Source of the DNA: Escherichia phage inny
Length of the DNA stretch: 64,000 bases
Reading direction: 5' to 3' (one strand)
Sequence record: MN850601.1
Positions 1-64,000 of this stretch are shown one piece after another (the stretch's first letter is position 1; the number at the start of each line of letters is the position of its first letter). The notes beneath the pieces were generated by a model that was not told the origin of the DNA, ran no database searches, and worked only from the letters and a program-made list of their open reading frames with translations. The position numbers and the translations under genes are program-made.

Positions 1-568
1 CATCTCCTTCGTTGGTGTGTATATTAATAAGGTCACAAAACAAAGTCAAGTGTTTTTGTGTTGGATGAAAACGATCTGCTCCTTGATAGATAGGATACTC
101 AAACACACCCTTATGGTAGGAAGCATTGAAGGTTGGCTTCGAACCTTTAACACAAACAATAGCCATCTCTTTAGCGTTACTAAGATAGTTAACACCACTG
201 TTGATGGGTACAGGGTTTGTTTTAATCCATTCGATAGTACGGAACATACGAAAACCAAGCGGTTCAAGGATTTCACGTAGCTCCTGGATCTTCCAGATAT
301 CATACCAAACTATGCAAGTACCACCTTTTCTAAGCACCCTGTAGGCTTCTTTGAATACTTCTTTAAAATAAGGAATATCTACAACATCCCAATCACCGAA
401 GTTGTAAGATACACGGAATCTATCCGTATCTTTTCCAGTAGGCTCTCCAGACTGAAAATTTGTGTCACGAGAAATAGCATATGGTGGGTCAGTAAGAATC
501 AAATCTACACTATTGCTTTCGAGGGTTTGCAGGTAGTTTAATGCAGTGTTGTTTACAAATTCGCTCAT
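1..568 (-). CDS. DNA methyltransferase, beta-class (N6-adenine/N4-cytosine type), partial; 3' end lies beyond window start
   Basis: Truncated by window edge so absent from ORF track; minus-strand ATG at 568 preceded by GAAGGAG; translation MSEFVNNTALNYLQTLESNSVDLILTDPPYAISRD... has DPPY motif near N-terminus, uninterrupted to position 1. Confidence 0.75.
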   Translation of the reverse strand, partial: MSEFVNNTALNYLQTLESNSVDLILTDPPYAISRDTNFQSGEPTGKDTDRFRVSYNFGDWDVVDIPYFKEVFKEAYRVLRKGGTCIVWYDIWKIQELREILEPLGFRMFRTIEWIKTNPVPINSGVNYLSNAKEMAIVCVKGSKPTFNASYHKGVFEYPIYQGADRFHPTQKHLTLFCDLINIHTNEGD

Positions 569-628
569 TATATCTCCTTCAAAGAAAAGGAGCCGTTAGG
601 CTCCTTATATTCACACAATACTTAACTA

Positions 629-1576
629 TTAGAAACAGTGCAGGAAGTTTCGACCATACTGCAAACCAATAGGAGCAAATGGGATATCATCATCGAAATC
701 TTGAACAACAGGTTCTGGTTCTTTCGGTGCTGGTTCTTTCTTCTCTACTTTTTTAGTTTCTTTCTTAACTTCTTGTACTGGGGTAGACATTCCACGGATA
801 GCAGCAGCTACTTTATCAGACAAAGCAAGAACTTCACGAGCAGCTTCAATAATCTCTTCTGCCGTTACAGTTTTACCTGTATGATCACGACAAGCGTTAA
901 GAATTGCGTGTCCAACTGAAGCACCAAGATCATAGTCAGTCACATCAACGCCACGATCTTTAGCAATTTCTGCTTTCAGAGTAACAGTTGCAGATTGTAC
1001 CACACCAGCCAAGTCGAAAGCATCACCTTTCACACCAGCACGTAGAAGCTCCAGAGCGCCGTTTACAGCGTGTCCTGTTTCAATCCCTACGGTATCACGT
1101 TTTTTGTAGTTAGGCTTGCTACCTTCGTTATTAGATGGCTTATTTCCACCTTTTGAAGAAGATTGTGCTTGCTGAACACCTTCTGTTGAAAGAATAGTGA
1201 TTTTACCTTTAGAGGAATTGTAGTATGTTTTGCCATTCCATTCAGAAGGTTTAACATCCATAGTTAGTTCTACACCTTTTTCGATAGTAACCCACTTATC
1301 ACCATCTTTAACTTGCAGGTTTTCATGTTCTGGGTGCAGTTTAACTTCACCTAGGCTAACCCAAACACCTTTATCATCAGCACCAGCACCTTTCTCTTTA
1401 ATAAGCAGGGATGCTTTGTGAGTTGATTCAATTTTCTTATCTGGTTGACCTGCAACCTTAATATAAGAGACTTTCATTTCATCAAACTTATCCAGTTTGA
1501 CATATTCAACGATACCTTCAGCCCAGAATGCTTCTTTTTTAGTACGACGGTCGATTTCAGAATTAATTACTGGCAT
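629..1576 (-). CDS. ssDNA-binding protein-like
   Basis: 315 aa; C-terminal region ...EPVVQDFDDDIPF matches E. coli SSB acidic tail motif (here followed by 15 more residues); Gly/Ser/Asn-rich linker. Confidence 0.45.
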   Translation of the reverse strand: MPVINSEIDRRTKKEAFWAEGIVEYVKLDKFDEMKVSYIKVAGQPDKKIESTHKASLLIKEKGAGADDKGVWVSLGEVKLHPEHENLQVKDGDKWVTIEKGVELTMDVKPSEWNGKTYYNSSKGKITILSTEGVQQAQSSSKGGNKPSNNEGSKPNYKKRDTVGIETGHAVNGALELLRAGVKGDAFDLAGVVQSATVTLKAEIAKDRGVDVTDYDLGASVGHAILNACRDHTGKTVTAEEIIEAAREVLALSDKVAAAIRGMSTPVQEVKKETKKVEKKEPAPKEPEPVVQDFDDDIPFAPIGLQYGRNFLHCF

Positions 1577-1592
1577 AAATTCTCCTCTATAA

Positions 1593-1991
1593 TTACATTA
1601 CTTTAACACAAAACTCTCGTAAAAGAGTAGCGTCAGTTTCTTCCAACAGGTATTTACCAAGACCAATACCAAATCCTATTTCACCACTTTCGAAATGGAG
1701 GATTTGTATCTTTTCTCCACCAAGATTAATTACTTTTGCTTTTCCAGGATTATCCAAAACATCTCGTATTGTATCCTGTAGTAACATAAGCTCACGTTTT
1801 GTGATAGTGGTTTCAGATATCTCTTTGTTTTCTACTCTCACTGTTAAACGATTGTATCCACCAAAGAGACATAGTATTTGAATAAAAAAGGTATTATCTT
1901 GAGGTTCAACATCTTTTTTGGTTAGCTCAAGACGATTAGTTTCTCTACTGTAGAACGTCTCGACTAAGATTTTAGAACGATTATCTGTCAT
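1593..1991 (-). CDS. hypothetical protein
   Basis: 132 aa ORF, co-directional with leftward block. Confidence 0.5.
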   Translation of the reverse strand: MTDNRSKILVETFYSRETNRLELTKKDVEPQDNTFFIQILCLFGGYNRLTVRVENKEISETTITKRELMLLQDTIRDVLDNPGKAKVINLGGEKIQILHFESGEIGFGIGLGKYLLEETDATLLREFCVKVM

Positions 1992-2034
1992 TCAAGTCCT
2001 CATAATAACACATAATTATAATGTTTGTCAACAC

Positions 2035-2628
2035 TTAAATTTTAAATTCTTCATTGTTAAATGAATCCAGTGTACGTACTTCTGGTTCTTTGGGAATGAA
2101 AACGTCTTTTACAAAACGGAACATAGGGAAACGTTCTGCCATTTTACGGACGTGTGCTTCTTTACCCGTGTATCGGTGATTAATAGTACAAATATTAGTT
2201 TTCAGTGCAAATTCAAAATCTGGATGATATACGTAATTTTGACCATCCCAGTAACACAAGCAAATAGCTACATCAAAGTTCCATACGATTTCACTGCGTA
2301 CACCTTCTTCCATGATCATAAAGTTAAACTTAAGATCTTTATAGTATGCTTCAAATACCCATTTCAAATGTGGTAGTTCGGCATAAGTGTGTTCTGTTTG
2401 CTTAGTAAGTTGTTTAACATTACGTGCACCAACACCCAACATCAAAAATTTCTCTACTAGTACGAGTGTATTGTGGTTAGGCATACGCAAGTAAATATCA
2501 ATATCTTGCGCAGGTTTCTCTAATCGCCAGTCACGTACAGCGCCGCCAGCTACAATTGCAAACGGATCTACCAGTTGGCACATACGTAATACTTCTAAAG
2601 CTCGTACTTTTTGATCTTCAATATTCAT
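2035..2628 (-). CDS. nucleotidyltransferase (Pol-beta superfamily; CCA-adding-enzyme head-like)
   Basis: 197 aa; motif IVAGGAVRDWRLEKPAQDIDIY (GGxVRD...DxD). Confidence 0.6.
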   Translation of the reverse strand: MNIEDQKVRALEVLRMCQLVDPFAIVAGGAVRDWRLEKPAQDIDIYLRMPNHNTLVLVEKFLMLGVGARNVKQLTKQTEHTYAELPHLKWVFEAYYKDLKFNFMIMEEGVRSEIVWNFDVAICLCYWDGQNYVYHPDFEFALKTNICTINHRYTGKEAHVRKMAERFPMFRFVKDVFIPKEPEVRTLDSFNNEEFKI

Positions 2629-2767
2629 ATTTTCTCCTATCTCTTATGGTCTTTGCGTTATTCTAGATGTTCAAACATCTAATTATGAAATGGTTTAAAA
2701 GTGCGGAACAACCTTGGCAATCACAGATTGTTCCACATAAAAACTCCTTATAAAACAATATGTTAGA

Positions 2768-5347
2768 CTAGTGACAAGACGCCCATGAGTTACCAACATC
2801 GTAACCAGCAGTGAGAGGTACATTAAGATTGTAATACTCACCAGCTTTATTAACAGCGATAGATGCTAATTCTCCAGCACGACTGTAGGCTGTAAACCAA
2901 CCACCTTTCGGAGATTCATGTACGTTAGCCCAAATCTTGCCAGTACGTTTCTCTTCCTCTTCTTTCCAGGCATTAACCTTATCCAAACATTCTTTATCAA
3001 TTTTCTTTTGTTCTTCTGGATCATCAACTTGAGTCCAACCTAAAGATTCTTTAGAAAACCATTTAAAATGCACCAGATCACGAGTTACTTCAAGCTGTGC
3101 TTCATCGTGATATGCAATCATTTGTTGAACGAATGACTTATTTTTCCAGTCATCAACAAAAAAGTCAACAGCTAATCCTTCTTCTTCGATAAGATCGTCG
3201 TAGATAACCATTGCTCTTTTTGCACAAATAACACCACCACTCTGGAACAGAGAGTTAAGTATTGCGTGTGCAGATCGTGTAGGTACTTTTCTACCATCAA
3301 TACCAAGAATGTATTTCTTACCTGTTTTAACCCAAAAATCATGCAGACGTTCTTTAAGAAGCGCAAGAGGTTTTGCAGCTTCCCAGAAAGCATCGTATAC
3401 AAGTTGTCCTGTATACATATCACTACCTATAGTTTTTGCTACTTTTGCAGCTTGAGCACCATAAGTAATACCATACTTAACAGATTTAGCAGGGCTTCGT
3501 TCAAACTTACGACCAATAGTGTCAGAAATACGTCGAGCCATCATTGTATGAACATCATTAGGTTTTTCCAATAATAGAGCATTACAATATTCGTGTGGTT
3601 CCTGCTCGTACCGCCAACAGTAGTGTGATTCTATTTTTGCCTCAAGAGAATCAAAGTCATAACCAATTTGGAAGTATTTTGGAACTTCTACACCAAATAA
3701 GTTACGCATTTCATATCCGTACAGAGATGTTACACGTGGGATATTTGCTACTAACCTATGTTTCATACGAGACGTAGCTGCATCACACGTTGCAGCAGGG
3801 GTTGGTATACGACCATCAGCCCTTACTGCCGCCAGATAACCTTTATCGTAATCCTCTTCATCTTCTTCCCAATCAGCACCACCACCTAGGATAGAGTTTC
3901 TACGATGTTTATACGTAAGATATTGCACAATCTGCGTAGCATAAGGAAACTTTTCACCCAGTGCTTCCAAGTTAGGACAAATATCTTTCTCTTGCCCTTT
4001 TGTAAAGGAAGGGTTAGTAAGCACTTTAACACCACGACCTTTAGCTTTAGCAATACGATCTCTTAGTTTCCATTCCAAAGTTTCTGGTGTGCACTCCAGA
4101 TGATCACATCTGTCCTGGCAGAAGTTAGATGCTAATGTTTGATCAACATAGTCACGAATAGCTTTCTCCATTTGTGCTTCATCTTTCTTAATCTTAGTGC
4201 CAGATTTAAGAGTGATATCTTTATCTTTATATTCAGATGGACTCCAACCTAAACCAACTAACCAGTTTTTAATATGTGTAGTGTCGTCTAAAGTAGCAGG
4301 TACTGTAGGATCACAAATAGGTTCTTCTGCTGGAATAGGGAGTTTAAACTCTTTACCTAATGCAAATAGCCACCAACCATCTTCTTTTTGTACAAGTTCA
4401 CCAGAATGTTTCTCTGCAAACTTTATCATGTTACTTGAAGGTTCACCATTCTTTTTAAACTGTAGTTTAGGTGGAATGAATGATTTCAAATAACCTTTAG
4501 TAGCAGGTTTAGGAGGTAACACAGGTTCTGCCTCTAAACGACATGCTTCCATTCGAGCATCCAGATCACGAATATTATCTTCTGCTTGTTTCATATTGAA
4601 AGCAAAGCCACGGTGCTCTTGACGTGTAATAATATCAGCTACACGTTGTTCTAAGTTAAAGGGTTCAGACCATTTATTATAATCACCCCACTCTTCCATC
4701 AAATAACGGAATACTGCGGTGTTAGCTTTGTTATCGTAAATACAGTAATACAGCATATCTGCTGCAAATGTTTTAAATCTTTCAGTTTCAGGAATGTTTT
4801 TTCTAAAATCAATTTTAACATCCCCTCCAGCTTTCTTAGATAACTCTGCCAGACTATGACCACCGAAGCGATCAGGGTTTAGTGTCTTACTTAAGATCAT
4901 AGTATCACAAATTTCAATGTTACTATTACCCCAAGTATTGTACTTAATACTGTAGTTGAGTTTAAAAAATAATTTAATTGCCAGTAAGTCAAAGTTAATG
5001 ATGTTATGTCCAACTACTTTGGTAATTTTATAGTTTGAATTACCTTTAAATTTACCTGTTCCATTTACAAAATCAGGAAAATCTTTAAGAGGGAAATGGG
5101 TATATTCTAAATGCTCATATTCCTCCAGTCGGTATTCATACTTTCCGTCAGTCTCAACATACGGACGACCATCGAAAAGATATTTATCACCATCATGGAA
5201 AGCAATAATCTCTCCAGTATCATGACTTTCGCACACAATACAGTGCATTGCAAAACTATCTTTTAAACGATATGGACTTGCCAAGTAATCTACACTTTCG
5301 TCATTAAGCAAGTTGTTACTTTCAATGTCGAAAGTAAAAGCTCCCAT
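2768..5347 (-). CDS. DNA polymerase, family A, with 3'-5' exonuclease domain
   Basis: 859 aa; exo motif FTFDIESNN at N-terminus; motif A-like GYDFDSLEAK, motif B RSPAKSVKYGITYG, motif C AYHDEAQ. Confidence 0.9.
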   Translation of the reverse strand: MGAFTFDIESNNLLNDESVDYLASPYRLKDSFAMHCIVCESHDTGEIIAFHDGDKYLFDGRPYVETDGKYEYRLEEYEHLEYTHFPLKDFPDFVNGTGKFKGNSNYKITKVVGHNIINFDLLAIKLFFKLNYSIKYNTWGNSNIEICDTMILSKTLNPDRFGGHSLAELSKKAGGDVKIDFRKNIPETERFKTFAADMLYYCIYDNKANTAVFRYLMEEWGDYNKWSEPFNLEQRVADIITRQEHRGFAFNMKQAEDNIRDLDARMEACRLEAEPVLPPKPATKGYLKSFIPPKLQFKKNGEPSSNMIKFAEKHSGELVQKEDGWWLFALGKEFKLPIPAEEPICDPTVPATLDDTTHIKNWLVGLGWSPSEYKDKDITLKSGTKIKKDEAQMEKAIRDYVDQTLASNFCQDRCDHLECTPETLEWKLRDRIAKAKGRGVKVLTNPSFTKGQEKDICPNLEALGEKFPYATQIVQYLTYKHRRNSILGGGADWEEDEEDYDKGYLAAVRADGRIPTPAATCDAATSRMKHRLVANIPRVTSLYGYEMRNLFGVEVPKYFQIGYDFDSLEAKIESHYCWRYEQEPHEYCNALLLEKPNDVHTMMARRISDTIGRKFERSPAKSVKYGITYGAQAAKVAKTIGSDMYTGQLVYDAFWEAAKPLALLKERLHDFWVKTGKKYILGIDGRKVPTRSAHAILNSLFQSGGVICAKRAMVIYDDLIEEEGLAVDFFVDDWKNKSFVQQMIAYHDEAQLEVTRDLVHFKWFSKESLGWTQVDDPEEQKKIDKECLDKVNAWKEEEEKRTGKIWANVHESPKGGWFTAYSRAGELASIAVNKAGEYYNLNVPLTAGYDVGNSWASCH

Positions 5348-5410
5348 TCTCCCTCCTTAAAATATTTCTAAAGTCTTAATTTGTTAATACTGTACCACAA
5401 ATTAATTGTT

Positions 5411-5437
5411 TTGTAAAGGGGCTTTCGCCCCTTCTTG
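5411..5437. terminator. GC hairpin (GGGGC-TTTC-GCCCC) just downstream of leftward gene; possible terminator
   Basis: Perfect 5-bp GC stem with 4-nt loop flanked by T-rich sequence, 6 nt after stop of 5438..5833. Confidence 0.35.
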
Positions 5438-5833
5438 TTATTTATTGTCAGCACTTAGTTGTACTTTAATAAGGCAATTAGGGACACCATTGGTATTTCT
5501 CAAGCCTACACGTTCAATTTTAACAGTGCCTGTCAAACCATTAAAAGTGGAAACAATGTTATTAATGTTTTCATCCTTACTAGTGATATCAAGAATAACT
5601 TTATCACTAACATTTTTCAACATACGATCTACAAGCTCTCCCACAAAACCACTGGTAGTTTGAATGAGAAGGTATAGACAACCATCTTCAAACCACAAAT
5701 GTTCACCATAAGCATAACCGTATGGTTCTAATTCTGATCCGTCTTGAAATTTAAACTTAGCAATAGTTTTCGTATAATCATACGCTAAAGCAGAAGGGCA
5801 TACCCCATAGAGGATATTTTCGTTGTCTTTCAT
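5438..5833 (-). CDS. hypothetical protein
   Basis: Track ORF 5438..5962 trimmed to internal ATG (MKDNENILYG...) preceded by AAGGAG, avoiding 119-nt overlap with upstream gene; 131 aa. Confidence 0.5.
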   Translation of the reverse strand: MKDNENILYGVCPSALAYDYTKTIAKFKFQDGSELEPYGYAYGEHLWFEDGCLYLLIQTTSGFVGELVDRMLKNVSDKVILDITSKDENINNIVSTFNGLTGTVKIERVGLRNTNGVPNCLIKVQLSADNK

Positions 5834-5843
5834 ATTTTTCTCC

Positions 5844-7616
5844 TTAATAAGAACCAGCAGAAATATTTTCTGGGTTACTTGTGTATTGATCGTAATCGTG
5901 AAGTGTAGCTGTTTTAATCTCATAAAAGAAACTACCTGCTGCACCAGTCTCTGAAAACTCACGGTTCTTTAGAATGTAGCAATATGTGCGGTTACGTTCC
6001 ATAGGATCTTCAGCTTGTTTATCACGCTCCAGCGCAATTGTGATACCAGCACCTTTAGCAAGGAAGCTACTACCCATTGCATCATCTTCTACAATATGTT
6101 CATTACTATTGTTAGAAGACTTTTTAACGTGTGAAATTACAACAATGGTTATTGCGTACTCTTTCATAATGCGTTTCAGCCACGTCGCAAGTTCCTCTTG
6201 TTGTGACACGTCCATACCAGAAAGCAAGTCAGAATAAGGGTCGATAACAAGAATGGTTACTCCGAAATAAATAATCATTTCCAGAACCTTCTCTTTAATC
6301 ACATCTACGTTAGCTCCACGATCATCACAAACATAGAAACGTGGTGTTCCATCTTCTCGTTCGTAAAAATCACGAATCTTTTCTTCATTATCTTTTAAAA
6401 TCTTTTCCTTCTCTTCTTTCGTTTTACGGTGAAGAGGGATATGCAAGAATGAAGACAGTAAGTTACGAGAATACTTCTTATACGTTGCCTCCAAAGATAA
6501 AATACCAAGAGTATGTTCTGGGTGTGCAAGAATAATGTGTTTCGTAATCTCGTTAACCAACAGTGTCTTACCGATACTTGTTTTTGCAAGTATAACAGTA
6601 ATTTCTTCTTCTACCAAGCCTCCACCTAACATATTTGAAGCAACACGCATGAATGGAGGAAGGGTGATCATTTTAGCTTCCAGGCATTCCAAGGCTGCTT
6701 CATACAGTACGTTAGAAGCGTAAACACCAGCAGGTGTGTACAGTTTAGCTTTGAAAAAGCGATCAATAAAATGATCAATTTTTCCTTCTACTAGTGCCTG
6801 GTTAGGATCTTTAACATCAGTTAGTTCCATCACGTAAACTTTATTACGTGGTAAGATTTTAACACATTTCTCAACTGCTGCACGTCCAGCTTCATCATTA
6901 TCCATACATAGAACAATCTTTTTAAATTGGTCTAAGAATTTATAACGATGTTGAAGCTGCTTATGCAGAGATGTTTCGCCACAAGTACCAGATACTACAG
7001 CAGGAACAGGATATTTACCACCCTTGTTATAATCTTTTAGCATCTGTGTTGCAGCCAGCATATCGTGTTCACCACCAACGATTAGAATAGTACCGCTGTG
7101 GTTACGATATTTAAACTCCCCAAAAAGATCACAATCCTTTCCTGTTTCACCGATAGGATGTGAGAAATCTTTTGGATCGATACGTTGTTTATACCCAGCA
7201 ATATTGTAATCTTTAGTTGTAGGGTATAGTGTTGAAATTACTTCGCCAGTAGCTTCATCGTACATATAACGTACACCGAAAGGCTTAGAGATATCTTCAC
7301 GAATACCGCGATAACCTTTTGGATTAGTTCCAGTGCTGGCTTTTAGTTTATCATGTACTTCTGGATTAAACTCACTACCCAAGATATCCTCCTCTTCAAT
7401 TTCTTCGCCGTGTGCATTTAACCATTTTTGATCAGGGATAGTAAAGCCACAAGAAAAACAATGTGCGCCTCGATGGTCTTCATCGGCATCTAAGCCATAT
7501 ACCATCAAATTGTTTTGTGATCGATCACGCCCTCCTTTCATACAACGAGGACACCCAGTATGTCCTTCTTGACTCAGATCAATGTTATACCCATATTTAT
7601 TTACAACATAAGACAC
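5844..7616 (-). CDS. DNA primase-helicase (T7 gp4-like, DnaG-type primase fused to DnaB-type helicase)
   Basis: 590 aa; N-terminal zinc finger CPRCMKGG...CFSCGF; TOPRIM-like VLCMDNDEAGR; helicase Walker A LAKTSIGKT. Confidence 0.9.
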   Translation of the reverse strand: MSYVVNKYGYNIDLSQEGHTGCPRCMKGGRDRSQNNLMVYGLDADEDHRGAHCFSCGFTIPDQKWLNAHGEEIEEEDILGSEFNPEVHDKLKASTGTNPKGYRGIREDISKPFGVRYMYDEATGEVISTLYPTTKDYNIAGYKQRIDPKDFSHPIGETGKDCDLFGEFKYRNHSGTILIVGGEHDMLAATQMLKDYNKGGKYPVPAVVSGTCGETSLHKQLQHRYKFLDQFKKIVLCMDNDEAGRAAVEKCVKILPRNKVYVMELTDVKDPNQALVEGKIDHFIDRFFKAKLYTPAGVYASNVLYEAALECLEAKMITLPPFMRVASNMLGGGLVEEEITVILAKTSIGKTLLVNEITKHIILAHPEHTLGILSLEATYKKYSRNLLSSFLHIPLHRKTKEEKEKILKDNEEKIRDFYEREDGTPRFYVCDDRGANVDVIKEKVLEMIIYFGVTILVIDPYSDLLSGMDVSQQEELATWLKRIMKEYAITIVVISHVKKSSNNSNEHIVEDDAMGSSFLAKGAGITIALERDKQAEDPMERNRTYCYILKNREFSETGAAGSFFYEIKTATLHDYDQYTSNPENISAGSY

Positions 7617-7628
7617 AGGATTCTCCTA

Positions 7629-7898
7629 CTAAAATGATTCGTTTGTCTCCATAATATATTGCATTTCCAAATCTTCCATATGTTTCTTAAATTGGTAAAC
7701 AATTTCCGATGGGGAAATATCTATATCAAAAAGTTCTTTTGTACCAGAATAAAATCTAATACCATCAACAATAAGACCACCATAATAATCCCAATCACTT
7801 TCTCGTGAGAAAGGGTTAGGTTCTTCATAATAGTAATCTACTTCAACAATAATAGGTTCTTTATTATCTTGTTTATACTCAAAATCAAAAGTGTTCAT
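7629..7898 (-). CDS. hypothetical protein
   Basis: 89 aa ORF in leftward block. Confidence 0.5.
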   Translation of the reverse strand: MNTFDFEYKQDNKEPIIVEVDYYYEEPNPFSRESDWDYYGGLIVDGIRFYSGTKELFDIDISPSEIVYQFKKHMEDLEMQYIMETNESF

Positions 7899-8842
7899 TA
7901 TAAATCCTCGATAAGCAGTCTGCGGGTTTCATTTAAATCATCAATATTGTAGTTATCTCTTACATACTTAGCAAGAGCCAATCCCTTCTCAATACAAACA
8001 TCAGGAGATTCGATTAAGTATTCTACAATATCTTTCCACTCTTTAACTGAATCAGCAAAGAAGATTAGATCTTTAAATTCTTCAGTATAATAGTTCTCTC
8101 GTGGTGAACAAACGAGTGGCAAACCTTTAGCACCAGCTTCAAGAATTTTTAAATTACTTTTGGCATTATTAAAATGATTATTTACTAATGGAGCTATGGA
8201 GATTTGATGACCATCGTATGCTTCCATATAACACTCATAAGGACGAATACCTTCATAAACACAATCTGGTTGAATATCTTCTTTAATTTGCAACCATTGA
8301 GCACTACTTAACTCTTCGTGATCTCTACGAAATCCACATAAAGTTAAATCTTTACCAAAACCAGGAAGAATTGCTAAATCATGTTTATGTGTTTCACTTC
8401 CCGCCCAAACTAGTGGACTTTTAGAATAACGGTCTTTCGTAAGAACAAACTGTCCTTCATCAAAAGGTAATCCGTTAGGCACAATATGTACATTATCATT
8501 GTATTGGCTTAATTCAACCTTTAATGCCGGAGTTGTTGTAGTTACAAGATCGCTTCTTTCAAGGAACCATTTTAGGTCATCTCGGATTTGATTTTCAAAT
8601 AGTCCTTCAAGCATATGCCCTTCAGGAATAATTAAAGAATCATCCAGATCCATTACCAATTTAAACCCAAGTTGTTTAAGAGCCAGGAAACCTGGCTTTC
8701 CACGTGTTGGTACTCCATTGAACACAAAAATATTATGCTTAGGATTAATTGTCAGTTTGCGTTTATATGGCAAAATGATTCTATGAAAATCACATATACT
8801 ATACTTTTCATTTCCGCGTGTGTCAAGAATAATATTAGGCAT
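7898..8842 (-). CDS. glycosyltransferase (GT-B fold-like)
   Basis: 314 aa; C-terminal KILEAGAKGLPLVCSP resembles GT-B donor-binding motif; paralog of next gene. Confidence 0.55.
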   Translation of the reverse strand: MPNIILDTRGNEKYSICDFHRIILPYKRKLTINPKHNIFVFNGVPTRGKPGFLALKQLGFKLVMDLDDSLIIPEGHMLEGLFENQIRDDLKWFLERSDLVTTTTPALKVELSQYNDNVHIVPNGLPFDEGQFVLTKDRYSKSPLVWAGSETHKHDLAILPGFGKDLTLCGFRRDHEELSSAQWLQIKEDIQPDCVYEGIRPYECYMEAYDGHQISIAPLVNNHFNNAKSNLKILEAGAKGLPLVCSPRENYYTEEFKDLIFFADSVKEWKDIVEYLIESPDVCIEKGLALAKYVRDNYNIDDLNETRRLLIEDL

Positions 8843-8853
8843 ATATCTCCTTG

Positions 8854-9828
8854 TTAAAGACTTTCAATAACTTGACGACGCAGTTCATTGGCATCTGCAA
8901 GATTATAATTAAGACGAACGTGTTCTGCAAGCATCATACCACGATCTTCTGTGTATCTAGGGTTCCTCATTAGCTTGACAACTTCATAATGCCAAGATGC
9001 TTTAGAGTCTGCATAGATAACAGCCTTTGCATCTACCGGATTGAAGTACGGCAGCACAGGAGAACAGATAATAGGAAGACCCTTTGCACCTGCTTCCAAA
9101 ATCTTCAAATTGCTTTTACAGTTGTTGAAGTCATTATCTACCAGGGGAGCAATTGCAATACTGTGACCGTCATACACAGACATATACTCACCTAAATTTT
9201 TAATAGCTGGTTTATACTGTGCATTTGGAATCTTACGTTTTATTTTAACCCACTCCGCAGTAGTTAGATACTGACTATTATTTCCAACAGGTGCAGAAGG
9301 ATACACTTCATACCCTGCAATTGTCAATAGTGTATCATCAAATGTATTAGCTACAAGAGATAAATCAGGTTCGTGGCTTGCTCCTCCAGCCCAGATAATA
9401 GGCGTGTCAGAATTACGGTCTTTTGTCAAAGTAAATTGACCTTCGTCGTAAGGTAGTGCGTTTCTAATAACGACAACATTACGATTTAAATGACGAATTT
9501 TGTAAGCTAGGTATTCTGTTGTTACAGTAACAACATCTGCTAACTTGACCATCTCTACAATAGTCTTTGAGTGATTAGTAAATACGCCAGCCATATAATG
9601 TTCAGGATTAAGTGAATAAAAATCATCTAAATCAACAATAATCTTAACACCTTGTGCCTTCAGGCGTTTAACCTCGTCTGCTCCACGAGAATACACTCTA
9701 TTAAAAACTAAAACGTCTTTCTTAGGTTTAAACGTATTTCCAGCAAATGGCATTACAATACGATGGTAATCACAACCACTGCCTAACTTATTATCACACT
9801 TAAGTACAGGAGTATTAGGATTTACCAT
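8854..9828 (-). CDS. glycosyltransferase (GT-B fold-like), paralog
   Basis: Track ORF 8854..9867 trimmed to ATG (MVNPNTP...) with GAGGAGG SD; shares FNRV/FNGV, DLDD and KILEAGAKGLP segments with 7898..8842. Confidence 0.55.
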   Translation of the reverse strand: MVNPNTPVLKCDNKLGSGCDYHRIVMPFAGNTFKPKKDVLVFNRVYSRGADEVKRLKAQGVKIIVDLDDFYSLNPEHYMAGVFTNHSKTIVEMVKLADVVTVTTEYLAYKIRHLNRNVVVIRNALPYDEGQFTLTKDRNSDTPIIWAGGASHEPDLSLVANTFDDTLLTIAGYEVYPSAPVGNNSQYLTTAEWVKIKRKIPNAQYKPAIKNLGEYMSVYDGHSIAIAPLVDNDFNNCKSNLKILEAGAKGLPIICSPVLPYFNPVDAKAVIYADSKASWHYEVVKLMRNPRYTEDRGMMLAEHVRLNYNLADANELRRQVIESL

Positions 9829-10501
9829 ATTTTTGAGCCTCCTCATAAGAGATAAAAGTTTTACCATTGCGAAGATCCTCCAGTGATTGTTTATATTGTT
9901 CCCAGTTTACACCAATCCCCTGTTCTTTCTCTTCTTTTGACAGATTCGCAAAAGGTAAAGGATTATCTCCAAATACATCATCAGGATGGATAAACGCCAT
10001 AATTCGAATAGGACATGGCACGCCTTGAATACCTCGGTTCAAACCTGCCAGTGGAACGCGATGAATCCACTCTGCATCTTCATATCCATAACCGTGGGTG
10101 TATGAGCGGAAATAGCCAGCTTTCTCAATAACTGCACGGGAATACATACCAAACTGGCACATACCTAGTTCCCAAATAACCACTTCCCCTTCAATACCTT
10201 TTACTTTATCTTTAAAGTATTCAGGCATACCAAAGAAATCCCAACCATTTTCCTTCGCCTGTTTTACAAAATATGTTTCCCAACCTTGAACAACAGGATA
10301 GCAATCATCATCAAAAATAAACCAGTAATCATACCCTTCATCATAAAACTTTTTCATCAGTTCATTACGAGCATATGCAACACCTTTTCGTTCACGATCA
10401 TACTGTACAACAAAAGTAGCATTAGGATCAGTCACAAGATAATCTTTAAGAGGACGCTTACCTACAGTAATAACACCAACACCAATTTTTGTATTTTCCA
10501 A
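9815..10501 (-). CDS. glycosyltransferase (GT-A fold-like, DXD motif)
   Basis: 228 aa; YWFIFDDDCYP acidic DXD-type motif typical of nucleotide-sugar transferases. Confidence 0.5.
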   Translation of the reverse strand: MENTKIGVGVITVGKRPLKDYLVTDPNATFVVQYDRERKGVAYARNELMKKFYDEGYDYWFIFDDDCYPVVQGWETYFVKQAKENGWDFFGMPEYFKDKVKGIEGEVVIWELGMCQFGMYSRAVIEKAGYFRSYTHGYGYEDAEWIHRVPLAGLNRGIQGVPCPIRIMAFIHPDDVFGDNPLPFANLSKEEKEQGIGVNWEQYKQSLEDLRNGKTFISYEEAQKYGKS

Positions 10502-10510
10502 AATAACTCC

Positions 10511-11074
10511 TTAAATAATTTTATTCATGTCTTGACAATGTAAAAGGTGTGAAACAGCTTTTCTAGGATCATCATTACCTAAACGGTAGGTGTGAAATAA
10601 ATATAACCCACGTAATAAACCTAGCCTTTTGTTGTTAGCATGTAATGCTTTAGAGAAAATTATATCAAACTGTATTGACCTTTCCTCAAAAGGGATTTCA
10701 TTCCACAGACTCTTACGAAAGAGAAGAAAGAATCCTGCTAAGATAGCATCTGTAGGTACTTCCTCTATTGAGTTTCCCCATTCTAGATGTGCTCTTTTTG
10801 CAATCTCAATGTGGTGTAATATATTCGGATCTTCACTTCTTTCATTATTAAATAATTGATATGTTGATCCCAATCTGTTACAAGATGCACCAAGAACATC
10901 AAAATCAGGATTTGAACGGACAATTGATTCCAGCCAAGCAGGTTGTTCTGGAAGAAGAAACATTGTATCAATGTCTCTTAGGCAAATCCAACTATCTTCT
11001 GGTAAGACACTTATTGTGTCATTGATACCTTTTCCAATATCTCCAGAAAGATAGGGAGTTATGTGAAATATCAT
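10511..11074 (-). CDS. hypothetical protein (possible nucleotide-sugar transferase)
   Basis: 187 aa; CLRDIDTMF DxD-like segment; adjacent to glycosyltransferase genes. Confidence 0.45.
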   Translation of the reverse strand: MIFHITPYLSGDIGKGINDTISVLPEDSWICLRDIDTMFLLPEQPAWLESIVRSNPDFDVLGASCNRLGSTYQLFNNERSEDPNILHHIEIAKRAHLEWGNSIEEVPTDAILAGFFLLFRKSLWNEIPFEERSIQFDIIFSKALHANNKRLGLLRGLYLFHTYRLGNDDPRKAVSHLLHCQDMNKII

Positions 11075-11131
11075 ACTCCCTCCGTATTATTACTTTAGCA
11101 TTTTTAGACTAAAAAGTCCAAATGGTTTTAC

Positions 11132-11326
11132 CTATTGATTACGTTTTGCGAGTTCCATTTGGATAGCTAAACTGTGATCTCGTGCTTCCATATACTCTTT
11201 ATATGTTTCATTAAGATGATCACAACAAACATCACGCAGTTTAATCAGTTTATCTGTAGGGATACCACTAAGATCATCCCAAGATTTTACAACTTCACCA
11301 GTATCATTGATCCCAATGGTTTTCAT
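11132..11326 (-). CDS. hypothetical protein
   Basis: 64 aa; strong SD (AAGGAGG) upstream of ATG. Confidence 0.5.
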   Translation of the reverse strand: MKTIGINDTGEVVKSWDDLSGIPTDKLIKLRDVCCDHLNETYKEYMEARDHSLAIQMELAKRNQ

Positions 11327-11534
11327 CTACAACCTCCTTAATTGCTACAGCACAGTTTTTGCAGATACACTGCCCTTTACCTTTAGAAATCTGAATGTAA
11401 GGTTCATTTTCATTTTCGCCCTTACGTGAGTCATATATTACAGTATTGAAGCACACAACGCAAATATTTTTTAAGATTGTATACTTATCAACTTTCTTTT
11501 TTGTTTTAAAGTTAACTTCAATAACATCAGCCAT
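11304..11534 (-). CDS. Cys-rich zinc-finger-like small protein
   Basis: Track ORF 11304..11582 trimmed to ATG overlapping upstream stop (ATGA); CVVC...CICKNC cysteine pairs. Confidence 0.45.
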   Translation of the reverse strand: MADVIEVNFKTKKKVDKYTILKNICVVCFNTVIYDSRKGENENEPYIQISKGKGQCICKNCAVAIKEVVDENHWDQ

Positions 11535-11812
11535 CAGTGTAACACTCCCAGTATGTTGCTTTGTGACATAACCATAGAACATTCAACATTATCGTGACTA
11601 CGTGAAAAACGTTCCCAAACCTCTTCATCGACTCGTAAAGCTATACAAGGATAGACGTTATCATTGATCATTTCAATTGAATAAACATCCATATTGTCTT
11701 CGTCTTCGATGAACATCATTGCAAACTGTTCTAAATGTTTCCTAATGTAATGTACATCCTCTTCTGTAAGACCAATAACAAGATAACTTGCAACGATAAC
11801 GCCATCTTTCAT
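11534..11812 (-). CDS. hypothetical protein
   Basis: 92 aa ORF in leftward block. Confidence 0.5.
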   Translation of the reverse strand: MKDGVIVASYLVIGLTEEDVHYIRKHLEQFAMMFIEDEDNMDVYSIEMINDNVYPCIALRVDEEVWERFSRSHDNVECSMVMSQSNILGVLH

Positions 11813-11822
11813 CTATATCTCC

Positions 11823-12332
11823 TTAGCGATAAAATTGATGTTCTTTGTAGCGGTACACTAGAACCATATCTTTTTCCCAGTGTGCTCTTATTGTAGATTT
11901 TTTAAAGTATAATGCTCCTTTTGTAATATCTAATGCAATTCGTAATTCTGGAAAATGCGTATCGAGATAAAGTAGACGTTCTGCTATAGCCTTAGCTTCC
12001 TTCCACTTATCACGTTCCATAACGTTGAATGTCTTTGTGTAAGAGAATTGTCCTTTTTGAAACAAAACTTCTTTTATAGTATCAGGGAAATATGAATCTC
12101 TAGCCCTATTCAATACTACATTACCAACAGCAGACATACCGCGCTTTCCTTGATTACGACTTTCTGCATAGATTGCACAAGCTAATAGATTTTCTTTACT
12201 ATCACGCTTTGTACACTTGTGAACTACTTTAGCAGTTTTTACGTTTGCAGCTTCGGCTTGCGCCACAACAGGTGTAAATGTAAAAGCAGTTAAGGATAGT
12301 AACGCAATTGCGACAAAGGTTTTTATTGACAA
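11823..12332 (-). CDS. secreted cell-wall hydrolase (SleB/CwlJ-like)
   Basis: 169 aa; N-terminal signal peptide MSIKTFVAIALLSLTAFTFTPVVAQA; LLACAIYAESRNQG...VGNVVLNRARDSYFPDTIKEVLFQKGQFS resembles Hydrolase_2 family. Confidence 0.55.
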   Translation of the reverse strand: MSIKTFVAIALLSLTAFTFTPVVAQAEAANVKTAKVVHKCTKRDSKENLLACAIYAESRNQGKRGMSAVGNVVLNRARDSYFPDTIKEVLFQKGQFSYTKTFNVMERDKWKEAKAIAERLLYLDTHFPELRIALDITKGALYFKKSTIRAHWEKDMVLVYRYKEHQFYR

Positions 12333-12425
12333 ACTTGCCTCCTATTTTGTTAAACGAACTTTTATTGTAACACAGAAGAGGCTGTTTTGCAAGTGGAGGG
12401 GGGATAATCCCCCTCTTAGACTCTG

Positions 12426-13028
12426 TTAGATATTGTAAACCTTTGTATGAGTTACTACACCATCTTCTACAAAATCAATACGTTCTTGATCCGTAACTAG
12501 TGCAGACAACACTTTAAATTTAATTTTTACACGTTCAAAAGCTGGTTGACCATCTTTAAGATAATTATGTTCGGTTGTCACTGTCTTGTTTACAAAATCA
12601 ACTTTCGCTTTACCGTTTTCGCGCAAGTGGAATGTTTTTCCTGCTTTATACACAATTTCAACATTACCTTCGAGAGTAATTCCTTCAAAAAGTTCACCCT
12701 CTTCTTCATTTTCTTCACTTTTGAACAGACGACGAAACTCTTCCATATCAAGATAAACAACATCTTCAGAATAACTATCAGTAAGGTATGTCTTACCATC
12801 CATTAACCCGAAATATTGCCAGATCGCAGAATAAACATCACTAGTTGATCCAAGGGTTTCTCTGAGTTTAGTTCCACGGATTACTTCATAAACTTCAAAA
12901 TTGAAACCAGACTGCAAAGCATCAAACAGTACATCACTAACTTCTACAGCATAATCTTGATTGTTGTCAACATCCACAAGAAAATTGCCGCTACGAATAA
13001 GTTTTTGACCTTCTAAAGTAATACCCAT
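12426..13028 (-). CDS. hypothetical protein
   Basis: 200 aa; GAGGAG SD upstream. Confidence 0.55.
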   Translation of the reverse strand: MGITLEGQKLIRSGNFLVDVDNNQDYAVEVSDVLFDALQSGFNFEVYEVIRGTKLRETLGSTSDVYSAIWQYFGLMDGKTYLTDSYSEDVVYLDMEEFRRLFKSEENEEEGELFEGITLEGNVEIVYKAGKTFHLRENGKAKVDFVNKTVTTEHNYLKDGQPAFERVKIKFKVLSALVTDQERIDFVEDGVVTHTKVYNI

Positions 13029-13040
13029 TGTTTTCTCCTC

Positions 13041-13072
13041 TTTTATTTAAAATATGCGCCCCGAAGGGCGCT
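13041..13072 (-). terminator. hairpin GCGCCC-CGAA-GGGCGC downstream of terD-like gene
   Basis: 6-bp GC stem followed by AT-rich tract on minus strand, between 13081 stop and next gene's RBS. Confidence 0.4.
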
Positions 13073-13080
13073 ATGATTTA

Positions 13081-13677
13081 TTACTCGAACCAATCGTCGC
13101 CAGCGCCAAACGCTTTAACTACATCGTAAATGTCAAGCCCAGCTTTACCCACACCATACGCTTTCAGTTTCCATTCGCTATCTTCTCGCACCAGGGAGGC
13201 AACGTGGCAAATGGTATTACCTGCAAGTTCTGGAGCTAAGAAATCAAAATCCAGCAGTTCAACGTTACGTTCATCATCGAAGATTTTAAGGAAACCTTCG
13301 GTAGCGTGACCAAGGCGTTTTTTACCCGTTTCGTCATCAATAGTAATTACGAATGCAATTTCCTGTGCTTCAGCAGAGATATTATCCAGCGTAACATCAA
13401 TCTGCTCCATCTGTCCTACACCGTCACGAACATCTTCACCTGCAAAAGTAGAACGTTCAGGATCAAATTTCTGTGCGTAGCATACCAGGTGGCGAGGAGA
13501 CAACAGTTCCGGCAGACCAGATGCATTGTGTCGGCAAATCAGAGCACTAACATCCAGATCCAGTTTTTCGTTAGATTTCCAAGAGAATTCCAGACGAATG
13601 CGTTTCAGTGCTGGTGCAATCTTTTTCAGAGAAACTTTTTCGCTAGAACCTTTTTTCAGGGAAATTTTCTGAGTCAT
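13081..13677 (-). CDS. terD: TerD-family protein (tellurium-resistance TerD/TerE/TerZ domain)
   Basis: 198 aa; ISLKKGSSEKVSLKK, DLDVSALIC, AFVITIDD, FLKIFDDERNVELLDFDF, EWKLKAYGVGKAGL align with canonical TerD from memory. Confidence 0.85.
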   Translation of the reverse strand: MTQKISLKKGSSEKVSLKKIAPALKRIRLEFSWKSNEKLDLDVSALICRHNASGLPELLSPRHLVCYAQKFDPERSTFAGEDVRDGVGQMEQIDVTLDNISAEAQEIAFVITIDDETGKKRLGHATEGFLKIFDDERNVELLDFDFLAPELAGNTICHVASLVREDSEWKLKAYGVGKAGLDIYDVVKAFGAGDDWFE

Positions 13678-13749
13678 AATTTATTATCTCCTTTGTTGTT
13701 AATTTACGTTGTCTATTTTACTAATCTTTTCTACAAAGTCAAGCGTTTT

Positions 13750-14544
13750 TTACGCTTTTGCTCCAAATTTTTTAACCCACTCGCCAAACTCTTCGGATAG
13801 CAGTTTATCGTAAAGTTCTTCGTCAGACAAGGACAAATCTGCAATACCGATAAAATCAACATTATCGTATTCTTTTGCCAAGTCTTTCAGGAATTTAAAG
13901 TTTGCATTACCTACACCAACCATAAACCAGTAAACAGGAGTGTTGCGGTGTTTGTTCAGCAAACTACGTACTGCTGAAGTATCCATGTTCTCCCCGTCAG
14001 TTTGGAAGAAAATCATTGCAGGAGTACGATCAACTTGTGCATCAGTATCTACAACCTGTTCTACAACAGTACGTGTAACTTCTACACGTTCTTTTTTACC
14101 AGTTAGTTTAGCAAGGAAGCCCTTAGCCGGAACTTCTTCATACTCAACGACTTCGCGTGTAATATTTTTCATAGGTACACTACCGAAGTATGTATCATAG
14201 ATCTCTTGCATTACTGGAGCATAAGCTGTACCACCATTGATGCAAACATTAGACATACAAGAGCCGACATAATCATCATATACATCAGCCGTTGCAGGAG
14301 GCAGTTCAAAAGAAGAACTATTGAAAGCCCACATGTCAATCTGTGCATTATCATCAAACTTCATACCAAACGGCAGCAGCTTACCTACAAAATCACTGAC
14401 AGTGCCATCACGATACAGCTCACACATACTACCCGAAATATCTAAGGCGCTACCTACACGAAGAACAACATCGTTAATCTTTTTCTTACGCAGGGATACA
14501 GTAAGAGTTTCTTGACGTTTTTTAAGACTGATTTTATTGGACAT
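13750..14544 (-). CDS. von Willebrand factor A (vWA) domain protein, TerY-like
   Basis: 264 aa; MIDAS motif VGSALDISGSM; N-terminus MSNKISLKKRQETLTVSLRKK echoes the TerD N-terminal motif. Confidence 0.7.
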   Translation of the reverse strand: MSNKISLKKRQETLTVSLRKKKINDVVLRVGSALDISGSMCELYRDGTVSDFVGKLLPFGMKFDDNAQIDMWAFNSSSFELPPATADVYDDYVGSCMSNVCINGGTAYAPVMQEIYDTYFGSVPMKNITREVVEYEEVPAKGFLAKLTGKKERVEVTRTVVEQVVDTDAQVDRTPAMIFFQTDGENMDTSAVRSLLNKHRNTPVYWFMVGVGNANFKFLKDLAKEYDNVDFIGIADLSLSDEELYDKLLSEEFGEWVKKFGAKA

Positions 14545-14545
14545 A

Positions 14546-14815
14546 TTATTTCTCCTTTCTGACTGTAATGTTAGTAACTTCTAAATCCACTTCTACCACT
14601 TCTGTATCATATAAAATACAGTTAAGTTGACCTCTTTGTGAACCGTTCAGACACATTGCTTGGTTTGTATTAACCTTAATAAACACTAAGTTTCTGAACG
14701 TATCTAAACCAGCATCTTGATAGGCAACATAATATACGAATGTATCACCTGTGTCAAGTTCTCCAAAACATTTAGGTTCATCTGATTTGTCGTCTTTGAT
14801 ATTAAATTTAAGCAC
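14546..14815 (-). CDS. hypothetical protein
   Basis: 89 aa ORF. Confidence 0.5.
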   Translation of the reverse strand: MLKFNIKDDKSDEPKCFGELDTGDTFVYYVAYQDAGLDTFRNLVFIKVNTNQAMCLNGSQRGQLNCILYDTEVVEVDLEVTNITVRKEK

Positions 14816-15371
14816 TGTCTTCTCCTTTACCTGCTCTCAAGCCTAAATAGAAAGCCTCTCTGGTGATCTTTTGCAACTCGTTTAAAGAGATAGTTACAAC
14901 TAAATCATCTTCAATTTCTAGCTTTGAGTCTTCTTCTGTCTCAATGCAAGTATTATGCACTTTGTGGTAAGGATTGTCAACACGTTTAAATTTATTATTT
15001 TCAGTGCTGAAGAAGCAATCTGGATCTTCTTCCCCATCACCCCAACCCTGGTTAGGATCTTCTTCAGATCTTTCTGTTGGGATCTCGCCTGTAAAGTGCT
15101 CTTCTAATACCAGAGCAATCCCATCTCCAAGATCGGAAGAGAACATCAAATTACAAACTTCTTCCCAAGGCATAGACCACTTAAATCTTTTACGATTGCC
15201 ATGTTTATCTTCTTCGTTAGAGAAAACACTACCATAGCTATCATAATTCCCATACATCTCTTCGACAACCTTACCACCTTTCAAAAGAAATAGGTAGCAA
15301 GGAGAGCCATCGAAAGAGGTAGAAAGAGCAGCATTACCAGACTCTTTGCACAAGAAACTAAAACACCCCAT
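14808..15371 (-). CDS. hypothetical acidic protein
   Basis: 187 aa ORF. Confidence 0.5.
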   Translation of the reverse strand: MGCFSFLCKESGNAALSTSFDGSPCYLFLLKGGKVVEEMYGNYDSYGSVFSNEEDKHGNRKRFKWSMPWEEVCNLMFSSDLGDGIALVLEEHFTGEIPTERSEEDPNQGWGDGEEDPDCFFSTENNKFKRVDNPYHKVHNTCIETEEDSKLEIEDDLVVTISLNELQKITREAFYLGLRAGKGEDSA

Positions 15372-15571
15372 TATACACCAGCCTTAAGATCAATTAAAGC
15401 CAAAGTTGTTTCAGAGTGTGTTTGCTCGTCTACAGGTGCAGTCATATGATAATACAAAAAATCTTCGGCATCATACCAATCTGATTCTTGACCTTGTTTC
15501 CAACCATCAATGAAAGCATCTTCCATAATGGTTTGCAATTCTTCACGAGTTAAGTGAATATCTTTACTCAT
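15371..15571 (-). CDS. hypothetical protein
   Basis: 66 aa ORF, overlapping stop/start with neighbours. Confidence 0.45.
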   Translation of the reverse strand: MSKDIHLTREELQTIMEDAFIDGWKQGQESDWYDAEDFLYYHMTAPVDEQTHSETTLALIDLKAGV

Positions 15572-15777
15572 TACACATTTTCCTCTTTTACCAATTCCAT
15601 TGTTGAATTGTCAAAACCATCTTTAGAAGAATAGGTATAGACAGCACGTAGTTCTCGCAGGACAGTGAATACATTAGGATCATCTAACCAAGCATCCTGG
15701 AGGAGAACATAACGATCTTCATTGTCATACTGGACAGCAATCATAGAGCCAGACAGTTTGTAAATTTTAATATTCAT
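15571..15777 (-). CDS. hypothetical protein
   Basis: Track ORF 15571..15804 trimmed to ATG (MNIKIYKL...) with AAGGAG SD. Confidence 0.45.
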   Translation of the reverse strand: MNIKIYKLSGSMIAVQYDNEDRYVLLQDAWLDDPNVFTVLRELRAVYTYSSKDGFDNSTMELVKEENV

Positions 15778-15790
15778 AATATATTTCTCC

Positions 15791-16894
15791 TTAAAGTAGA
15801 CCACGTTTAACAGTTTGAATCATACCATCTTCAAGAGATTGCACTTCTTGAATGTAATCAATACGAGCAGCACGGGCTTCAGTGTTGATTCGGTTAGTTT
15901 CTTCCAACATTTTAACTAAGTTTTCTTGATCACGACGCAATGTTTCAATATCCAATACTTGACGATTAGCAAGTTGTGTAGCTTCAATCTGGTTTTGTGC
16001 AGCCAGATCACTACCCATTGCAATAGCAGCATTAAATTCATTCAGTACGTTGTTCTGTGTATCGGCTGCTTTCTTCTGGCGCAGACTTTCAATATACATA
16101 GAAAAGTTTGCAGAGTAAGCAGGAATAACATTGTTCACAATATTACGGGCTGATCGCATCAAACTTGCAGATACTTTCTGCATACTTTGTACACGTGGCC
16201 CCATCTGAACGCACAGTAAGCGTAAGGCTTTCAGGTCTGCAATACGAATTTCAAGCAGATCCATAGTGTCACGAGTACGTTGACGCTCTTCTACTTCATT
16301 TTCAGGTAGTGTATTAAGGCGAACTTCTTCTTTTTCATAAGTAGCTGTTAGAAGCTCTATATCCCTGTTTAAGCTAAGAGCATATTTTGCAATAGCCTCC
16401 TCTAAACGTTGCAGATATCGTAAAGAATCTTCTTCTTTTTTCAAGTCTGTTTGGAGTGTCTTTACCAAACCCTCAATACGATTATTGATGGTGTCAAATT
16501 CTCCAAACAAATCTTCTTTCATACCTAATACTTTCTTAACTAACTTACCTAAACCTTTAGATTGTTTAATAGAATTAGGATCAAGTTGCTTTGCTTGCTT
16601 AATAAGTGCAGTTAAACGTTCACTCATTTCATCTCCCTGAGATGAACGCTGGTGTTTAAGCACTTCAGCATTAAGGTTACGAAGAGTAAGTCCTGCATCA
16701 GCACCAACTTGTTCAATCTCTTCACGAGACATTGGAGGCAGCATTTGTACAGGTCGTGCAACAGCAGGGGCATATACAGGACTTGCATCCATAGCACTTG
16801 GAGCAAACAAAGACTTACTTTTTTCTGTTGTTGCCGTGAATACACTCATTTCAGACGGTTTGCTTTTTACGGCACTGATAAAAGGACTGGACAT
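15791..16894 (-). CDS. TelA/KlaA-like toxic-anion-resistance family protein
   Basis: 367 aa, coiled-coil rich; KQLDPNS and C-terminal LDIETLRRDQENLVKMLEETNRINTEARAAR resemble TelA family as recalled; sits inside the Ter-like cluster. Confidence 0.6.
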   Translation of the reverse strand: MSSPFISAVKSKPSEMSVFTATTEKSKSLFAPSAMDASPVYAPAVARPVQMLPPMSREEIEQVGADAGLTLRNLNAEVLKHQRSSQGDEMSERLTALIKQAKQLDPNSIKQSKGLGKLVKKVLGMKEDLFGEFDTINNRIEGLVKTLQTDLKKEEDSLRYLQRLEEAIAKYALSLNRDIELLTATYEKEEVRLNTLPENEVEERQRTRDTMDLLEIRIADLKALRLLCVQMGPRVQSMQKVSASLMRSARNIVNNVIPAYSANFSMYIESLRQKKAADTQNNVLNEFNAAIAMGSDLAAQNQIEATQLANRQVLDIETLRRDQENLVKMLEETNRINTEARAARIDYIQEVQSLEDGMIQTVKRGLL

Positions 16895-16962
16895 TCAATT
16901 TCCTCCATATTCTTTAGTAGATGGTGATACCTCTGTACCACCATCATAACACAAATTAAGTA

Positions 16963-17814
16963 TTAAACAAACATATCTAAATAATTTGTAGTAATAAATG
17001 CTCCATCTGCTTCCAGATTAACATAACCAGTAGCATTAGTGGTTAAGAAATCCAGATCGAAGGACTCTTTAACACCCCGTACCTCAACACGAGAGATATC
17101 GAATACAGGTAGTGTAACAGCCTCTTCGTGCAATACCGTACCTTTGTAGGTTGCCTTAATGATAAACTTGATATTACCCGTTCCAGCATCATACAAAACA
17201 CTTTCAAACCCTTTGAGAGTATATTTATCACCAGAAGTGAAGTGCAAAGTTGCTTTGTTTACAGTACGTTTTTTACGAGGAGTTCCTTTCACACGTTTAT
17301 GATCACTACGTTTTTTGTATTTAGGAATGAATACAAACGATACACTCTCAAGAAAGGTATCAACATCAAGGATTTTAATATCCTCTGTTGCAGCAAATTT
17401 TGAAGTCGTTGCATCAAAATGCTTTTCCCTGCGATCATACATAAAGATATCAAACCGATCTTCTAAATCAAACAAATTATGTATTTTAATTTCAGAATGC
17501 TTGCGCATTGCAGCAACCTTGAACTCTTCAAAACGTGGGTGTTCTACAAGTTCTTCAAGTTTTACACCAAAGACAGTATATTGCTTCGAAGTCTTTTCTG
17601 GTGTTGGCATTACAGAAGCATAATCACCGATTGCGCTCTTAAAGCAAAATTGTTCTTGACCTGTATTTTTACCAACGAATTTACAGTATTCGTCATTGTG
17701 CATACTTTCCTTAGTAGTACCAACAAACTCAAAACCATCTTTATTCTTCTCAAGGATTTCTTGATTAAAGATCCAACCTTCCAGGCGATATACTTTACCA
17801 ACTTCTAGTTTCAT
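16963..17814 (-). CDS. hypothetical protein
   Basis: 283 aa ORF. Confidence 0.55.
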   Translation of the reverse strand: MKLEVGKVYRLEGWIFNQEILEKNKDGFEFVGTTKESMHNDEYCKFVGKNTGQEQFCFKSAIGDYASVMPTPEKTSKQYTVFGVKLEELVEHPRFEEFKVAAMRKHSEIKIHNLFDLEDRFDIFMYDRREKHFDATTSKFAATEDIKILDVDTFLESVSFVFIPKYKKRSDHKRVKGTPRKKRTVNKATLHFTSGDKYTLKGFESVLYDAGTGNIKFIIKATYKGTVLHEEAVTLPVFDISRVEVRGVKESFDLDFLTTNATGYVNLEADGAFITTNYLDMFV

Positions 17815-17849
17815 CTGTTTCTCCTTCTTATTTAATCTGTATTAAATTA

Positions 17850-18440
17850 TTAACGACGACGTGAGCTACTAAAACTACGTTTCGACGAAGAATAACTTTT
17901 CGAAGACTTACTATAAGAGCTAATAGGGCTTGAGTAAGACTTACGAGCAGAGTAATCACTATTCACTTTTGTTGTTGACGGGCGTGAATACGTTTGTACA
18001 CTTTGCTGCTTAATTGTGTTTTGTTTAGTGGTTGTATATTTATTTCCTTGTTTATCATAAAAACTATGCTTTTGTGTTGTATATGCTTTACTGTTAGTTG
18101 TAGGAGCAGCGTTGTTATTAATAATTGTTGTACTGCTACCACCATCTCTATAACCGCCACCGCCACTATTACCACTCAACATATGACCAAGAAGCATACC
18201 TGTAGCAAACTCACCTACACCAGAAGAACCACTGCCGCCTCCTTGCACAACAACTGTTGAAGGTTGTGCAGGTGCTGCTTGAACAACTTGAGGTGCAGGT
18301 TGATTTACATATTGTTCATCTACCATCTGATTTGGTGTTTGTTGGTAACGTTGATTTTGTACATTTTCAGAATCATCACAACCTACCAGCAATGCACTAC
18401 CTAATACAACTGCAACAATAAAAGATTTAATGTTTTTCAT
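17850..18440 (-). CDS. lipoprotein
   Basis: Track ORF trimmed to ATG (MKNIKSF...) with GAGGG SD; signal peptide + lipobox LLVGC; Gly-rich then S/Y-rich tail. Confidence 0.6.
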   Translation of the reverse strand: MKNIKSFIVAVVLGSALLVGCDDSENVQNQRYQQTPNQMVDEQYVNQPAPQVVQAAPAQPSTVVVQGGGSGSSGVGEFATGMLLGHMLSGNSGGGGYRDGGSSTTIINNNAAPTTNSKAYTTQKHSFYDKQGNKYTTTKQNTIKQQSVQTYSRPSTTKVNSDYSARKSYSSPISSYSKSSKSYSSSKRSFSSSRRR

Positions 18441-18633
18441 TTGTAACCCTCTCATTTAAAGTCTCAACACAATTTTTAAAATCCCTAGAGAAACAATACA
18501 TCTGTTCTCCGTTCCTGTTGATAGTAATTGTATGGTTATCAATATATGTTGTCAAGATAAAAATCAAACAAAACAACCCTAGAGCAAAACAAATATTTTC
18601 AAACAGAATCCAAAGAACACGTAAAACCACCAT
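18427..18633 (-). CDS. small hydrophobic protein
   Basis: 68 aa with hydrophobic stretch; short and overlapping. Confidence 0.3.
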   Translation of the reverse strand: MVVLRVLWILFENICFALGLFCLIFILTTYIDNHTITINRNGEQMYCFSRDFKNCVETLNERVTNEKH

Positions 18634-18672
18634 CAGATCACCTCAACAAAGCCCCCGAAGTGGCTTAATGAA

Positions 18673-19650
18673 TTAAGCAACAGTCTGGTCTTCTTTTTCA
18701 GGGAAGATTAAACTTGCAATAACACCCAACCCAAGAGTACCTAACACAATATACATACTGATCGTCGGATCAATGTGTGCTGGCAGGAAACTCACTTTTG
18801 CGTGCAGAGTTTCTGCAAACGGATGATACATCAGTTTTACACCCACAAACACCAGGACTACGATAACTGCTTTCTCCAGATGAACCAAATACTTCAGTGC
18901 AACACTAAGAACAAAGAACAGAGCACGTAAACCTAAGATTGCACAAAGCATCGAAGAGAACACCAGCAGAGGTTCTTGTGTCACTGCAATTACTGCTGGA
19001 ACAGAGTCTACTGCAAAGATTACGTCTACCATTTCCATTACAAACACACAAACCAGAGCCGGAGTTGCTACACGAACACCATTTTTGATTGTGAAGAACT
19101 TCTCACCATCCATCTGATCAGATACAGGGAACAGCTTACGAACAATACGAGTAGCCCAGTGTTTAGAGTAATCAATTTCTGCATCATTATCCCCAGCGAA
19201 TACCATTTTAGCCGCACAGAAAAGGATGACAGCACCGAAGAAGATATTAACATACCAGCCCAAACTCAACAAGTAAGTACCTACTGCTACAAACACACCT
19301 CGGAAGACAATTGCACCTGCAATACCCCAAAGTAGAATCTTGTGCTGCAAGTGTGTGCTTTTAATACCAAAACTTGCGAAGACTGCCACAAATACTACTA
19401 AGTTATCTACAGAAAGAGATTTCTCCAACACATAACCACTCAAGAACAAGCTCGCAAAATCAGCACCGTGTTGGAAGTATACAAAACCATAGTAGGCTAA
19501 TGATACCCCAATCCAGAAAATTGACCAACCAATTGCAGATTTAAATGAGATCTCTTTGTTTTCTCTGTGTCCAAAGAAGTCAATACAAATCGACAAGACT
19601 AAAATACCCACTAAAACAACCACATCAATAATTGGGAAACCCAGTTGCAT
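18673..19650 (-). CDS. terC: TerC-family integral membrane protein
   Basis: 325 aa polytopic; LEKSLSVDNLVVFVAVF and AVDSVPAVIAV repeat motifs. Confidence 0.8.
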   Translation of the reverse strand: MQLGFPIIDVVVLVGILVLSICIDFFGHRENKEISFKSAIGWSIFWIGVSLAYYGFVYFQHGADFASLFLSGYVLEKSLSVDNLVVFVAVFASFGIKSTHLQHKILLWGIAGAIVFRGVFVAVGTYLLSLGWYVNIFFGAVILFCAAKMVFAGDNDAEIDYSKHWATRIVRKLFPVSDQMDGEKFFTIKNGVRVATPALVCVFVMEMVDVIFAVDSVPAVIAVTQEPLLVFSSMLCAILGLRALFFVLSVALKYLVHLEKAVIVVLVFVGVKLMYHPFAETLHAKVSFLPAHIDPTISMYIVLGTLGLGVIASLIFPEKEDQTVA

Positions 19651-19664
19651 TCTTTTCTCCTCTT

Positions 19665-19690
19665 TAATGCGGAGGACAATCCTCCGCTCT
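19665..19690 (-). promoter_or_regulatory. hairpin GCGGAGG-N5-CCTCCGC in 5' leader of terC-like gene
   Basis: 7-bp inverted repeat 15 nt upstream of the terC-like start. Confidence 0.3.
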
Positions 19691-19727
19691 ATGTCTTATA
19701 CTATAAACTGTTTTTAAAGAAAGTCAA

Positions 19728-19976
19728 CTAGTTCAGTTCTGTAATTTTAAGTTTATCTTCTTTGTTAATGATAGGGAAAGCTACAGCATCACCTACGTCA
19801 TCAATAAAGCAAATAGCAATACCACCTTCCACTTTGCTAATCTGACCATTAAAGGCATGATACGGGGCAGGAACTTGATCTCCATCTTCAAGGAGAATAG
19901 CCTCGTAAACCTTGCCGATAGTACAATCACGAGTGTTTCTAAATTTTTCAAGCACTTCAACATTTACTTTACGCAT
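19728..19976 (-). CDS. hypothetical protein
   Basis: 82 aa ORF. Confidence 0.5.
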   Translation of the reverse strand: MRKVNVEVLEKFRNTRDCTIGKVYEAILLEDGDQVPAPYHAFNGQISKVEGGIAICFIDDVGDAVAFPIINKEDKLKITELN

Positions 19977-19990
19977 ATAAAAATCCTCTC

Positions 19991-20197
19991 TTATTTGTTA
20001 GATTGAAAGATACCACGAAGTACCGCAAGAATGAACGTCACACAGACTACACTCCAAAACGTTACAGGAACATGATGCCAGTCTAAACCGATAATGTCAA
20101 TCATATAGTTGTATGCTAAAAGCAGTAGCCAACTAGGGATTAACACAATCAAGAACACAACAATAAAACAACCTAATACTGCTAAAACACCTGCCAT
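19991..20197 (-). CDS. small membrane protein
   Basis: 68 aa, two hydrophobic helices. Confidence 0.5.
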   Translation of the reverse strand: MAGVLAVLGCFIVVFLIVLIPSWLLLLAYNYMIDIIGLDWHHVPVTFWSVVCVTFILAVLRGIFQSNK

Positions 20198-20206
20198 ACT
20201 TTCTCC

Positions 20207-20923
20207 TTATTTCAGTTTGTAAACAATTACATTTAAACCTTTGTTCACTAGAGTTTCTTCGATCATAAGTTTTACAATATTCCAAGAACCTCCAGCCAAA
20301 CCACAACCAAGCATTGGTAAACCTACAATTTTACCGCCTGAAGATACAACATCGTCTCCCATACTATCTAACGCATTGTAGATAGCTTCATAATTCAGGT
20401 CACGCTTACCTTCCTCACGACGACTATAACCATATTGTCCATATAAATTATAAATTGTCAAATTGTTTTCTGTATATTTGGTAAACGTACCTAATTTTTT
20501 ATAATCACCACGTTTAGTGGCACAATCTGCTTTAAACGCACCAGGCCACTTGCTTTTAATTTTTGGTGCAATACCACTACCCATAGTGCAAAAACAGTTA
20601 CAGCAGTGTGCTATAGCGTCTATATCGCCTCTCTCGGCTGCTGCTAAAAGATCACCGTATACCTCAATGATACCTGCCGGATAACTTGTTACAATTTCAT
20701 CTTCCCAATACATTTTCTCTACACCACCGATCAGTGCAAAGTTTTGTGTAATGCGATCATCAATATAGTTAAGACCTGAAACATACACAGCGTATTCATC
20801 CTGTGCTGTAATACCTTGCACACGAATTCTTAAGACACCATCTTTATCTGTTGCTACACGCCCAAAATCTTTTTCTGTAATATTGGTGATAGGATCTCCG
20901 AAAGTCATTACTTTATTAGACAT
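20207..20923 (-). CDS. macro-domain (ADP-ribose binding/processing) protein
   Basis: Track ORF trimmed to ATG (MSNKVMTF...) with AAGGGGA SD; IDAIAHCCNCFCTMGSGIA and LPMLGCGLAGGSW resemble macro motifs. Confidence 0.6.
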   Translation of the reverse strand: MSNKVMTFGDPITNITEKDFGRVATDKDGVLRIRVQGITAQDEYAVYVSGLNYIDDRITQNFALIGGVEKMYWEDEIVTSYPAGIIEVYGDLLAAAERGDIDAIAHCCNCFCTMGSGIAPKIKSKWPGAFKADCATKRGDYKKLGTFTKYTENNLTIYNLYGQYGYSRREEGKRDLNYEAIYNALDSMGDDVVSSGGKIVGLPMLGCGLAGGSWNIVKLMIEETLVNKGLNVIVYKLK

Positions 20924-21773
20924 AATAATCCCCTTTAACATTAGGTTTGTTGATAATGTTGCTTTCAAAAAATTGACGTAGGAAATCAAAGTTCTCTTTG
21001 TATTTTTCAATGTTATTGTAACCTTCTGCAAGGCAACCAAAGAACAGTTGTTCTACATAATACAAAGGAAGTTGTGAAAGTGCAATTTTAAAATCAACTT
21101 CGCTTTGACTCATTAGATACTTAATAGGACGAACCAAACATTTAGCATCAGCTTCTTGCTTAATCATTTTAATAAAAGCTGCCAGATTATTGATATAGTT
21201 GAAGTTAAGTGCAGCTTCGGTGTTGGCTTCTGTACCTTCATACTTTGCAAAGTACAGGAAAAACGTATCGTTTTCAACACCTTCTTTGTCTAAAATTTCA
21301 ATAAGTTTTTCTTCGTGTGTTCCTGTAATATTAACATCATCAATGAAAATCAGAGTTTTATTACCCCAGAAATCACGATTGATAGAGAAAGTGTCACCAT
21401 CGATCAAAGCCTTACGATCTTCTTTGCTAAGAAATCCATAATCATTGATATAGCTCACTTTACGATGAACGATATCCCACTCCACTGGTTTACCACCTTT
21501 GATAGAGATTAGGTAGTTGAGGTGATCTACAAAATGTTCAGATAACACTGTAGCTGCATTTTTCACATAGTTATATGGAGATGGAATAACAACAAAACTT
21601 TCATTTACCAGTCGTTCTTCATACTTAGAAAAGAAACTTTCAGCCAGAATGCGCCCCATTCTTTTTGCTGCCTGGTTACTACCAAACTTTAGTTTGGAAT
21701 AATCTGCAATGTTAAATTTTGCTTCCTTCAGGTTAGTAAAAGTATTAGCAAAATGTTGAATTTGATTACGCAT
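20916..21773 (-). CDS. phosphoribosyltransferase (PRTase)-like protein
   Basis: 285 aa; TLIFIDDVNITGTH resembles PRPP-binding motif. Confidence 0.5.
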   Translation of the reverse strand: MRNQIQHFANTFTNLKEAKFNIADYSKLKFGSNQAAKRMGRILAESFFSKYEERLVNESFVVIPSPYNYVKNAATVLSEHFVDHLNYLISIKGGKPVEWDIVHRKVSYINDYGFLSKEDRKALIDGDTFSINRDFWGNKTLIFIDDVNITGTHEEKLIEILDKEGVENDTFFLYFAKYEGTEANTEAALNFNYINNLAAFIKMIKQEADAKCLVRPIKYLMSQSEVDFKIALSQLPLYYVEQLFFGCLAEGYNNIEKYKENFDFLRQFFESNIINKPNVKGDYYV

Positions 21774-22422
21774 TAATAAGTTCCTCTTTTTTAAGTTTAG
21801 CCAACAAGTCTTCTGGATTAATAATATGACAGAACTTCATCCCTATGTCAACAGCTTTTCCATCATAAATCAAACTATCTCCAACGTGTAAAATCTCTTC
21901 TGGTGCGAGATCAAACGTCACCATTTCATCAAAAGAGAGTTTAAAAAACCTAGGATCTGGTTTACACAAGCAAAACTCGTCAGAAAAATGCATAAAGTCA
22001 AATGGTAATTTTGTTAAGCCAGAATATACAGCTAAGAAACTACCTGGTACAAAATTAGTATTGCTCTTAATACTCAAAGAGTAGGTTGAACTTAGCTCTT
22101 CCAACTTCTTGCAAAGTTCAGGATTCAATGTTGGAGGATGTTTTATAAACATTGCCAAACAATCTCTTTTTAACCCATCCACTTTATCAAGATCAATGTT
22201 CAAACGAGTAGAAAGTGTTACCCAAGCATCCTTAGACGTTCCACAAATGCCTTTTTCTGCTTTTAAATCCAAGAAAGTTTTTACCTCTTTGTATACGGTA
22301 GCTGCTTCTGCCTCAGAGCAAGAGGCATACTCGGCAATAACCTTGTTGCGCTCTTCTGCATACAAAGGGTTAGCAGTAATAAGAGTATTCCATACATCAA
22401 AAGAAATATGCTTAACAGTCAT
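21766..22422 (-). CDS. HAD-superfamily hydrolase
   Basis: Track ORF trimmed to ATG (MTVKH...) with GGAGGA SD; motif I ISFDVWNTL, motif IV HVGDSLIYDG. Confidence 0.55.
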   Translation of the reverse strand: MTVKHISFDVWNTLITANPLYAEERNKVIAEYASCSEAEAATVYKEVKTFLDLKAEKGICGTSKDAWVTLSTRLNIDLDKVDGLKRDCLAMFIKHPPTLNPELCKKLEELSSTYSLSIKSNTNFVPGSFLAVYSGLTKLPFDFMHFSDEFCLCKPDPRFFKLSFDEMVTFDLAPEEILHVGDSLIYDGKAVDIGMKFCHIINPEDLLAKLKKEELINA

Positions 22423-22591
22423 TTTTAATCCTCCGTCCAAAAGAATATCATCTGCTTAATTTTATTGATTTCTTGATGTAGTAACTTTCCAGCATGTGAT
22501 TGATCTTTAATATTGACAGCAAGAATTTCAAGTTCCGTTAGTTTTTCTTGGATAGCTTTATATTCATCATCTGTAAGCATTTTCTTCCCCT

Positions 22592-22783
22592 TTAGAATGG
22601 TAATCTTTGTATGTCACTTATCCCCACACCAAGAAGTCTAGCAATATCCTTATCTAAAAGCAACTCTTTTTGTTCTAAAATGTTAATCAGATCTCCTAAT
22701 ACTTCTTTAATGTCACGATCATTTTTAGCAACGTGACCACCTGCTGTATCAACTTTATCTTTAAAAACAAAGTAATGATCCAT
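22592..22783 (-). CDS. hypothetical protein
   Basis: Track ORF trimmed to ATG (MDHYF...) with GGAGGG SD; 63 aa. Confidence 0.45.
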   Translation of the reverse strand: MDHYFVFKDKVDTAGGHVAKNDRDIKEVLGDLINILEQKELLLDKDIARLLGVGISDIQRLPF

Positions 22784-22795
22784 AATACCCTCCAT

Positions 22796-22828
22796 ATAAA
22801 TAAAGGAGGCTTTCGCCTCCTTTTATCA
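22796..22828 (-). terminator. hairpin GGAGGC-N4-GCCTCC with flanking T tracts
   Basis: Perfect 6-bp stem immediately downstream of AAA ATPase gene stop. Confidence 0.45.
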
Positions 22829-22829
22829 C

Positions 22830-23990
22830 TTAGTAAGAACGACCACCAAACACATACTCTGTGTAGTTTTTACGTTCTTTGTTTTTAATAACAACTTCAA
22901 TGTTGTTGCCTTTATCATCGGTGAACACAAAGTGATAACCGTCACCACCCATTGTACGGATGTGTTTTTCATCATACGTCAGCAAGATACGGTCTACACC
23001 CCAGTAGTAGTCACCTTCTTCATCTTTGTCTTCTACTGTAACGACCCCTTCCATTTCAGGAAGATGCTCCTCTCCTAGCTTATGGTCTACAGCTACAACA
23101 TAACGATTACCGCTAAACAAACCCTGTGCTGTCATACCGTCAATATCGGTATCTGCCGAAACATCTCCTGTACGATCTACACCGTTAACTTTCAGGAGTT
23201 TAACTTCTTTTGCAGCATAGCGGTGTTCAGTAATACTGATACCCATTAATGCAAGTGCATCAGAGAATTTGTCATTAGGGTAACGGTTAAGTTCTTCTAC
23301 TAGTGACTGAACAATATCAAAGTTCAAGTCCACGGAAAGATTATAAAGCGTTTCAAAATCTGGTAAAAAGGCTTTGTTCTCCAGATTTTTAGCCAGATAG
23401 TCATCCATAGTAGCTTTAGGTAGTTTCTTATAGCTAAAACTGTAGAAAATACGGCTAGGACGATTACGCAAAAATTCTGATACATAACCATCATTTTTAG
23501 TCAATACAAACAGCTTGTCATAGCCACCTACACCATCCAGCAGAGTAAGCAAACCATCCTGTGCATCTTTTTCAGCATACAGTTTATCAAATTCATCGAT
23601 CATAATCATCACAGGTTGTGTGATTTTAGACATAAAATTGATAAAGCCTTCGCCATTAAAAGCACTACCGATAGAAATAGTAGGAATACCCATTTCACGA
23701 AGAGCAGAAGACAGCATTTTAGCTTGCAAAGTTTTACCACTACCCTTCGTACCCTCAAGGAGAACACCTGTGTTTTTACCTTTGCGGCTAAGGAACGTCT
23801 TGATAATACGTTCTGATTTATCATCAGTATCACCGTATGTTACTGAAGGGACTTCCATATCGTTTTTAGGATACAGGAAGAACTCACCACTTTGAGTAAC
23901 ACCTACACCAAAAGTTCCTGCTGGAATTTCTTCAATATCTGTACCAGATTTCTGACGCAGGAAGATTTGATTGCCGAATACTGTAAACAT
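22830..23990 (-). CDS. AAA+ ATPase (classic AAA clade)
   Basis: 386 aa; Walker A GTKGSGKT, Walker B IMIDEFDK, LLTLLDG, FLRNRPSRIFYSF; paralog of 39536..40663. Confidence 0.75.
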   Translation of the reverse strand: MFTVFGNQIFLRQKSGTDIEEIPAGTFGVGVTQSGEFFLYPKNDMEVPSVTYGDTDDKSERIIKTFLSRKGKNTGVLLEGTKGSGKTLQAKMLSSALREMGIPTISIGSAFNGEGFINFMSKITQPVMIMIDEFDKLYAEKDAQDGLLTLLDGVGGYDKLFVLTKNDGYVSEFLRNRPSRIFYSFSYKKLPKATMDDYLAKNLENKAFLPDFETLYNLSVDLNFDIVQSLVEELNRYPNDKFSDALALMGISITEHRYAAKEVKLLKVNGVDRTGDVSADTDIDGMTAQGLFSGNRYVVAVDHKLGEEHLPEMEGVVTVEDKDEEGDYYWGVDRILLTYDEKHIRTMGGDGYHFVFTDDKGNNIEVVIKNKERKNYTEYVFGGRSY

Positions 23991-24010
23991 AGTTTTCTCC
24001 TCTATTTAAT

Positions 24011-24481
24011 TTAGTCAGATTCCCAAATGTTGTCTTTCTTAACCCACATTCGTTGATTATCTGAACCTCTATAACGTTTCGTTGTTGGTTGATTCATATC
24101 ATACTTACCATCTATCACTATGTCAACCAGTTTTTTAATTTTCTCTGGAATTTCTTCAAAAAGATATCCTGTATATAAGACAATATCTTTTTTGTTTCCA
24201 AAACAATCTCTTACCTTCTCAAGAACATACTCTACAGTGTCAATGTTCTCTTTGTCAAGAGGTTCACCACCTAAAACTGTTAATCCTTTAATGAAAGGTC
24301 GAGATAAATCTTCCAAGATAAGATCTAATGTTTCAGTAGTGAACTCTTGTCCGTAGTTATACGACCAGGCTTTCTGGTTAAAGCAGCCACGGCAACCGTG
24401 GCTACAACCGCTCACCCACAAAGAGCATCTTACACCATCACCGTTGAGCATGTCAACAGGTTCATATCCGGCGTAATTCAA
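24011..24481 (-). CDS. nrdG: anaerobic ribonucleotide reductase activating protein (radical SAM)
   Basis: 156 aa; LNGDGVRCSLWVSGCSHGCRGCFN (CxxxCxxC cluster); directly downstream of nrdD. Confidence 0.9.
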   Translation of the reverse strand: MNYAGYEPVDMLNGDGVRCSLWVSGCSHGCRGCFNQKAWSYNYGQEFTTETLDLILEDLSRPFIKGLTVLGGEPLDKENIDTVEYVLEKVRDCFGNKKDIVLYTGYLFEEIPEKIKKLVDIVIDGKYDMNQPTTKRYRGSDNQRMWVKKDNIWESD

Positions 24482-26277
24482 AAATGTTTCTCCCTTTCTA
24501 GTACCTCTTGCATTTTACCTTTATTATAAGGGCGAGAGTTAGGGGCAGAAAGGTATCCTGACACTCTTCTGATTACAGATATAGATTCTTCCTCATGATT
24601 GCCACAACTTGGACACTCGAAGCCTTTAGCTGTTGCCTTAAATTCACCATGAAAACCACATTTGAAACACTGATCTACAGGTTGGTTCACGCCAAAATAA
24701 GGAATTTTGTTGTAGGCATAATCTACAAGAGTTTCCAGTGCTTGCAAGTTATTTTTAAGGTTTGGTGTTTCTACATAACCTATGTTCCCACCGTTACTGA
24801 TTTGTGCAAAACCTTCCTCATAATCCCACTTTTGGAACGGGGTAGTGTGCATCCACACAGGTTGATGGAAAGAGTTTGTCAAGTAGTCACGATCAATAGA
24901 ACCAGGATAGCGATCATTTAATGCTTTGGCAAATTTATAGCACAAGGATTCTGCTGGTGTTCCATACAAACTAAAAGCTAAACCAGAACGTTCTTTAAAT
25001 GTGCCACAGATATCCTTCATATATTGAAGGATGTTTTTACCCATTGCTTTTGGATTGGTGTTACCTGGGTATAAAATCTCCATAGCTTCTGCTAAACCTA
25101 CATAACCGATACTAATAGAGGCATAACCACCTTCAAATAGTTTACCAATCTCTTCATTAGCTTCTAGTCGAGCTAAAGCCCCTTCCATAAACAATGTAGG
25201 GTTTTGAGATGCTTTGGTATGTCTAATACGGTTAACACGTAGCATATGTGCCTTATACGCCATCTCCATATGTTGTTCCAACAGTTCAGTAAATAAGATG
25301 CCCTTTTCACGGGACTCTGCTGCAATGATAGGTAAGTTTAAAGAAACTACGCCTAAGTTGAAACGACCATCATATTTTTCACCTTGCTCTGTTGCATAGT
25401 ATGACAAGAAGCTACGGCAACCCATGCTTGTGACGCGACCATCTGAAGATCCTGTAACTTCTTTATTTAAAGGTACAGAGATAAAATCAGGATAAATGCG
25501 TTCAGCACAACACTCCATTGCCAGTTGCTTCAAATCATAGTTTGGATCGCCAGCTTTCATGTTAACACCATCTTCCAAGAAGAAGATAACTTTAGGAAAC
25601 ACAGGAGTTACCCTATCTTTTCCCAATCCTTGTTTGTGCACCATTAGGTAGTTTTTAGTGATCATTCTACCAAAAGCAGAGGTATCCAAACCTAAACTAA
25701 TTGTTATAAAAGGTGACTGACCATTTACACTCATTAGAGTGTTCACCTGGTAGATTAAAGTTTGCATTGCATCATAGACCTGTTTATCTACCATACGCAT
25801 AGCAATATCATAATCGCCAACATCGGCATATATTTTATTAAAACTTGCTTTAACGTATTGACTAAGCCCAGTATCAACATGTGCACAAGTTTGTCCACCA
25901 TATTGGCTAGAAGCTACTGCTTGAATAATTTGAGTTAGGACAGTAGTCGCTACACCGATAGATTTTGGTTTTTCAATATGTGCATTACCAATACGGAAAC
26001 CGTTCTCAAGCATATCTTGGTAATTTACCAGGCAACAATTAGTTAAAGGTGAGAGTAAATAATCTAAATCGTGAATGTGACCATACCCACTTTTATGCCA
26101 TTCTGCCAGATCTTCCGGTAAAATATGGGTCATTGCCATGTGCTTGCTTAGGATACCTGCTAGTAAGTCTCGGTGAGTATTAACAATCATTGCAGGTTTG
26201 TTTGCATTTTCACGAGTAAATTCTTCGGATGTTTGTTCGAGGAATCCGATTACATCCTCATATAGTTTTTGGGTCAT
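24478..26277 (-). CDS. nrdD: anaerobic ribonucleoside-triphosphate reductase
   Basis: Track ORF trimmed to ATG (MTQKLYED...) with GGAGGA SD; C-terminal zinc ribbon CFKCGF...CPSCGN and glycyl-radical region IRRVSGYLSAPNSRPYNKGK. Confidence 0.92.
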   Translation of the reverse strand: MTQKLYEDVIGFLEQTSEEFTRENANKPAMIVNTHRDLLAGILSKHMAMTHILPEDLAEWHKSGYGHIHDLDYLLSPLTNCCLVNYQDMLENGFRIGNAHIEKPKSIGVATTVLTQIIQAVASSQYGGQTCAHVDTGLSQYVKASFNKIYADVGDYDIAMRMVDKQVYDAMQTLIYQVNTLMSVNGQSPFITISLGLDTSAFGRMITKNYLMVHKQGLGKDRVTPVFPKVIFFLEDGVNMKAGDPNYDLKQLAMECCAERIYPDFISVPLNKEVTGSSDGRVTSMGCRSFLSYYATEQGEKYDGRFNLGVVSLNLPIIAAESREKGILFTELLEQHMEMAYKAHMLRVNRIRHTKASQNPTLFMEGALARLEANEEIGKLFEGGYASISIGYVGLAEAMEILYPGNTNPKAMGKNILQYMKDICGTFKERSGLAFSLYGTPAESLCYKFAKALNDRYPGSIDRDYLTNSFHQPVWMHTTPFQKWDYEEGFAQISNGGNIGYVETPNLKNNLQALETLVDYAYNKIPYFGVNQPVDQCFKCGFHGEFKATAKGFECPSCGNHEEESISVIRRVSGYLSAPNSRPYNKGKMQEVLEREKHF

Positions 26278-26290
26278 TAATCCTCCGTGG

Positions 26291-26318
26291 AAAATAAAAG
26301 CCAGCATTAAGCTGGCTT
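26291..26318 (-). promoter_or_regulatory. stem-loop AAGCCAGC-N5-GCTGGCTT + T tract abutting nrdD RBS (terminator/attenuator)
   Basis: 8-bp perfect stem followed on minus strand by TTTTATTTT, about 14 nt upstream of nrdD ATG. Confidence 0.5.
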
Positions 26319-26366
26319 TAGGGTGGATCTTTATTTTAAATCTTTTTCGTAAGATTGTCCTTGATC

Positions 26367-27317
26367 TTAGTCAAGGTTTTTGGTAATACGTGTACAACCA
26401 TCAGAAGTCAAACCGTCAACTTGAGTTTCCCAAGTGCCATGAATATTTCGGAACAATGTTGTTACACCTTTTGGTTCATTAATAATGATTGCCATAACAA
26501 GTTTAGGATCGATAACAGACATAATCTTTTCCTCAATACCCTCTGTAATAACATTATTACGCACAATATTAATTACATCTTCTTGTACAGAAAGGGTACT
26601 TACGTTCTTAAGAGTATATACCTGCTGCGTAGTGTAAATGATACGAACATAACTTACAGAACGAGTAGGCACAGGTTTACGCGGTCGGCGAAAACGTGGT
26701 TTTGGTGAAGATTCAGTCTTACTTTCATTTTTTGAATAATACTCCTCAAACAGTTTAGTAAATGTTTTTACATCAACTACAAACCGATCTTTCCTATATG
26801 GAGAATTCTTATGTGCACCATTAATACCACTGTTTTCATCGAAGAAAGTAATGTTTTCTTCAGTTGAATATGTTAGATAATGGTTTGCATCTTTCCAATG
26901 TGGTTGTGGACAATGCGGATTACAAACGGAAAGCAGATAACTAATATCTTCTTCCGTTGCACTAGTATCCAAGAAACACGTATTATGCACAGTCAGTTCT
27001 ACTTTTGCAACCATATCCATTTCTTTATCCTCATTGGCAAGATATTCAGTACGAATAATCTCCAGAAAACCTTCAGGTGTTACTTCCATAAATGTGTATT
27101 CAGGGTGAAGTTCCATATATTCAAATCCACAACCATCTAATTGCTGTAGGAAGTTAGGATAGAAGAACAAGTCATTAACACTATGAATCAGATCATTGAT
27201 TTCTGCTTCAGATGTGTAACCAAAACTTTTGTGAATTGCTTCATTAAGAATATGCAGGATACCCATCTCTTCTGCTGCTTTTTTAACTTCCAGTTTATTA
27301 GCGTAAAATGCAATCAT
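26367..27317 (-). CDS. hypothetical protein
   Basis: 316 aa ORF. Confidence 0.55.
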   Translation of the reverse strand: MIAFYANKLEVKKAAEEMGILHILNEAIHKSFGYTSEAEINDLIHSVNDLFFYPNFLQQLDGCGFEYMELHPEYTFMEVTPEGFLEIIRTEYLANEDKEMDMVAKVELTVHNTCFLDTSATEEDISYLLSVCNPHCPQPHWKDANHYLTYSTEENITFFDENSGINGAHKNSPYRKDRFVVDVKTFTKLFEEYYSKNESKTESSPKPRFRRPRKPVPTRSVSYVRIIYTTQQVYTLKNVSTLSVQEDVINIVRNNVITEGIEEKIMSVIDPKLVMAIIINEPKGVTTLFRNIHGTWETQVDGLTSDGCTRITKNLD

Positions 27318-27334
27318 TATGTTCTCCTTCTAAA

Positions 27335-27769
27335 TTAGTTTAAAATTTCTTTGGCAATGGTAGAAGCAAGTTTTCCATCATATTGATTAGGATACTCTGC
27401 TTTAAGGTGTTTCATCATATCTGGCATTTTCTTGCCTGTCAAGGCAAATTCTTCAGCAATCGCTCGAAGGTCATCTTCAGATAGCATTTCTGGTAAATAT
27501 TTTTCCAGAGTGGTGATATCACGCATAGCTCGCTCACATTTGCTAATGGAAGCATTAACTTTCTTAAGTGAGTCTAGCTCCTCTTTAGCGTGTGCAATAC
27601 CAATCTTAACAATGTTAATCATAATATCATCTTCTGATTTATTTAGATTTGCCTTTTGAGTACGAGCAAGGTCAAACTCACCAATAATATTAGTTAACAA
27701 AGCAAAAGCACCCTTATCGGTTGTACGTGCTAAGATACGATCTGCTTTCATTTGTGTCACAATAGACAT
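27335..27769 (-). CDS. GatB/YqeY-domain protein
   Basis: 144 aa; KYLPEMLSEDDLRAIAEEF...MKHLKAEYPNQYDGKLASTIAKEIL resembles YqeY family. Confidence 0.65.
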   Translation of the reverse strand: MSIVTQMKADRILARTTDKGAFALLTNIIGEFDLARTQKANLNKSEDDIMINIVKIGIAHAKEELDSLKKVNASISKCERAMRDITTLEKYLPEMLSEDDLRAIAEEFALTGKKMPDMMKHLKAEYPNQYDGKLASTIAKEILN

Positions 27770-27781
27770 TCTATTCTCCTC

Positions 27782-28354
27782 TTATTTGCTAATGCTTTGA
27801 ATCTTATTTACAACACGGTTTATTGCCAGTGAAGCCCTAGGCTCCGCAATACCTGTTGCATAGATATAAGGATGACCTTTTGGAGACTCCCTTATACCGA
27901 ATGAACCTAATTCTAAACCATATTCATCTTCTACGTCAACCCCAATATTAGTGGGTACTAAATATGTTTTAACTCCATAATAAGTAGAGAAGAAACAGCG
28001 CATAGAGTTAGCATACTCTTCAATTGTAGCATCAGGGTAGAACTCAATCAACTCCAATTTCAAGAAAATATTAAAATGAGTATCATCTAAATTTTCTTCT
28101 GTACGGTAACATGGTGTTAGTGCCATATAAGGATTACCTGCTGCAAATTCAAAACCATCCTTCTCCATTTGCAGGAAAGATTGTTCTGCACTGGCTACAT
28201 AGTATTTACCGTTAGGATGCCCTAATGGGCGATCCTCTTTATTTTCTGGTAGTGTGTACGCCAGTATATCAGCATCCACGAGATATGGAACTTCCAACAT
28301 CTGTGCAAACCGACCATAGTAATCAATAGCTTGAGCTATTACTTCAACATTCAT
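27782..28354 (-). CDS. hypothetical protein (possible class II aaRS-like minimal catalytic core)
   Basis: 190 aa; YRTEENLDDTHFNIF (motif-2-like fRxE...HxxxF) and GLELGSFGIRE (motif-3-like); tentative. Confidence 0.5.
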   Translation of the reverse strand: MNVEVIAQAIDYYGRFAQMLEVPYLVDADILAYTLPENKEDRPLGHPNGKYYVASAEQSFLQMEKDGFEFAAGNPYMALTPCYRTEENLDDTHFNIFLKLELIEFYPDATIEEYANSMRCFFSTYYGVKTYLVPTNIGVDVEDEYGLELGSFGIRESPKGHPYIYATGIAEPRASLAINRVVNKIQSISK

Positions 28355-28602
28355 GAGCGACCTCCATTGCGGAATGCACGTTTAGTAATGTTCGACATAG
28401 TGATCAAATCTTGAAGCGTCATATCAGGAAAATGCTGTTCAAGAACACCTTCAACAGCGCCTACAATATCTGATAACTCGATAAGTTGCATCAGCTTGCA
28501 ATCTTGATCAATAGCATCCTGAAGTTCATAAAGCTCTTCTTGAATTTTAGCAATAGAACCATATTCCTCTTTGCTAATCTCCTTCAAATGATACCCTGCC
28601 AC
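28351..28602 (-). CDS. hypothetical protein (possible MazG-like all-alpha NTP pyrophosphohydrolase)
   Basis: 83 aa; EEL.EL.DA and E.V.E glutamate-rich helices; C-terminus resembles 56277..56594 product. Confidence 0.4.
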   Translation of the reverse strand: MAGYHLKEISKEEYGSIAKIQEELYELQDAIDQDCKLMQLIELSDIVGAVEGVLEQHFPDMTLQDLITMSNITKRAFRNGGRS

Positions 28603-28612
28603 TTTAACCCCC

Positions 28613-30349
28613 TTAGTTTACCAGTTTATTTATATCTGGTAAAAGATTTATTTCACCTAAAAAATCACCTTCACCTTCCTCTAACCAACTCTCATATGCT
28701 TGTGCATGATTATAGTTACCATCAAAAGAATCTGCAACAAATTTTTCTACAGCTTTTCGAGATGTGCCAGTGCCAAATACACCAAGTTTAATACCATTGA
28801 TCGGTAAAGTGGTGCTTGTTGGTACTTTCTCTGTTGCAACACGGTTAATATCTATAATCTCCTGTACGGTTGTGTTCCATTGTAAGCATTTAACACAACG
28901 GGTATGCGCTACATACAGTAGGTTTCGCTCTGCCTCTTCCAGTCCTATCCATTGACCAGTCTTTTTATCATAGTTGGAAGGAAAATCATTAGCAACAATA
29001 ACCTGATCCCACTCCAAACCTTTAGACTTGTGTGCTGTAGTCAGTGTGACTTTTGCTGTAGGAGAATTTCTATGCGTTCTAAGTGTATGTGCTATAGTGT
29101 TTGCCTTACCAGAAACTACGATGTTTAACAAGCGTTTAGCATCTGGATCAGCCTCTGCACACTCAACAAATTCATTCCAGTCTGCGTAAGGTAATACAGT
29201 TTCATGTTTTACTTTCTCAATATCTCCTCTCCGAAGAGCATTAACACTATCTACCATAGAGATAAAATCCCTGGTATCTACGTTAATAATAATTTCTTCC
29301 CCATCTGCAATACGATCCATTGCCTCCATAAGCAAGGTTAAATTCTTGCGAAAGATGATAGTGTAAGGTTTTGTATAGTCTACAACATCTGATTTGTAGC
29401 TACCTACTACAGTATCAAAGCCTTTACCAACCAAAGGATGACGCAAAGGTTCTTTATCGCTTAAAATCATATTGGCAATGTTTGCCACTTTGGGGCCAAA
29501 ACGGAAGCAAGCAGTTAATGGAAGCTCTGCCCCATATGTAGAGGTTTCCTTCATCATATTTTGGCTTCCACGGAACTGGTAGATGCTCTGATATTCGTCA
29601 CCCACCACTACTACTTGTTTTGCAGATTTAGCATTTCGCAGAATAGACAAGAATGCAGGGTTAACATCCTGAAATTCATCACCAAAAATAATATCATAAC
29701 CAAGATCAGCACCAGATAATTCAAACAATTTTACATAGGTATCATGCGTCATCAAAGTATCTGTATTAGGATCGATGCGCTCTCGCCACAATTGTTTTGC
29801 ATACTTAACTACTTCTGTAATTAGTTTGTGTTCGTTAATACCTTTTCTTTTAATATCTGCAAGATGTACACTAGGAAAATGTTTACGGCTGATAAAAGGA
29901 TCATCCGAAAATTCAAACTTACCTACGGTTTGCTTGATCATTAAACCAATCATAGCACGAGTTAAAAGTGTTTTCCCTCGTTTATCAATAAGATTATTAA
30001 TCTTAAATTTCTTTGCTATCTCACTACCTGTACCTGCAACGTTAACATACTGTCCTTCTGGTCGTGACAGTTTTGCACGTAAACGATGATCCAGGAATTG
30101 ATAGCAAATAGAATGCAATGTACGGCATTCTACATTTAGTGGCATCTTACGTCGTGCTTCTTCTGCCATGCTTTTATTGAAAGCTAAGTAAAGAATGCGA
30201 TCTTCTGTACTGTTAGCCAGCAAATAAAGTGTTGACGTTTTGCCTGATCCAGATTTAGCTTGGATAGTTAAAAAGCGATGGTCTGGAAAAGCCTCCTTAA
30301 TAGCTGTTTGCTCTTCTGTTGGAGTGAAGCTCAACTCTTTCTTAGCCAT
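28613..30349 (-). CDS. UvrD/Rep-family superfamily 1 DNA helicase
   Basis: Track ORF trimmed to ATG (MAKKELSF...); Walker A AKSGSGKTS, motif II FGDEFQDVN. Confidence 0.8.
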   Translation of the reverse strand: MAKKELSFTPTEEQTAIKEAFPDHRFLTIQAKSGSGKTSTLYLLANSTEDRILYLAFNKSMAEEARRKMPLNVECRTLHSICYQFLDHRLRAKLSRPEGQYVNVAGTGSEIAKKFKINNLIDKRGKTLLTRAMIGLMIKQTVGKFEFSDDPFISRKHFPSVHLADIKRKGINEHKLITEVVKYAKQLWRERIDPNTDTLMTHDTYVKLFELSGADLGYDIIFGDEFQDVNPAFLSILRNAKSAKQVVVVGDEYQSIYQFRGSQNMMKETSTYGAELPLTACFRFGPKVANIANMILSDKEPLRHPLVGKGFDTVVGSYKSDVVDYTKPYTIIFRKNLTLLMEAMDRIADGEEIIINVDTRDFISMVDSVNALRRGDIEKVKHETVLPYADWNEFVECAEADPDAKRLLNIVVSGKANTIAHTLRTHRNSPTAKVTLTTAHKSKGLEWDQVIVANDFPSNYDKKTGQWIGLEEAERNLLYVAHTRCVKCLQWNTTVQEIIDINRVATEKVPTSTTLPINGIKLGVFGTGTSRKAVEKFVADSFDGNYNHAQAYESWLEEGEGDFLGEINLLPDINKLVN

Positions 30350-30350
30350 T

Positions 30351-30827
30351 TCAACCTCTCTTAATTTGTTTAACAAGCATAGGAACAAAATCTCGTTTTA
30401 AAATTTGTTCAATAATATGATCAGGTAGCTGTTGGAAATTATAATTAAAAGCTACTGTCTCACCTTTAGGTGTTTCTACCCGCACATATAACATGTTACG
30501 AAGTTTATCCACTTGTGCTGTATATTCTAAACCATGTAATTGATGCATTGCAAACATCAAGTCATCAGTTTCAGTTTGGAATCTATCATTTGCTTGCATT
30601 AAGGACAAGGTAAAAGGTAGATTTTCCCTAAGAGCCACCTTCTTAGGAACTAGTGAAGGAAAATACTCACCAATAACTTCCTGTGTAAGCTGGATACACT
30701 CTTTTTCAAGTTGGTTTTGTTCCTTAAGTTCACAAACACTTTTTTGTAAAGTGTTAACCTCTTTTTGCAAAGCTGCTAGTTGAGCACTTAACTTTCTTTT
30801 TTGATTACGACCAAAACGTTTAGACAT
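30351..30827 (-). CDS. hypothetical protein
   Basis: 158 aa; N-terminal coiled coil. Confidence 0.55.
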   Translation of the reverse strand: MSKRFGRNQKRKLSAQLAALQKEVNTLQKSVCELKEQNQLEKECIQLTQEVIGEYFPSLVPKKVALRENLPFTLSLMQANDRFQTETDDLMFAMHQLHGLEYTAQVDKLRNMLYVRVETPKGETVAFNYNFQQLPDHIIEQILKRDFVPMLVKQIKRG

Positions 30828-30835
30828 ATTTCCCC

Positions 30836-31351
30836 CTAGTAAAACCCTTTAACAATCTGTATTAACTCGGCACAACGGTTGACCAACTTTTCCTCATACA
30901 ATACACGTTGTGGCATATGTTGTATAATATACTCCATTTGCTCATGCCATGTCCACTTTTCTTTTTTGTCTGGGATAACATCACTAGCACGAGAATTATC
31001 TTTTAATGTTTGTATAATCCAATTGCTTGGAAAGTGCTCTCCACCTTTCTTAAATGGTTTATAGTGGCCTAGAGTGAATTGAGAATCCCCTGTTAGAGCA
31101 CCCAATTTATTTAAATGGATAATCAAACTACGAAACACGTAGTATTCATAGATGTTATCCACCGTATAGCAAGCATAATATTTCAAGATGCCCTTATCTC
31201 GCGGATACTTACCAACATCCAGATTGCACCAGTTGACATTTTCTGGATCATAGTGGTGTTCCTTAAGCCATATTTCTCTTTCATCAAAGTCTGGATATAT
31301 TACCGCCCTGCTTACAGAGTCAACAAGTGGAAATTGAGCATCAAAAAACAT
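30836..31351 (-). CDS. hypothetical protein
   Basis: 171 aa ORF. Confidence 0.55.
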   Translation of the reverse strand: MFFDAQFPLVDSVSRAVIYPDFDEREIWLKEHHYDPENVNWCNLDVGKYPRDKGILKYYACYTVDNIYEYYVFRSLIIHLNKLGALTGDSQFTLGHYKPFKKGGEHFPSNWIIQTLKDNSRASDVIPDKKEKWTWHEQMEYIIQHMPQRVLYEEKLVNRCAELIQIVKGFY

Positions 31352-31372
31352 TATATTTTCCTTATTGGTTTG

Positions 31373-31738
31373 TTAAACGTTTTCTAAATCTTTTAAGGCA
31401 TTACCCAACGTTAGAACAATAACATCGTTTGCTGCCTCTTCCCCATTGATATTGGTGAAATTTGGTGTGACAAAAGTAACCATATAAAACTCGTCTACCT
31501 GGAAGACAGCAATAACACCATCCATCTTAACATCTTGACGAAAGGAAAAACCAATCATCTTCTCTTGCAAAGGCATATCCCCTTCCTTCATTACCGCTAG
31601 GGAGTTTTCAGGAATGTTATATTTATCTGCTCCGATGTAGATGTACGTAATGTTATCTTTATCGTGATGATACAGGGTTGCTTTTTCCATATCTAAACCT
31701 GACAGATCAAATACGTTAATTTCTTGTGTAGTCTTCAT
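31373..31738 (-). CDS. hypothetical protein
   Basis: Track ORF 31373..31813 trimmed to ATG (MKTTQEINVF...) with GGGAGGA SD. Confidence 0.5.
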   Translation of the reverse strand: MKTTQEINVFDLSGLDMEKATLYHHDKDNITYIYIGADKYNIPENSLAVMKEGDMPLQEKMIGFSFRQDVKMDGVIAVFQVDEFYMVTFVTPNFTNINGEEAANDVIVLTLGNALKDLENV

Positions 31739-32102
31739 AAATATCCTCCCAAATCCAATAATCATCTGTGTAAGTAGGATGCCTTTTATCCCACTCTGTT
31801 CTAGCCCAAGCAACCGCTGCTACTAACACATCACCATGACAAGGTTGAGGTGAGCAGAAGCAAACTAAGTCTTTCCCTTCTAATTCTAACAAATCCTCAA
31901 GAGTGATTTTACCACAACGAATTTGTTCCCACAACCACTCTTTATATCTTTGTATAGTTGACCCTCGTGGTTCATCATCCTTTAACTTAAAAGGATTTGC
32001 AAACTTTGAGGCTTTTAACCCCATATGAGGCATAGCTCTGCCAATGTAAACTGCACCTTCAGGTATTACTTTACCTAAGTGGTAAAAATTTAATACTTTC
32101 AT
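31716..32102 (-). CDS. conserved hypothetical protein with CxC...PxPCHxD motif
   Basis: Track ORF trimmed to first ATG (MKVLNFYH...); motif GKDLVCFCSPQPCHGDVL. Confidence 0.5.
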   Translation of the reverse strand: MKVLNFYHLGKVIPEGAVYIGRAMPHMGLKASKFANPFKLKDDEPRGSTIQRYKEWLWEQIRCGKITLEDLLELEGKDLVCFCSPQPCHGDVLVAAVAWARTEWDKRHPTYTDDYWIWEDIYEDYTRN

Positions 32103-32103
32103 A

Positions 32104-32454
32104 TTAACCCAAACACATCTGTGCAATCAAGCCCTGTATAAATTTATTAGCTTCTTTACTGTCGTAGTCAGTCTCTTCTGGATATCCATCTTCATCGTAC
32201 ACAACTGTACCTTCAATATACCCTGCCTCAATTAAGGCGCGGATCATATCAAATTGCCAGCATGAGTTACCAAATGGACGTTTACCATTAAAACACTCTT
32301 CTTCTCTCCATAACGTAGAGAGTAGTTGTCGGAAATATTCCCGTACAGTGACAGTACCAAGATCTGAATCCTCAAACATAACATCCAAGGCATCAGGATT
32401 GCTTTTCTCTACATAAGGAATATATTTAACACCATTAATAGTTACATCAAGCAT
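32104..32454 (-). CDS. hypothetical protein
   Basis: 116 aa ORF. Confidence 0.5.
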   Translation of the reverse strand: MLDVTINGVKYIPYVEKSNPDALDVMFEDSDLGTVTVREYFRQLLSTLWREEECFNGKRPFGNSCWQFDMIRALIEAGYIEGTVVYDEDGYPEETDYDSKEANKFIQGLIAQMCLG

Positions 32455-32817
32455 TTATTTCTCCTTATCATCATATTCTAGGAACATATCTGCACGATAT
32501 GCTTTACGCTCTTCAAACTTAGCAGGATCTACAACAATAAGCAATACAAGGTTAACATCTAAATACTTCTTAACAAATAGAAATAAATCTTTTCCACAGT
32601 TAAAACCTACACCAGTATAGGCATCCCCATATTGATCTACTGATTTAATCTTCTTACTAACCGTACACTCTATGCTATTCTTTTCTTCTTGGTATAAGGC
32701 TTTCCCACCCCAATATGTAAAGAATTTAGTACCGTCAGCACCAAGTTTAAAACCCTCTGTTGCATGTCCCGCAAATGAAAGTAAACATAACCAAGTGATC
32801 ATCAGGTACTTTAGCAT
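32455..32817 (-). CDS. secreted/periplasmic hypothetical protein
   Basis: Track ORF trimmed to ATG (MLKYLMITWLCLLSFAGHA...), signal-peptide-like N-terminus. Confidence 0.5.
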   Translation of the reverse strand: MLKYLMITWLCLLSFAGHATEGFKLGADGTKFFTYWGGKALYQEEKNSIECTVSKKIKSVDQYGDAYTGVGFNCGKDLFLFVKKYLDVNLVLLIVVDPAKFEERKAYRADMFLEYDDKEK

Positions 32818-32818
32818 T

Positions 32819-33301
32819 TTAACCACCCAATTGCAAATGTTTAGAAAGAACAATATCCCACTGATCACCACAACCGTTATCTATGCGGAACATAATGTAC
32901 GTATCATCTTCTTCTACAACATACCGTACCTCATAGGAGTTACAACAGCCTTCCCAATTTTTAACGGCTTCTGGTGTATGATGTGTAAGAATTTCATTAC
33001 CATCATATGACCAAAACAAAGGGGTAAGGTTTTCGAAGGTCAGTGAAGTAGGGTTTACTTCGTCTTTAACTGCTTCCTCATATTCCTTATGCGTTTGTAC
33101 TGCTTTAGTTAGTGTACTCATGTCTATCTCCTTTTCTCCTTCTTGACTATAGAGGATAGCGAACTCTCTAAACTCCACTTCACGCCATGTTTTCAGGTAG
33201 TGCTTTATAATTTTATCAACATCTGCCTGTTCAACATTACTTTTCAAGCAATAGTAGTCATGGTCTTCACCCATTCTACCCCATATGCTATACATTATCA
33301 T
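32819..33301 (-). CDS. hypothetical protein
   Basis: 160 aa ORF. Confidence 0.55.
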   Translation of the reverse strand: MIMYSIWGRMGEDHDYYCLKSNVEQADVDKIIKHYLKTWREVEFREFAILYSQEGEKEIDMSTLTKAVQTHKEYEEAVKDEVNPTSLTFENLTPLFWSYDGNEILTHHTPEAVKNWEGCCNSYEVRYVVEEDDTYIMFRIDNGCGDQWDIVLSKHLQLGG

Positions 33302-33569
33302 CTGATTGATCCTTCACATTGCTCTTGGCATACACAGGAATAACATCATGGTGATCTTTATTACTTTCGTCTGTTAAAGCCCAAAACAACTTACCTGCCG
33401 GATGTTTAAAGATGTAAGCAATAGGTTCCTCTTCCTGTGCCTCTTTGCTACGGATGCCATCCCGCCAGGCAAGCCAAGTGTAGATCATCATCTCTTGACG
33501 TTCTTCTTCATTAGGCCACAGATGGGGTAGAAAGTTTTTATCAAACCATTGCTTAAATTCTTCAGTCAT
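33288..33569 (-). CDS. hypothetical protein
   Basis: 93 aa ORF. Confidence 0.5.
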   Translation of the reverse strand: MTEEFKQWFDKNFLPHLWPNEEERQEMMIYTWLAWRDGIRSKEAQEEEPIAYIFKHPAGKLFWALTDESNKDHHDVIPVYAKSNVKDQSDDNV

Positions 33570-33579
33570 AGTCTACTCC

Positions 33580-33744
33580 TTAGCGTACAAAATTAACTTC
33601 TGCTTCTTTCAGCTTTGACACTTCTACATAACCACCATGATCATCTTTAATCCATTCTTTTCCTTTACGGATGATAACAGGATATGTAGAGTGAGTAAGT
33701 TTAGGTACAGATCTTTTTGTTTTAGTGATAGAAATGTTTTGCAT
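33580..33744 (-). CDS. small hypothetical protein (about 54 aa)
   Basis: Below ORF-track size cut-off; ATG preceded by AAGGAG; MQNISITKTKRSVPKL...; coordinates approximate. Confidence 0.35.
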   Translation of the reverse strand: MQNISITKTKRSVPKLTHSTYPVIIRKGKEWIKDDHGGYVEVSKLKEAEVNFVR

Positions 33745-33804
33745 AGTAATCTCCTTAGTAAACTTTACATAGAGTTTAGATTATTTAGTAGGTAGAGTCA
33801 ATAA

Positions 33805-34071
33805 CTAATTACTGTTAGATCTGTATTCTGTCTTCCATTCACAATGGTAAACTTCAACAGGTTCTAACTTCCAATGTTCAGGAACTAATTCAGGGCAATA
33901 TCTACAAAAGAGAAATAGATAGATAACTAAGACAGGTATTAAATAGTAAAATGGTATACGATCATAACCATACTTACGAGATAACATGTAGACATATAGA
34001 TAGGGTATAACAATTAATCCTATAACTATAAGTAAGAAGAGAAGTATAAACCTTAGTGTAGTAACACCCAT
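33805..34071 (-). CDS. small membrane protein
   Basis: 88 aa, two hydrophobic helices. Confidence 0.5.
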   Translation of the reverse strand: MGVTTLRFILLFLLIVIGLIVIPYLYVYMLSRKYGYDRIPFYYLIPVLVIYLFLFCRYCPELVPEHWKLEPVEVYHCEWKTEYRSNSN

Positions 34072-34235
34072 AGCATTCTCCTATACAGTAATATACTCTG
34101 TTCCTGCCCCTCCATGAGTGACAGGAACAATATCTATAGAGAATACTAACTCGCTTCGCTCGTCACCTTTCAGGTTTAGGGTAGCATGTTTTTCTGAAAA
34201 AGTCAATACTCTCCACAAAACTTTACAAAATACTT

Positions 34236-34508
34236 TTACATAGGTACAACAGAGTCTGTTTTGAAGTCGTACATATGATTTACACCTGTGATTTTTGACA
34301 TAGAGATTGCACGTTTAGCACCTGCAATTACCTGGTCTGTCTTCTTAATCTCTTCACGGAACTTACGTACAGTTAAAGAGAAGAAACGATGATCCATCCA
34401 TTGACGATTCACACGATCACGCTTGAAGTGACGGAAATCTTCAATCTGTTTATTGCGCAATCGGCGCAGTACATGCAATAGTTTATAGTAAGGGTGTTTA
34501 TTTTTCAT
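34236..34508 (-). CDS. hypothetical basic protein
   Basis: 90 aa, Arg/Lys-rich. Confidence 0.5.
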   Translation of the reverse strand: MKNKHPYYKLLHVLRRLRNKQIEDFRHFKRDRVNRQWMDHRFFSLTVRKFREEIKKTDQVIAGAKRAISMSKITGVNHMYDFKTDSVVPM

Positions 34509-34511
34509 AAT

Positions 34512-34940
34512 TTATTCTCCAAATCGAAAATCGTCAATATCATCAAACCATACACAATGGCGAGTCCTTTCTTTTTCTGTTGCAGACATTGTTTCAACAG
34601 CTTTAGGACTAAGCACAACAGGAATGTAACGAACAGGTCGTTCATAATAGTAGCCATACTTTTCTGTATTAGCTGCCTCAAAGACTTTACGGCGTTCTTC
34701 AAGATCTTCTATGGTGAATCCTACCATATAACCATCATGTTTGCTACCCCATCCTTCCTCACTTTCAACAATCGGGATATAAAAGCCGTTACGCGTCCCT
34801 GACGCTGGTTCTTCTTGAGCCTGAAGGCAAGCCTCCCATCCTGCTTTAAAGACGTTATAGAGCGATTTACGCACGTTATGAGTGCCGCTTTCGCTTGCTG
34901 GATAGAGTTCATTAAATTTGTCTTGGATTTGTTGTGTCAT
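34512..34940 (-). CDS. hypothetical protein
   Basis: 142 aa ORF. Confidence 0.55.
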   Translation of the reverse strand: MTQQIQDKFNELYPASESGTHNVRKSLYNVFKAGWEACLQAQEEPASGTRNGFYIPIVESEEGWGSKHDGYMVGFTIEDLEERRKVFEAANTEKYGYYYERPVRYIPVVLSPKAVETMSATEKERTRHCVWFDDIDDFRFGE

Positions 34941-35083
34941 ACTCGCCCCTTAGTGATTATTTGACCAGCTAAACAAATAGCTTGTAGTACAATAAAGAAG
35001 TAGCCTAATTTTACACTACCCAATACCCAGAATGCAATGTTTGCAAACAAACAAAAAGCAATATTAAGTCTAAAGAATAACAT

Positions 35084-35284
35084 TTAATCCCCTTCATATT
35101 TAGGTAAAGGCATATATGCCACAATAGGAGGGTAATCAAAGTGAAAATGATGGTTCACCACAATAATCTTACCAGACATACTTTTATGCACTTCACAATA
35201 CCCTTTTCCACCATCTTCCATTACCACCACATACTCACCTAGTGGGATATCGTATGGGTCTTCTACTTTTACCCATTCTGTCAT
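35084..35284 (-). CDS. hypothetical protein
   Basis: 66 aa ORF. Confidence 0.45.
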   Translation of the reverse strand: MTEWVKVEDPYDIPLGEYVVVMEDGGKGYCEVHKSMSGKIIVVNHHFHFDYPPIVAYMPLPKYEGD

Positions 35285-35550
35285 TTTGGAAACACCTCTT
35301 GTCCATCTTCATGCATTTGTAGTAAAGTTTCACAGATTTCATACACATCTTGATATGTTACAACTGAGAGATCAGATTCTTGATCTTCGACAAGCATAGC
35401 ACAAAGAGCTTTAATGTCAATACCTTTACAATGTTCCGTAGCTATACGGTACATTTCACCATCCTCCCAAACAATTGGTTGCGGAAGCAAAACGTCTGTA
35501 CCATCTTCACAAGTTACAATGTAGTCTGCAATATTATCACGAATTTTCAT
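35281..35550 (-). CDS. hypothetical protein
   Basis: 89 aa ORF. Confidence 0.5.
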   Translation of the reverse strand: MKIRDNIADYIVTCEDGTDVLLPQPIVWEDGEMYRIATEHCKGIDIKALCAMLVEDQESDLSVVTYQDVYEICETLLQMHEDGQEVFPK

Positions 35551-35804
35551 TGTACTACCCCCTTAAATCCAGATGTGCTGCCAGTTTTAACTTTTGCTTT
35601 AAGATGTTCCAACTCTACCATAGGTGTTGCTACTTGTATAGGATTTTCCTCAACCTCATGGATATAATATTCATAATAAGCATACTTACCAATAGAGTGC
35701 AGATACTTAATTGCATGTTCAGGCGAATCTGCTTCGACATACCCTAAATCTTTTGTGGTACGACCTTCGCAATCACCTTCGGTAGTTACATGATAAAGTG
35801 TCAT
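35547..35804 (-). CDS. hypothetical protein
   Basis: 85 aa ORF. Confidence 0.5.
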   Translation of the reverse strand: MTLYHVTTEGDCEGRTTKDLGYVEADSPEHAIKYLHSIGKYAYYEYYIHEVEENPIQVATPMVELEHLKAKVKTGSTSGFKGVVQ

Positions 35805-35953
35805 AAAACCTCCTCATAGTAAGGTAAAGCCTTGATCAGTTGTTCTGAAGTGCCATTTTGTACCCACGTAACACCATTGTCAACAGAAACATACCCTTTT
35901 TTGTCAATAAATTTACGCAGACAGCCAGTGAACTTATTTTTGTAGATAACCAT
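35801..35953 (-). CDS. small hypothetical protein (about 50 aa)
   Basis: Below track cut-off; GGAG upstream of ATG; stop overlaps next start (ATGA); coordinates approximate. Confidence 0.35.
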   Translation of the reverse strand: MVIYKNKFTGCLRKFIDKKGYVSVDNGVTWVQNGTSEQLIKALPYYEEVL

Positions 35954-35962
35954 GTTTACTCC

Positions 35963-37066
35963 TTAATCAATTTTTTCACTAACAAAATTTTTTATATTTT
36001 CATAATCTTCTAGATTATATGTTTCTGTATATCCATCCGGTAGCCACTCTTTTAAGCATAAAGAGCGGTTAAAACATTTTTTAACTTCTTTCTCCAAAGC
36101 GAAAATAGTAGCATAATCTCCACTGAAACTGTCAAGTAGATAATGCTTAAACATGCTGTTTTTACTTTGCTCTTTGATTCTACGATCAATATCTACCGTA
36201 ATCCCTGCTTTCAAGCAGGTATAAAACGGAGAAACCAATTTTTGTATATAAAAACACCAATTTGATTGTTGGTTTTCGGTGTACGGAATTTCTTTTACTC
36301 TTTTTTGCTTTTTAACATTCATCTCTGTAAAGGGTAATGCTTTATAGAGTGATGTTTGACCGTGGCGTGTCTCTACAGAAAGAACTCCCATATCAACAAA
36401 CATATTTATAATATTGCGTACCTGACGATCACTAACCATTCCAATATTAGCTAATGTTTTTTGAGTAGCGTAACATTCTTGCCCTTGTTCATTGAATCCA
36501 GCTATATAGCTATAGATTTCAACGGCTGGCAGTGTAGCGGTGTATTCATTACCAGATGGTGAATACCATTTTTTAAACATTTTCCATTCTGTAGGGGGAA
36601 GCTGTTCAGGAACAGCTTTAACAGTAGATACTTGCTCTGTCTGTGGCTTTTCTGCATTTACAGAGGCTTTCGCTTCTCTTGGGGGAGTAATATGTGCATC
36701 TGTGAGAGGTAGCGCACGTAATTTTAAAGGACGTTTTGGAATTCGTTCTCCGACCTCTTCTAAAAGACCGATTTTAATCATAATACCAATCAATTCATTA
36801 ACTGTCTTACGGCTACAGCTACAAACTTTACTTAACTTCGTTTGTGTTTCAAAACATATTCCCCCTGATTTATCCCAATCTGAAACATAGCAATATAATT
36901 TTTGCATTTCTACACTAAACTTAACTTTTCCACCACCAACACTTGAGGAGTAGATAAACTCAATCTCACAAAAGTAATGAGGTATATTCAAAGTTCGGTC
37001 TTTAATTTCTCCTGTTTGTTTATCAACATACTGGTATTTTTCACGAATCAATTTAATTTTAGACAT
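35963..37066 (-). CDS. putative DNA-binding protein with two helix-turn-helix-like segments
   Basis: Track ORF trimmed to ATG (MSKIKLIREK...) with AGGAG SD; HTH-like SRKTVNELIGIMIKIGLL and SDRQVRNIINMFVDMGVL. Confidence 0.5.
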   Translation of the reverse strand: MSKIKLIREKYQYVDKQTGEIKDRTLNIPHYFCEIEFIYSSSVGGGKVKFSVEMQKLYCYVSDWDKSGGICFETQTKLSKVCSCSRKTVNELIGIMIKIGLLEEVGERIPKRPLKLRALPLTDAHITPPREAKASVNAEKPQTEQVSTVKAVPEQLPPTEWKMFKKWYSPSGNEYTATLPAVEIYSYIAGFNEQGQECYATQKTLANIGMVSDRQVRNIINMFVDMGVLSVETRHGQTSLYKALPFTEMNVKKQKRVKEIPYTENQQSNWCFYIQKLVSPFYTCLKAGITVDIDRRIKEQSKNSMFKHYLLDSFSGDYATIFALEKEVKKCFNRSLCLKEWLPDGYTETYNLEDYENIKNFVSEKID

Positions 37067-37103
37067 TAGAATAATCTCCTTATAAATCACGCTTAATGCG
37101 CTA

Positions 37104-37286
37104 CTAAAGTGAATGAGGATCATTTACCTTTTTTTGTTTGATATTCTCTGCTGCTTCAGTAATGATTTCTAACATCAAATCACTGACCATAATTTGCCTT
37201 TTCTTGGCTTCAGCAAATAAAACCTTGAAGATTTCAGGGTCAACGTGTAGGTAAGTGCGCGGAATTGGTTTCTTAGTTTCGCTCAT
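37104..37286 (-). CDS. ribbon-helix-helix (CopG/Arc-like) small DNA-binding protein
   Basis: Track ORF trimmed to ATG (MSETKKPIPRTYLHVDPEIFKVL...) with AAGGAG SD; beta-strand + two helices pattern. Confidence 0.45.
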   Translation of the reverse strand: MSETKKPIPRTYLHVDPEIFKVLFAEAKKRQIMVSDLMLEIITEAAENIKQKKVNDPHSL

Positions 37287-37299
37287 AGTTTTCTCCTTA

Positions 37300-37653
37300 T
37301 TACATCCACAGATTATGGAAATACTTAGCAAACAAAATACGACCTTCTAAACGATCTTGCCGCTGTTTTTCATTAACTTCTTCTGGTGGAGTTGAGTCCT
37401 TAAAAGAAGACTCCATTTTTTCAAGAATTTCTAACCAGTGTTCTGCTGCTCGTTCTTCCATATAAGGTAGATAGTCACCTTTAGCGTGTGGGTACATCCG
37501 ACGAAGTAACCCACTAGGAATTTTAACATTGTTTGTGGCTATCACTTTTGCACGATATGCAGAAAGTGCATTGTAGATCAGTTTACTTAGTGTCACATCT
37601 AGATCAAGAAGATCACTCTCTTCAAATTGAATTTCATCGTGTACAATTTTCAT
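37300..37653 (-). CDS. hypothetical protein
   Basis: 117 aa ORF. Confidence 0.5.
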   Translation of the reverse strand: MKIVHDEIQFEESDLLDLDVTLSKLIYNALSAYRAKVIATNNVKIPSGLLRRMYPHAKGDYLPYMEERAAEHWLEILEKMESSFKDSTPPEEVNEKQRQDRLEGRILFAKYFHNLWM

Positions 37654-37664
37654 ATCACTCTCCT

Positions 37665-37955
37665 TTATAGTAAAACACGTTTTGCACTGCTTGGTGCATT
37701 GTCGAACATGTTTATCACTTTGTCAAGTTTGTGTATTAACTCGTTCGTAATGTTCCACTCTTTGTATGATCTCCATTGTTTCTTATTCTCACCTACCTGG
37801 TGTAAAACTTTGATTGGTGCATTCAAACGTACATTGCGTTCTTTGTCCTCTTCAAAAGAGGCTAACCATTTTTCGTTATGCCCATGAACAGCAATAATAA
37901 TGCCAAAACCATCAAAAGTTTCTGTAATATTCTTAGTTGCTAGTGTGATGTTCAT
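37665..37955 (-). CDS. hypothetical protein
   Basis: 96 aa; first gene of leftward block. Confidence 0.5.
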   Translation of the reverse strand: MNITLATKNITETFDGFGIIIAVHGHNEKWLASFEEDKERNVRLNAPIKVLHQVGENKKQWRSYKEWNITNELIHKLDKVINMFDNAPSSAKRVLL

Positions 37956-38014
37956 ATCTAACCTCTTTTGTTACGATGCACACAGAGTACCAGAAATTAA
38001 TTTCAGATCAAGTA

Positions 38015-38042
38015 TTGACATACTGTTTTATTGTGCTAATCT
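38015..38042 (+). promoter_or_regulatory. sigma70-like promoter (TTGACA-N16-TAATCT) at strand-switch region
   Basis: Consensus -35 with spaced -10-like hexamer about 35 nt upstream of first rightward gene. Confidence 0.4.
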
Positions 38043-38074
38043 TAATGCATACACAAATGAGAGGAGATAAACGA

Positions 38075-38626
38075 ATGCAAAACATCGATCTGACTTGGAT
38101 AGAAGCCAAAGAAGCAATGTTAAAAGGCAAACGCGTTAAACATAAATACTTCTGCGAAGGAGAATGGTTTGAAATGTGTAACCGATCCATTGTAGATGAA
38201 AAAGGGAATGACATGCAACAATGGTTCAAAAATGAAATTTGGCAGGGAACAGGTTGGTCTATAGTTGAAGAGCAGCCTAGCTCAAGCGCACTGTTTAGCC
38301 CTATTATGTATCGCGTTATCGGTGCTTTAGTTGTTGATCACGGGATTGCAGTGGAAAAAGAATGCTGGGAAGAGGTATCTTTTTTCAACCTGGCTTCTTA
38401 TGCAAAAAGCCATATGCACTTGTTTGAAGAAGGGGATGAATTTGTTCTTCGTATGCGATATGGCAAAGAATTCAGATTACCACTTGATAACGATGTAGAC
38501 ACTGTTGTAAAATGGTTAGCAGAGCATTACGCTTACGATGCAATTTGTGGTCGCAGCTTCGGCAACGAACGCTGGGACATGATTTGTGAAAAATATGATT
38601 TTGAGCCGGAGTACGGAGTTTTATAA
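38075..38626 (+). CDS. hypothetical protein
   Basis: Track ORF 37976..38626 trimmed to ATG (MQNIDLTW...) with GAGGAG SD. Confidence 0.55.
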   Translation: MQNIDLTWIEAKEAMLKGKRVKHKYFCEGEWFEMCNRSIVDEKGNDMQQWFKNEIWQGTGWSIVEEQPSSSALFSPIMYRVIGALVVDHGIAVEKECWEEVSFFNLASYAKSHMHLFEEGDEFVLRMRYGKEFRLPLDNDVDTVVKWLAEHYAYDAICGRSFGNERWDMICEKYDFEPEYGVL

Positions 38627-38877
38627 TGTTAAGTATCAAACCTAAAATGATAACAGAAGACGAAGCAGACTTTATTTTCAAATGTGGACGTGTATGGAGA
38701 GAATTCACAAAAGGGAATGAAGTGGTGGTTGTTGTCGAACACAAGATATCTATCCAGGATCTGTTTGGACAATATGTTGATGTTATTAAATTAGGTATTG
38801 ACAAGGGTTTAGTTGAGGTGTTAACATTAGATCAAGTTGAAGCAGAGCACCTCGACAAAGTAGTGGTTGAATTTTAA
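38626..38877 (+). CDS. hypothetical protein
   Basis: 83 aa ORF. Confidence 0.5.
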   Translation: MLSIKPKMITEDEADFIFKCGRVWREFTKGNEVVVVVEHKISIQDLFGQYVDVIKLGIDKGLVEVLTLDQVEAEHLDKVVVEF

Positions 38878-38897
38878 AATACAGATGGGAGAAAGGT

Positions 38898-39071
38898 ATG
38901 AGTTTCTTTGTTACAGTATTTATGGCTATCTGGATTGTAGTCTCACTCGTTCTTTTCCTGGTGGGTTGTCTGGAAGAGATTAAGAAAGCGGTTATTTGCG
39001 GTTTCTTTGGCTTTATTATCTCTCCTGCCTGGATGTGGTTCTTCATTATGATTGGTTTCCTTAAAAGGTAA
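38898..39071 (+). CDS. small membrane protein (57 aa)
   Basis: Below track cut-off; GGGAGAAAGGT upstream of ATG; MSFFVTVFMAIWIVVSLVLFLVGCLEE... Confidence 0.4.
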   Translation: MSFFVTVFMAIWIVVSLVLFLVGCLEEIKKAVICGFFGFIISPAWMWFFIMIGFLKR

Positions 39072-39085
39072 GTGAGGAATAAAGA

Positions 39086-39523
39086 ATGAGTAAAACAAAC
39101 GCAATCGCAGATAAAGCAACTGATGTACTTCTGAACATGGTTAACGTCACTATTCAAACAATGAGTGATGTTGTAGAGTTTGGAAAACAACAAATTCCAG
39201 AAGTAATTCATCAATTATTAATGTGGAAAGCAGTATCCGCAGGTTTATGGCAACTTTTTAGTATTTGCTTTATGTTTATTACTTTTATTGTTGTGCGGAA
39301 CCTCATAAAAGCAATTAAAGATAAAGAATGTCTGTGGTCACGAGATCGCTATGGTGAGGTATCTGCTTTGCCTATTGTTGGTCTTGTTGTCTGTGCTTTC
39401 TTTTTCTTTTTAGGATTTGTTATTTTCTTTTCGAATTTCGATTGGCTAAAAATTATTATTGCACCAAAAGTGTATCTGATTGAATTTGCTGCTGATTTAA
39501 TTCGTTCATCTCAACAAAGATAA
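39086..39523 (+). CDS. membrane protein (two TM helices)
   Basis: 145 aa; GAGGAA SD; hydrophobic segments. Confidence 0.55.
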   Translation: MSKTNAIADKATDVLLNMVNVTIQTMSDVVEFGKQQIPEVIHQLLMWKAVSAGLWQLFSICFMFITFIVVRNLIKAIKDKECLWSRDRYGEVSALPIVGLVVCAFFFFLGFVIFFSNFDWLKIIIAPKVYLIEFAADLIRSSQQR

Positions 39524-39535
39524 AAGGGGTTTAAA

Positions 39536-40663
39536 ATGAAATACACGATTTATGGTGATATTGTAAGTGTAAATAAAGATATGGGCGTGGAATCTAACTA
39601 TCTTCCACCTGGATTCTATACTGTTAGTCGTGATCCCCTTGGCAATTACTTTTTAAGCCGTGGTAATCTAACAGGTGTACCGGATGTTCTGTATGGTGAA
39701 ACAGAAAAACGAGCAAATCACGTTATTCGTACATTCCATCGCCGGAGTGCACAAGGTAAAAACACAGGTTTGCTCCTGACAGGCACTAAGGGCAGTGGTA
39801 AAACTATGTTAGCCAAACTCATTAGTCGTGACCTTGTAGAAGAAGGTATTCCAACTATTATGGTTACTCAAGCCTACAGCGATGCTAATTTCATTGAACT
39901 TATTAGCAAGATCACCGACAAAGCAGTGATTATTTTTGACGAGTTTGATAAAGTATATGAGAAGAAACAAGATCAAGAAGCACTTCTCACTTTGTTAGAT
40001 GGTACTGGCAGTGGTAATAAACTGTTTATTCTAACTAAAAACAGTGGCTTTATCTCTGAATTCTTTCTAAATCGTCCTAGTCGTGTGTTTTATAATTTTA
40101 ATTATGATAAAATCTCACTAGAAACTATGATTGACTATTTAGATAAAAACCTGGATAACAAAGCACACTTTGATAATTTCCAAAGGCTTTGGGATGTAAG
40201 TTTAGAGTTGTCCTTTGATGTGATCCAAGGTATAGTAGAAGAACTTAATTTCTACCCTGATTTATCCTTTAAAGAATGCATCTCTATGATGGGCGTTTCT
40301 TTGGGTGGTGGTAATAAGTGGGATATCAGCAGCGTTGTTATTAATGGGAAACTTCAGAAAGTTAGCTGGGTATCTAGTTGGCATAACTTCACACCTGCAA
40401 TCTTTTTAGGTGGCTCGTGCACACTAGACGTGTACTTGTCATCTCCAAGTGATGCAGACTCTAAAGAAGCCCTTGCTAATAGCTCTTACGTGGTTTTTGA
40501 TGATGAAGGAGATGCTCGAATTCCATTGAATGCGACAAAAATGAAAGCAGATCTTATTACAGGCGGTAAAATCGTTGTGTTTAGTGATGATCCAGAAGAT
40601 TCTTTCCGTATTGTTCTGGAACCAACTATCACCAATGGTGCAACTTTGGCAAGCGTGTTTTAA
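39536..40663 (+). CDS. AAA+ ATPase (classic AAA clade), paralog of 22830..23990
   Basis: 375 aa; Walker A GTKGSGKT, Walker B IIFDEFDK, LLTLLDG, FLNRPSRVFYNF. Confidence 0.75.
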   Translation: MKYTIYGDIVSVNKDMGVESNYLPPGFYTVSRDPLGNYFLSRGNLTGVPDVLYGETEKRANHVIRTFHRRSAQGKNTGLLLTGTKGSGKTMLAKLISRDLVEEGIPTIMVTQAYSDANFIELISKITDKAVIIFDEFDKVYEKKQDQEALLTLLDGTGSGNKLFILTKNSGFISEFFLNRPSRVFYNFNYDKISLETMIDYLDKNLDNKAHFDNFQRLWDVSLELSFDVIQGIVEELNFYPDLSFKECISMMGVSLGGGNKWDISSVVINGKLQKVSWVSSWHNFTPAIFLGGSCTLDVYLSSPSDADSKEALANSSYVVFDDEGDARIPLNATKMKADLITGGKIVVFSDDPEDSFRIVLEPTITNGATLASVF

Positions 40664-40679
40664 GTAAGCCAGCAAATAA

Positions 40680-40702
40680 AAACCCGCTCCGGCGGGTTTT
40701 CT
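40680..40702 (+). terminator. rho-independent terminator
   Basis: AAACCCGC-TCCG-GCGGGTTT followed by TCTTG, 17 nt after ATPase stop. Confidence 0.6.
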
Positions 40703-40737
40703 TGTATTGATGCCAGATTTAATAAGAGGAGTAATAG

Positions 40738-41910
40738 ATGACAGCACCAAAATCATGGGAACAATATAAAGAAGAATTAACACCCCTTGCTAAAAATCGC
40801 AATATTCAAATCCGGGGTTATGTTGGTGAATGGAAAGGGAACAAGACTAAACTTAAGCTATCTTGCCCTAAACATGGAGAGTGGAACACCACGAACATTA
40901 ATGATTTTAAGAAGGGACGTGGTTGTCCTATCTGTTCTGGTAAGAAGCCGTTAACATGGGAAACAGAATTGCCGATCTTGGAAGAGATAGCACAGAAGAG
41001 GGGGTATCAGGTGTTAGGGTACGTGGGAGAATGGAAAGGGAATAAAACAAAACTTGATTTGTTGTGTCATTGTGGTAATAAATGGGATACTACAAGTATT
41101 AACAATTTTAAACGTGGTAGCGGTTGTCCACAATGTAAGAGGGAGAGACAAACAATGTCCGACGATCAACATATTGCAGATTTCTTTTCTACAGGGGAAT
41201 TTAAGGAAGGCACTATCTTCACCAATACAGGGAAACGTAACAAGCGTGATGCAGTATGGATGGTTGAGTGTCCTGTTTGCTCCCATGATGAATATGTTCA
41301 AGCAGGTGTTTGTGATGGTAAATTTTACTCTGCAGGACATAACCTTAAACAAGGGTATATTCCGTGTCGTTGTGGGAACTATCAGTATACAGAAGACCAG
41401 ATCACCTATAGGGTAAAAAAGGAAGTAGAAGGGAAAGGGTATGTCTGGGTAGATTGGATTACCAAACCCTCTTCTATAGGTAAGTTTAAATATCTTTGTC
41501 TTGTGCATGGTGAGCAGATAGGGAGTGCTCGTAATTTATTAAGCCTCGGTCAAGGTTGTCCACAGTGTGCTGGTCATAATCAACAGCAATTATATATTAA
41601 TATTGTTAAAGATAATGATATTATAGTTGCTCTTAAGTTTGGTATATCTAAAGATAGCGATAGACGATTAAACGGTCAAAATAGCCGTAATCTGTTTTTT
41701 ATGGAGCGTATTTGTTTATATGATTTTAGCACAGTGAAACAATGTAGGGCTGCTGAAAGAGCTATAAAGAAAAAATTAAAAACTGGTATTTTAACGGCAA
41801 GAGAGTTGAAAGATGGTTATACAGAAACAGTAAGTGTTTCTGATTTGGAAAATCTTCAAAAAATTATTACACAATATGGTGGCAAATTAGTATACAGTAA
41901 GGAGATGTAA
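40738..41910 (+). CDS. multi-zinc-ribbon repeat protein (possible nucleic-acid-binding/nuclease)
   Basis: 390 aa; four repeats of GYVGEWKGNKTKL...W.TT.IN.FK.G.GCP.C type; CxxC pairs. Confidence 0.55.
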   Translation: MTAPKSWEQYKEELTPLAKNRNIQIRGYVGEWKGNKTKLKLSCPKHGEWNTTNINDFKKGRGCPICSGKKPLTWETELPILEEIAQKRGYQVLGYVGEWKGNKTKLDLLCHCGNKWDTTSINNFKRGSGCPQCKRERQTMSDDQHIADFFSTGEFKEGTIFTNTGKRNKRDAVWMVECPVCSHDEYVQAGVCDGKFYSAGHNLKQGYIPCRCGNYQYTEDQITYRVKKEVEGKGYVWVDWITKPSSIGKFKYLCLVHGEQIGSARNLLSLGQGCPQCAGHNQQQLYINIVKDNDIIVALKFGISKDSDRRLNGQNSRNLFFMERICLYDFSTVKQCRAAERAIKKKLKTGILTARELKDGYTETVSVSDLENLQKIITQYGGKLVYSKEM

Positions 41911-42462
41911 ATGCGGATTACTGATAAGTATGTGTTCTTCTTCTCGGCAAAAGATGAATTTAGCAACTGGTATCTATCATCTTTTATTGAACCTTTAGCT
42001 CCCAAGTATAATAATTCTATTACAAGTTCTGTTGAATTTACTTGTGTGGAACAATATATGATGTGGAGAAAAGCATGTTTGTTTTATGATTACAACATTG
42101 CATCTTCTATTTTAACCGGAGATCTAAGATATACAGGAGAAAAAGAACAGGCATATTATAAGCGACTAGGTAGATTAGTTAAAGATTACGATGAAGCTAC
42201 TTGGACTTCTTTACGGGAGAAGATTGTCAAGCGTGGTTTGTATCTTAAATACACACAAAATGAAGATCTCAAAAATAAACTTATCGCTTACGCAGATAAG
42301 GAGTTCGTAGAGGCAAGCCCTTATGATTCTATTTATGGTATCAAAATGGGAATGTGGGATCGTGATGTGGAAAATAAGGACTGTTGGAAAGGACAAAATC
42401 TTTTAGGAAAATGGCATACAGACCTTGCTGTTTATCTAAAAGCACAATCTGATATTTCCTGA
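41911..42462 (+). CDS. NADAR (YbiA-like, DUF1768) domain protein
   Basis: 183 aa; FFFSAKDEFSNWY, FTCVEQYMMWRKA, EASPYDSIYGIKMG, WKGQNLLGKW align with YbiA as recalled. Confidence 0.7.
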   Translation: MRITDKYVFFFSAKDEFSNWYLSSFIEPLAPKYNNSITSSVEFTCVEQYMMWRKACLFYDYNIASSILTGDLRYTGEKEQAYYKRLGRLVKDYDEATWTSLREKIVKRGLYLKYTQNEDLKNKLIAYADKEFVEASPYDSIYGIKMGMWDRDVENKDCWKGQNLLGKWHTDLAVYLKAQSDIS

Positions 42463-42678
42463 TATTTTGAAAATTTTTATTTTTATAAAAAGGGGTGTGG
42501 GTTTCATGTACGGAAATCCACCCTCTGAATAATATATCCAGAGTAAATATTATTCTGTACTCTGTTAATAAAGTATTTAATTTGTTTGTTTGACTATGGT
42601 ATCTGATCTTTAAAAGACATACTATCTCTTAACTACTACTTATAACAGAACAGTAAAATCATTTTTATAAAAAGTACA

Positions 42679-42885
42679 AAATTATTTAAAGTTTTTACAG
42701 ATTTTTGGGTACAAATTTTGAAAATGAAAAGTTCAAGTTTGGTCAAAATTATTTAAAGTTTTTGTACGTATTTCTGTCCAGATTTTGAAAATGAAAACTT
42801 CAATTTTTTAAAAATTCCCCAGTTTATTTAAAGTTTTTTTGCCTTTTTCCGTAGAAAAATCAAAAATGAAAAGTTCAATTTCGTG
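42679..42885. repeat. three tandem copies of a ~66-bp unit (ATTTAAAGTTTTT ... TTTGAAAATGAAAAGTTCAA)
   Basis: Direct repeats seen at about 42679, 42746, 42811. Confidence 0.7.
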
Positions 42886-42899
42886 TTTTTATAGGTGTG

Positions 42900-43015
42900 T
42901 TAATGAGAATCATTTTCGTTTGTAAATGAGAATCATTATCATTTAACTATGTAAGTGATAATCATTCTCAGTAAGAGAATGAGAATCATTAGCAAATGAG
43001 AATTTTCTCATTTAG
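42900..43015. promoter_or_regulatory. cluster of five ATGAGAATCATT-type palindromic boxes (Fur-box-like)
   Basis: atgagaatcatt x2, gtgataatcattctca, aatgagaatcatt, aatgagaattttctcatt; ATGAGAATCATTATC matches 14/15 of the Fur consensus core. Confidence 0.45.
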
Positions 43016-43244
43016 AGAATAACGCGCAGGGGCGGTGTTTGTCTCGCGCTCCCGTGTCCCCTCGCCATACAATAAGAATAGCATAACCAACAACAAAAGC
43101 AAGCGATTATTTTTATCTTTACATTTCTTTACAAATTTATTTTAGACGAGCTACCGGCGATCAACCTTCCAACCAGTGCCCCCTGGTATGTTAGCCCCGC
43201 CTTTACGCCGTGGGGGTGGCGTTTCCTCTTCTGTATGTAAAACA

Positions 43245-43272
43245 GTATAAGCCCGATCCCTGGGCTTGTCAA
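43245..43272 (-). promoter_or_regulatory. orphan sigma70-like promoter (TTGACA-N17-TATACT) reading leftward into GC-rich non-coding DNA
   Basis: Reverse complement of tgtcaa...agtata; no ORF with plausible start downstream. Confidence 0.35.
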
Positions 43273-43274
43273 GA

Positions 43275-43541
43275 TTATTTTTTGTTTTCTTGCCAGGATA
43301 GGACACCTAACCAAAAATACATGTCGCCCCGCGCCCCTGGCGGGATCTTGCTTTCCCCGCCGCCACTACAAGCCCATAGATAACCATTAGCGAACGGATC
43401 AAAATGATCTATTTCTTCCACCTTATGATCGCCCAGGTTGAGAACGGTTTCAACCTTTAAGCCCGTTGCGCTTGCTACCTGGTGCACCGTGCCGCCTTGC
43501 CAGCCTAATGAGTGCATGAGGTGTAGAGTAGTATTTGTCAT
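43275..43541 (-). CDS. hypothetical protein
   Basis: 88 aa; led on minus strand by hairpin + CATCAAAGAAAGGG RBS like the rightward cassettes. Confidence 0.5.
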   Translation of the reverse strand: MTNTTLHLMHSLGWQGGTVHQVASATGLKVETVLNLGDHKVEEIDHFDPFANGYLWACSGGGESKIPPGARGDMYFWLGVLSWQENKK

Positions 43542-43544
43542 GGT

Positions 43545-43640
43545 ATCGCCCTTTCTTTGATGTGCGCCCTGGTTGGCGCGGTAGAAAGATAATAGCCCTT
43601 TCCTTTATAGATAGCAAGCAAAAAAAAGAAATGAAAAAAA
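43545..43640 (-). promoter_or_regulatory. promoter + stem-loop cassette (minus-strand copy)
   Basis: On minus strand: TTGCTT-N17-TATTAT, then hairpin GCGCC-N6-GGCGC, then ACATCAAAGAAAGGG. Confidence 0.4.
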
Positions 43641-43664
43641 GATTAAAAAAGGGGTTGACGTTCC

Positions 43665-43693
43665 TCACCTGGTAGCGTATTATTCATCTTGTC
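43665..43693 (+). promoter_or_regulatory. sigma70-like promoter (TTGACG-N17-TATTAT)
   Basis: Divergent from minus-strand cassette. Confidence 0.4.
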
Positions 43694-43810
43694 GAGGGGG
43701 GCGAGGCACAACGACAATAAACAAAAGGAGGGCGCAATGTAGGACGGGCAAAGGTGAGGATCTCCATAATCCACCGTCACAATAACATTACTTATAAAAG
43801 GTTGATAACG

Positions 43811-43906
43811 ATGATCAAGAAAGAAAACAGCTTGACGGTTGGAACGATTAACGCTATCATTCTTGCCGTTCCATTTTGGATTGTAGTTGCGGTTATTATT
43901 TTTTAA
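43811..43906 (+). CDS. tiny hydrophobic peptide (31 aa), speculative
   Basis: MIKKENSLTVGTINAIILAVPFWIVVAVIIF; weak SD. Confidence 0.25.
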   Translation: MIKKENSLTVGTINAIILAVPFWIVVAVIIF

Positions 43907-43914
43907 AAATATTC

Positions 43915-43970
43915 TTGACAACGTTTTTTAATCTGATAAGATGTATCACATAGGGCGGCAATAGTGCCGC
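43915..43970 (+). promoter_or_regulatory. early promoter + 5' stem-loop cassette
   Basis: TTGACA-N16-TAAGAT, then CATAGG + hairpin GCGGCA-ATAG-TGCCGC. Confidence 0.55.
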
Positions 43971-43994
43971 TCATAACAGAAGAGAGAAATAATC

Positions 43995-44267
43995 ATGGCA
44001 TCATATAGCGCATCAATGATCGTAATGGGCATCACTGGTAAACCTATGCGCGGTGGCGGATCTTTCGCTAACATCAATATTGATGGGCGTTTATCCCTGG
44101 ATGCAGCGATCACCGTGGCACGGGAAACATTTAAAAAAGAATGTAATTTCAATAAACAAGATTATCTCGGTTTCGCTATTGAAAAAACCGCGCGATTTGT
44201 GGATTATAAAAGCCCGAAAATGATCGACACTACACTAAAAGCGCAAGATGTAGCGTTTTTGCTTTAA
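43995..44267 (+). CDS. hypothetical protein
   Basis: 90 aa; follows cassette. Confidence 0.55.
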   Translation: MASYSASMIVMGITGKPMRGGGSFANINIDGRLSLDAAITVARETFKKECNFNKQDYLGFAIEKTARFVDYKSPKMIDTTLKAQDVAFLL

Positions 44268-44269
44268 GT

Positions 44270-44330
44270 CTTGACACTGAAAAATAATTTGGTAATATAT
44301 ACTCCATAAGGCGGGAAATGGTTTCCCGCC
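44270..44330 (+). promoter_or_regulatory. early promoter + 5' stem-loop cassette
   Basis: TTGACA-N16-TAATAT, hairpin GGCGGGAAA-TGG-TTTCCCGCC, then CATCAAAGAAAGGG. Confidence 0.55.
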
Positions 44331-44355
44331 AGGCCATCAAAGAAAGGGTAACACA

Positions 44356-44718
44356 ATGAGCAAGCAAATCAATACTATCATGTTAAACCTGGTATCTTTC
44401 CGCGACGACGTGAAAAATCTTCCACGTGATGCAGTGGATGCACGGATCGAAAGCTATCGCTCACAGATCGCAACGCTACCGCTAAAACGTGATCAACATG
44501 CCGCTAATATGATGCTTAATGCTATGCTTAAAAAGATGATTCAATGTGATCTTACCCTGGCTTATGAATATGCTGGCGATCTCTTTGTAACATATAGCAA
44601 GCCCGTACCAGGTATGAGCACAACGGAAGAATTGCATGCCTTAAATCTGCGACAAGATGCATGGGATAACATGCGCCGTGTTATGGTATGGGTAGAAAGC
44701 GGTAAAATTTACGAATAA
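44356..44718 (+). CDS. hypothetical protein
   Basis: 120 aa; follows cassette. Confidence 0.55.
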   Translation: MSKQINTIMLNLVSFRDDVKNLPRDAVDARIESYRSQIATLPLKRDQHAANMMLNAMLKKMIQCDLTLAYEYAGDLFVTYSKPVPGMSTTEELHALNLRQDAWDNMRRVMVWVESGKIYE

Positions 44719-44724
44719 AAACGG

Positions 44725-44778
44725 TTGACATTGCACTAAAACCTGATAAGCTATCTTAAAGCGGGAATAGTTCCCGCT
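44725..44778 (+). promoter_or_regulatory. early promoter + 5' stem-loop cassette
   Basis: TTGACA-N16-TAAGCT, hairpin GCGGGAA-TAG-TTCCCGC. Confidence 0.5.
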
Positions 44779-44796
44779 TACATAGGATAAAACTTT

Positions 44797-44943
44797 ATGA
44801 AACAATATGTAATGAGTATTCACACCAAAAACGGCGCTACTGTTACGACTCCGGCACGGTTTGCACTTGTAAACCGTTGCAAGAGACTAAAACGAGAGCT
44901 AAAAAACAACCGTGCAACGGGCTTTAAACGCTGGGGAGGATAA
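44797..44943 (+). CDS. small basic protein (about 48 aa)
   Basis: Below track cut-off; MKQYVMSIHTKNGATVTT...KRLKRELKNNRATGFKRWGG; coordinates approximate. Confidence 0.4.
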   Translation: MKQYVMSIHTKNGATVTTPARFALVNRCKRLKRELKNNRATGFKRWGG

Positions 44944-44945
44944 TC

Positions 44946-45206
44946 TTGTTTTTTCTAAAAGTTTTTGATAATGTGATCGCTTTTGAACATGCTACAACGT
45001 TCAACCTGGCGAGATACGCTATCAGGTTTAAAGATAATGTTTATCCCCGTGCTGGCGGCGGTTACACTATTTTTAATCATCGTAATGCGCAACTAACAGA
45101 TATAACGAATCCAGATCCTGGGGTGTATCGCATAGGCTGGCTACCGTCAAAAGACGCGGCAAGCATGTTTAAGGTATGTAAACTACTAACAGAAGAGGCG
45201 AACTAA
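44946..45206 (+). CDS. hypothetical protein (TTG start)
   Basis: 86 aa; GGAGGA 5 nt upstream of TTG, coupled to previous stop. Confidence 0.4.
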   Translation: MFFLKVFDNVIAFEHATTFNLARYAIRFKDNVYPRAGGGYTIFNHRNAQLTDITNPDPGVYRIGWLPSKDAASMFKVCKLLTEEAN

Positions 45207-45207
45207 C

Positions 45208-45762
45208 ATGGGGCGTGAATATGTGATCCAGTCCTGGGTAAAGCATGATGCTAATGATCCGCGCATAATACCAGATGACATGATCGATCACATGGTAGGA
45301 TATAGCGGGGAGCAGATAGGAAATCGAGCGGCAAAGAGCAACGGCAACACAAAGGCGCGATCCGTTCGCCCTGGTTGGCTGGCAAATGGTAACGCTGACA
45401 TTGCAAGCGCCGCAGATCCAAGCGATGACGCTAAAAATAATCCCTTATACAGCATTGATCCGGCTTTTAAGGTGTTAGAAGAGTATCCCGCTAAATTAGC
45501 CGCACTAGATAAGGCATACGAAGAAAAGCGCATGGCATGGACTGTATACAACACCGCTAAAATGGTGCTAGATGCAAAATTGATTAAAGCCCAGGAGAAG
45601 ATCAATAAACTTGTTGCAGTAGCGCAAGAGGAAGACCAGGACGACCAGGAGGAAGAGGAAGAAATCATGCCTACCCTGGAAGAGGAAGAGATCCAGCCAT
45701 ACATGCCGACGGAAGAGGAAAAAAGACAAGCCCTAAAAAATTATGAAAATTGTATTGTGTAA
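45208..45762 (+). CDS. hypothetical protein with strongly acidic C-terminal region
   Basis: 184 aa; QEEDQDDQEEEEEIMPTLEEEEIQPYMPTEEE. Confidence 0.55.
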   Translation: MGREYVIQSWVKHDANDPRIIPDDMIDHMVGYSGEQIGNRAAKSNGNTKARSVRPGWLANGNADIASAADPSDDAKNNPLYSIDPAFKVLEEYPAKLAALDKAYEEKRMAWTVYNTAKMVLDAKLIKAQEKINKLVAVAQEEDQDDQEEEEEIMPTLEEEEIQPYMPTEEEKRQALKNYENCIV

Positions 45763-45765
45763 GGC

Positions 45766-45871
45766 TTGACATATGCAAACAAGCCCCGTAATATGTACCA
45801 CATAAAGCGGGGCAACGCCCCATAAGGTGAAATAAAAAATCACTTGACACCTGAAATCAGTAAGCTATAAT
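45766..45871 (+). promoter_or_regulatory. tandem early promoters, first with stem-loop
   Basis: TTGACA-N17-TAATAT + hairpin GGGGC-AAC-GCCCC; then TTGACA-N16-TATAAT. Confidence 0.5.
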
Positions 45872-45908
45872 GCTTATATAGATTGAAACATTACTAAGGA
45901 ATAAAAGC

Positions 45909-46088
45909 ATGGCTATTATTGCAAATACTGAGATCGTAGGTTTAGATTCTATCATCCTGGCATATGAGGAAGCTATAGAAATGTATGTGGTTTCCTATGG
46001 TGATTATATCCGTGAATATAAATCTATTGATCTAGCTTTTGAATGTTATATTCGCCAGGTCAATAAAGCCTATGATGATTATCGTTAA
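45909..46088 (+). CDS. small hypothetical protein (59 aa)
   Basis: Below track cut-off; AAGGA upstream; MAIIANTEIVGLDSIILAYEEAIEMYV... Confidence 0.4.
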   Translation: MAIIANTEIVGLDSIILAYEEAIEMYVVSYGDYIREYKSIDLAFECYIRQVNKAYDDYR

Positions 46089-46107
46089 AAGTTTTAGTCT
46101 TGTGCTA

Positions 46108-46136
46108 TTGACAACGAACGATAGTACAAGCATAAT
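46108..46136 (+). promoter_or_regulatory. sigma70-like promoter (no stem-loop)
   Basis: TTGACA-N17-CATAAT. Confidence 0.4.
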
Positions 46137-46183
46137 AACTTTTATCGGGAATACTCCTAACTAATCAAAAGAGATTAAAGACT

Positions 46184-46549
46184 ATGGCTAAAAATATCAA
46201 TGTTTCTGCTTATGCTACCCTGGCTAACACTGCTAAAATTGAACTATCCAGCATTGAAGCGGTACATATTAGCGCCCGTCGCTGGTTTCAAAAGTCTTAT
46301 GGTAATACTTATTTCTCTTTGATGGTTGACGTTGAGATCGGCGGTAAACTGATTGAAGTCGTTAACGTTCCGTTTCAATATGGTTATGGTGATCATTTTG
46401 ATACCGTTGCCCTAGAAGAGTTTAGCAAGGTTATCAACCTGGAAGGTAAAGACTTTTCAAATTATGCTTACCTTTCCCGTTTTTGCCGTGACAATGGGAT
46501 CGCTGTATACAGTCATGCAAGCGATGTTAAACGTAAAAAAGATCTATAA
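46184..46549 (+). CDS. hypothetical protein
   Basis: 121 aa ORF. Confidence 0.55.
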   Translation: MAKNINVSAYATLANTAKIELSSIEAVHISARRWFQKSYGNTYFSLMVDVEIGGKLIEVVNVPFQYGYGDHFDTVALEEFSKVINLEGKDFSNYAYLSRFCRDNGIAVYSHASDVKRKKDL

Positions 46550-46555
46550 AAAGCA

Positions 46556-46612
46556 TTGACAACAGAAAGAAAAAGAGTAAACTGTATCACATCAGGACGG
46601 GGAACGGTTTCC
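46556..46612 (+). promoter_or_regulatory. early promoter + 5' stem-loop cassette
   Basis: TTGACA-N16-TAAACT, hairpin GGGGAA-CGGT-TTCCCC, then CTAACAAAGAGAG. Confidence 0.5.
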
Positions 46613-46638
46613 CCCTCCTAACAAAGAGAGAAATAAAA

Positions 46639-46821
46639 ATGGCTAAATGCACTATCTGTAAGAAAGAAATAGTATTAGTTCCAAGCGCCCGTGAACGTGC
46701 CGCTAAGTTCGGTGGCAAACCGTCAGACTATACGAAAATGTTTACTACCCATGCAGCTTGTCAGGTAGCAAAACGTTCACAAGAAAGCGTAGAATTAATG
46801 CGTAAACTTTCCAAAAAATAA
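46639..46821 (+). CDS. hypothetical protein
   Basis: 60 aa; follows cassette. Confidence 0.5.
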   Translation: MAKCTICKKEIVLVPSARERAAKFGGKPSDYTKMFTTHAACQVAKRSQESVELMRKLSKK

Positions 46822-46823
46822 TA

Positions 46824-46883
46824 TTGACAAAGTATTTTATTACTATATAATGGTTTACATCGAGAGCGGGAATAGTTCCCGCC
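46824..46883 (+). promoter_or_regulatory. early promoter + 5' stem-loop cassette
   Basis: TTGACA-N16-TATAAT, hairpin GCGGGAA-TAG-TTCCCGC. Confidence 0.55.
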
Positions 46884-46906
46884 TCACTGAAAAAGAGATT
46901 AACATC

Positions 46907-47146
46907 ATGGCTAAATCAAAAATGTTCTTAGGTCACAAAAATAAAACTCATTGGAATGTAAGCCTTTGGATCAACAACGATGAAGGTTTTTATAATCTTG
47001 CGCGTGAATTTATCGCAGCTAACACCAATAAGAATGACGCAGCGCGGGATATGATGTTATTCCTTGAAAGTATGGATCAAGATAAAACGCCAGACGGTTA
47101 CAAGTTCAGTAAAACTGCAATCCGTGCCGCTATGGTAGGAATGTAA
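46907..47146 (+). CDS. hypothetical protein
   Basis: Track ORF 46850..47146 trimmed to ATG after cassette (MAKSKMFLGH...). Confidence 0.5.
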   Translation: MAKSKMFLGHKNKTHWNVSLWINNDEGFYNLAREFIAANTNKNDAARDMMLFLESMDQDKTPDGYKFSKTAIRAAMVGM

Positions 47147-47155
47147 TAAAATAGC

Positions 47156-47216
47156 TTGACACTGTTTTTTATTCTGGTATAGTTTATCACATAGGGCGGG
47201 AAATGGTTTCCCGCCA
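47156..47216 (+). promoter_or_regulatory. early promoter + 5' stem-loop cassette
   Basis: TTGACA-N17-TATAGT, CATAGG + hairpin GGCGGGAAA-TGG-TTTCCCGCC, AAATCAAAGAAAGG. Confidence 0.55.
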
Positions 47217-47237
47217 AATCAAAGAAAGGTTATTATT

Positions 47238-47465
47238 ATGGCTATCGTTATTGTTCGCGTATCCGGTACGGTTGGAAGCTCCCAAGTAGTAGCAGTTATC
47301 ACCGAGAAGAAAGGGGATGATCTTCACTCTTCCTTGAATAGCTGGGCGGTCGCTAACTTCGGGCAATGGTCGAGCGTTGAGTACATCGAATCCTACCAGG
47401 TGCCAACGATTAGCCTAACAGATCTGAATGTTGATCGCTTGTTGTGCCTGGATGGATTAAACTAA
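47238..47465 (+). CDS. hypothetical protein
   Basis: 75 aa; follows cassette. Confidence 0.5.
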   Translation: MAIVIVRVSGTVGSSQVVAVITEKKGDDLHSSLNSWAVANFGQWSSVEYIESYQVPTISLTDLNVDRLLCLDGLN

Positions 47466-47473
47466 AAATAATC

Positions 47474-47530
47474 TTGACAAGATAACTAAAATCAGTAAAA
47501 TGTAATGCATAGGGCGGCAATAGTGCCGCT
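47474..47530 (+). promoter_or_regulatory. early promoter + 5' stem-loop cassette
   Basis: TTGACA-N16-TAAAAT, CATAGG + hairpin GCGGCA-ATAG-TGCCGC. Confidence 0.55.
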
Positions 47531-47552
47531 CATAGTAAGAGAGATTATCAAA

Positions 47553-47768
47553 ATGGCTAATATCCGCACACTGTTAAAAAATGCAAGTCAAGTTTTATTT
47601 TCAGATGACGAGTATTTCAACAAAGACATTACAGGCGTGAAAAATTTAAAAGACGTGAAGGATGTTATCGGTATCCGTGGATCTTTACGTAAAGGTGACA
47701 TATACGGTAACAAGGTGCAATATAAACTGTCAAAAGATTATGATTTTACTTTGACAATTATTTCATAA
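47553..47768 (+). CDS. hypothetical protein
   Basis: Track ORF 47505..47768 trimmed to ATG after cassette (MANIRTLL...). Confidence 0.5.
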   Translation: MANIRTLLKNASQVLFSDDEYFNKDITGVKNLKDVKDVIGIRGSLRKGDIYGNKVQYKLSKDYDFTLTIIS

Positions 47769-47774
47769 AACCGC

Positions 47775-47836
47775 TTGCAATACTGCAAAAATAAAGTAAA
47801 CTGTATTCATCAAGGCGGTGGAATAGCCCACCGCCT
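47775..47836 (+). promoter_or_regulatory. early promoter + 5' stem-loop cassette
   Basis: TTGCAA-N17-TAAACT, hairpin GGCGGTGG-AATAGC-CCACCGCC. Confidence 0.5.
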
Positions 47837-47859
47837 AACAAAGAGAAGAGGAAAACATC

Positions 47860-48030
47860 ATGATCACTTTCGCTACCCGTGAAGCCGCTCGCAACGTTGC
47901 ACGTAAAGTTAACGCCGCCAACCTGGGCGCTACGCTTAAAGCCCCGGTAAAAGATGAATCAGGTAAATGGATCTTCCCTGGTTTGCGTCACGCTGATAAG
48001 CTGGGAACGTTAACGTTAAAAAATAAATAA
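47860..48030 (+). CDS. small hypothetical protein (about 56 aa)
   Basis: Below track cut-off; MITFATREAARNVARKVNAANLGATLKAPVKDESGKW...; coordinates approximate. Confidence 0.4.
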   Translation: MITFATREAARNVARKVNAANLGATLKAPVKDESGKWIFPGLRHADKLGTLTLKNK

Positions 48031-48037
48031 TATCCGC

Positions 48038-48098
48038 TTGACAGTAGCATGATTTATAAGTAAAGTAACAACAACGGCGGGAAATGGTTTCCCGCCAT
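48038..48098 (+). promoter_or_regulatory. early promoter + 5' stem-loop cassette
   Basis: TTGACA-N17-TAAAGT, hairpin GGCGGGAAA-TGG-TTTCCCGCC. Confidence 0.55.
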
Positions 48099-48116
48099 CA
48101 ATAAAGAGATAAGATT

Positions 48117-48476
48117 ATGAAATCAGCAAAAGCAATTAAAACTTATATTGTGTCGGCTATTTCTTTTGAAGGTACTACAACCGAAAAAGAAAAGATCACC
48201 GAACTGATGCGCCGTTTTAACTCTGAATACTGGTATCCCGATAATCAAAAACGTTACAATTATAACGTGATCAAGGCGATAGCCTCATGGTTACAAGGTT
48301 TACCGTCAGAAATCAATATTGCTTTTGATTATAACGAGATCGATCACTTATTAATTGAATGGAAGTACATAAAAGAAACAAGCAAAGAAACAACCGTTAC
48401 CCGTGAGCGGGAAAATTATTGGTTATATATTGCAAGCATGATCGTAATCCTGGCAAAACAGCATAACGTGGCGTAA
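48117..48476 (+). CDS. hypothetical protein
   Basis: 119 aa; follows cassette. Confidence 0.55.
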   Translation: MKSAKAIKTYIVSAISFEGTTTEKEKITELMRRFNSEYWYPDNQKRYNYNVIKAIASWLQGLPSEINIAFDYNEIDHLLIEWKYIKETSKETTVTRERENYWLYIASMIVILAKQHNVA

Positions 48477-48490
48477 TTAAGAGGAAAAAC

Positions 48491-48628
48491 ATGAACGCAT
48501 CACAGCAGATCGAAAAATTCAACCGCAGCAAGGCGCGTAAAGATTGGAACGAAGAGATCACCAAAAAAGGCGACAAGCGGAACAAAACAAAGAGAGATCG
48601 CAGCACAAAAAGATACTGGAACGAATAA
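48491..48628 (+). CDS. small basic protein (about 45 aa)
   Basis: Below track cut-off; AAGAGGAAAAAC upstream; MNASQQIEKFNRSKARKDWNEEITKKGDKRNKTKRDR... Confidence 0.35.
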   Translation: MNASQQIEKFNRSKARKDWNEEITKKGDKRNKTKRDRSTKRYWNE

Positions 48629-48633
48629 CAAAA

Positions 48634-48656
48634 AAGGGCGCTTATTGCGCCCTTTT
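48634..48656 (+). terminator. rho-independent terminator
   Basis: AAGGGCGC-TTAT-TGCGCCCTTTT. Confidence 0.6.
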
Positions 48657-48746
48657 AGCTTATATAGAGGCTTGTTACCCATAGGCAATGGTAACGCCAG
48701 GATAAGCCTATAAACCACGTTAGACAGCTTTACAGGAGCTTTAAAA

Positions 48747-48929
48747 ATGAAATTAGAAGAAATAAGCAAGGCACTAGCCCAGGGGCAAAGGTTAAACGCC
48801 CGTTATCGTGATCAATATGGCTTCATAACCAGCGGCGTGATCCTGGGGATTGAAGGCAATAAGATTTTTATTGACACGTTGAAAAACGTTGTATATAGTG
48901 ACAATATAATCTCAATAAAACATATATGA
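48747..48929 (+). CDS. hypothetical protein
   Basis: 60 aa; AGGAG SD. Confidence 0.45.
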   Translation: MKLEEISKALAQGQRLNARYRDQYGFITSGVILGIEGNKIFIDTLKNVVYSDNIISIKHI

Positions 48930-48937
48930 GGCAAGAA

Positions 48938-49339
48938 ATGAAAAAATTATTGATCGCTGGTTTAATCTCTTTTGGCATGGTTGGAACATCTAGCGCGGCG
49001 ATATCCTCCACAGTAGCAGAATTAAGCGCCGTTGATGCAATGGAAAACGTGATGCTTATTAATAATGCGATCCCCGATGAAATCATGGAGGATTCACACA
49101 TGATCGCTTATGGTGCTGTTACACAACTAACGGCAAAAATAGATAAATCTATTGTTAATGGCTTAAATGAAGATGTACCATGTGAAATTATTACCAGTGT
49201 GCTCACTACTCAAAATTTTACGCCGTGGTTAAAAAGTATTCAAAAAGTACACAGTACAGCCGCAGATCGTAGCAATGAAAAACTAGTGTCAGCACTTGCA
49301 ACGTATACCCTGGCAAAATGCACCGAGATAAAAGATTGA
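48938..49339 (+). CDS. secreted hypothetical protein
   Basis: Track ORF trimmed to ATG (MKKLLIAGLISFGMVGTSSAA...), signal-peptide-like. Confidence 0.55.
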   Translation: MKKLLIAGLISFGMVGTSSAAISSTVAELSAVDAMENVMLINNAIPDEIMEDSHMIAYGAVTQLTAKIDKSIVNGLNEDVPCEIITSVLTTQNFTPWLKSIQKVHSTAADRSNEKLVSALATYTLAKCTEIKD

Positions 49340-49364
49340 CAACATAGAAAGCACGTTATAAGAT
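49336..49364 (+). promoter_or_regulatory. sigma70-like promoter (no stem-loop)
   Basis: TTGACA-N17-TAAGAT. Confidence 0.4.
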
Positions 49365-49386
49365 ACACACAACAAAGGAGAACTAC

Positions 49387-49689
49387 ATGAACGGCATAGC
49401 TAAAACGTTTTTTCTTTTTTCTGGTGTAAATGATCCATCAATAAAAGTCGATAGTGTAAAAGAAAACAATACTATCACCGCTAAATTGTTTCAAGATGAA
49501 ACAAATAACGTGCTAATCATTAATCTTAAAGAAATAACGAAAGGTTATTGTACTATTGCTTACCATGCAATCTATCATGCTGGTACTAGTGAGGAAGTGC
49601 AAACAAGCAACAACGAAAGCGCGGCGCTACCTGGTGATCTGGTGCTGGGCGTTATCAGTTTAATTGTCAATGATTTTTTTAAGGAGTAA
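49387..49689 (+). CDS. hypothetical protein
   Basis: 100 aa; AAAGGAG SD. Confidence 0.55.
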   Translation: MNGIAKTFFLFSGVNDPSIKVDSVKENNTITAKLFQDETNNVLIINLKEITKGYCTIAYHAIYHAGTSEEVQTSNNESAALPGDLVLGVISLIVNDFFKE

Positions 49690-49693
49690 AACC

Positions 49694-49789
49694 ATGCCCT
49701 ATTTACATTTATTTTTCGGGATCTTATTGTCAGGATCTTTTTTCTTCTGTATACTTGTTTCTATTGTAAACCACGTTTTAAGACATTAA
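49694..49789 (+). CDS. tiny hydrophobic peptide (31 aa), speculative
   Basis: AAGGAG SD; MPYLHLFFGILLSGSFFFCILVSIVNHVLRH. Confidence 0.25.
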   Translation: MPYLHLFFGILLSGSFFFCILVSIVNHVLRH

Positions 49790-49798
49790 GGAAACAAC

Positions 49799-49918
49799 AT
49801 GAAAATTATTCCCGTACAGTATAGCGTAATAAATCCAGCATATGAGGAAGGAAGGAAAACAAGCATGGTTTTATGTTATATTGCTACTATAGCCATGTTG
49901 TTATATATTGTGTTTTAA
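49799..49918 (+). CDS. tiny membrane peptide (39 aa), speculative
   Basis: MKIIPVQYSVINPAYEEGRKTSMVLCYIATIAMLLYIVF. Confidence 0.25.
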   Translation: MKIIPVQYSVINPAYEEGRKTSMVLCYIATIAMLLYIVF

Positions 49919-49947
49919 TAGGTTTTATAGTTGTACGCTTTAAAGGC

Positions 49948-49975
49948 TTGACAATTTTTTGTTATGCTTTAAAAT
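49948..49975 (+). promoter_or_regulatory. sigma70-like promoter (no stem-loop)
   Basis: TTGACA-N16-TAAAAT. Confidence 0.4.
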
Positions 49976-50018
49976 ATATCTTGAAAACGGCAAAGGCCGC
50001 AAACAAAAGGGTAAAATT

Positions 50019-50342
50019 ATGAAATCTGTGATAGGTGTTTATTTGGATAACTCTGATTTTTTCTATCATCGCGCGCGTTTACTTGATGCTATTGAAATGA
50101 TAGAATCAGGCTTTAAAGAGTATCGCCTTGCACATGATGACCTGGAAGCATTACAGGGCAATAGTGTTTTTACATTGCAAGCGAAAGCACTATGCAAAAG
50201 CCGGATCGAGATTGCGAGCAAAAAGATAGAACGCGGCATGTCCTGGTTGCGCACCGCAGAAATCAACATGGGGCAATGGTACGGCGAAAACTTAGAAAAT
50301 AAACATACTTTTGTCAATGTAGAAAATATTGAAGATTATTGA
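50019..50342 (+). CDS. hypothetical protein
   Basis: Track ORF 49959..50342 trimmed to ATG (MKSVIGVY...). Confidence 0.5.
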   Translation: MKSVIGVYLDNSDFFYHRARLLDAIEMIESGFKEYRLAHDDLEALQGNSVFTLQAKALCKSRIEIASKKIERGMSWLRTAEINMGQWYGENLENKHTFVNVENIEDY

Positions 50343-50343
50343 T

Positions 50344-50406
50344 TGACAGCACACCGAACGGGTAGTATATTGTATCTCATAGAGCGGGGAAATGGTTTCC
50401 CCGCCT
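50344..50406 (+). promoter_or_regulatory. early promoter + 5' stem-loop cassette
   Basis: TTGACA-N17-TATATT, CATAGAG + hairpin GCGGGGAAA-TGG-TTTCCCCGC. Confidence 0.55.
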
Positions 50407-50424
50407 TAAAAGAAGAGATAAGCT

Positions 50425-50709
50425 ATGAAGATCACAAAAGCACTTTCCAACTATGCAGCACGTCGCGGCTTATGTTTAACCGTTGAAAACTTAGGGAAAG
50501 AAGATTTTTTGTGCTTTTGGGAGCTTGAGAATGATAATGAGTGGATCTTCTCTTATTCTATCTGCGAAGATCAAAACGGTTGTTTATTAACCTGGCGCGG
50601 TAATATCTATCTACCGGAAGAAATCAAAGAAGAATTACCAGGCACGATCATGACTGAGAAACAGCTTAAGGAAGTGATTAATTTTGTAGGGCAAAACATT
50701 AAAAAATAA
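50425..50709 (+). CDS. hypothetical protein
   Basis: 94 aa; follows cassette. Confidence 0.55.
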   Translation: MKITKALSNYAARRGLCLTVENLGKEDFLCFWELENDNEWIFSYSICEDQNGCLLTWRGNIYLPEEIKEELPGTIMTEKQLKEVINFVGQNIKK

Positions 50710-50710
50710 T

Positions 50711-50771
50711 TTGACACTAGGCAAACAACGTAGTAAAGTTTATCACATAGGGCGGCAATAGTGCCGCTCAT
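50711..50771 (+). promoter_or_regulatory. early promoter + 5' stem-loop cassette
   Basis: TTGACA-N17-TAAAGT, CATAGG + hairpin GCGGCA-ATAG-TGCCGC (near-identical to 43915 and 47474 copies). Confidence 0.55.
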
Positions 50772-50790
50772 AACAGAAGAGAAACAAATC

Positions 50791-50961
50791 ATGATCCCGA
50801 CTATGTTTTATGTATCGCGCAAAGGTCACAATATTTTTTGGTCTGAAGATTTAAATGAAGCCATGACGTTTGCCCGTGATCGTGTAGCTATCGGTGGCGT
50901 TAACATCACCGTAACCGATGAAAACGGCATTGAATACTATAACGGCGACGATGAAGAGTAA
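50791..50961 (+). CDS. hypothetical protein
   Basis: Track ORF 50761..50961 trimmed to ATG after cassette (MIPTMFYVSRKGHN...). Confidence 0.45.
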   Translation: MIPTMFYVSRKGHNIFWSEDLNEAMTFARDRVAIGGVNITVTDENGIEYYNGDDEE

Positions 50962-50965
50962 TTAA

Positions 50966-50992
50966 TGAGGCGGGGGAGTATTCCCCGCCGTC
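50966..50992 (+). promoter_or_regulatory. 5' stem-loop without obvious own promoter
   Basis: GGCGGGG-N-CCCCGCC hairpin then GTCAATAAAGAGG before ATG of 51009. Confidence 0.4.
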
Positions 50993-51008
50993 AATAAAGA
51001 GGTAAATC

Positions 51009-51278
51009 ATGAAAATATCTTTGGACGTTGCAATCAAGGCCATCGAATCCGGTTACACCCTGGTAAAAGATGATAAGGCTAAAACCGTGCACCACGTTAA
51101 CAAGGAAACAGGCGAAAGCATGATCACATATAAAGCCGCCTACTTTCTCCAATCAGTAGCAGATCCGCGCGTACAACGCCAGGTTACGGCGGCTATTGCT
51201 AAAAAATTATGTGCTTTACAGGGTACAAGTTTTAACGAGATCGCCCCGTGTTTTGACTGGTCGAGCTTGAAAAAATAG
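51009..51278 (+). CDS. hypothetical protein
   Basis: 89 aa ORF. Confidence 0.55.
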   Translation: MKISLDVAIKAIESGYTLVKDDKAKTVHHVNKETGESMITYKAAYFLQSVADPRVQRQVTAAIAKKLCALQGTSFNEIAPCFDWSSLKK

Positions 51279-51280
51279 TT

Positions 51281-51340
51281 TGACAATACGCGGTTATCTG
51301 GTAAAGTGTACGACATAGGGCGGGGCAATAAGGCAACGCC
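51281..51340 (+). promoter_or_regulatory. early promoter + 5' stem-loop cassette
   Basis: TTGACA-N16-TAAAGT, CATAGG + GC-rich hairpin (GGGCGGGGCAATAAGGCAACGCCC). Confidence 0.5.
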
Positions 51341-51360
51341 CATTAATGAGGGTAGAATCA

Positions 51361-51465
51361 TGTTAGAGAAAATTTTCACGGTTGTAGTAGTGGGCCTGGC
51401 GTTATCGGTTGGAGTGGTTGCAACTATGGCTAACATGATCCTATCTTCCCACGGTATTGGATAAG
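51361..51465 (+). CDS. tiny membrane peptide (about 34 aa), speculative
   Basis: MLEKIFTVVVVGLALSVGVVATMANMILSSHGIG; coordinates approximate. Confidence 0.3.
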
Positions 51466-51474
51466 GTGAATCAA

Positions 51475-51690
51475 ATGATCACGAATAAGACAGGTAAAAC
51501 GGAATTCTTGCGCGGCTTGCAAATAGGTAAACCTGAGATCTGGCATTGCACTAAATCCGCGCATAATGAAATGAAAGATTTTACCGCTACTTTACAACGT
51601 GTTAAAATATCTATCACGCAGAAAAAAGCCTTGTTAGTAGTAGAAAACGAGATACCGCAAACCATTATTATTGTCGAGCGTACAGCATGA
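51475..51690 (+). CDS. hypothetical protein
   Basis: Track ORF 51457..51690 trimmed to first ATG (MITNKTGK...). Confidence 0.45.
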   Translation: MITNKTGKTEFLRGLQIGKPEIWHCTKSAHNEMKDFTATLQRVKISITQKKALLVVENEIPQTIIIVERTA

Positions 51691-52073
51691 AAACTGAAAT
51701 CATTATTGAAATCATCAACGGTTATAAAGAAGCCTTTATTTTTGCTGAATCAGCCAGGGATCATGAAGGTAATTTTATAGATGACATGACTGATCATGAG
51801 TTTTCAGATCAAGCCCATCAGCGGATCATACATGACGTGGCGGCGTTTTGTGATGCCAATGATGCCGCTATCTCTGAGGCAATGAGCGACGGCGCTACAG
51901 CAAACCAGATCGGGAATGACTTACATTTCACCCGTAACGGTCACGGTGTAGGCTTTTGGGATCGCCCTGAAATATACACTACTAACACCGCCAACCGCCT
52001 AACAAATGCAGCTAAATTAATGCCATCGGTGCATGCTTACATTGGTGAAGATAATTTGATTTATATTGAATAA
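51687..52073 (+). CDS. hypothetical protein
   Basis: 128 aa; start overlaps previous stop. Confidence 0.55.
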   Translation: MKTEIIIEIINGYKEAFIFAESARDHEGNFIDDMTDHEFSDQAHQRIIHDVAAFCDANDAAISEAMSDGATANQIGNDLHFTRNGHGVGFWDRPEIYTTNTANRLTNAAKLMPSVHAYIGEDNLIYIE

Positions 52074-52079
52074 AAAGTA

Positions 52080-52137
52080 TTGACACCGATCCCCAATATG
52101 GTACTATTTACCACGTAGGCGGGAAGTGGTTTCCCGC
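52080..52137 (+). promoter_or_regulatory. early promoter + 5' stem-loop cassette
   Basis: TTGACA-N16-TACTAT, hairpin GGCGGGAAG-TGG-TTTCCCGCC. Confidence 0.5.
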
Positions 52138-52161
52138 CAGGTAATCAAAAAGGTAAATACT

Positions 52162-52551
52162 ATGCGCAACCTGGTTTCTGTTTCTAACGTTGAAAAATTT
52201 CAATCTTTACAGGGTATCGTTAACAACGTAGCGCCTTTTTTAGTCAACGGCTTGATTGCAAAGATGAAAAATAAACATCATGCGGCATGGTCTGCTTACT
52301 GCTTTGATAATGATGAAAAAGCGGCTGAAATGATGTTAAATATGCTGTTAGACAGTGTAGAATCATCTTTACCGGAAAACATCGCAGAAGAGATCACCTA
52401 TCGTTATAATATGGCGATCACTTACCAGGAGGTTGCGCAATTCAACATGATGGATGATGACGAACAACAGGATCAGGAAATGTTTTGGGAGTATGCAGAT
52501 CGTCAATCGGCTTTTGATGAAAAATTAGCGATGTATTATAACGAATATTAA
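52162..52551 (+). CDS. hypothetical acidic protein
   Basis: Track ORF 52126..52551 trimmed to ATG (MRNLVSVS...); acidic MMDDDEQQDQEMFWEY. Confidence 0.55.
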   Translation: MRNLVSVSNVEKFQSLQGIVNNVAPFLVNGLIAKMKNKHHAAWSAYCFDNDEKAAEMMLNMLLDSVESSLPENIAEEITYRYNMAITYQEVAQFNMMDDDEQQDQEMFWEYADRQSAFDEKLAMYYNEY

Positions 52552-52566
52552 TACACGGTAAAAGAA

Positions 52567-52592
52567 AGGGGCGCACTAAGCGCCCTTTTTTG
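52567..52592 (+). terminator. rho-independent terminator
   Basis: GGGGCGC-ACTAA-GCGCCCTTTTTTG. Confidence 0.6.
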
Positions 52593-52936
52593 TATTCTTT
52601 TTTCACGATGGAAGTAACACGTAAAGAATAGGCGTAAAGGTGGCGTAAAACAGCCTAAAACCGATTATAACCGCTTAAACAAGGTAATAATGATTAATCA
52701 CCTTGCCAGGATGAAAAAGCTGTTATAAAGCTATTTAGAGCGTTTAAAGCACATAGGAAATAATTTGCTTTTTATCTTGCCTTTTATCCTGCTTTTGATT
52801 ATTATTATGGAACGGGCGGCACCTGGGAGCAGGGGAAGATAATCACCGGACGATCTTATTATATATTGATAGCTTCCACCTATCAAATAACAAAACATCA
52901 AAGAAATAAACTATCAAATCTTTACAATTCTACCTA

Positions 52937-52996
52937 TTGACACCGGATCGCCCTTATACTAAGATGTATCACGTAAGGCGGGAAGTGGTTTCCCGC
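52937..52996 (+). promoter_or_regulatory. early promoter + 5' stem-loop cassette
   Basis: TTGACA-N17-TAAGAT, hairpin GGCGGGAAG-TGG-TTTCCCGC. Confidence 0.55.
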
Positions 52997-53015
52997 TCAA
53001 TATAGGAATCATATC

Positions 53016-53246
53016 ATGATCGAACAAATTAAACGCGCTGAAGCTATTAACGGCAATGTGATCTATTCTGTCAGCAATAACGAAAAAGGCGTACCCTATG
53101 CAGCGGTGATAGTACAGCCTGACGGTGATTATTGGTTTACTGTATACGGATCTTATTCTTTTGGGCGTCCAGTACATGATAAAATTTTGAAAGTAGCTAA
53201 TCCCACTGGGAAGAATATCACAGTAGAAAAATTTTTTGAAAAATAA
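53016..53246 (+). CDS. hypothetical protein
   Basis: 76 aa; follows cassette. Confidence 0.5.
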   Translation: MIEQIKRAEAINGNVIYSVSNNEKGVPYAAVIVQPDGDYWFTVYGSYSFGRPVHDKILKVANPTGKNITVEKFFEK

Positions 53247-53321
53247 CTTGCTTTATAGCCTCTGTTAACTTATAGTTATCGTGTAGGGCAAATCATTTTA
53301 AACGGTAAACGAGGAATCACC

Positions 53322-53705
53322 ATGAGCAATATCATCAACCTGGCGGCTACTGTAAACGGTAAAGATTTTAACGGCGCTGTAGATCGTGATCCTATGTGGT
53401 GCTTATCAGTGTTTAAAGGTGACTTGGTTGAAGTTAGAACAACCGAAGGGTATAGCGATGATTATAAATGCGAGATCCATTTACATAACTGGTACACGGG
53501 TAAAACTTATGCGCTGAATCACGCGTTTATCGGGAAAATTGAATATCGCGAGATGATCGACGAAGAAACGGGGCAAGATTTTAGCCAGCATGTTTATATT
53601 CGTTCCGAAACATTAGCCGAACGTTTGATCGAGAAAATGAAAGCAAAAAATAAAATTAATTTATCTCATTGGATTGATATAACAAACGATCCGGCTTATA
53701 AGTAA
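53322..53705 (+). CDS. hypothetical protein
   Basis: 127 aa; GAGGAA SD. Confidence 0.55.
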   Translation: MSNIINLAATVNGKDFNGAVDRDPMWCLSVFKGDLVEVRTTEGYSDDYKCEIHLHNWYTGKTYALNHAFIGKIEYREMIDEETGQDFSQHVYIRSETLAERLIEKMKAKNKINLSHWIDITNDPAYK

Positions 53706-53719
53706 ATAACATTTCACAC

Positions 53720-53748
53720 CAGGGCGCACAAAGCGCCCTTTCTTTTTA
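53720..53748 (+). terminator. rho-independent terminator
   Basis: GGGCGC-ACAAA-GCGCCCTTTCTTTTT. Confidence 0.55.
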
Positions 53749-53951
53749 CCTAAAGAAAGATGATAGCTTTTACCTATCAAAAACGTTCACCGAAAAAAGT
53801 GAATAGATCGCGGTATCGAGCTAATCAAGGAGCAGATGAACAACCATACCATGAAGATCATAAGGCGCTTACAACGTGTTTTAGACCGCTTATTTTTAAT
53901 TTCTTCATGCAACTATCTGGCAAAAACAGCCTTTTTCTTGTCTTTCCCCTT

Positions 53952-54025
53952 AAATGATAATCATTCTTATCTATAGCTGATTATTTATGCAATAAATTGC
54001 ATAATGCAATAATGATAATCATTCC
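53952..54025. promoter_or_regulatory. two Fur-box-like palindromes
   Basis: AAATGATAATCATTCTTATC and ATAATGATAATCATTC against consensus GATAATGATAATCATTATC. Confidence 0.45.
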
Positions 54026-54319
54026 TAACTTAAGACCATCTAACCTATAAAATAATAAGTTATCTAACTAAATTAAAACTAATTATCTCACTTTTATTTA
54101 TAACTTACTGTTACTATCTCATTGATAACATTGTATTAAACAACAATAACTAATATAAATCATTACTAAGCTAAATATAATCTATCTAACCCTTAAAACT
54201 ACAATTATAATCTATCGAATTGTTGCACAAAGTAACTATTAAATTGTTAGTAACATTACTAAATAATTCACATCCTATCTATTTATGATCTAATCTTTAC
54301 CTTCCTATCTATTACTTAG

Positions 54320-54371
54320 ATAATCATTTCATACAGTAACCATTTCATGTAGTAATCATTCCATACAATAA
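54320..54371. repeat. three tandem ~17-bp iteron-like repeats
   Basis: taatcatttcatacagtaac / catttcatgtagtaat / cattccatacaataac. Confidence 0.6.
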
Positions 54372-54503
54372 CTATAACAAGAAATATAATTCGCAAGCGT
54401 ATCATTAGCAGCCTATGCCGGACACATAGGCGGCTAATAATAACGCAACTACACACCCCACATAATAACCATCACCGATAGTCATTATTTGTGCTTATGT
54501 AGC

Positions 54504-54563
54504 TTGCAACAACTGCAAGCGCAACAATATACAATTGTATATTGTATCCCTTACATTGTTGCG
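54504..54563. repeat. nested inverted repeats around a perfect 20-bp palindrome
   Basis: TTGCA-ACAAC-TGCAA; GCAACAAT ... ATTGTTGC flanking CAATATACAATTGTATATTG. Confidence 0.6.
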
Positions 54564-54892
54564 GTGCGTTATTATTAGCTAATGTTTAGAACATTGGCTA
54601 TAATATAAGCTAAATAATAAGCTATACAATAATAAACATCGTGAATAATGATGCTGATGATCATAATGCGCCACCTTCCAGGGGGCGCTATGTGAACACA
54701 AAGAAATCTTTCTTGTCAAGAAAAATATTAACACTATTGCGCAAAATTATTTATATATGAATAGATGGTTTTTCATACTATTGTTATTATTTATCGGGCA
54801 TAGTTATAGCCTATTTGTTGAGCCTACTCTTTTAAAAGCGCAATAAAGTAGAATTATCTTGATTTTTAGTCGGTTTTATAGTACAGAAAGTA

Positions 54893-54915
54893 TGCAAATG
54901 ATAATCATTATCAAC
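54893..54915. promoter_or_regulatory. near-consensus Fur-box-like palindrome
   Basis: AAATGATAATCATTATC matches 16/17 of Fur consensus TAATGATAATCATTATC. Confidence 0.5.
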
Positions 54916-55078
54916 TATCTTCCACGGGTGGCACTATTTCACGCCAGATCATTTCATTTGGCAAGGTGTATATAGATGTTTAGACTTGCCAAGCCATTGA
55001 TTTACTTAGAATTTATCTGTTTTGTTGTGAGTAGTACCTTTCTTGCTCAGAAAATAATCAAAAGTCTTATAAGTCATT

Positions 55079-55110
55079 GAATGATAATGCAAATGATAAT
55101 TATTCTCATT
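55079..55110. promoter_or_regulatory. tandem Fur-box-like half-sites
   Basis: GAATGATAATGCAAATGATAATTATTCTCATT. Confidence 0.4.
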
Positions 55111-55229
55111 GATATTTGAGGGGGACGGTCGGCAGAAATCGGGGGGGCGCTGAAAATCGCGTTAAGCACCTCTCGCAAGCGAGCAGTGTTTTGCGGCAAG
55201 TTATTGATATTATTGACTTTACGCTTATG

Positions 55230-55342
55230 AAAAGGGGGTGTGTCGAAATAAATCGGGTATACCGGAAAATTTTTGTGGCATAGATATTTATTTGTCTATA
55301 TTATGTACAAAGGGGTGTGTTAAAAATAATAGGTATATATAG
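55230..55342 (+). promoter_or_regulatory. two copies of conserved motif AAAGGGG(G)TGTGT-N11-12-GGTATA upstream of rightward late-type block
   Basis: aaagggggtgtgtcgaaataaatcgggtata and aaaggggtgtgttaaaaataataggtatata; partial third copy near 42489. Confidence 0.35.
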
Positions 55343-55470
55343 AATAATTGATAGGGAAATCCTATACTAATCCCTCCATTAATGATGTTCCTAGATTACT
55401 GTTCTTGTAATAGATGAAAAGACGCTGTATAATGTGTGGCATGAAACGTAAACTTATAAAGGAGTCTGAT

Positions 55471-55848
55471 ATGTGTGTCCCTCTCAGCAGTCCACTGCTG
55501 TTAGAATTTTACAAAGCATGGATGGAAGATCATTCCTCAATGCATCGTGAGAATGTTGGTTTGTGTATTTGCCTTATGGATTATCTGGCAACCACTATGT
55601 CAAAGAAAAAACCTACGCAAGAAGATATAGAACATTTCAAGATGGTTCGTAGTAAAACGTTAGAAGAGATGAAATTGCAATTCACGTGTGCTGGGCTATC
55701 CTCCTTCCTGCCCTTTAATGATGACCTTCTGTGTTATGAAGATGAAGGTAAGAAACATTCTTGCCATACTAACCCAGGGAGATTGCAGTGGGTGAAAGAT
55801 CGTATTGCCGATTCATGTTTGGTGTTAGGGGGTGGTAATGAAAAGTAA
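55471..55848 (+). CDS. hypothetical protein, paralog family A (LLEFYKAW...CHTN..RLQWVKDRI)
   Basis: Track ORF 55414..55848 trimmed to ATG with AAGGAG SD (MCVPLSSPLLLEFYKAWMEDH...). Confidence 0.55.
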   Translation: MCVPLSSPLLLEFYKAWMEDHSSMHRENVGLCICLMDYLATTMSKKKPTQEDIEHFKMVRSKTLEEMKLQFTCAGLSSFLPFNDDLLCYEDEGKKHSCHTNPGRLQWVKDRIADSCLVLGGGNEK

Positions 55849-56206
55849 TATTCCGTTGAGTAGTGCAGCTTTAATACGATTCTATAAAGCATGGATTGCC
55901 AACCATCCGGCAATGAATCGCACAACGAGTGGCTTGTGTGGTTGTCTGGTAGATTATGTAGATGATTTTGTTGGCGAGGTAACTAGAGAAGAAGATAAAA
56001 GATGGCGTGATCGTTTGTTGGATAGTTTGAAATACGAAATGAGGAAACAATTTACATGTGCAGGACTGGACTACAATCTTCCGTTCAATGTAGATTGCAT
56101 GGATTACCTTTCAGAGTGTATAGACTTGGCGTGTCATACCAACACGTTACGTCTTCAATGGGTGAAAGACAGAATCGAAGATGCAAATAATGCTTGCATT
56201 GAATAG
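55838..56206 (+). CDS. hypothetical protein, paralog family A
   Basis: Track ORF trimmed to ATG (MKSNIPLSSAALIRFYKAWIANH...); shares GLCGCLVDY, FTCAGL, LPFN, CHTNTLRLQWVKDRIED. Confidence 0.55.
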   Translation: MKSNIPLSSAALIRFYKAWIANHPAMNRTTSGLCGCLVDYVDDFVGEVTREEDKRWRDRLLDSLKYEMRKQFTCAGLDYNLPFNVDCMDYLSECIDLACHTNTLRLQWVKDRIEDANNACIE

Positions 56207-56276
56207 AAATGTCTGTACACTGTGTTCCATAAGATATGCAATATCGCGCATAACAAACTACTAATGAGAGGTGTAA

Positions 56277-56594
56277 ATGAGAACCTTAGCTTTGTATATT
56301 GATCCTCACTCCATTCGAGAAATGCGAGATGTACAACAGGACTATGAATTCTACCCAGAAATTTGTGAACGCTATGAAACTATTCTTAGTTCTGTAGAAG
56401 ATCCAGATACTAGTGAAACAGGTGTTTCCCACTTACTGTGGATGTTGAATGAAATTCAGGATGGGTGTAATGGTATGTCTGAAACCAAACGCCATCGTTG
56501 GCTAGGCTATATTCAGGGTGTTATGGTTATGAAAAACCTTATTACAGTGAATGATGAACGTAATGCTACACGCCCTGTCTTTAATGGAGCATAA
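56277..56594 (+). CDS. hypothetical protein
   Basis: 105 aa; GAGAGG SD. Confidence 0.55.
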   Translation: MRTLALYIDPHSIREMRDVQQDYEFYPEICERYETILSSVEDPDTSETGVSHLLWMLNEIQDGCNGMSETKRHRWLGYIQGVMVMKNLITVNDERNATRPVFNGA

Positions 56595-56595
56595 C

Positions 56596-56811
56596 ATGAA
56601 AAGCATTCAGGTGTGTATTGAAAATAATTGTGGTTATCTGGGGTTGACACACGTTGCTTTCCCTCTTATGTTAGATGCCGATATCGCTTACAGCGGAGTT
56701 GCTTATGTGTCATTCAAGACAATGAGCCAAGTACCTGGCTGGAAGTGGGAAGTAGTTGATGTTGTTGAAGGAGAAGACTATGTTTTCCTTCCACACGAAT
56801 ATACTGTTTAA
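56596..56811 (+). CDS. hypothetical protein
   Basis: Track ORF 56551..56811 trimmed to ATG (MKSIQVCIENN...). Confidence 0.5.
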   Translation: MKSIQVCIENNCGYLGLTHVAFPLMLDADIAYSGVAYVSFKTMSQVPGWKWEVVDVVEGEDYVFLPHEYTV

Positions 56812-56826
56812 AAAGAGGAAAAGAAG

Positions 56827-57003
56827 ATGGATAAACAAACTACTGTATACTTAGTAACAAAGAATACCCCAGGCTGGAGCCAATGCAGCACTGTACCTTA
56901 CAAAATCTGTGCAACATTAGAACTAGCACAACGTGCAGAAGCAGAAGTGAATGCCATGCAATACAGCTATGGTGAAATCATTCCTTTTACTCTTGAACAA
57001 TAA
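56827..57003 (+). CDS. small hypothetical protein (about 58 aa)
   Basis: Below track cut-off; AAGAGGAAAAGAAG upstream; MDKQTTVYLVTKNTPGWSQCSTVPYKI... Confidence 0.4.
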   Translation: MDKQTTVYLVTKNTPGWSQCSTVPYKICATLELAQRAEAEVNAMQYSYGEIIPFTLEQ

Positions 57004-57014
57004 GGAGTTGTGTA

Positions 57015-57467
57015 ATGTTTGAAATTGGTAAAGTGTATCGTTTTAAGAACCCATCTTATATCCGTAAGTTTGCTAACGTGTCTGAGTGCAATAGCAGGAT
57101 TGCTTCTTTTTTAGGTGATTCCTATTTTCGTGTATTAGATGTGGATGACTGGTATGGTGTCACTGCTTTGCAATCCTTAGCAGGAGAACAAGAAATTATC
57201 GCTCAAAATGAAGGAGACTTTCTTCAGTGTTACACGTTACTTGCAAAAAGTGAGTTTGAGTATTTTGTAGAAGTCTTAGAGGAAGCACCAAAAAGTAAAC
57301 ACGAAGAGAAATACCTGCTTGTAGTGGATGGAGTTCCGATCATGGAAACCATCTCCCGTGAGGAAGTTGAAAAAGAGGCGAAACGTTACAAGCTGGATCG
57401 TACACAGAGTGTAGTTGAAGTCTATTCTCTTGTTGGTGTTGCAGATATTAGTGTGAACATCGTATAA
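57015..57467 (+). CDS. hypothetical protein
   Basis: 150 aa; AAGGAG SD. Confidence 0.55.
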   Translation: MFEIGKVYRFKNPSYIRKFANVSECNSRIASFLGDSYFRVLDVDDWYGVTALQSLAGEQEIIAQNEGDFLQCYTLLAKSEFEYFVEVLEEAPKSKHEEKYLLVVDGVPIMETISREEVEKEAKRYKLDRTQSVVEVYSLVGVADISVNIV

Positions 57468-57470
57468 TAT

Positions 57471-57683
57471 ATGTGTAATGACAGATACATTCTTCGTGTA
57501 TCTGATAAGTCTCCTATGTTTGACTGGCGGGGCTGGTGGCTACTAGCTCCGATGCAAGGTCTGACAGACGTGGAAAAGGAGGCTTATGTGTATACAAAAG
57601 AAGAGATAGAAGATAGCCTTTATTTGACAGATAACATTAAGAATGGTATCTTTGAGTGTAAATTGAAAGGAGAGGAAGAATGA
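57471..57683 (+). CDS. hypothetical protein
   Basis: 70 aa; no clear SD. Confidence 0.4.
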   Translation: MCNDRYILRVSDKSPMFDWRGWWLLAPMQGLTDVEKEAYVYTKEEIEDSLYLTDNIKNGIFECKLKGEEE

Positions 57684-57979
57684 CTATTACAGAAAAACTG
57701 CGCTGTATTGCAAAGCAAAGTGGAGAAGGTTTATGGTTTCCTATTGAGGAAATTATTCAGGACTGTTATGATCAGGCTAAGACTGGCAAATACTCCAAAG
57801 CATTTAAACCGTCTGTTTTCGGTTTGGATGACTATCCAAAAAATGAACAAGCAAAGAAACGACAAGTTGATTTGATTGATCTTGCTATGGAAGCACTACG
57901 AGAGCATGGGCTTAGTAAGGTGTATGCTTTAAACACCAAAGAGGGTTTTGTAGATTCAGTGATCGTAGATTGGTATTAA
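57680..57979 (+). CDS. hypothetical protein
   Basis: 99 aa; AAAGGAGAGG SD. Confidence 0.55.
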   Translation: MTITEKLRCIAKQSGEGLWFPIEEIIQDCYDQAKTGKYSKAFKPSVFGLDDYPKNEQAKKRQVDLIDLAMEALREHGLSKVYALNTKEGFVDSVIVDWY

Positions 57980-57988
57980 GGAGAGATC

Positions 57989-58207
57989 ATGCAAGACAAC
58001 AGTGGATGTAACCTGACTGTAGGTGATACTGTTATTTACACACCGATGAAACCCAATGATTTTCCTATGCTCGGTACTGTTGTAGATATTACAGACCGTT
58101 TTGTCACCATCTCTACAGGAGATATGCAGGTTGTACGTGATCGCAGAAATATCACCCGCTTTACGGACACTAAAACAACATCTGAGAAGTGGTATCCTGT
58201 ACACTAA
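57989..58207 (+). CDS. hypothetical protein
   Basis: 72 aa; AAGGAGAG SD. Confidence 0.5.
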   Translation: MQDNSGCNLTVGDTVIYTPMKPNDFPMLGTVVDITDRFVTISTGDMQVVRDRRNITRFTDTKTTSEKWYPVH

Positions 58208-58221
58208 AAGGAGTGTGTAAC

Positions 58222-58563
58222 ATGAAAAGCAGCCCCTATTTGCTAGAATTTTATAAGTGGTGGTTAGAACAAGAAGATACAAACTTTAGCAAAAAGCATT
58301 ATGGTCTTTGCACGTGTCTTGTAGACTTCTTATACAATATTGCTTGGATAAAAGATGTTGAGAGTGTATCAAAGCTCCAATCCTCTGTACGAGAGGAAAT
58401 GAAGGAACAGTTTAAGAAAGCGGGTTTGAACCATTTACATCCGTTTAATACGGATTTCTCGCACTACTTTACGGAAACAGAACTAGGCATTGCACACCTT
58501 AATAAAGAACGTGTACAATGGGTGATTGATCGTATTCGTGATATGGAGGAATACAATGGTTAA
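58222..58563 (+). CDS. hypothetical protein, paralog family A
   Basis: Track ORF trimmed to ATG (MKSSPYLLEFYKWWLEQ...); GLCTCLVDF, LHPFN, RVQWVIDRIRD. Confidence 0.55.
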   Translation: MKSSPYLLEFYKWWLEQEDTNFSKKHYGLCTCLVDFLYNIAWIKDVESVSKLQSSVREEMKEQFKKAGLNHLHPFNTDFSHYFTETELGIAHLNKERVQWVIDRIRDMEEYNG

Positions 58564-58765
58564 GTTTAAAACTTTCTGTGCAATCACTGTTTGTCTTATT
58601 CTTGCATACGTGTTATTCTCTAGTATCATTCGTTTAGGTGAGTATATGGCAAGAGAAGCTCGTGAAAGTGAAGCTAAAAAAGAACAGTGCATCGTGTTAA
58701 AGCACCAAAGGGATGCTGAAAAATTTCTTGAACAGGATTGTGGGCGCTATGTGAATTATAATTAG
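58556..58765 (+). CDS. small membrane-anchored protein, paralog family B
   Basis: Track ORF trimmed to ATG (MVKFKTFCAITVCLILAYVLF...); C-terminus KEQCIVLKHQRDAEKFLEQDC matches 63553..63777. Confidence 0.5.
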   Translation: MVKFKTFCAITVCLILAYVLFSSIIRLGEYMAREARESEAKKEQCIVLKHQRDAEKFLEQDCGRYVNYN

Positions 58766-58774
58766 GAGGGAAGT

Positions 58775-59023
58775 ATGTTAGATATTTTTACCTTTGATCG
58801 TGTTGGTACACCGATTACCGAAGAAGAACGTACCAAAATTGAACAAGAATTGGATGCTTTACGTGCGTCTCTTACAGACACAGCCTCACTACAACGTGAA
58901 GCTGCACATCTCACAGAGATCACTGGTATTCAGTGGAACACGGAGTGGGTTGTAATTACAATTGAAGCGGATATTTGGGGACATGAAGAGACGCTACGTA
59001 CCGGAGTAGTAACGGTTTGGTGA
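58775..59023 (+). CDS. hypothetical protein
   Basis: 82 aa; AGGAGGG SD. Confidence 0.55.
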   Translation: MLDIFTFDRVGTPITEEERTKIEQELDALRASLTDTASLQREAAHLTEITGIQWNTEWVVITIEADIWGHEETLRTGVVTVW

Positions 59024-59069
59024 TAGATGTTATTCTTTTGTGTTTCTTGATATATAAATAGGAGGGTTT

Positions 59070-59294
59070 ATGGTAAAACGTCTGGAATGGGATGCGTGTA
59101 CTGCTCACGCTTGTCACTGTGATATTGTTGAAGATCCTAATGGAGAGATGGTGTATTATGAGGATTACGAAGCATTGCACAATGCTGTGATTGCTTTACT
59201 GGATGATATTAGCTCACGCTATCCAGGACAACAATTCACGTGTCCACATATCCAACTATTAGCCGAACTTACGGAGTATCCAAGTGTTCCATAA
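59070..59294 (+). CDS. hypothetical Cys/His-rich protein
   Basis: 74 aa; AGGAGGG SD; CTAHACHCD ... CPH. Confidence 0.5.
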   Translation: MVKRLEWDACTAHACHCDIVEDPNGEMVYYEDYEALHNAVIALLDDISSRYPGQQFTCPHIQLLAELTEYPSVP

Positions 59295-59295
59295 T

Positions 59296-59463
59296 ATGGG
59301 TGTCCCTGAACAACTGCTCTTTATTGTAGGATTAGTAGGCTTATTGGCGGCTGGCGCTAAAGCCGCTTCTCACACGCATTACATAATGTTAAGATTTCTG
59401 TTCCTACTCCCTTCTATCCTTGTATTATTAGTCATATTGATTGATAACATTTTTCACAATTAA
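59296..59463 (+). CDS. tiny membrane protein (about 55 aa), speculative
   Basis: MGVPEQLLFIVGLVGLLAAGAKAASHTHYIMLRFLFLLPSILVLLVILIDNIFHN. Confidence 0.3.
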   Translation: MGVPEQLLFIVGLVGLLAAGAKAASHTHYIMLRFLFLLPSILVLLVILIDNIFHN

Positions 59464-59472
59464 GGAGAGGTT

Positions 59473-60057
59473 ATGAGTAAAATTATACCAAGCAGTTATG
59501 AATTATTGCAGTTTTATGTATATTACTTAGACTGGGTTAATAGATCGAATGTTAAAGACAATGCGATGTTTAGTAAAAACATCTGTTTAACAGAAAGTAT
59601 CTTCCGTTATTGGCACACAGGCAGAAAGTGTACACACAGTGAAGCTATGCGCATTGTAGGTGAATACCTGGAGCAATTGCAAAAAGCAGAACTTCCTGTC
59701 CTTCACCCATTCAACGAATCTAAAGAAGAATTAGAACAAGAGTGTAGAGAAGGTAAGTGCCATTTAAATGAAAAACGTATCGAATGGGTGAGGCAACGTT
59801 TAGCCGATGCAGGGAATCCTCCTAGTGACTCTGACTATACGTGGTATGATGTAGAGGGTTTAGTTCAAGGTTTTGAGGCTTGTGCTATAGGTAATACCAA
59901 CTTTGCCAAAGTTTTATGCGAGGTTTATGATCTGGCAGATAAAATCCGAAATCACGGATGGAAACAAGAGCATAAAGAATCATATGAACGCCTTGACAAG
60001 ATTTTCAAACAGATCTATTCTAACCACAAAGAGATGTTCCAAATGGAGGATGTGTAA
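59473..60057 (+). CDS. hypothetical protein, distant member of paralog family A
   Basis: 194 aa; AAGGAGAGG SD; LLQFYVYYLDW, LHPFN, RIEWVRQRLAD. Confidence 0.55.
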   Translation: MSKIIPSSYELLQFYVYYLDWVNRSNVKDNAMFSKNICLTESIFRYWHTGRKCTHSEAMRIVGEYLEQLQKAELPVLHPFNESKEELEQECREGKCHLNEKRIEWVRQRLADAGNPPSDSDYTWYDVEGLVQGFEACAIGNTNFAKVLCEVYDLADKIRNHGWKQEHKESYERLDKIFKQIYSNHKEMFQMEDV

Positions 60058-60743
60058 TGAAAGAGATTATGTTTGAAGGGCATCGTTACGAAGTTCCAGA
60101 CAATGCAAATTTCATGGCTCGTGATATCACTGGAGATGTGTTCTGGTTTGAAGATGAACCTGTGTTTTCTTCGAACAAACACTGGTTTTCACAACAATCT
60201 TCTTCGGAAAATATGACTTTTGGCTACGTAGAGCCTAAAGTGCGCTGCAAAGCAGCTTCTTCTTTGGTAAAAATTTCCCAAGATGATCAAGAAAATACTC
60301 CAGATGTTGTTAGTGCACTACTGAAGTACATTGCAGAACTTGAGAAGAAAATTAAAGAAGCAGAAACTAAGGTGAAAGCACGATCAGCCATCATTGAAGC
60401 TATGTCTGAACGTATCTTAGAGCTAGAAGATTTGTGTGGAGAGGCTTATCAAGTGGTTGGTGCGCTGGCTTGTGAAGCACAAATGTTTGAAACTTCAGAA
60501 CAAGTTTCACATATGTTAGATAATTTGAGTGAATGTAAAATGATTCATGATGATGTATTGCCATTTTGTTGCAATGTTAACAAAACAGAGCAAACACAAG
60601 ATTCAGAAACAGTTTATGTTCCGCTAATGTGTGTTCCAGATCATCTAAAAGGTGTATTCTCTTGTAAATGGTCGCTGTTGAGCGTTACTAATTGTGGTGA
60701 AAACTATTCTGCCAACATTGAATTGCTAAAACACGTTAAATAA
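60057..60743 (+). CDS. hypothetical Cys-rich protein
   Basis: 228 aa; GGAGGA SD; coiled-coil centre. Confidence 0.55.
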   Translation: MKEIMFEGHRYEVPDNANFMARDITGDVFWFEDEPVFSSNKHWFSQQSSSENMTFGYVEPKVRCKAASSLVKISQDDQENTPDVVSALLKYIAELEKKIKEAETKVKARSAIIEAMSERILELEDLCGEAYQVVGALACEAQMFETSEQVSHMLDNLSECKMIHDDVLPFCCNVNKTEQTQDSETVYVPLMCVPDHLKGVFSCKWSLLSVTNCGENYSANIELLKHVK

Positions 60744-60753
60744 GGAGAGTAAT

Positions 60754-61158
60754 ATGTGGTCTGTTAAAATCAAATATAATGCGCAGTATTATGGTGGAAA
60801 GCCTTACGAAGTTGTTATTTGTGACTGTATCTCTAAAGAAGTTGCACAGCTTTGTGGCGCTGGTGTTAGTGAAGCTATGAACAAAATGCATAACTCGACT
60901 GTGCGTTACCTGGATCAAGATATTCCAGAAGATGTAAATGACTATGCTTACGAAGTTATTTACAGTGAAGGTAAGAAGCTCTCTATTGAAGATGCACTTA
61001 AAGCACTACCTGCTATGTGCAGCCCAACGCCAGAAGCAGTTAAAGAGGTTTTACCAGAATCCAACCCCGATGAATATGCTTCTATGGTTGCTTCAGATAT
61101 GTGGAATCTCTGTCGAGAAACTATGATTAAAAATCTTGTGGAAATGGCGCATGAGTAA
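60754..61158 (+). CDS. hypothetical protein
   Basis: 134 aa; AAGGAGAG SD. Confidence 0.55.
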   Translation: MWSVKIKYNAQYYGGKPYEVVICDCISKEVAQLCGAGVSEAMNKMHNSTVRYLDQDIPEDVNDYAYEVIYSEGKKLSIEDALKALPAMCSPTPEAVKEVLPESNPDEYASMVASDMWNLCRETMIKNLVEMAHE

Positions 61159-61369
61159 AACACACTTTATACATCCGTTTGATCCAAAGAACAAGGCGGT
61201 TATACACCGCCGTTGGACTGAAACGCGCATTACAAAATGTCCTGTGCCAGCAGCACAGGAATATAACAAAACATATAAAGCAGAATTTGTGGAGTACACC
61301 TTTGTAAATAACAAAGGGAAGGAGGTTTATGTTCCAGAATACTGCCTTTGGATAAAATGGGAGGAATAA
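61151..61369 (+). CDS. hypothetical protein
   Basis: Track ORF 61136..61369 trimmed to ATG (MSKTHFIHPF...). Confidence 0.5.
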   Translation: MSKTHFIHPFDPKNKAVIHRRWTETRITKCPVPAAQEYNKTYKAEFVEYTFVNNKGKEVYVPEYCLWIKWEE

Positions 61370-61536
61370 TGCAAACATTTTTTATCGACAAGTTCAATAA
61401 AAGTATGAACACGTGGATGGCAACATTCACTATGCAATTTGCGTCATTTAAAGAAGCTCAAGAATGGTGCGATCAACACAAGGATTTTGATTTTTACTAT
61501 CAAGTTAATGCAAACCTTTCTCCAGAGGAGAAATAA
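61369..61536 (+). CDS. small hypothetical protein (55 aa)
   Basis: Track ORF 61348..61536 trimmed to ATG with GGGAGGA SD (MQTFFIDKF...). Confidence 0.45.
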   Translation: MQTFFIDKFNKSMNTWMATFTMQFASFKEAQEWCDQHKDFDFYYQVNANLSPEEK

Positions 61537-61537
61537 T

Positions 61538-61882
61538 ATGTTGGCTGATATTGAAATCCTTATGTACCGACAAGGTATGATCAAAATGTGGTTAGATTCT
61601 TTTAGCAACATATACTGCACAGTACGATCAGCAGACGAGCGTAAAACGCTTATTTTATCTGCTATTGTTGATAAACAACGTTTCTTCAAAGAAATTTTGC
61701 AAACAGGCTTCTCCGATGCAGGAGTAGAAATTGCAACTCTTAGTCTTGGGGTGCTGTCTTACTTGGAATCTGTTGTTTTATATGTCTTCTCTTTAGAGGA
61801 AGACTTGCAATTCGAAGCATTAAAACTTATCTTAGATGCTGCAATTGACATAGAACAAAATCGAATTGATTCTTTTGAATAA
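61538..61882 (+). CDS. hypothetical protein
   Basis: Track ORF 61439..61882 trimmed to ATG with GGAGAAATAAT upstream (MLADIEIL...). Confidence 0.5.
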   Translation: MLADIEILMYRQGMIKMWLDSFSNIYCTVRSADERKTLILSAIVDKQRFFKEILQTGFSDAGVEIATLSLGVLSYLESVVLYVFSLEEDLQFEALKLILDAAIDIEQNRIDSFE

Positions 61883-61897
61883 AATAAGGAGAAAACT

Positions 61898-62356
61898 ATG
61901 AAAGAGGTTAAACATTATCCACATGGTCGTAGTTTTGTAGCTGTATGGCATGTTCCTGCTCGTAATGAACTATTTTGTGCATCTTTTCATTACAAAGATG
62001 GACAATATTTCACCTATGACGAGACGATGGATGATTTTATCCCAGAGTGCGATCATGGGTATACACCAATGTTCTTTAAACGTATGAAAGCTCGTTTCTT
62101 CGTTACAGATGTTGATGGTGAACCTACTTGGCACATCGAAGAAGATTGGCAAGATTCTGTGGATATTAAAGAAGCCCCAGAATGGGCTACACTACTGGTA
62201 CACGTCAAAACCCCTACTCTTGACGTTATGGCGTGGGTTAATCATGATGATACCCATTACCAATACATAAATGGTAGCACAGAGATTTCTGGTGAGATTA
62301 TTGGTCGTTGGAAGCCTACGAATCAGGTTGCTATTGTCGGGTATAAGACAGTATAA
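61898..62356 (+). CDS. hypothetical protein
   Basis: 152 aa; AAGGAG SD. Confidence 0.55.
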   Translation: MKEVKHYPHGRSFVAVWHVPARNELFCASFHYKDGQYFTYDETMDDFIPECDHGYTPMFFKRMKARFFVTDVDGEPTWHIEEDWQDSVDIKEAPEWATLLVHVKTPTLDVMAWVNHDDTHYQYINGSTEISGEIIGRWKPTNQVAIVGYKTV

Positions 62357-62357
62357 T

Positions 62358-62552
62358 ATGAAAAATAGTGTAGATTGGGATGATTTATCCGATTTTGAAA
62401 AATGGTTCTTAGGTAGTGGTTGTTATGCAGATGGGGATCTCGAAAGAGATCCTTCTGGAAACTACACTATGCCATTAACCCAAGGTTTTTATGAGTGCTG
62501 GTGCGCAGCACAAAACAACGTACTGAATAAGGAGACAACACAATGCAATTAA
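62358..62552 (+). CDS. hypothetical protein
   Basis: Track ORF 62271..62552 trimmed to ATG (MKNSVDWDDL...). Confidence 0.45.
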   Translation: MKNSVDWDDLSDFEKWFLGSGCYADGDLERDPSGNYTMPLTQGFYECWCAAQNNVLNKETTQCN

Positions 62553-62782
62553 ACATCGGACAACCAATTTTTGATGCAGATACTGGTCAATATGCAGTGA
62601 TTGTTGCTCGTATGAGCGGTGATGACCTTATTGTTTCAGAACTACTCGGATCAGATCCGCAACTGCGCGTAGTATGTGACCTATATCTTCGAGACGAAAG
62701 TGATCGCATTGCACTGAAAGAAGATGGTATGCTCTACTATACCTGGACTAGAGATCCTGGGGTAACGGAGGTAGAGGTATAA
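62543..62782 (+). CDS. hypothetical protein
   Basis: 79 aa; AAGGAGA SD. Confidence 0.5.
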   Translation: MQLNIGQPIFDADTGQYAVIVARMSGDDLIVSELLGSDPQLRVVCDLYLRDESDRIALKEDGMLYYTWTRDPGVTEVEV

Positions 62783-63081
62783 TGGTAAGGAATAGGGGTT
62801 TACATAAAAGAAGACACCTTACTTACTGGCATCGTAAAGTACATGAACCTGTATCAAAGAAAGAATGGCAATATCTGCCTTATGGGAAGGAGCGAAGAAA
62901 GTATCTGTTAGCTCATTTAAGGGTACATGGTTCTCTTCCTGTTAACAGTAAGTGGCAATTGCAAACAGCTTATGACGAAGATATGAAATATCTGTTAAAG
63001 AGAGGCATTATTTGCCTTGTTAAGATAGGGCGATGGAAATCTCGTCAATCTTATATCGTACTTAAACAGGAGAAACCATGA
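62782..63081 (+). CDS. hypothetical basic protein (possible winged-helix DNA binding)
   Basis: 99 aa, Arg/Lys-rich; GGAGGTAGAGG upstream. Confidence 0.5.
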   Translation: MVRNRGLHKRRHLTYWHRKVHEPVSKKEWQYLPYGKERRKYLLAHLRVHGSLPVNSKWQLQTAYDEDMKYLLKRGIICLVKIGRWKSRQSYIVLKQEKP

Positions 63082-63329
63082 ATATCAAAGATGTTGTAGC
63101 ATATGTAGAAGATGAAGTTAAAAACCATACAAGTTTACTGAAAGTAATGGTTGTGGTTAAAGATGGTATTGGACAAGTAAACGTACAACATGTCTTATCT
63201 GACACTGTATACAATGTGTTTGAATGTAAAGAAACACCTCATGGAGTACGTGTGGTTTATATTGATAACAATTTCAAAGAATGTGTGAGACATACCTTAG
63301 AAGATGAACTAAGGATCACAATCTTATGA
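63078..63329 (+). CDS. hypothetical protein
   Basis: 83 aa; AGGAGAAACC SD. Confidence 0.5.
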   Translation: MNIKDVVAYVEDEVKNHTSLLKVMVVVKDGIGQVNVQHVLSDTVYNVFECKETPHGVRVVYIDNNFKECVRHTLEDELRITIL

Positions 63330-63499
63330 GTTATTATGTTGTACCTTATGCCAATAAGTGGAGAGTAAGAGAAACTTGTTTTCTATTCTCCTGGTGGGCT
63401 ACGTTCGGAGATGGTTGTGGAAATGATACAGGAAAGCCTGTAGAGTACGACACAAAAGAAGAATGTGAACAATGGATAAAATTAACACAAAGATGTTGA
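63326..63499 (+). CDS. small hypothetical protein (about 57 aa)
   Basis: Below track cut-off; MSYYVVPYANKWRVRETCFLFSWWATFGDGCGND...; coordinates approximate. Confidence 0.35.
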   Translation: MSYYVVPYANKWRVRETCFLFSWWATFGDGCGNDTGKPVEYDTKEECEQWIKLTQRC

Positions 63500-63552
63500 C
63501 ACGATCTTAACTTCTTGTTAGTATCAATGTGTACTAACGATAAGGAGGGTTT

Positions 63553-63777
63553 ATGAAGTCTGTAAACAAGTTGCAACAATTTTTGTTATCAACAGCAATC
63601 TCTTTGCTTTTGTTAATTGGTATTCTGTATGGTGCATCTAACTTGTACAATCTACATAATGATGTAGAACAGAACAAAGAGAAGTGCATCATTCTAAAAC
63701 ACAATAAACAAGCAGAAGATTTCTTAAAGAATAAGTGTTACAACTACATTGATTATGAGGAGACAAACAATGATTAA
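63553..63777 (+). CDS. small membrane-anchored protein, paralog family B
   Basis: 74 aa; AAGGAGGG SD; TM helix then KEKCIILKHNKQAEDFLKNKC. Confidence 0.5.
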   Translation: MKSVNKLQQFLLSTAISLLLLIGILYGASNLYNLHNDVEQNKEKCIILKHNKQAEDFLKNKCYNYIDYEETNND

Positions 63778-64000
63778 AGAATTAGGTATGCGAGTATACA
63801 GTGAGTGGACTCCAAGCAATGGCCCAGGAGTTGTTGCAGCTAAATGTATCAATGGTCGTATTGAGTACCTGGAAGGGTATGAAGATAATGAAGAGTTAGT
63901 AGATTATGCTAAATCTTTTATTGAAGATGATACAGACTTTATTGTATTATATGATACAGGAGAGTTAGAGTATGGATATGATGGAGATGGGGATATCTTT
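63770..64000 (+). CDS. hypothetical protein, partial (3' end beyond window)
   Basis: GAGGAGACAAACA upstream of ATG; MIKELGMRVYSEWTPSNGPGVVAAKCINGR... open to window end; coordinates approximate. Confidence 0.4.
   Translation, partial: MIKELGMRVYSEWTPSNGPGVVAAKCINGRIEYLEGYEDNEELVDYAKSFIEDDTDFIVLYDTGELEYGYDGDGDIF

What the first reader, a model, noticed from the sequence alone, without database searches (positions are those of the whole stretch)
629..1576. SSB-like protein with an internal copy of the E. coli SSB C-terminal tip (DFDDDIPF) followed by 15 extra residues
The host SSB tail ends exactly with DFDDDIPF and recruits many genome-maintenance proteins. Here the same octapeptide is present but not terminal (…VVQDFDDDIPFAPIGLQYGRNFLHCF). 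This may be a phage SSB that competes for host SSB-interacting proteins, or the extension may modulate that interaction.
Basis: partly seen in the sequence, partly recalled or inferred. Interest (0 to 1): 0.4.

Follow-up and report, generated by a model that had tools for sequence, protein, structure and literature searches.

The report
Phage SSB with extended docking tail
A phi92-type coliphage encodes an SSB-like protein whose host-mimicking tail tip (DFDDDIPF) is followed by a conserved 15-residue add-on that also occurs on hundreds of phage, prophage and plasmid SSBs and apparently has not been described, so the tail probably docks differently from the host SSB tail.

Summary
ORF 629..1576 (-) encodes 315 aa ending ...DFDDDIPF(300)-APIGLQYGRNFLHCF(315). 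It is not a frameshift or sequencing error: 52 phage records, including phi92 gp156, keep the tail to the last residue.

The protein belongs to PHROG 4477. Its predicted structure is an N-terminal OB fold, a 4-helix domain and a disordered acidic tail. A homologue, Bas52_0087, was reported in 2026 as the SSB-like trigger of the DRT10 defence; that homologue ends exactly at IPF.

The main finding concerns the extension. It is a conserved, portable module, A-P-[IV]-[GT]-L-[QPM]-[YF]-[PG]-[RN]-H-x-I-[HYN]-x-[IL], almost always 14-16 residues long.
- It follows the acidic-[IT]PF tip on canonical PF00436 prophage SSBs, on at least three other SSB-like families and on a Klebsiella-phage primase/helicase.
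- Its invariant residues use all synonymous codons, so selection acts on the peptide.
- Near-identical phages differ only in having it or not.

Mechanism (inferred): the add-on buries the α-carboxylate that host partners use to anchor the tip, and it adds a second docking peptide. This would retarget the tail to a conserved, probably host-encoded, partner that remains unidentified. I found no paper containing the motif strings.

The parts
629..1576 (-). Complete CDS of the SSB-like protein (315 aa; ortholog of phi92 gp156; PHROG 4477)
   Evidence: ORF list and sequence; phrog_4477 E=2.2e-101; 55 phi92-like phages at 95-99% DNA identity; full tail kept in 52 records.
1187..1576 (-). Residues 1-130: N-terminal all-beta domain, predicted OB fold (presumed ssDNA-binding core)
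1097..1186 (-). Residues 131-160: low-complexity disordered linker between the two folded domains
   Evidence: pLDDT 44-61; variable in the family alignment.
797..1096 (-). Residues 161-260: four-helix domain carrying the family's most conserved residues (D161, G164, G168, H169, T197, K201, Y215, D216, G218, G222, A228). Probable oligomerisation domain.
   Evidence: Helices 163-179, 186-208, 215-230 and 239-260 at pLDDT >90. Invariant columns. D161 aligns with D252 of Bas52_0087, whose D252V change escapes DRT10 and was mapped by the authors to a putative oligomerisation interface.
701..796 (-). Residues 261-292: Lys/Glu/Pro-rich intrinsically disordered linker
   Evidence: pLDDT about 50-63; length and sequence vary among homologues.
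677..700 (-). Residues 293-300: DFDDDIPF, a copy of the E. coli SSB C-terminal tip, here internal
   Evidence: Sequence. P299 and F300 are invariant and D293, D296 and D297 are nearly invariant in the family. Most homologues stop exactly here.
632..676 (-). Residues 301-315: APIGLQYGRNFLHCF, the conserved 15-residue extension module
   Evidence: The same motif is on 21 of 100 family members, on PF00436 SSBs and on other carriers. All synonymous codons are used at the invariant A1, P2, G4 and L5 positions. Length is 14-16 in 93 of 96 canonical variants.
587..606 (-). Intrinsic-terminator-like hairpin (AAGGAGCC-TAAC-GGCTCCTT + T-run) about 20 nt after the stop codon
   Evidence: Terminator scan; visible in the sequence.
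1593..1991 (-). Upstream co-oriented 132-aa ORF (PHROG 16560, function unknown), probably co-transcribed from a promoter-like site at 2031..2002
   Evidence: ORF list; promoter scan, 11/12 match; phrog_16560 E=7e-76. Not homologous to the gene upstream of the rV5 ortholog, so probably not an obligatory partner.

Best explanation
The gene encodes the phage's SSB-like protein. It has an OB-fold domain, a conserved four-helix (probably oligomerisation) domain and a disordered acidic linker. The linker ends in a composite docking tail: a copy of the host SSB tip (DFDDDIPF) fused to a second conserved 15-residue peptide, A-P-hydrophobic-G-L-x-aromatic-turn-...-hydrophobic-COOH.

Shown:
- The extension is real.
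- It is under peptide-level purifying selection.
- It has a nearly fixed length.
- It is portable between unrelated ssDNA-associated carriers.
- It toggles on and off between near-identical phages.

Inferred:
- Host partners anchor the tip through the free alpha-carboxylate of the last Phe, which sits buried in a pocket. An internal IPF should therefore bind classical partners (ExoI, RecO and similar) poorly.
- The conserved add-on provides a second contact.
- The long tail therefore acts as a specificity switch, or bivalent tag, that couples the ssDNA-bound protein to a particular conserved partner.
- That partner is most probably host-encoded, because the same tail serves phages with and without their own replisome. 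Its identity is not established. The beta sliding clamp is only a loose candidate.
For: Family and fold:
- phrog_4477 E=2e-101.
- Homology to Bas52_0087, BLASTP 2e-15 and 3e-14, described as SSB-like in bioRxiv 10.64898/2026.04.29.721553.

The extension is real:
- 52 phage records keep it.

It is a conserved module:
- 115 unique extensions were collected; 96 share the [AS][PSY]x[GT][LK] start and 93 of those are 14-16 residues long.

Selection acts on the peptide:
- In 45 unique DNA versions, Ala1 uses 4 codons (16/12/9/8), Gly4 uses 4 and Leu5 uses 6, while the amino acids stay invariant.

Portability:
- 38 of 50 IMG/VR carriers are PF00436 SSBs.
- mEp235 SSB, Vibrio phage K433 SSB-like and phrog_7364 and phrog_32668 proteins.
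- KpS8 primase/helicase ends ...DDDTPFAPIGLQYAKHAIYVI.

On/off switching in near-isogenic phages:
- rV5 (423 aa, extended) versus Bas52, Bas57 and FFH2 (408 aa, ending at IPF) at about 99% identity.
- ECO340P2 versus Schickermooser.
- Because those pairs have essentially the same gene content, no dedicated phage partner is required.

Arguments for a host partner:
- The tail occurs in lambdoid prophages that have no polymerase, in large lytic phages that have their own replisome and in plasmids.
- It is almost confined to Gammaproteobacteria.
- The distal half differs between Enterobacterales (xxHxI[HY]x[ILV]) and marine orders (P[AQS]LLxC[MI]).

The free carboxylate matters:
- In the RecO/SSB-Ct crystal structure, Pro176-Phe177 sit in a hydrophobic pocket and Arg132 anchors the carboxyl end (PMC3152348).
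Against:
- AF2 gives the tail pLDDT <50, so there is no structural hint.
- Neighbour-gene clustering around 73 carriers found no consistently linked gene, and it cannot reveal a host partner either.
- Near-isogenic phages live with or without the extension, so its benefit may be conditional or small.
- According to the preprint, DRT10 also restricts Stephanstirmvirinae, whose BASEL members carry the extended tail. The extension therefore does not obviously abolish whatever that defence senses.
- The host-order split in the distal half could reflect phage phylogeny rather than co-evolution with a host protein.
- The clamp idea fails one defining feature of clamp-binding motifs: no Gln at position 1, where Pro is invariant.
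Confidence: 0.5

Rival explanations
1. Capping or stealth. The extension works mainly by hiding the alpha-carboxylate of the tip. The phage SSB then does not recruit host ssDNA nucleases and helicases (ExoI, RecJ, RecQ) to phage ssDNA, or does not titrate them and trip defences that monitor them. The acidic tip itself is retained for intramolecular regulation of ssDNA binding.
For: - Partner pockets anchor the terminal carboxylate (PMC3152348).
- A free-tip family member, Bas52_0087, is the DRT10 trigger, and ExoI dosage antagonises that defence.
- Extension and no-extension alleles alternate among close relatives, as expected for an arms-race trait.
Against: - A mere cap would not need a fixed length of 14-16 residues or invariant A-P-x-G-L...aromatic residues kept across hundreds of divergent genomes.
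- IPF stays invariant in extended tails.
- DRT10 is reported to restrict Stephanstirmvirinae as well, whose BASEL members carry the extension.
Confidence: 0.2
2. Tag for the phage's own replisome. As with T7 gp2.5 and gp4, whose acidic C-terminal tails both dock on the phage DNA polymerase (established T7 biochemistry, from my own knowledge), the tail tethers the SSB-like protein, and in Mydoviruses the primase/helicase, to the phage family-A DNA polymerase encoded a few genes away.
For: - The same tail is on the primase/helicase of Klebsiella phages KpS8 and Iguana_ER37, directly next to the DNA polymerase gene.
- Mydovirus records have two tail-bearing places (H62).
- The window gene lies in the replication cluster with the polymerase and primase/helicase.
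Against: - Most carriers are canonical SSBs of lambdoid or temperate elements and plasmids, which encode no DNA polymerase.
- rV5 versus Bas52/Bas57 differ in the extension while having about 99% identical replication genes.
- The window's own primase/helicase lacks the tail.
Confidence: 0.15
3. Degradation tag. The hydrophobic C-terminus (…HAI, …YVI, …HCF, …ALYA) is a degron for a host AAA+ protease (ClpXP, ClpAP, Lon or FtsH) that limits the level or lifetime of the mobile-element SSB.
For: - The motif is strictly C-terminal with a fixed distance to the end and a hydrophobic last residue.
- A few variants end in …ALYA, faintly reminiscent of the ssrA tag. That resemblance comes from memory only.
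Against: - The best-conserved residues are the proximal A-P-x-G-L-x-Y, not the last three.
- No variant ends in the LAA-type signal.
- A replicative SSB is needed in large amounts, which a constitutive degron would work against.
- The tail is also on a primase/helicase.
Confidence: 0.08
4. No function. The 15 codons are a sequencing or read-through artefact, or the passive footprint of a homing-endonuclease cassette that inserts just after the DDDIPF codons.
For: - In rV5 the extension plus an endonuclease VII gene form one insertion relative to Bas57, and the endonuclease start codon lies inside the Q-Y-G codons.
- Similar endonuclease ORFs start 10-28 nt before the stop codon of the extended gene in 4 of the 80 fetched loci: L015, L034/L035 and L056.
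- An HNH gene follows the tailed primase/helicase in Iguana_ER37.
Against: - 52 records keep the tail.
- In the large majority of carrier loci no ORF overlaps the extension.
- The window has a terminator and then a methyltransferase gene downstream.
- Invariant amino acids are encoded by every synonymous codon, which excludes DNA-level constraint or recent common descent as the cause of conservation.
Confidence: 0.03

Closest known systems
Bas52_0087 (QXV84166.1) of Vequintavirus RudolfGeigy / rV5 ORF214: SSB-like trigger of the DRT10 (UG17) reverse-transcriptase defence (bioRxiv 10.64898/2026.04.29.721553)
   Same: - Same PHROG 4477 family.
- Homologous OB domain and helical domain (BLASTP 3e-14 and 2e-15).
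- The DRT10 escape residue D252 corresponds to the nearly invariant D161 here.
- Acidic linker ending in FDDDIPF.
   Different: - Bas52_0087 has an extra inserted beta domain (408 aa; the authors count two OB folds).
- It ends exactly at IPF.
- The window protein has one OB domain and the 15-residue extension.
- In the passages I read the preprint does not mention extended tails, although rV5 itself has one.
E. coli SSB (PF00436) and its C-terminal tip SSB-Ct
   Same: - OB-fold core by structure prediction.
- Disordered linker.
- Identical last-eight motif DFDDDIPF.
   Different: - No PF00436 sequence match.
- An additional four-helix domain.
- The tip is not terminal, so the carboxylate contact used by partners such as RecO is unavailable.
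Extended-tail prophage, phage and plasmid SSBs of Gammaproteobacteria (e.g. phage mEp235 SSB, AFM76249.1)
   Same: The same composite tail...EPPMDFDDDIPF + AP[IV][GT]L[QPM][YF]....[ILV].
   Different: These are canonical PF00436 SSBs. They often sit in recombination modules next to Rad52/Erf-type annealases and exonucleases. They are annotated simply as SSB, with no note on the extension.
T7 gp2.5 / gp4 acidic C-terminal tails and the HK620 SSB tail (NDYPPF) that recruits Sak4
   Same: The principle of a phage ssDNA-binding protein, and of a primase-helicase, using a short acidic or aromatic C-terminal tail to recruit partners. For HK620 the last six residues are needed for Sak4 stimulation (PMC5928155). 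The shared tail on SSB and primase/helicase is seen in KpS8.
   Different: Those tails end at the aromatic residue. Here a second conserved peptide follows it. There is no sequence similarity to the extension.
Beta-sliding-clamp binding motifs (QL[SD]LF / QLxLxL; consensus recalled from the literature, not tested)
   Same: P-[IV]-G-L-[QP]-[YF] has the same hydrophobic spacing (positions 2, 4 and 6) as the hexapeptide form and lies in a flexible terminus.
   Different: - Position 1 is invariant Pro, never Gln.
- Eight or nine more conserved residues follow.
- The Pseudomonas, Kistimonas and Pasteurellaceae variants do not fit.
- No binding evidence.

Membership tests
PHROG 4477 (phi92 gp156 / rV5 ORF214 / Bas52_0087 SSB-like proteins) | Significant full-length match to the family profile | tested here: met
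   E=2.2e-101, two stretches, profile positions up to 393/393 ending at residue 300. rV5 ORF214 matches at E=4.8e-174.
PHROG 4477 (phi92 gp156 / rV5 ORF214 / Bas52_0087 SSB-like proteins) | N-terminal OB-type beta domain, conserved helical domain with the D-x-x-G-x-E-x-G-H motif, and disordered acidic tail | tested here: met
   AF2 model; invariant and near-invariant columns D161, G164, G168, H169; alignment to Bas52_0087.
PHROG 4477 (phi92 gp156 / rV5 ORF214 / Bas52_0087 SSB-like proteins) | ssDNA binding and oligomerisation | not testable with these tools
   Only inferred from the fold and from the escape-mutant mapping in the preprint.
Bacterial SSB family (Pfam PF00436) | Match to the PF00436 model above its gathering score | tested here: not met
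   No Pfam family at E<=1. By contrast mEp235 SSB scores 125 bits.
Bacterial SSB family (Pfam PF00436) | OB fold resembling SSB cores | tested here: met
SSB-Ct docking tip | Acidic run followed by I-P-F | tested here: met
   DFDDDIPF at residues 293-300, identical to E. coli SSB 170-177.
SSB-Ct docking tip | Phe is the last residue, giving a free alpha-carboxylate for the partner's basic anchor | tested here: not met
   15 residues follow. The anchor role of the carboxylate is documented for RecO Arg132 (PMC3152348).
SSB-Ct docking tip | Binding to ExoI, RecO, chi, PriA, RecQ | not testable with these tools
   Needs peptide-binding assays.
Extended mobile-element SSB tail (class defined in this report) | [DE]-rich-[IT]PF immediately followed by A-P-[IVL]-[GT]-L-x-[YF], with the C-terminus 14-16 residues after PF and a hydrophobic last residue | tested here: met
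   The window tail fits every position of the consensus derived from 55 unique 15-mers and from 45 unique DNA versions.
Beta-clamp-binding motif | Gln at motif position 1 | tested here: not met
   Pro in 54 of 55 unique extensions, never Gln.
Beta-clamp-binding motif | Hydrophobic residues at positions 2, 4 and 5/6 in a disordered terminus | tested here: inconclusive
   The I/V, L, Y/F spacing fits, but the pattern carries little information and the consensus is recalled from memory. No binding test.
Homing-endonuclease-borne sequence | Extension always linked to an adjacent or overlapping endonuclease gene | tested here: not met
   An overlapping endonuclease ORF is seen in only L015, L034/L035 and L056 of the 80 fetched loci, plus rV5. 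The window has a terminator and then a methyltransferase gene.

The most novel reading that the evidence does not exclude
The 15-residue add-on is an unrecognised short linear motif of mobile genetic elements in Gammaproteobacteria. Appended to the host-type SSB tip on SSBs of several folds, and on a primase/helicase, it would redirect ssDNA-bound phage proteins from the general SSB interactome to one specific conserved host hub: a replication, repair or proteolysis factor not known as a classical SSB-Ct client, or a classical client bound in a new high-affinity, possibly inhibitory, mode. This would be a switchable module exchanged among phages, partly by homing-endonuclease co-conversion.
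Probability: 0.35. Interest if true: 0.75.

Novelty: new variant of a known kind. Interest (0 to 1): 0.55.

Why it matters
- The SSB C-terminal tip is a central hub of bacterial genome maintenance. It is a target for antibacterial design, a determinant of recombineering portability and, as now reported, is linked to the triggering of an anti-phage defence.
- The accepted picture is that the tip works because its last Phe is terminal. A large class of phage, prophage and plasmid SSBs keeps the tip perfectly but buries it under a second conserved peptide. This suggests a second, undescribed mode of tail docking.
- Identifying the partner could reveal how mobile elements privatise or subvert the host SSB interactome.
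- It could explain why closely related phages toggle the module.
- It could inform recombineering design and the interpretation of SSB-sensing defences such as DRT10 and retron Eco8.
- Near-isogenic natural pairs, rV5 versus Bas52/Bas57 and ECO340P2 versus Schickermooser, make the question directly testable.

Tried and rejected
- Pfam on the protein: no hit.
- Exhaustive phmmer of the 30-aa tail against 1.84 billion representatives: only 3 significant hits, because the query is so short.
The 45-aa profile search returned mainly short SSB fragments.
- Full-text search for the strings DIPFAP, IPFAPIG, IPFAPVG, PIGLQY, PVGLQY and DDIPFA: no paper. Other literature searches found nothing on extended tails.
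- PDB sequence search with the tail profile: only a terminal DFDDDIPF; no structure contains the extension.
- Neighbour-gene clustering around 73 carriers: ordinary prophage early-region genes (methyltransferases, an Erf-like annealase, exonucleases and other early-region ORFs) with no gene consistently linked to the extension.
- The small ORF upstream of the window gene is not homologous to the one upstream of rV5 ORF214, so the idea of a conserved two-gene module was dropped.
- Context of the tail-only 108-aa protein P0101: a 670-nt contig, uninformative.
- Homing-endonuclease footprint hypothesis: examined and rejected as the general explanation.
- Resemblances to the SulA/Lon degron, the ssrA tag and PDZ ligands were considered from memory and dropped, because the conserved residues do not match.

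Full report
**Observation.** The minus-strand ORF at window 629..1576 is intact. It has a strong ribosome-binding site and encodes 315 aa ending ...EPEPVVQDFDDDIPFAPIGLQYGRNFLHCF*.
- DFDDDIPF occupies residues 293-300 and equals the last eight residues of E. coli SSB (168-PMDFDDDIPF-177, quoted in PMC4118853).
- Fifteen residues follow it.
- The window comes from a phi92-like coliphage (Justusliebigvirus, Stephanstirmvirinae): 55 phage genomes match the region at 95-99% DNA identity.
- A 58-aa query spanning linker, tip and extension is matched end to end, at 96.6-100% identity, in 52 records including phi92 gp156 and the BASEL phages EmilieFrey and JohannJBalmer.
- The frameshift or sequencing-error idea is therefore excluded.

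**What the protein is.**
- Pfam finds nothing. The protein is a clear member of PHROG 4477, function unknown (E=2e-101). Some GenBank records name it SSB and most call it hypothetical.
- An AlphaFold2 model built on 42 homologues (mean pLDDT 82) shows:
  - an all-beta domain at residues 1-130;
  - a disordered linker;
  - a four-helix domain at 163-260;
  - a disordered tail from 261.
- The most conserved residues of the family lie in the helical domain: D161, G164, G168, H169, T197, K201, Y215, D216, G218, G222, A228.
- The gene sits in the replication cluster. A terminator and a Dam-like methyltransferase gene lie downstream; a nucleotidyltransferase, a family-A DNA polymerase and a primase/helicase lie upstream.
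- ssDNA binding itself is inferred, not shown.

**Link to recent work.** A 2026 preprint (10.64898/2026.04.29.721553) reports that escape from the DRT10/UG17 reverse-transcriptase defence maps to Bas52_0087.
- The authors describe Bas52_0087 as having an AlphaFold SSB-like architecture and an FDDDIPF C-tip. They propose that it perturbs ExoI (SbcB)-dependent ssDNA processing.
- I retrieved Bas52_0087 (MZ501102, 75981-77207). It is 408 aa, ends exactly ...SFDDDIPF*, and is homologous to the window protein in both folded domains (BLASTP 3e-14 and 2e-15).
- Its escape position D252 aligns with the near-invariant D161 here.
- The family is therefore already recognised as SSB-like. The extension is not mentioned in the passages I read.

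**The extension is a conserved, portable module.**
- Of 100 homologues, most stop exactly at IPF. Twenty-one carry [AS]P[IVL]GLQY... plus about 8 more residues, scattered among subclades that otherwise share the same N-terminus.
- The same composite tail appears on unrelated carriers:

| Carrier | Tail |
|---|---|
| Canonical PF00436 SSB of lambdoid phage mEp235, between a Rad52-type annealase and an exonuclease | ...DFDDDIPFAPVTLPFPRHAIHAI |
| rV5 ORF214 | ...DFCDDIPFAPVGLQYGKSRIHAL |
| 178-aa SSB-like protein of Vibrio phage K433 | ...DFDDDIPFAPVGLQFGKKFMHVI |
| phrog_7364 and phrog_32668 proteins, and a 108-aa apparently tail-only protein | |
| DNA primase/helicase of Klebsiella phage KpS8 | ...GPDDDTPFAPIGLQYAKHAIYVI |

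- Distribution:
  - IMG/VR holds 215 confirmed loci. Of 50 unique carriers from the 80 fetched, 38 are PF00436 SSBs.
  - 194 phage records and 124 plasmid records cover at least 80% of a tail query.
  - Many prophage SSB fragments from E. coli, Salmonella, Proteus, Providencia and Klebsiella carry it.
  - It occurs in 47 GTDB species genomes, nearly all Gammaproteobacteria.
- I collected 115 unique extensions. Ninety-six have the canonical start, and 93 of these are 14-16 residues long.
- The consensus is A-P-[IV]-[GT]-L-[QPM]-[YF]-[PG]-[RN]-H-x-I-[HYN]-x-[IL].

**Selection.** In 45 unique DNA versions the invariant residues are encoded by all their synonymous codons:
- Ala1: GCT/GCC/GCA/GCG at 16/12/9/8.
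- Pro2: three codons.
- Gly4: four codons.
- Leu5: six codons.

The window and ECO340P2 extensions differ at five synonymous and zero non-synonymous sites, although their linkers are unrelated. Conservation therefore acts on the peptide, not on the DNA, and is not due to recent common descent.

**Switching between forms.**
- In Phapecoctavirus, ECO340P2 (extended) and Schickermooser (ending at IPF) are almost identical up to the Phe codon and diverge after it. A possible decayed relic of the extension follows the Schickermooser stop codon.
- In Vequintavirus, rV5 (423 aa) differs from Bas57, Bas52, FFH2 and others (408 aa, about 99% identical) by one insertion placed right after the Phe codon. 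The insertion contains the 45-nt extension, a stop codon and an endonuclease VII-type gene whose ATG lies inside the Q-Y-G codons.
- This raised the possibility that the extension is only a homing-endonuclease footprint. However, overlapping endonuclease ORFs occur in only four of the 80 fetched loci (L015, L034/L035, L056) besides rV5. The window has none. The codon evidence also excludes a DNA-level explanation.
- More likely, homing endonucleases that sit at SSB 3' ends spread the long tail by co-conversion.

**How it probably works (inference).**
- In solved complexes the last two tip residues sit in a hydrophobic pocket and a basic residue anchors the terminal carboxylate. In RecO this residue is Arg132, and ExoI is described as similar (PMC3152348).
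- An internal IPF lacks that carboxylate, and the chain must leave the pocket. Classical partners should therefore bind it less well.
- A simple cap would not need a fixed length and invariant residues, so the add-on most probably makes its own specific contact.
- Three observations argue that the partner is host-encoded and conserved in Gammaproteobacteria:
  - The same module serves temperate elements without a polymerase, large lytic phages with their own replisome, plasmids, and a primase/helicase.
  - Near-isogenic phages differ only by the module.
  - The distal half differs between Enterobacterales and marine orders.
- I could not identify the partner.
- The P-[IV]-G-L-x-[YF] core has the hydrophobic spacing of hexapeptide beta-clamp motifs. 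It never has the defining Gln, and non-enteric variants do not fit, so this is only a weak lead.
- Rivals are given with confidences in the report sections: capping/stealth against nuclease recruitment or SSB-sensing defences, a tag for the phage's own polymerase in the T7 manner, and a degron.
- According to the preprint, DRT10 also restricts Stephanstirmvirinae, whose BASEL members carry the long tail. This argues against a simple stealth role towards that defence.

**Novelty and verdict.**
- The protein family, its SSB-like nature and the SSB-Ct motif are known. The conserved post-tip extension appears undescribed: no paper in the searchable library contains the motif strings and no PDB chain contains it.
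- I class it as a new variant of a known kind.
- It is of moderate to fairly high interest, because it contradicts the expectation that the tip must be terminal and is directly testable with natural allele pairs.
- Confidence is high for the descriptive claims and moderate to low for the mechanism.

Noticed in passing
L003 (rV5) 3044-3667; L015 2589-3104; L034 2544-2984; L056 2562-3173; L007 1638-2183: A family of endonuclease VII/HNH-type (PHROG 1035/2340) putative homing endonuclease genes sits immediately after, or overlapping, the 3' end of tail-bearing SSB and primase/helicase genes in unrelated phages. In rV5, L015 and L034 the start codon is embedded in the extension codons (…Q-Y-G = caaTATGGc). 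rV5 differs from Bas57 by exactly this cassette, with clustered substitutions just upstream, as in a co-conversion tract.
   Followed up: partly
L005 (Klebsiella phage KpS8) 518-2581; L007 (Iguana_ER37) 1-1581: The DNA primase/helicase of Mydoviruses ends with an SSB-like tip plus the extension (...GPDDDTPFAPIGLQYAKHAIYVI). These genomes have a second tail-bearing place as well, probably the PHROG 4477 protein. This recalls T7 gp4 and gp2.5 sharing tails.
   Followed up: partly
L088 662-2566 (IMG/VR contig 3300020046_003745, 4 kb): An ORF with a strong SU10 portal-protein match (E=2.4e-178) continues into a Gln-rich linker plus ...EFDDKIPFAPIGLQYRSILNCM. This is nearly the same linker and tail as the SSB-like protein of L026. 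It is either a real domain fusion or a chimeric metagenome assembly.
   Followed up: no
L006 (Schickermooser) 2536-2560 versus L008 (ECO340P2) 2536-2560: After the TGA that ends the short allele, the sequence TCTTATTGATTTATAA resembles the extension codons GCTCCTATTGGACTGCAA of the long allele with a 1-nt shift (about 14 of 22 matches). This is a possible decayed relic indicating loss of the extension by a frameshift-created stop.
   Followed up: partly
P0101 (L139, 670-nt contig): A 108-aa, apparently disordered protein consists of little more than two tip copies and the extension (...DDDFPFDEDIPFAPIGLQYGRNFLHCF). It could be a free tail decoy, but there is no genomic context.
   Followed up: partly
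phage collection records MG065639, MG065644-46, MG065655-56, MG065674, MG065689: Records labelled 'Campylobacter phage' (host C. jejuni) are about 99-100% identical to E. coli phi92-like and rV5-like phages in this gene. The host labels look doubtful.
   Followed up: no
P0066 (UniRef A0AAU7PI71, Salmonella phage SalP219): A 409-aa member of this SSB-like family with the extended tail is named 'Tail fiber protein' by its source. This is probably a misannotation.
   Followed up: no
L130-L132, L126/L129/L134, L119/L121 (Pseudomonas/Stutzerimonas, Kistimonas, Pasteurellaceae genomes): Other lineages carry shorter or different post-tip extensions that still begin with A-P-hydrophobic: APISRLLLNII, APLHHLAGA, APLGYRQLA, APIHHGYSKHSITVI. 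A further type lacks the AP: IPF-LGHGYGVCRKAIYAIS. There may be several classes of extended tails.
   Followed up: no
window 1..611 and L004 1236-1967, L005 1-509: A DNA adenine-methyltransferase gene lies next to the tail-bearing gene in the window, in Vibrio phage K433 and in KpS8. Methyltransferases are also among the commonest neighbours of extended prophage SSBs. This is probably ordinary early-region synteny, but it was not examined.
   Followed up: no

Follow-up and report, generated by a model that had tools for sequence, protein, structure and literature searches.

The nucleotidyltransferase gene studied here lies in a 64-kb stretch of DNA from phage inny (the whole stretch analysed; hereafter, the window). 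Its product is a member of a phage-specific family and carries a nucleotidyltransferase catalytic domain, about 175 residues long, that is complete and stands alone. The ancestry of this domain is traced to the head and a neck vestige of class II tRNA nucleotidyltransferases/poly(A) polymerases, and the product is unlikely to be a true CCA-adding enzyme. As judged from sequence comparison, the closest functionally tested relative of the family is the N-terminal nucleotidyltransferase domain of the phage anti-Gabija protein Gad2. Tentatively, and with a little less than even confidence, we propose a minimal nucleotidyltransferase that helps the phage to take over its host or to counter host defences, by acting on the 3' end of a nucleic acid or on a small nucleotide.

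A stand-alone phage nucleotidyltransferase family

The window shares 98–99% nucleotide identity with phi92-like E. coli myophages (Justusliebigvirus, Stephanstirmvirinae). The open reading frame with GGAVRD...DIDIY that was reported in the initial annotation was confirmed, together with its start codon and ribosome-binding site (Table 1). Its 197-aa product is the orthologue of Phi92_gp158, a 'nucleotidyltransferase' in RefSeq (hereafter, gp158), and identical (100%) proteins with the same annotation are present in many Justusliebigvirus records.

Table 1 The nucleotidyltransferase gene, its motifs and its surroundings, in window positions
Feature	Position	Strand	Basis
Nucleotidyltransferase CDS (Phi92_gp158 orthologue; 197 aa)	2035..2628	-	ORF list, ATG start, database matches
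AGGAG ribosome-binding site	2634..2638	-	5 nt before ATG; also annotated in phi92
GGAVRD codons (residues 28-33), first half of motif A (NTP/metal-binding loop)	2530..2547	-	Read from sequence
DIDIY codons (residues 42-46), catalytic DxD carboxylates	2491..2505	-	Sequence and family alignment
K162 codon, basic residue in C-terminal helix	2143..2145	-	Column statistics
DNA polymerase, family A, 859 aa; upstream neighbour of nucleotidyltransferase	2768..5347	-	ORF list and annotated relatives
Primase-helicase, DnaB-like, same replication module	5844..7616	-	ORF list and annotated relatives
Phi92_gp157 orthologue, 132 aa, PHROG 16560, downstream neighbour	1593..1991	-	ORF list and annotated relatives
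SSB-like gene, last of block, with DFDDDIPF SSB C-terminal tip motif	629..1576	-	Motif; annotated ssDNA-binding in several relatives
Sigma-70-like promoter TTGACA-18-TATTAT (11/12 matches, with TG)	2002..2031	-	Consensus scan, pattern match only
Terminator-like hairpin and T-run, closing block after SSB-like gene	587..606	-	Pattern match only

The protein had been described in the initial annotation as about half a CCA enzyme; it is instead full-length, and belongs to a family of stand-alone phage proteins of ~175–200 aa. It matched PHROG 1614 (E = 2e-34, residues 7–193) and PHROG 10174 (E = 2.2e-26), both of which were matched by 110–111 of 111 relatives, and PF26128 (PF26128.2) was the sole precomputed Pfam domain in about 190 relatives. 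An exhaustive HMM search with the profile of the nucleotidyltransferase family retrieved 997 clusters (50% identity) at E < 1e-3, of which 280 were at E < 1e-10. Nearly all of the clusters are 175–220 aa in length and match profile positions 1–175, giving a domain of ~175 aa. The longer members are probably the result of mis-called starts, and no extra Pfam domain was recognised in the ten that were examined. In BFVD, this fold recurs in many viral proteins of 170–215 aa, encoded by giant viruses as well as by phages; ICP1 has only a truncated version of 137 aa.

Conservation was profiled in the 111-sequence family alignment. G28, G29, W34, D42 and D44 are invariant, and Q6, A10, A27, A30, R32, D33, A40, Y82, K162 and F167 are conserved in at least 90% of the members. 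Position 162 is K in 108 sequences and R in the other 3, position 93 is acidic in 70%, and position 102 is Q or N in 96%. The 197-aa protein shows the signature of the family, i.e., a single domain, AGGA(P/V)RDW...DxDxY and K162, and the DxD within its DIDIY lines up with those of class II enzymes and of Gad2 in the alignments. Given that the metal- and NTP-binding GG...DxD centre is intact, gp158-type proteins are probably catalytically active, and K162 may touch a nucleic acid or the phosphates of the NTP.

Relationship to class II enzymes and to Gad2

Matches to models of class II enzymes were generally weak but agreed with one another. The Pfam PolyA_pol head model (PF01743) matched the protein with E = 0.0017 and 19.1 bits, i.e., below its gathering score of 23, and a weak match to it was obtained for only 17 of the 111 family members, while the NCBIfam CCA equivalog models scored 14–15 bits (cut-offs of 281–290). 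Single-sequence searches of PDB sequences and NCBIfam returned just marginal matches at motif A, and the family profile matched PDB CCA-adding enzymes with E = 0.002 over residues 9–49 only. When the family was aligned by hhalign with E. coli Cca or with a four-sequence class II profile, 24–26 columns were confident and the global alignment was unreliable. A homologue search with the N-terminus of E. coli Cca yielded only relatives of >70% identity, which brought no improvement to the class II profile.

An AlphaFold2 model was built from 111 homologues (pLDDT 94.2, pTM 0.86) and searched with Foldseek. The best 45 PDB matches were all class II CCA-adding, A-adding or CC-adding enzymes or poly(A) polymerases (E = 3e-6 to 1e-3, TM about 0.5–0.57, 176–200 columns), and the E. 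coli poly(A) polymerase structures 3aqk, 3aql and 3aqm were among the top ones. As these best matches are all class II, the assignment of the 197-aa protein to the class II fold holds, and the resemblance is beyond chance. Motif A, the model and the Foldseek matches agree with the class II head that had been proposed from the motif in the initial annotation, and no unrelated family was among these 45 best matches.

In class II enzymes, motif B (RRD) reads the ribose of the NTP, and motif D (EDxxR) is an amino-acid template that selects CTP or ATP. Column statistics on the 111 sequences revealed no conserved Arg-Arg-Asp anywhere in the family, the only positions that are at least 60% basic being 7, 32, 128, 145, 162 and 166. 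With the register of motifs B and D inferred from family conservation and not from structural superposition, the segment corresponding to motif B reads xxF(P/D/S)x(S)IC, and the C-terminal half of the family has neither a conserved E-D pair nor a conserved Arg for motif D; the residues conserved in this half are Y153, H/Y159, K162, K/R166, F167 and P168. The protein stops at residue 197, and the neck, body and tail tRNA-binding domains are absent, whereas genuine class II enzymes combine PF01743 and PF12627, with or without PF01966, in about 400 aa. Having lost RRD, EDxxR and all tRNA-binding domains, gp158 would therefore not build CCA in the manner of a CCA enzyme.

A more extended alignment was obtained with Gad2, an anti-Gabija protein of SPbeta-like Bacillus phages that has about 400 aa and is a predicted nucleotidyltransferase; the published list of its homologues includes short proteins of 214–278 aa (10.1101/2023.05.01.538930). 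The Gad2 sequences used were those listed in the supplement of Yirmiya et al. (10.1101/2023.05.01.538930). The family aligned by hhalign with 9 Gad2 homologues at 97.4% and E = 9.7e-12 over 122 columns (query residues 13–152, Gad2 residues 18–142), and with the experimentally verified B. laterosporus Gad2 alone at 92.5% and E = 5e-7, whereas the same method aligned only 26 columns, i.e., motif A, with the class II profile. Pairwise BLASTP gave E = 1e-5, and HMMER cross-hits reached down to 3.6e-10. No study of the mechanism or chemistry of Gad2 was found in the searched literature.

Genomic context, rate of evolution and possible roles

The gene is part of a minus-strand block with the order primase-helicase, small ORF, DNA polymerase A, nucleotidyltransferase, gp157 and SSB-like gene. 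Since it is located on the same strand and inside the replication module, its co-expression with the DNA polymerase and primase-helicase genes is likely. A sigma-70-like promoter is predicted just 3' of its stop codon. A palindrome at 2664–2681 was considered as a repeated regulatory motif and rejected, because it occurs only once in the window. The gene order in phAPEC8 is identical to that in phi92, and the nucleotidyltransferase is a core gene with a fixed position in the replication module of essentially all Stephanstirmvirinae. In Stephanstirmvirinae-like phages it is always followed by gp157, which co-occurs with it in only 10 of 80 related loci. The single-sequence model of gp157 had a pLDDT of 45.

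The genomic context was surveyed in these 80 IMG/VR loci related to the nucleotidyltransferase. A DnaB-like primase-helicase gene is a neighbour in 58 of them and PolA flanks the gene in 45, in both cases mostly on the same strand; PolA is usually downstream of the nucleotidyltransferase in the related loci and upstream of it in phage inny. Homing-endonuclease-like ORFs, a ligase-like ORF (identified by its sequence alone) and a 5'-3' exonuclease also recur near the gene. The 80 loci showed no neighbouring genes for RNA repair, no defence effectors and no partners of toxin-antitoxin type, and PADLOC gave no match.

Within the block, the nucleotidyltransferase gene diverges most rapidly: among Stephanstirmvirinae-like phages its product shows 31–52% identity, compared to 70–87% for the DNA polymerase, 70–88% for the primase-helicase and 55–78% for the SSB-like protein. 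Relative to phAPEC8 the identities are 37% (nucleotidyltransferase), 79% (DNA polymerase), 60% (SSB-like protein) and 56% (gp157), and the low identity of the nucleotidyltransferase relative to its neighbours was repeated in 7 further loci. Such fast divergence is easier to reconcile with a gene for host interaction than with a core replication factor, although the constant presence and position of the gene argue against a host-interaction reading.

In the host takeover or counter-defence role that we tentatively favour, gp158 would take an NTP or dNTP during the replication phase of infection, with two Mg2+ ions coordinated by D42, D44 and also E93, and would put the nucleotidyl group on a hydroxyl, the acceptor probably being a small nucleotide or the 3' end of a nucleic acid. 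The toxicity of overexpressed Emajogi gp22, a phage nucleotidyltransferase encoded beside a primase/helicase, may be in keeping with such a role. The outcome would be host takeover or counter-defence, as with Gad2-type enzymes, and not housekeeping tRNA CCA work. Several observations count against this reading: gp158 lacks the C-terminal domain of Gad2 and differs from Gad2 after the GG, a core gene at a fixed position is more housekeeping-like than a typical swappable anti-defence gene (Gad2 itself is encoded in a dedicated anti-defence locus), and the structural neighbours of known function all act on RNA 3' ends. A bolder proposal, which we consider improbable, is that gp158-type proteins are free-standing Gad2-type cores fixed in replication modules, where nucleotidylation of a DNA or RNA 3' end or of a small nucleotide would neutralise defence systems that sense replication or nucleotide depletion, e.g., Gabija. 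The lineages concerned may include phi92-like myoviruses, T7/phiKMV-like podoviruses and many uncultured phages, and this chemistry, if true, is one not yet described for phage anti-defence.

The genomic neighbourhood could also point to an accessory replication enzyme that adds untemplated nucleotides to DNA 3' ends or RNA primers, or that conditions ends for the polymerase or helicase. The placement beside primase-helicase and PolA genes is conserved across very different phages (the 58 and 45 loci above, LKD16 and phAPEC8), the gene is core to the subfamily, and loss of the RRD that reads the 2'-OH would permit the use of dNTPs. However, we know of no class II-type enzyme that acts on DNA, the nucleotidyltransferase evolves about twice as fast as the surrounding replication proteins, and the ICP1 version is truncated. 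Many phages with the same module, T7 included, do without a nucleotidyltransferase (PMC7693777). Taken together, a replication function of this kind seems unlikely.

A role in tRNA 3'-end repair or CCA addition, by which C, C or A would be restored on host or phage tRNAs trimmed by exonucleases or defence nucleases, bears on another point of the initial annotation, that the window is without tRNA genes. ARAGORN indeed detected none in the 64 kb, but MG065645.1, a complete genome that encodes a 99%-identical protein, carries a single cluster of 15 tRNA genes beyond the region that matches the window; their absence is therefore a property of the window and not of the phage. These 15 genes, the class II head fold and motif A are in line with tRNA repair, as are a longer Gad2-like homologue directly after the tRNA array in the two Vequintavirinae examined and a related locus with 10 tRNA genes within 6 kb of the nucleotidyltransferase (L015). 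A defence system that could create the need, Cas12a3, cuts tRNA CCA tails (PMC12851939). As general evidence, tRNA linkage was rejected, as the Gad2-like gene is not beside a tRNA array in Vibrio or Aeromonas phages and only 5 of the 80 related loci have a tRNA gene within 6 kb; neither RNA ligase nor PNK genes were found as neighbours. CCA is encoded in all 15 tRNA genes of MG065645.1, so its synthesis is not needed to mature the phage tRNAs; it is also encoded in 23 of the 25 tRNA genes of GAP31, and the host has its own Cca. Adding the lack of conserved RRD and EDxxR, the missing body and tail domains of genuine enzymes and Pfam and NCBIfam CCA scores far below their cut-offs, we consider tRNA 3'-end repair quite unlikely. 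No biochemical study of the gp158-type family was found in the literature on phage CCA enzymes and tRNA repair.

The E. coli poly(A) polymerase structures among the top fold matches suggest RNA tailing as a further option, in which host or phage RNAs would be marked for decay, e.g., for ribonucleotide recycling or host shut-off, and the toxicity of overexpressed Emajogi gp22, which has a similar genomic position, is consistent with it. However, gp158 has no RNA-binding neck, body or leg domain and lacks the base-selecting motif, and no association with RNases or a degradosome was seen in the related loci, making poly(A)-polymerase-like tailing very unlikely. The signalling and toxin-antitoxin systems with which the protein had been compared at the outset can be largely set aside: although gp158 is a minimal Pol-beta-superfamily enzyme and the small, fast-evolving gp157 might conceivably act as its partner, it is highly improbable that gp158 synthesises a signalling nucleotide or serves as the toxin in a toxin-antitoxin or abortive-infection pair (MNT, MenT/AbiEii or CD-NTase type), given the lack of a PADLOC match, a partner gene and an effector or HEPN neighbour, the replication genes found as neighbours instead, fold neighbours that are class II and not cGAS/OAS, MNT or DUF1814, the presence of gp157 in just those 10 loci, and the absence of any obvious use of an abortive-infection toxin to a virulent phage.

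The gene, the family and the fold class of gp158 are already in public databases and noted in the literature, as are short CCA-enzyme-like genes beside phage polymerases, and the finding as it stands is of little weight. The present analysis tested membership among the CCA-adding enzymes, with a negative outcome, and put the link to Gad2 into numbers; the gain is a sharper, testable hypothesis in which the family is nearer to the Gad2 catalytic domain than to CCA enzymes. The family is widespread (about 1000 sequence clusters) and fast-evolving, and a phi92-like E. coli phage is a convenient test system. A function for gp158-type proteins would serve a large orphan phage family and might reveal how Gad2 works, and the finding would gain importance only through experimental confirmation of a Gad2-like role in counter-defence.

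Comparison with known systems

With class II CCA enzymes, gp158 shares the head fold and motif A (GGxVRD...DxD), as well as a remnant of the 'DFT(I/V)NA' segment that reads NFDVAIC in the 197-aa protein. The CCA enzymes are twice as long, hold the tRNA with neck, body and tail domains, and have RRD and EDxxR, neither of which is conserved in the gp158-type family; the sequence similarity is confined to about 26–40 residues.

Short 'tRNA nucleotidyltransferase' genes have been reported in Autographiviridae (PMC7693777, PMC8472413). Those of the Pectobacterium phages PP47, PP81 and Q19, LKD16 (ORF16) and the P. putida phage Emajogi (gp22) encode proteins of the same size as gp158 (about 170–200 aa), and their position, from helicase to ligase/DNA polymerase, is also alike (PMC7693777; bioRxiv 10.64898/2026.09.15.751885). 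Emajogi gp22 adjoins the primase/helicase gene, is toxic upon overexpression and is likened to the gp158-type family by size, position and annotation, and some of its homologues are annotated as Gad2 family (Emajogi preprint). LKD16 ORF16, a 199-aa 'nucleotidyltransferase' of the phiKMV group encoded between the helicase and ligase/PolA genes, is homologous to the gp158-type family (hhalign 93.6%, E = 2e-7), which ties the short Autographiviridae enzymes to this family. They nevertheless form a separate subfamily that was not retrieved by tblastn with the 197-aa protein, and LKD16 has kept a more CCA-enzyme-like segment ('FDYTLNQ'). The phages that carry these short genes are presumably podoviruses without tRNA genes.

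Gad2 and gp158 are both phage-encoded, and their catalytic domains have in common (I/L)AGG, D(L/I)D(V/I)Y(F/L), a (V/I)Q(I/L)(M/I) strand, F(D)x(T/S)(V/I)C followed by a beta-hairpin, and H.DF. Gad2 alone has a C-terminal domain, of about 200–250 aa, which might be the carrier of the anti-Gabija function. The GG is followed by ITSLF in Gad2 and by (P/V)RDW in the gp158-type family, the latter resembling the VRD of CCA enzymes, and Gad2 is encoded in an anti-defence locus or, in Vequintavirinae, after a tRNA array, whereas gp158 is encoded in a replication module. Without the C-terminal half of Gad2, and with (P/V)RDW in place of ITSLF, the gp158-type protein is thus related to the catalytic domain of Gad2 but is not itself a Gad2.

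Promoter, gp157 and the SSB-like gene

A sigma-70-type promoter with near-consensus elements lies directly after the nucleotidyltransferase stop codon and ahead of gp157, suggesting that gp157 and the SSB-like gene may be separately transcribed by the host polymerase. In Stephanstirmvirinae-like phages the nucleotidyltransferase gene is always followed by gp157, which is also fast-evolving (30–66% identity). A single-sequence AF2 model of gp157 reached a pLDDT of 45, too low for use.

The SSB-like protein of related phages has DFDDDIPF, the C-terminal tip of E. coli SSB, as its very last residues. The ORF in the window continues beyond this motif for 15 extra residues, APIGLQYGRNFLHCF, as does that of phi92. 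Such an extension would bury the C-terminal Phe, which is normally free, in both phages.

Table. Features of the window and of loci from other phages.
Feature	Location	Strand	Details
SSB-like ORF	window 629-1576	-	
gp157	window 1593-1991	-	132 aa, PHROG 16560
Sigma-70-type promoter	window 2002-2031	-	TTGACA-18-TATTAT, extended TG; pattern match
Perfect palindrome	window 2664-2681		18 bp, intergenic
Two imperfect inverted repeats	window 2702-2763		
DNA polymerase	window 2768-5347	-	859 aa
First gene of predicted glycosyltransferase run	window 7898-8842	-	
Homing-endonuclease-like ORF	L008 5396-5992		PD06-like phage; ~198 aa
ICP1 gp223	L003 4959-5372		Vibrio phage ICP1; PHROG 10174 type
Long Gad2 homologue	L088 7001-8425		Cronobacter phage GAP31, Vequintavirinae
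Long Gad2 homologue	L089 3501-4958		Klebsiella phage KpS8, Vequintavirinae

Variation in and around the DNA polymerase gene

The DNA polymerase gene of the window runs without interruption. In Phi92, UAB_1 and 'cardinal' the polymerase match is split in two by an insertion of ~730 nt (the phi92 CDS measures 3315 nt), and this arrangement in the relatives suggests an intein or homing-element polymorphism within the gene.

Only 139 nt separate the polymerase and nucleotidyltransferase genes in the window. This gap includes a perfect palindrome, TAGATGTTCAAACATCTA, of which the window has no second copy. The gap also contains two other inverted repeats, both imperfect. At the same position between the two genes, the PD06-like phage carries a homing-endonuclease-like ORF for which there was no Pfam match, and an ORF of this kind was also detected near the nucleotidyltransferase gene in 27 of the 80 related IMG/VR loci. 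Phi92 has four consecutive predicted glycosyltransferase genes (gp163-166) just past the primase-helicase gene, on the border of the replication module; they may act on DNA, a host surface structure or another target. In the window, the analysis covered the first of these genes.

Nucleotidyltransferase relatives in other phages

The nucleotidyltransferase family member in ICP1 is only a 137-aa N-terminal version, without the C-terminal part that bears the invariant K162. The homologues of the anti-Gabija protein Gad2 in GAP31 and KpS8 are 474-485 aa long; in both phages a large tRNA array lies directly upstream of the gene, with spanin and terminase genes downstream. In GAP31, CCA is encoded by 23 of the 25 tRNA genes.

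Follow-up and report, generated by a model that had tools for sequence, protein, structure and literature searches.

The window analysed here, 64,000 nt of Escherichia phage inny (MN850601.1), derives from a Justusliebigvirus (phi92-like) phage with 99.8% identity to phage ALITA, and carries a Ter run that is the counterpart of phi92 gp172-gp187 (Table 1). The initial annotation had described a leftward run of contiguous genes for seven proteins, set in a replication and nucleotide-metabolism block beside nrdDG. All seven are encoded on the minus strand at 13081-22422 in the ORF list, each quoted peptide string is found in the corresponding ORF, Pfam and NCBIfam profile searches uphold the placement of TerD, vWA-TerF-like, TelA, TerC, Macro, PRTase_3 and HAD in their families, and the neighbouring ORFs agree with the proposed setting. 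The seven genes are not contiguous, as 10 other ORFs lie interspersed among them. The locus thus described consists of four core Ter proteins (TerC, one TerD, vWA-TerF-like and TelA) and an overlapping HAD-PRTase_3 pair. Terminator-like hairpins bracket the run on both sides and are taken as its downstream and upstream limits; a terminator is annotated at the site equivalent to the upstream one in the phage Paula record. TerB, reported as essential in the classical ter operon, is absent from the phage Ter locus, and no PADLOC model matches its TerD, vWA, TelA, TerC, HAD or PRTase_3.

Table 1. Features of the Ter run and its surroundings (window positions).
Feature	Position	Strand	Remarks
Family-A DNA polymerase	2768-5347		context
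Primase-helicase	5844-7616		context
Terminator-like hairpin	13056..13071	-	GCGCCC-TTCG-GGGCGC; 9 nt past TerD stop
TerD-domain protein, 198 aa	13081-13677	-	PF02342, E 5e-28
Sigma-70-like promoter (predicted)	13715..13742	-	TTGACT-16 nt-TAAAAT; vWA-TerD intergenic gap; consensus match
vWA-TerF-like protein, 264 aa	13750-14544	-	PF10138, E 7e-39
Four ORFs, phi92 gp177-, gp176-, gp175-, gp174-like	14546..15777	-	68, 66, 187, 89 aa
TelA-family protein, 367 aa	15791-16894	-	PF05816, E 5e-34
ORF, phi92 gp179-like, 283 aa	16963..17814	-	confined to Stephanstirmvirinae
Predicted lipoprotein, phi92 gp180-like, 196 aa	17850..18440	-	signal peptide, lipobox LLVG-C
Single-pass small membrane protein, phi92 gp181-like, 68 aa	18427..18633	-
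TerC-family polytopic membrane protein, 325 aa	18673-19650	-	PF03741, E 1e-38
Sigma-70-like promoter (predicted) and stem-loop	19669..19727	-	TTGACT-16 nt-TATAGT; then RBS, TerC ATG
ORF, phi92 gp183-like, 82 aa	19728..19976	-
Small membrane protein, phi92 gp184-like, 68 aa	19991..20197	-	two hydrophobic segments
Macrodomain protein, 238 aa	20207-20923	-	PF01661, E 2e-7, residues 106-217 only
PRTase_3 (ComF-like type I phosphoribosyltransferase), 285 aa	20916-21773	-	PF15610, E 1e-41
HAD-superfamily hydrolase, 218 aa	21766-22422	-	PF00702, E 1.3e-5
ORF, phi92 gp188-like, 51 aa	22425..22580	-	read from sequence; annotated in phi92, Paula
ORF, phi92 gp189-like, 67 aa	22592..22795	-	phi92 record: helix-turn-helix putative regulator
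Terminator-like GC-rich hairpin with T-run	22802..22823	-	directly 3' of AAA-ATPase gene
nrdG	24011-24481		neighbour of Ter run
nrdD	24478-26307		neighbour of Ter run
UvrD-type helicase	28613-30388		context

The TerD-domain protein retains the DLDVSA motif. Its Ca2+-binding loop is short and degenerate (GEDVRDGVGQME compared with the canonical GDNxTGEGDGDDE), and classical Ca2+ binding may therefore be lost. The vWA-TerF-like protein has a complete MIDAS (D35-I-S-G-S, GGT104 and TDG182) and a lineage-specific insert of ~40 residues. TelA, labelled 'tellurite resistance' in PHROG, is soluble, with no transmembrane segment seen, and its AF2 model consists of long helices throughout at low confidence (pLDDT 60). 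The neighbouring genes in the run show an envelope bias. The gp184-like membrane protein is conserved in Stephanstirmvirinae, the gp181-like protein matches DUF6693 weakly and below the cut-off, and the gp180-like lipoprotein, which bears a SignalP note in the phi92 record, has a G/S/Q/N-rich body and an Asp at +2, a residue whose role is established. Membership of the Ter system is not shown for the gp179-like ORF and not demonstrable for the gp174- to gp177-like ORFs, because gp175 has an N-terminal domain from a widespread phage family whose members occur without nearby Ter genes. The gp189-like ORF, for which there is no Pfam match, is kept 5' of HAD in every Stephanstirmvirinae locus that was examined.

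TerC scores 322 bits against TIGR03718 (cut-off 246) and is 47% identical to TerC of the IncHI2 ter operon and 37% to E. coli Alx. The acidic residues required for Mn export have been identified in Alx (PMC10197570), and all five are found in the phage protein (E76, D82, E206, D209 and D215) and widely kept in its viral homologues. TerC and TerD are each directly preceded by a predicted host-type promoter recognized as a consensus match; the one 5' of TerC is predicted to be of the early type and is followed by a stem-loop, GCGGAGGA-TTG-TCCTCCGC. This cassette shares its architecture with 12 other promoter-hairpin cassettes of the window, which lie where small ORFs and promoters are densely packed, and a host-dependent promoter is annotated at the equivalent site 5' of TerC in the phAPEC8 record. 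One explanation of the locus is metal homeostasis: TerC would export Mn2+, Zn2+ or Ca2+ from the infected cell, or metalate exported proteins, and TerD, vWA and TelA would be its accessory partners in metal binding or regulation. On this reading the module would keep metal in the cytoplasm at levels suitable for the replication enzymes of the phage and would not serve to exclude competing phages. The five acidic residues and the position beside nrdDG are consistent with such a role, as is the Klebsiella ter operon, which is induced by Zn and Mn and in which deletion of terC lowers resistance to both (PMC12054061). We nevertheless consider it unlikely, since it does not explain why Ter genes are repeatedly linked to a pair of enzymes that use PRPP, the TerD loop is degenerate in this lineage, and neither a Mn riboswitch nor any other Rfam element was found upstream of TerC. 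Moreover, the Klebsiella terC mutant has lost phage resistance together with Zn and Mn resistance, and colicin resistance is lost in the same bacterial mutants (PMC12054061), so that metal and exclusion roles are inseparable on present data.

The enzyme pair in question is formed by HAD and PRTase_3, whose genes overlap by 8 nt (21766-21773, HAD stop and PRTase_3 start) and are probably translationally coupled. PRTase_3 has an intact PRPP loop (DDVNITGT, residues 145-152) and an additional helical domain at the C-terminus. The nearest solved fold is that of ComFC, which belongs to the DNA-uptake machinery and is not a proven nucleobase phosphoribosyltransferase, a point against the reading favoured below. 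The HAD protein scores 26.2 bits against PF00702, slightly below the gathering score of 26.4, and several NCBIfam HAD-IA models match, each below its cut-off. Motifs II (SNTNF), III (the K in CKPD) and IV (GDSLIYD) are all found, and motif I (F-D9-V-W-N-T) keeps the nucleophile Asp with Trp in place of Asp+2; naming the protein a phosphatase is insecure because this general acid/base residue is missing.

The initial annotation linked Ter genes to a PRTase and HAD pair, and comparison of viral loci bears this out. HAD is the gene directly upstream of PRTase_3 in 24/24 viral loci outside the genus, often with a 4-8 nt overlap, and within 10 kb of these pairs TerC occurs in 13, TerD in 12, TelA in 9 and vWA-TerF in 9, in differing gene order and with no other recurrent family in the 24 loci. 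TerD-like genes are present in only 147/50,697 phage records, and this neighbourhood is therefore not due to chance: the viral pair is always together and adjoins Ter genes far above chance expectation. The association recurs in phage-like metagenome contigs and on a Hymenobacter plasmid. Among the unrelated viral loci, about half have TerC or TerD within 10 kb of the pair and about half have no Ter gene within that distance, and Otagovirus-type phages possess Ter genes without PRTase_3, so the two halves can work apart. It is conceivable that the whole run is a counter-defence block, in which HAD-PRTase_3 would alter PRPP, nucleotide or ADP-ribose-derived pools alongside the macrodomain, for instance through destruction or mimicry of an immune signal of the host, or by restoring a metabolite that has been depleted, and the Ter membrane proteins would neutralise membrane-depolarising effectors of the host. 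This appears less probable still, as the macro gene adjoins PRTase_3 only in Stephanstirmvirinae, a 2H-phosphoesterase reading of an extra gene is backed by neither Pfam nor PDB, and in bacteria, on the host side, the HAD-PRTase_3 pair is found with TerD, vWA, kinase and phosphatase genes, so that signal-making fits better than signal-destroying.

Residues 88-238 of the macro protein form a Tk.4/AdfM-, DarG- and SCO6735-like ADP-ribosyl-glycohydrolase domain, preceded by an extension (residues 1-87) confined to this genus. Gln163 (YGQYG) occupies the catalytic Lys position, and GCGLAGG is present. The protein is 30% identical (E 9e-18) to T4 Tk.4/AdfM, a reported anti-DarTG2 factor (bioRxiv 10.1101/2025.11.20.689424), and its putative role would most likely be the removal of ADP-ribose from thymine in phage DNA, countering DarT2-type defence. 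Macro, PRTase_3 and HAD overlap head to tail (macro and PRTase_3 at 20916-20923), and macro is located 3' of PRTase_3 in every Stephanstirmvirinae lineage examined. This arrangement would suit a single pathway of all seven proteins, in which the Ter proteins are driven by a nucleoside-like metabolite that PRTase, HAD and macro make together. Such a pathway, whose enzymatic part goes back to the initial annotation, is very unlikely. Of the 2908 phage records with a macro homologue, nearly all lack PRTase_3, which is present in 156 records; no macro gene is present within 10 kb in unrelated viral loci with HAD-PRTase_3, and that of XaC1 lies at a distance of 8 kb, beyond unrelated genes; the phAPEC8 gene does not overlap PRTase_3, another ORF intervenes in Klebsiella-type loci, and the domain resembles the type that de-ADP-ribosylates DNA thymine. 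Based on these sequence comparisons, we judge macro to be a putative embedded counter-defence gene and not a Ter component, a separate Tk.4/AdfM-type enzyme encoded between the two module halves.

All seven named genes have pN/pS values of at most 0.09 relative to Paula and phi92, with 0 non-synonymous and 8-11 synonymous changes in TerD and vWA, and TerC, TerD, vWA, TelA, HAD and PRTase_3 are under strong purifying selection. The module is syntenic in Justusliebigvirus, Phapecoctavirus and Klebsiella/Citrobacter lineages, with orthologues only 49-81% identical. When checked against the classical E. coli ter island, TerC, TerD and vWA are 47%, 28% and 27% identical and PRTase_3 and HAD have no match, and the set is neither a host-derived island of this kind nor a recent host capture. 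A passenger island (moron) lately taken from the host and without a role in the lytic cycle would accord with the PHROGs category of TelA and TerC ('moron, auxiliary metabolic gene and host takeover') and with the frequency of Ter islands on enterobacterial plasmids (TerD-like genes in 2334 plasmid records), but it is highly improbable, being contradicted by the low identity (at the DNA level, a 69% similarity to E. coli terC that spans 31% of the gene), a GC content equal to that of the rest of the window, the synteny and the purifying selection.

The combination of these families in a phage, presented as new in the initial annotation, had been seen before. The phi92 record, annotated in 2012, already labels gp172, gp178, gp182, gp186 and gp187 in Ter-set terms, phi92-like phages were described in 2024 as carrying 'alx-like ter cluster genes' without a function being named (PMC11162368), Iyer et al. 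in 2021 described Ter systems of phages that include PRTase and HAD and proposed superinfection exclusion (PMC7824862), and similar clusters are present in other virulent phages (PMC9796965, PMC8386662). No experiments on any phage Ter gene were found in the literature searched. What is added here is the Trp at Asp+2 of HAD, the degeneracy of the TerD loop, the five Alx acidic residues of TerC, and the predicted promoter and hairpin 5' of TerC. Overall, the families, the link between Ter genes and HAD-PRTase_3 and the non-island origin stand, and the macro-containing pathway and the novelty do not.

We hypothesize that the locus is a native, abbreviated Ter system of Stephanstirmvirinae with a separate macro gene, which protects infection by conditioning the membrane and its cations, a tentative reading to which we assign a probability of roughly 45%. 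Host RNA polymerase would transcribe the module early. PRTase_3 would join PRPP to some base or other acceptor, and from the product the atypical HAD (Asp-x-Trp) would make a small molecule resembling a nucleoside. At the inner membrane, TerD, vWA and TelA may gather with TerC, the two small membrane proteins and the lipoprotein, forming an assembly that would condition the membrane of the infected cell and its balance of divalent cations. PMC7824862 proposes the same function for Ter systems in phages. In bacteria, TerC-TerD is the minimal functional unit, and insertions in terC, terD and terZ eliminate phage inhibition and colicin resistance. As a consequence of the proposed conditioning, the infection would be shielded from phages that arrive later, from pore-forming colicins or from abortive infection directed at the membrane, a counterpart on the side of the phage to the phage inhibition and colicin resistance that plasmid ter operons confer.

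The seven-gene run of phage inny combines the constituents of a Ter system in the broad sense, a definition that reportedly goes back to Anantharaman, Iyer and Aravind in 2012: a TerD-domain protein, a TerC-family protein with intramembrane acidic residues, TelA, a TerF-type vWA protein and a PRTase together with a HAD-like protein. Pfam bears out the placement of all seven proteins made in the initial annotation (see the table), and the peptide motifs quoted there were all located in the ORFs. The setting had also been described correctly, as phage replication and nucleotide-metabolism genes (NrdG, NrdD, a family-A DNA polymerase and a T7-type primase-helicase) flank the run, together with four glycosyltransferase-like proteins, a cell-wall hydrolase and a UvrD-type helicase. 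The claim of contiguity holds in so far as the seven genes lie in one run, but ten ORFs without assignable function are interspersed. Sequence identity of the 9.4-kb run is 99.8% with Escherichia phage ALITA and 98% with phi92, where it corresponds to gp172 to gp187, and full-length matches occur in 54 phage records, nearly all from Justusliebigvirus (subfamily Stephanstirmvirinae). The GC content is even across the window and transcription is leftward for all of it left of ~38 kb.

Features of the Ter region and its surroundings in the window
Feature	Position	Strand	Profile match or remark
Seven-gene run	13081-22422	minus	
TerD		minus	PF02342, E 5e-28 (Pfam)
vWA-TerF-like		minus	PF10138, E 7e-39 (Pfam)
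TelA		minus	PF05816, E 5e-34 (Pfam)
TerC		minus	PF03741, E 1e-38 (Pfam); TIGR03718, 322 bits (cut-off 246)
Macro		minus	E 2e-7, residues 106-217 only (Pfam)
PRTase_3 (ComF-like)		minus	PF15610, E 1e-41 (Pfam)
HAD		minus	E 1.3e-5, a fraction of a bit below the gathering score (Pfam); NCBIfam HAD-IA matches all sub-cut-off
Macro residues 1-87	20663-20923	minus	N-terminal extension
TerC leader stem-loop	19669-19687		8-bp stem
Terminator-like GC-rich hairpin	22823-22802	coding strand	just past the AAA-ATPase gene; upstream bracket of the run
Terminator-like GC-rich hairpin	13071-13056	coding strand	9 nt past the TerD stop; downstream bracket
gp171-like ORF	12426-13028		200 aa, just past the TerD terminator
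187-aa protein	14808-15371		
AAA ATPase	22830-23990		
Glycosyltransferase-like genes	7898-11074	minus	four in succession, between primase-helicase and lysis/Ter region
Glycosyltransferase-like gene	9815-10501		weak, sub-threshold match to TET-associated glycosyltransferase
nrdD	24478-26307		single unbroken ORF, 609 codons
Promoter-plus-hairpin cassettes	43915-52997	plus	12 copies

Pfam, PHROGs, NCBIfam and PADLOC assigned no function to 11 ORFs (gp171-, 174-, 175-, 176-, 177-, 179-, 180-, 181-, 183-, 184- and 189-like). The gp175-like protein was examined as a Ter partner because it is 76% conserved between the genera, and was rejected, as the family of its N-terminal domain is found widely in phages with no Ter genes in the vicinity. 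The N-terminal ~140 residues of this 187-aa protein represent a large, strongly conserved phage family without a Pfam domain, with 294 relatives at 50-65% identity in unrelated phage contexts. The AAA ATPase was rejected as a module member, being absent in phAPEC8-type loci and encoded upstream of the terminator. The gp171-like ORF has one homologue, a single case from an iterated search, located between TerC and vWA of the unrelated viral contig L014 (4474-4965), and its pN/pS of 0.15-0.41 indicates faster evolution than that of the Ter genes. ARAGORN found no tRNAs, and the 'hypothetical tRNA' inside the AAA gene of phi92 was not reproduced. The phi92 record splits nrdD into two parts, given as a joined 'spliced variant' (gp192/gp193), and phi92 therefore appears to carry an insertion or intron missing from inny. 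Four records labelled as Campylobacter jejuni phages (MG065639, MG065645, MG065650 and MG065656; 'Campylobacter phage' A150, A145, B15 and C3) match E. coli Justusliebigvirus or Phapecoctavirus genomes at 99-100% identity in this module; probably, either their host label is an error or they stem from contamination.

Between Justusliebigvirus and Phapecoctavirus, the entire arrangement is syntenic, with identities of 81% for TerD, 79% for TelA, 72% for TerC, 67% for vWA, 65% for PRTase_3 and 49% for both HAD and macro, and is also kept in Klebsiella/Citrobacter lineages. All seven genes have pN/pS values of at most 0.09 against Paula and phi92. A scan of IMG/VR with a PRTase_3 alignment returned 22 loci, to which four annotated phage loci were added, giving 24 outside the genus. 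In each of the 24, the gene immediately upstream of PRTase_3 is HAD, and the only other families recurring within 10 kb of the pair are TerC (13 loci), TerD (12), TelA (9) and vWA-TerF (9), in at least five gene orders. As TerD-like genes are present in just 147 of 50,697 phage records, this association is far beyond chance, and the link between the Ter genes and the PRTase and HAD genes drawn in the initial annotation is thereby upheld. Two phage-like metagenome contigs carry TerD, vWA, HAD and PRTase_3 in series, one of them TerC as well, and on a Hymenobacter plasmid the pair lies beside three TerD genes, two vWA genes, a PP2C phosphatase, a kinase and a DUF475 membrane protein. The two halves, pair and Ter genes, are separable. 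About half of the unrelated viral loci have the pair without a Ter gene within 10 kb, the pair of XaC1 is ~165 kb from a TerD-like gene, and Otagovirus-type phages have Ter genes without PRTase_3. In CcrColossus, the pair lies ~28 kb from TerD with no Ter gene within 15 kb, whereas in inny the full component set is found in one run. A role of the HAD-PRTase_3 pair in counter-defence is a live alternative to the signal-producing role considered below.

Motif I of the HAD-like protein keeps the nucleophile Asp but reads F-D-V-W-N-T in place of the D-x-D-x-T/V of phosphatases, and motifs II-IV are present as SNTNF (120), the Lys of CKPD (153) and GDSLIYD (181). The Asp+2 position is Trp or Tyr in 19 of 19 viral homologues aligned (Tyr in one case) and Trp in both bacterial partners examined, and an identical FDVWNTL is found in the uncharacterised archaeal protein PDB 2om6. 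Because the general acid/base at Asp+2 is replaced, the label 'HAD phosphatase' is an assumption and should be treated with caution. PRTase_3 has the PRPP-binding loop and the type I PRTase fold, followed by its own C-terminal helical domain of ~100 aa. Its closest known counterparts are ComFC and the type I nucleobase PRTases. ComFC has a zinc finger and a role in DNA uptake, and the H. pylori protein (PDB 7p0h) shares 12% sequence identity with PRTase_3. An overlapping HAD (FDVWNTL)-PRTase_3 pair, 36-42% identical to that of the phage, is also present on Rhizobium johnstonii pRL10 (107669-109142) and 14 other Rhizobium plasmids; in pRL10, the only rhizobial neighbourhood examined, the annotation shows no Ter gene in the vicinity. 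Such a pair is also encoded by Rhizobium phages. In Phapecoctavirus and Klebsiella-type relatives, HAD is immediately preceded by an extra gene of 201 aa (phAPEC8 gp047, at 8745-9350 of the phAPEC8 locus L003; also in the relatives L009, L010 and L011). This gene is absent from the window and encodes two H-x-T/S motifs (HLTLS, HIKTS) recalling 2H phosphoesterases. This assignment was rejected, with no Pfam or PDB match in its support.

Among the Ter proteins, TerC (18673-19650) shares 47% identity, over the full length, with TerC of the IncHI2 ter island and 37% with E. coli Alx, and DNA-level similarity in E. coli genomes is to terC only, never to alx. Encoded around TerC are two membrane proteins, one with two segments and one single-pass, as well as a lipoprotein that has Asp at +2. 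Its residues E76, D82, E206, D209 and D215 align with E86, D92, E213, D216 and D222 of Alx with the spacing exactly kept, and neutralisation of these five acidic residues in Alx abolishes Mn2+ export (PMC10197570). Bacterial terC contributes to Zn and Mn resistance (PMC12054061), and a purely metal-homeostatic role of the phage Ter set is a live alternative to one in protection of the infected cell. [quoted passage not shown] When the whole window was scanned against Rfam, no family was matched, and specifically no yybP-ykoY Mn riboswitch. Among Phapecoctavirus genomes (records Mt1B1_P17, tuntematon and phiWec188; L011), TerC is 94-95% identical in some and 72% identical in others, with flanking genes at 50-80% identity, which points to an exchange of terC alleles between Justusliebigvirus and Phapecoctavirus.

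TerD aligns end to end with Klebsiella TerD (2kxt, E 8.6e-15) and keeps DLDVSA. Its Ca2+-binding loop, GEDVRDGVGQME, departs from the canonical GDNxTGEGDGDDE, and in Stephanstirmvirinae the loop is shortened with three acidic positions lost; some other viral TerDs retain the canonical loop, GDNLTGAGDGDDE. The MIDAS of the vWA protein is complete and conserved in every viral homologue aligned. TelA is a soluble protein with predicted very long helices, and a fold search was left aside because the AF2 model was too poor (17 sequences, pLDDT 60, pTM 0.40). A PDB sequence search gave nothing useful for TelA or PRTase_3. A Pfam scan of ORFs of at least 60 aa in 12426-23990 had no match to TerB, and a single TerD ORF was found when looking for paralogues, the vWA protein being without a full TerD domain. 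PADLOC 2.0 had no match for TerD, vWA, TelA, TerC, PRTase_3 or HAD; macro alone is matched (DarG).

The macro gene has a different affiliation. The best profile match of its domain (residues 88-238) is the DarG antitoxin macrodomain (NCBIfam 5.5e-13, PADLOC 1e-13) and its best PDB matches (5e3b, 3e-15) are SCO6735, BT1257, TARG1 and DarG. Gln163 occupies the position of the catalytic Lys of TARG1 and DarG, exactly as in SCO6735, and GCGLAGG is present, giving an ALC1-like (DarG/SCO6735) active-site layout. SCO6735 acts on DNA, where it strips thymine of ADP-ribose, and it rescues DarT toxicity. Residues 88-226 are also 30% identical to T4 Tk.4 (BLASTP, E 9e-18), a protein needed for T4 growth on DarTG2 and renamed AdfM (2025 preprint, bioRxiv 10.1101/2025.11.20.689424). 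Homologues were found in 2908 phage records, of which hardly any contains a Ter gene. Given this likeness to DarG, SCO6735 and Tk.4 and the mostly Ter-free setting of its homologues, the macro gene should be read as a putative AdfM-type counter-defence gene embedded in the run and outside the Ter pathway, and not, as initially thought, as part of one pathway with the PRTase and HAD genes. The phage protein differs from T4 Tk.4/AdfM by an N-terminal extension of 87 aa, which is confined to the genus (~69 records). The extension has weak similarity (33% over 69 aa) to a 188-aa ORF (L009, 9505-10071) that is a separate gene between PRTase_3 and macro in Klebsiella-type relatives, which suggests a gene fusion in Justusliebigvirus.

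HAD and PRTase_3, and PRTase_3 and macro, overlap by 8 nt each, and two hairpins bracket the run. A sigma-70-like promoter (TTGACT-16 nt-TATAGT) lies immediately 3' of the gp183-like stop and is followed in the TerC leader by a stem-loop, the RBS and the TerC start. Promoter and stem-loop are also kept upstream of TerC in phAPEC8 and three metagenomic relatives, and the phAPEC8 record independently annotates a host-dependent promoter at this position. Across these four lineages (L003, L009, L010 and L011), 95% of the cells in the stem are paired, compared with 52-65% in slid controls, and five of the eight pairs change on both sides, in an alignment of only five rows, two of them identical within the stem. 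As no U-run follows the stem-loop on the coding strand, a 5'-UTR element is likelier than a terminator. TerD has a promoter match of its own (TTGACT-16-TAAAAT). The 12 cassettes on the plus strand resemble that of TerC and consist of a sigma-70-like TTGACA, 16-18 nt and TAnnnT with a GC-rich stem-loop, such as GGCGGGAAATGGTTTCCCGCC or GGGCGGCAATAGTGCCGCTC, within ~10 nt. They look like early promoter units of the phage, from which each mRNA would begin with a 5' hairpin, and we infer that the TerC promoter and hairpin represent the same early-type cassette.

Many virulence and resistance plasmids of Klebsiella and E. coli carry ter operons. The classical terZABCDEF/terWXY island (IncHI2, E. 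coli O157; here that of pMCR_W5-6) shares with the phage TerC (47%), the TerD domain (28%) and the TerF-type vWA protein (27%), and both have a biosynthetic module including a PRTase and a HAD. Unlike the phage, the island has five TerD paralogues, counting TerZ, TerA, TerD, TerE and the TerD domain of TerF. It also encodes TerB, an ATP-grasp enzyme, StiP, an HpcH-type lyase, a PRTase of 380 aa, a HAD of the canonical D-x-D type (DLDDT), terW and the TerY/TerX kinase/phosphatase set, and it has no TelA. In contrast, the phage has one TerD, no TerB, an added TelA and only the D-x-W HAD and PRTase_3, neither of which matches any gene of the island. Judged by gene content and sequence, the phage set is a member of the broad Ter systems and not of the classical operon type or a recent host capture, because TerB and the TerD paralogues are missing, TelA is added and the HAD and PRTase are unrelated; identities of 27-47% and a pair without an island match also argue against a common host-derived island. 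The Bacillus subtilis envelope-stress operon yceCDEFGH encodes TerD paralogues, the TerC-family protein YceF and the TelA-family protein YceH, and, with no TerB known in it, resembles the phage set in combining TerD, TerC and TelA in this way. It is a host stress regulon with several TerD paralogues and is not known to have a PRTase_3/HAD pair.

The component classes (PRTase and HAD, TerD, TerC, TerF-type vWA and TelA) are identical to those of the phage Ter systems of Iyer, Anantharaman, Krishnan, Burroughs and Aravind, who in 2021 described them in Acinetobacter phage ME3, Caulobacter jumbo phages and 'related smaller tailed phages', assigned the PRTase and HAD to 'signal biosynthesis' and proposed a role in competition with superinfecting phages (superinfection exclusion) (PMC7824862). 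That study centres on jumbo phages and names ME3 as the carrier of PRTase and HAD, whereas the lineage considered here is non-jumbo (145-150 kb). The TerC/TerD/vWA-TerF/TelA core has been noted in Pseudomonas and Klebsiella phages (PMC9796965, PMC8386662). Pseudomonas phage phiPsa374 (terC, terD, terF, telA) and Klebsiella phage phiKp34, both virulent, have the same four-gene core, with a TelA identity of only ~22%, and those Pseudomonas phages yielded no PRTase_3 relative. In the phi92 record of 2012, gp172 is a 'putative stress protein', gp178 is labelled 'toxic anion resistance', gp182 'membrane bound tellurium resistance', gp186 'putative orotate phosphoribosyltransferase' and gp187 'hydrolase'; a 2015 cocktail study listed phi92 TerD and TelA matches, a 2024 paper mentions 'alx-like ter cluster genes' in phi92-like phages (PMC11162368), and records of K-12-infecting relatives name the trio phosphoribosyltransferase, macrodomain and HAD-like. 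Both as an annotation and as a hypothesis, the feature is already known, the phi92 labels and the scheme of Iyer et al. preceding the claim that the combination is new in a phage. The observation itself and the link of the PRTase and HAD to Ter stand, whereas macro membership and newness are not supported. No experimental test of any phage Ter gene was found in the literature searched. The additions made here are modest: the invariant viral HAD-PRTase_3 pairing, the atypical HAD motif, the degenerate TerD loop, the preserved TerC transport residues, the early-type promoter cassette before TerC and the reassignment of macro.

From the composition, the conserved catalytic and binding motifs, the selection, the neighbourhood linkage and the promoter-like and terminator-like signals, a mechanism can be proposed in which the phage would express the Ter set early, the HAD-PRTase_3 pair would make a PRPP-derived small molecule and the soluble Ter proteins would act with TerC at the inner membrane. 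The infected cell might in this way be protected from later phages, pore formers or membrane-directed abortive infection. The joint reading, in which the D-x-W HAD and PRTase_3 make a nucleoside-like signal that switches on a viral TerD/vWA/TelA/TerC membrane complex and shuts the cell to competitors or suicidal host responses, is a tentative one, to which we give a probability of about one in five. Since the 1990s, no clear function has emerged for ter operons. The phage version is stripped-down and strongly selected, comprising TerC, one TerD, the vWA protein, TelA and the two-enzyme pair, and relatives growing on E. coli K-12, e.g. EmilieFrey, JohannJBalmer and PaulScherrer, carry the set, which is therefore a convenient place to test the Ter mechanism. 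If the signal reading is true, a virulent phage would own a self-contained, immune-like signalling-and-effector pathway, and its six core genes in a culturable E. coli phage would be the simplest available system for working out Ter.
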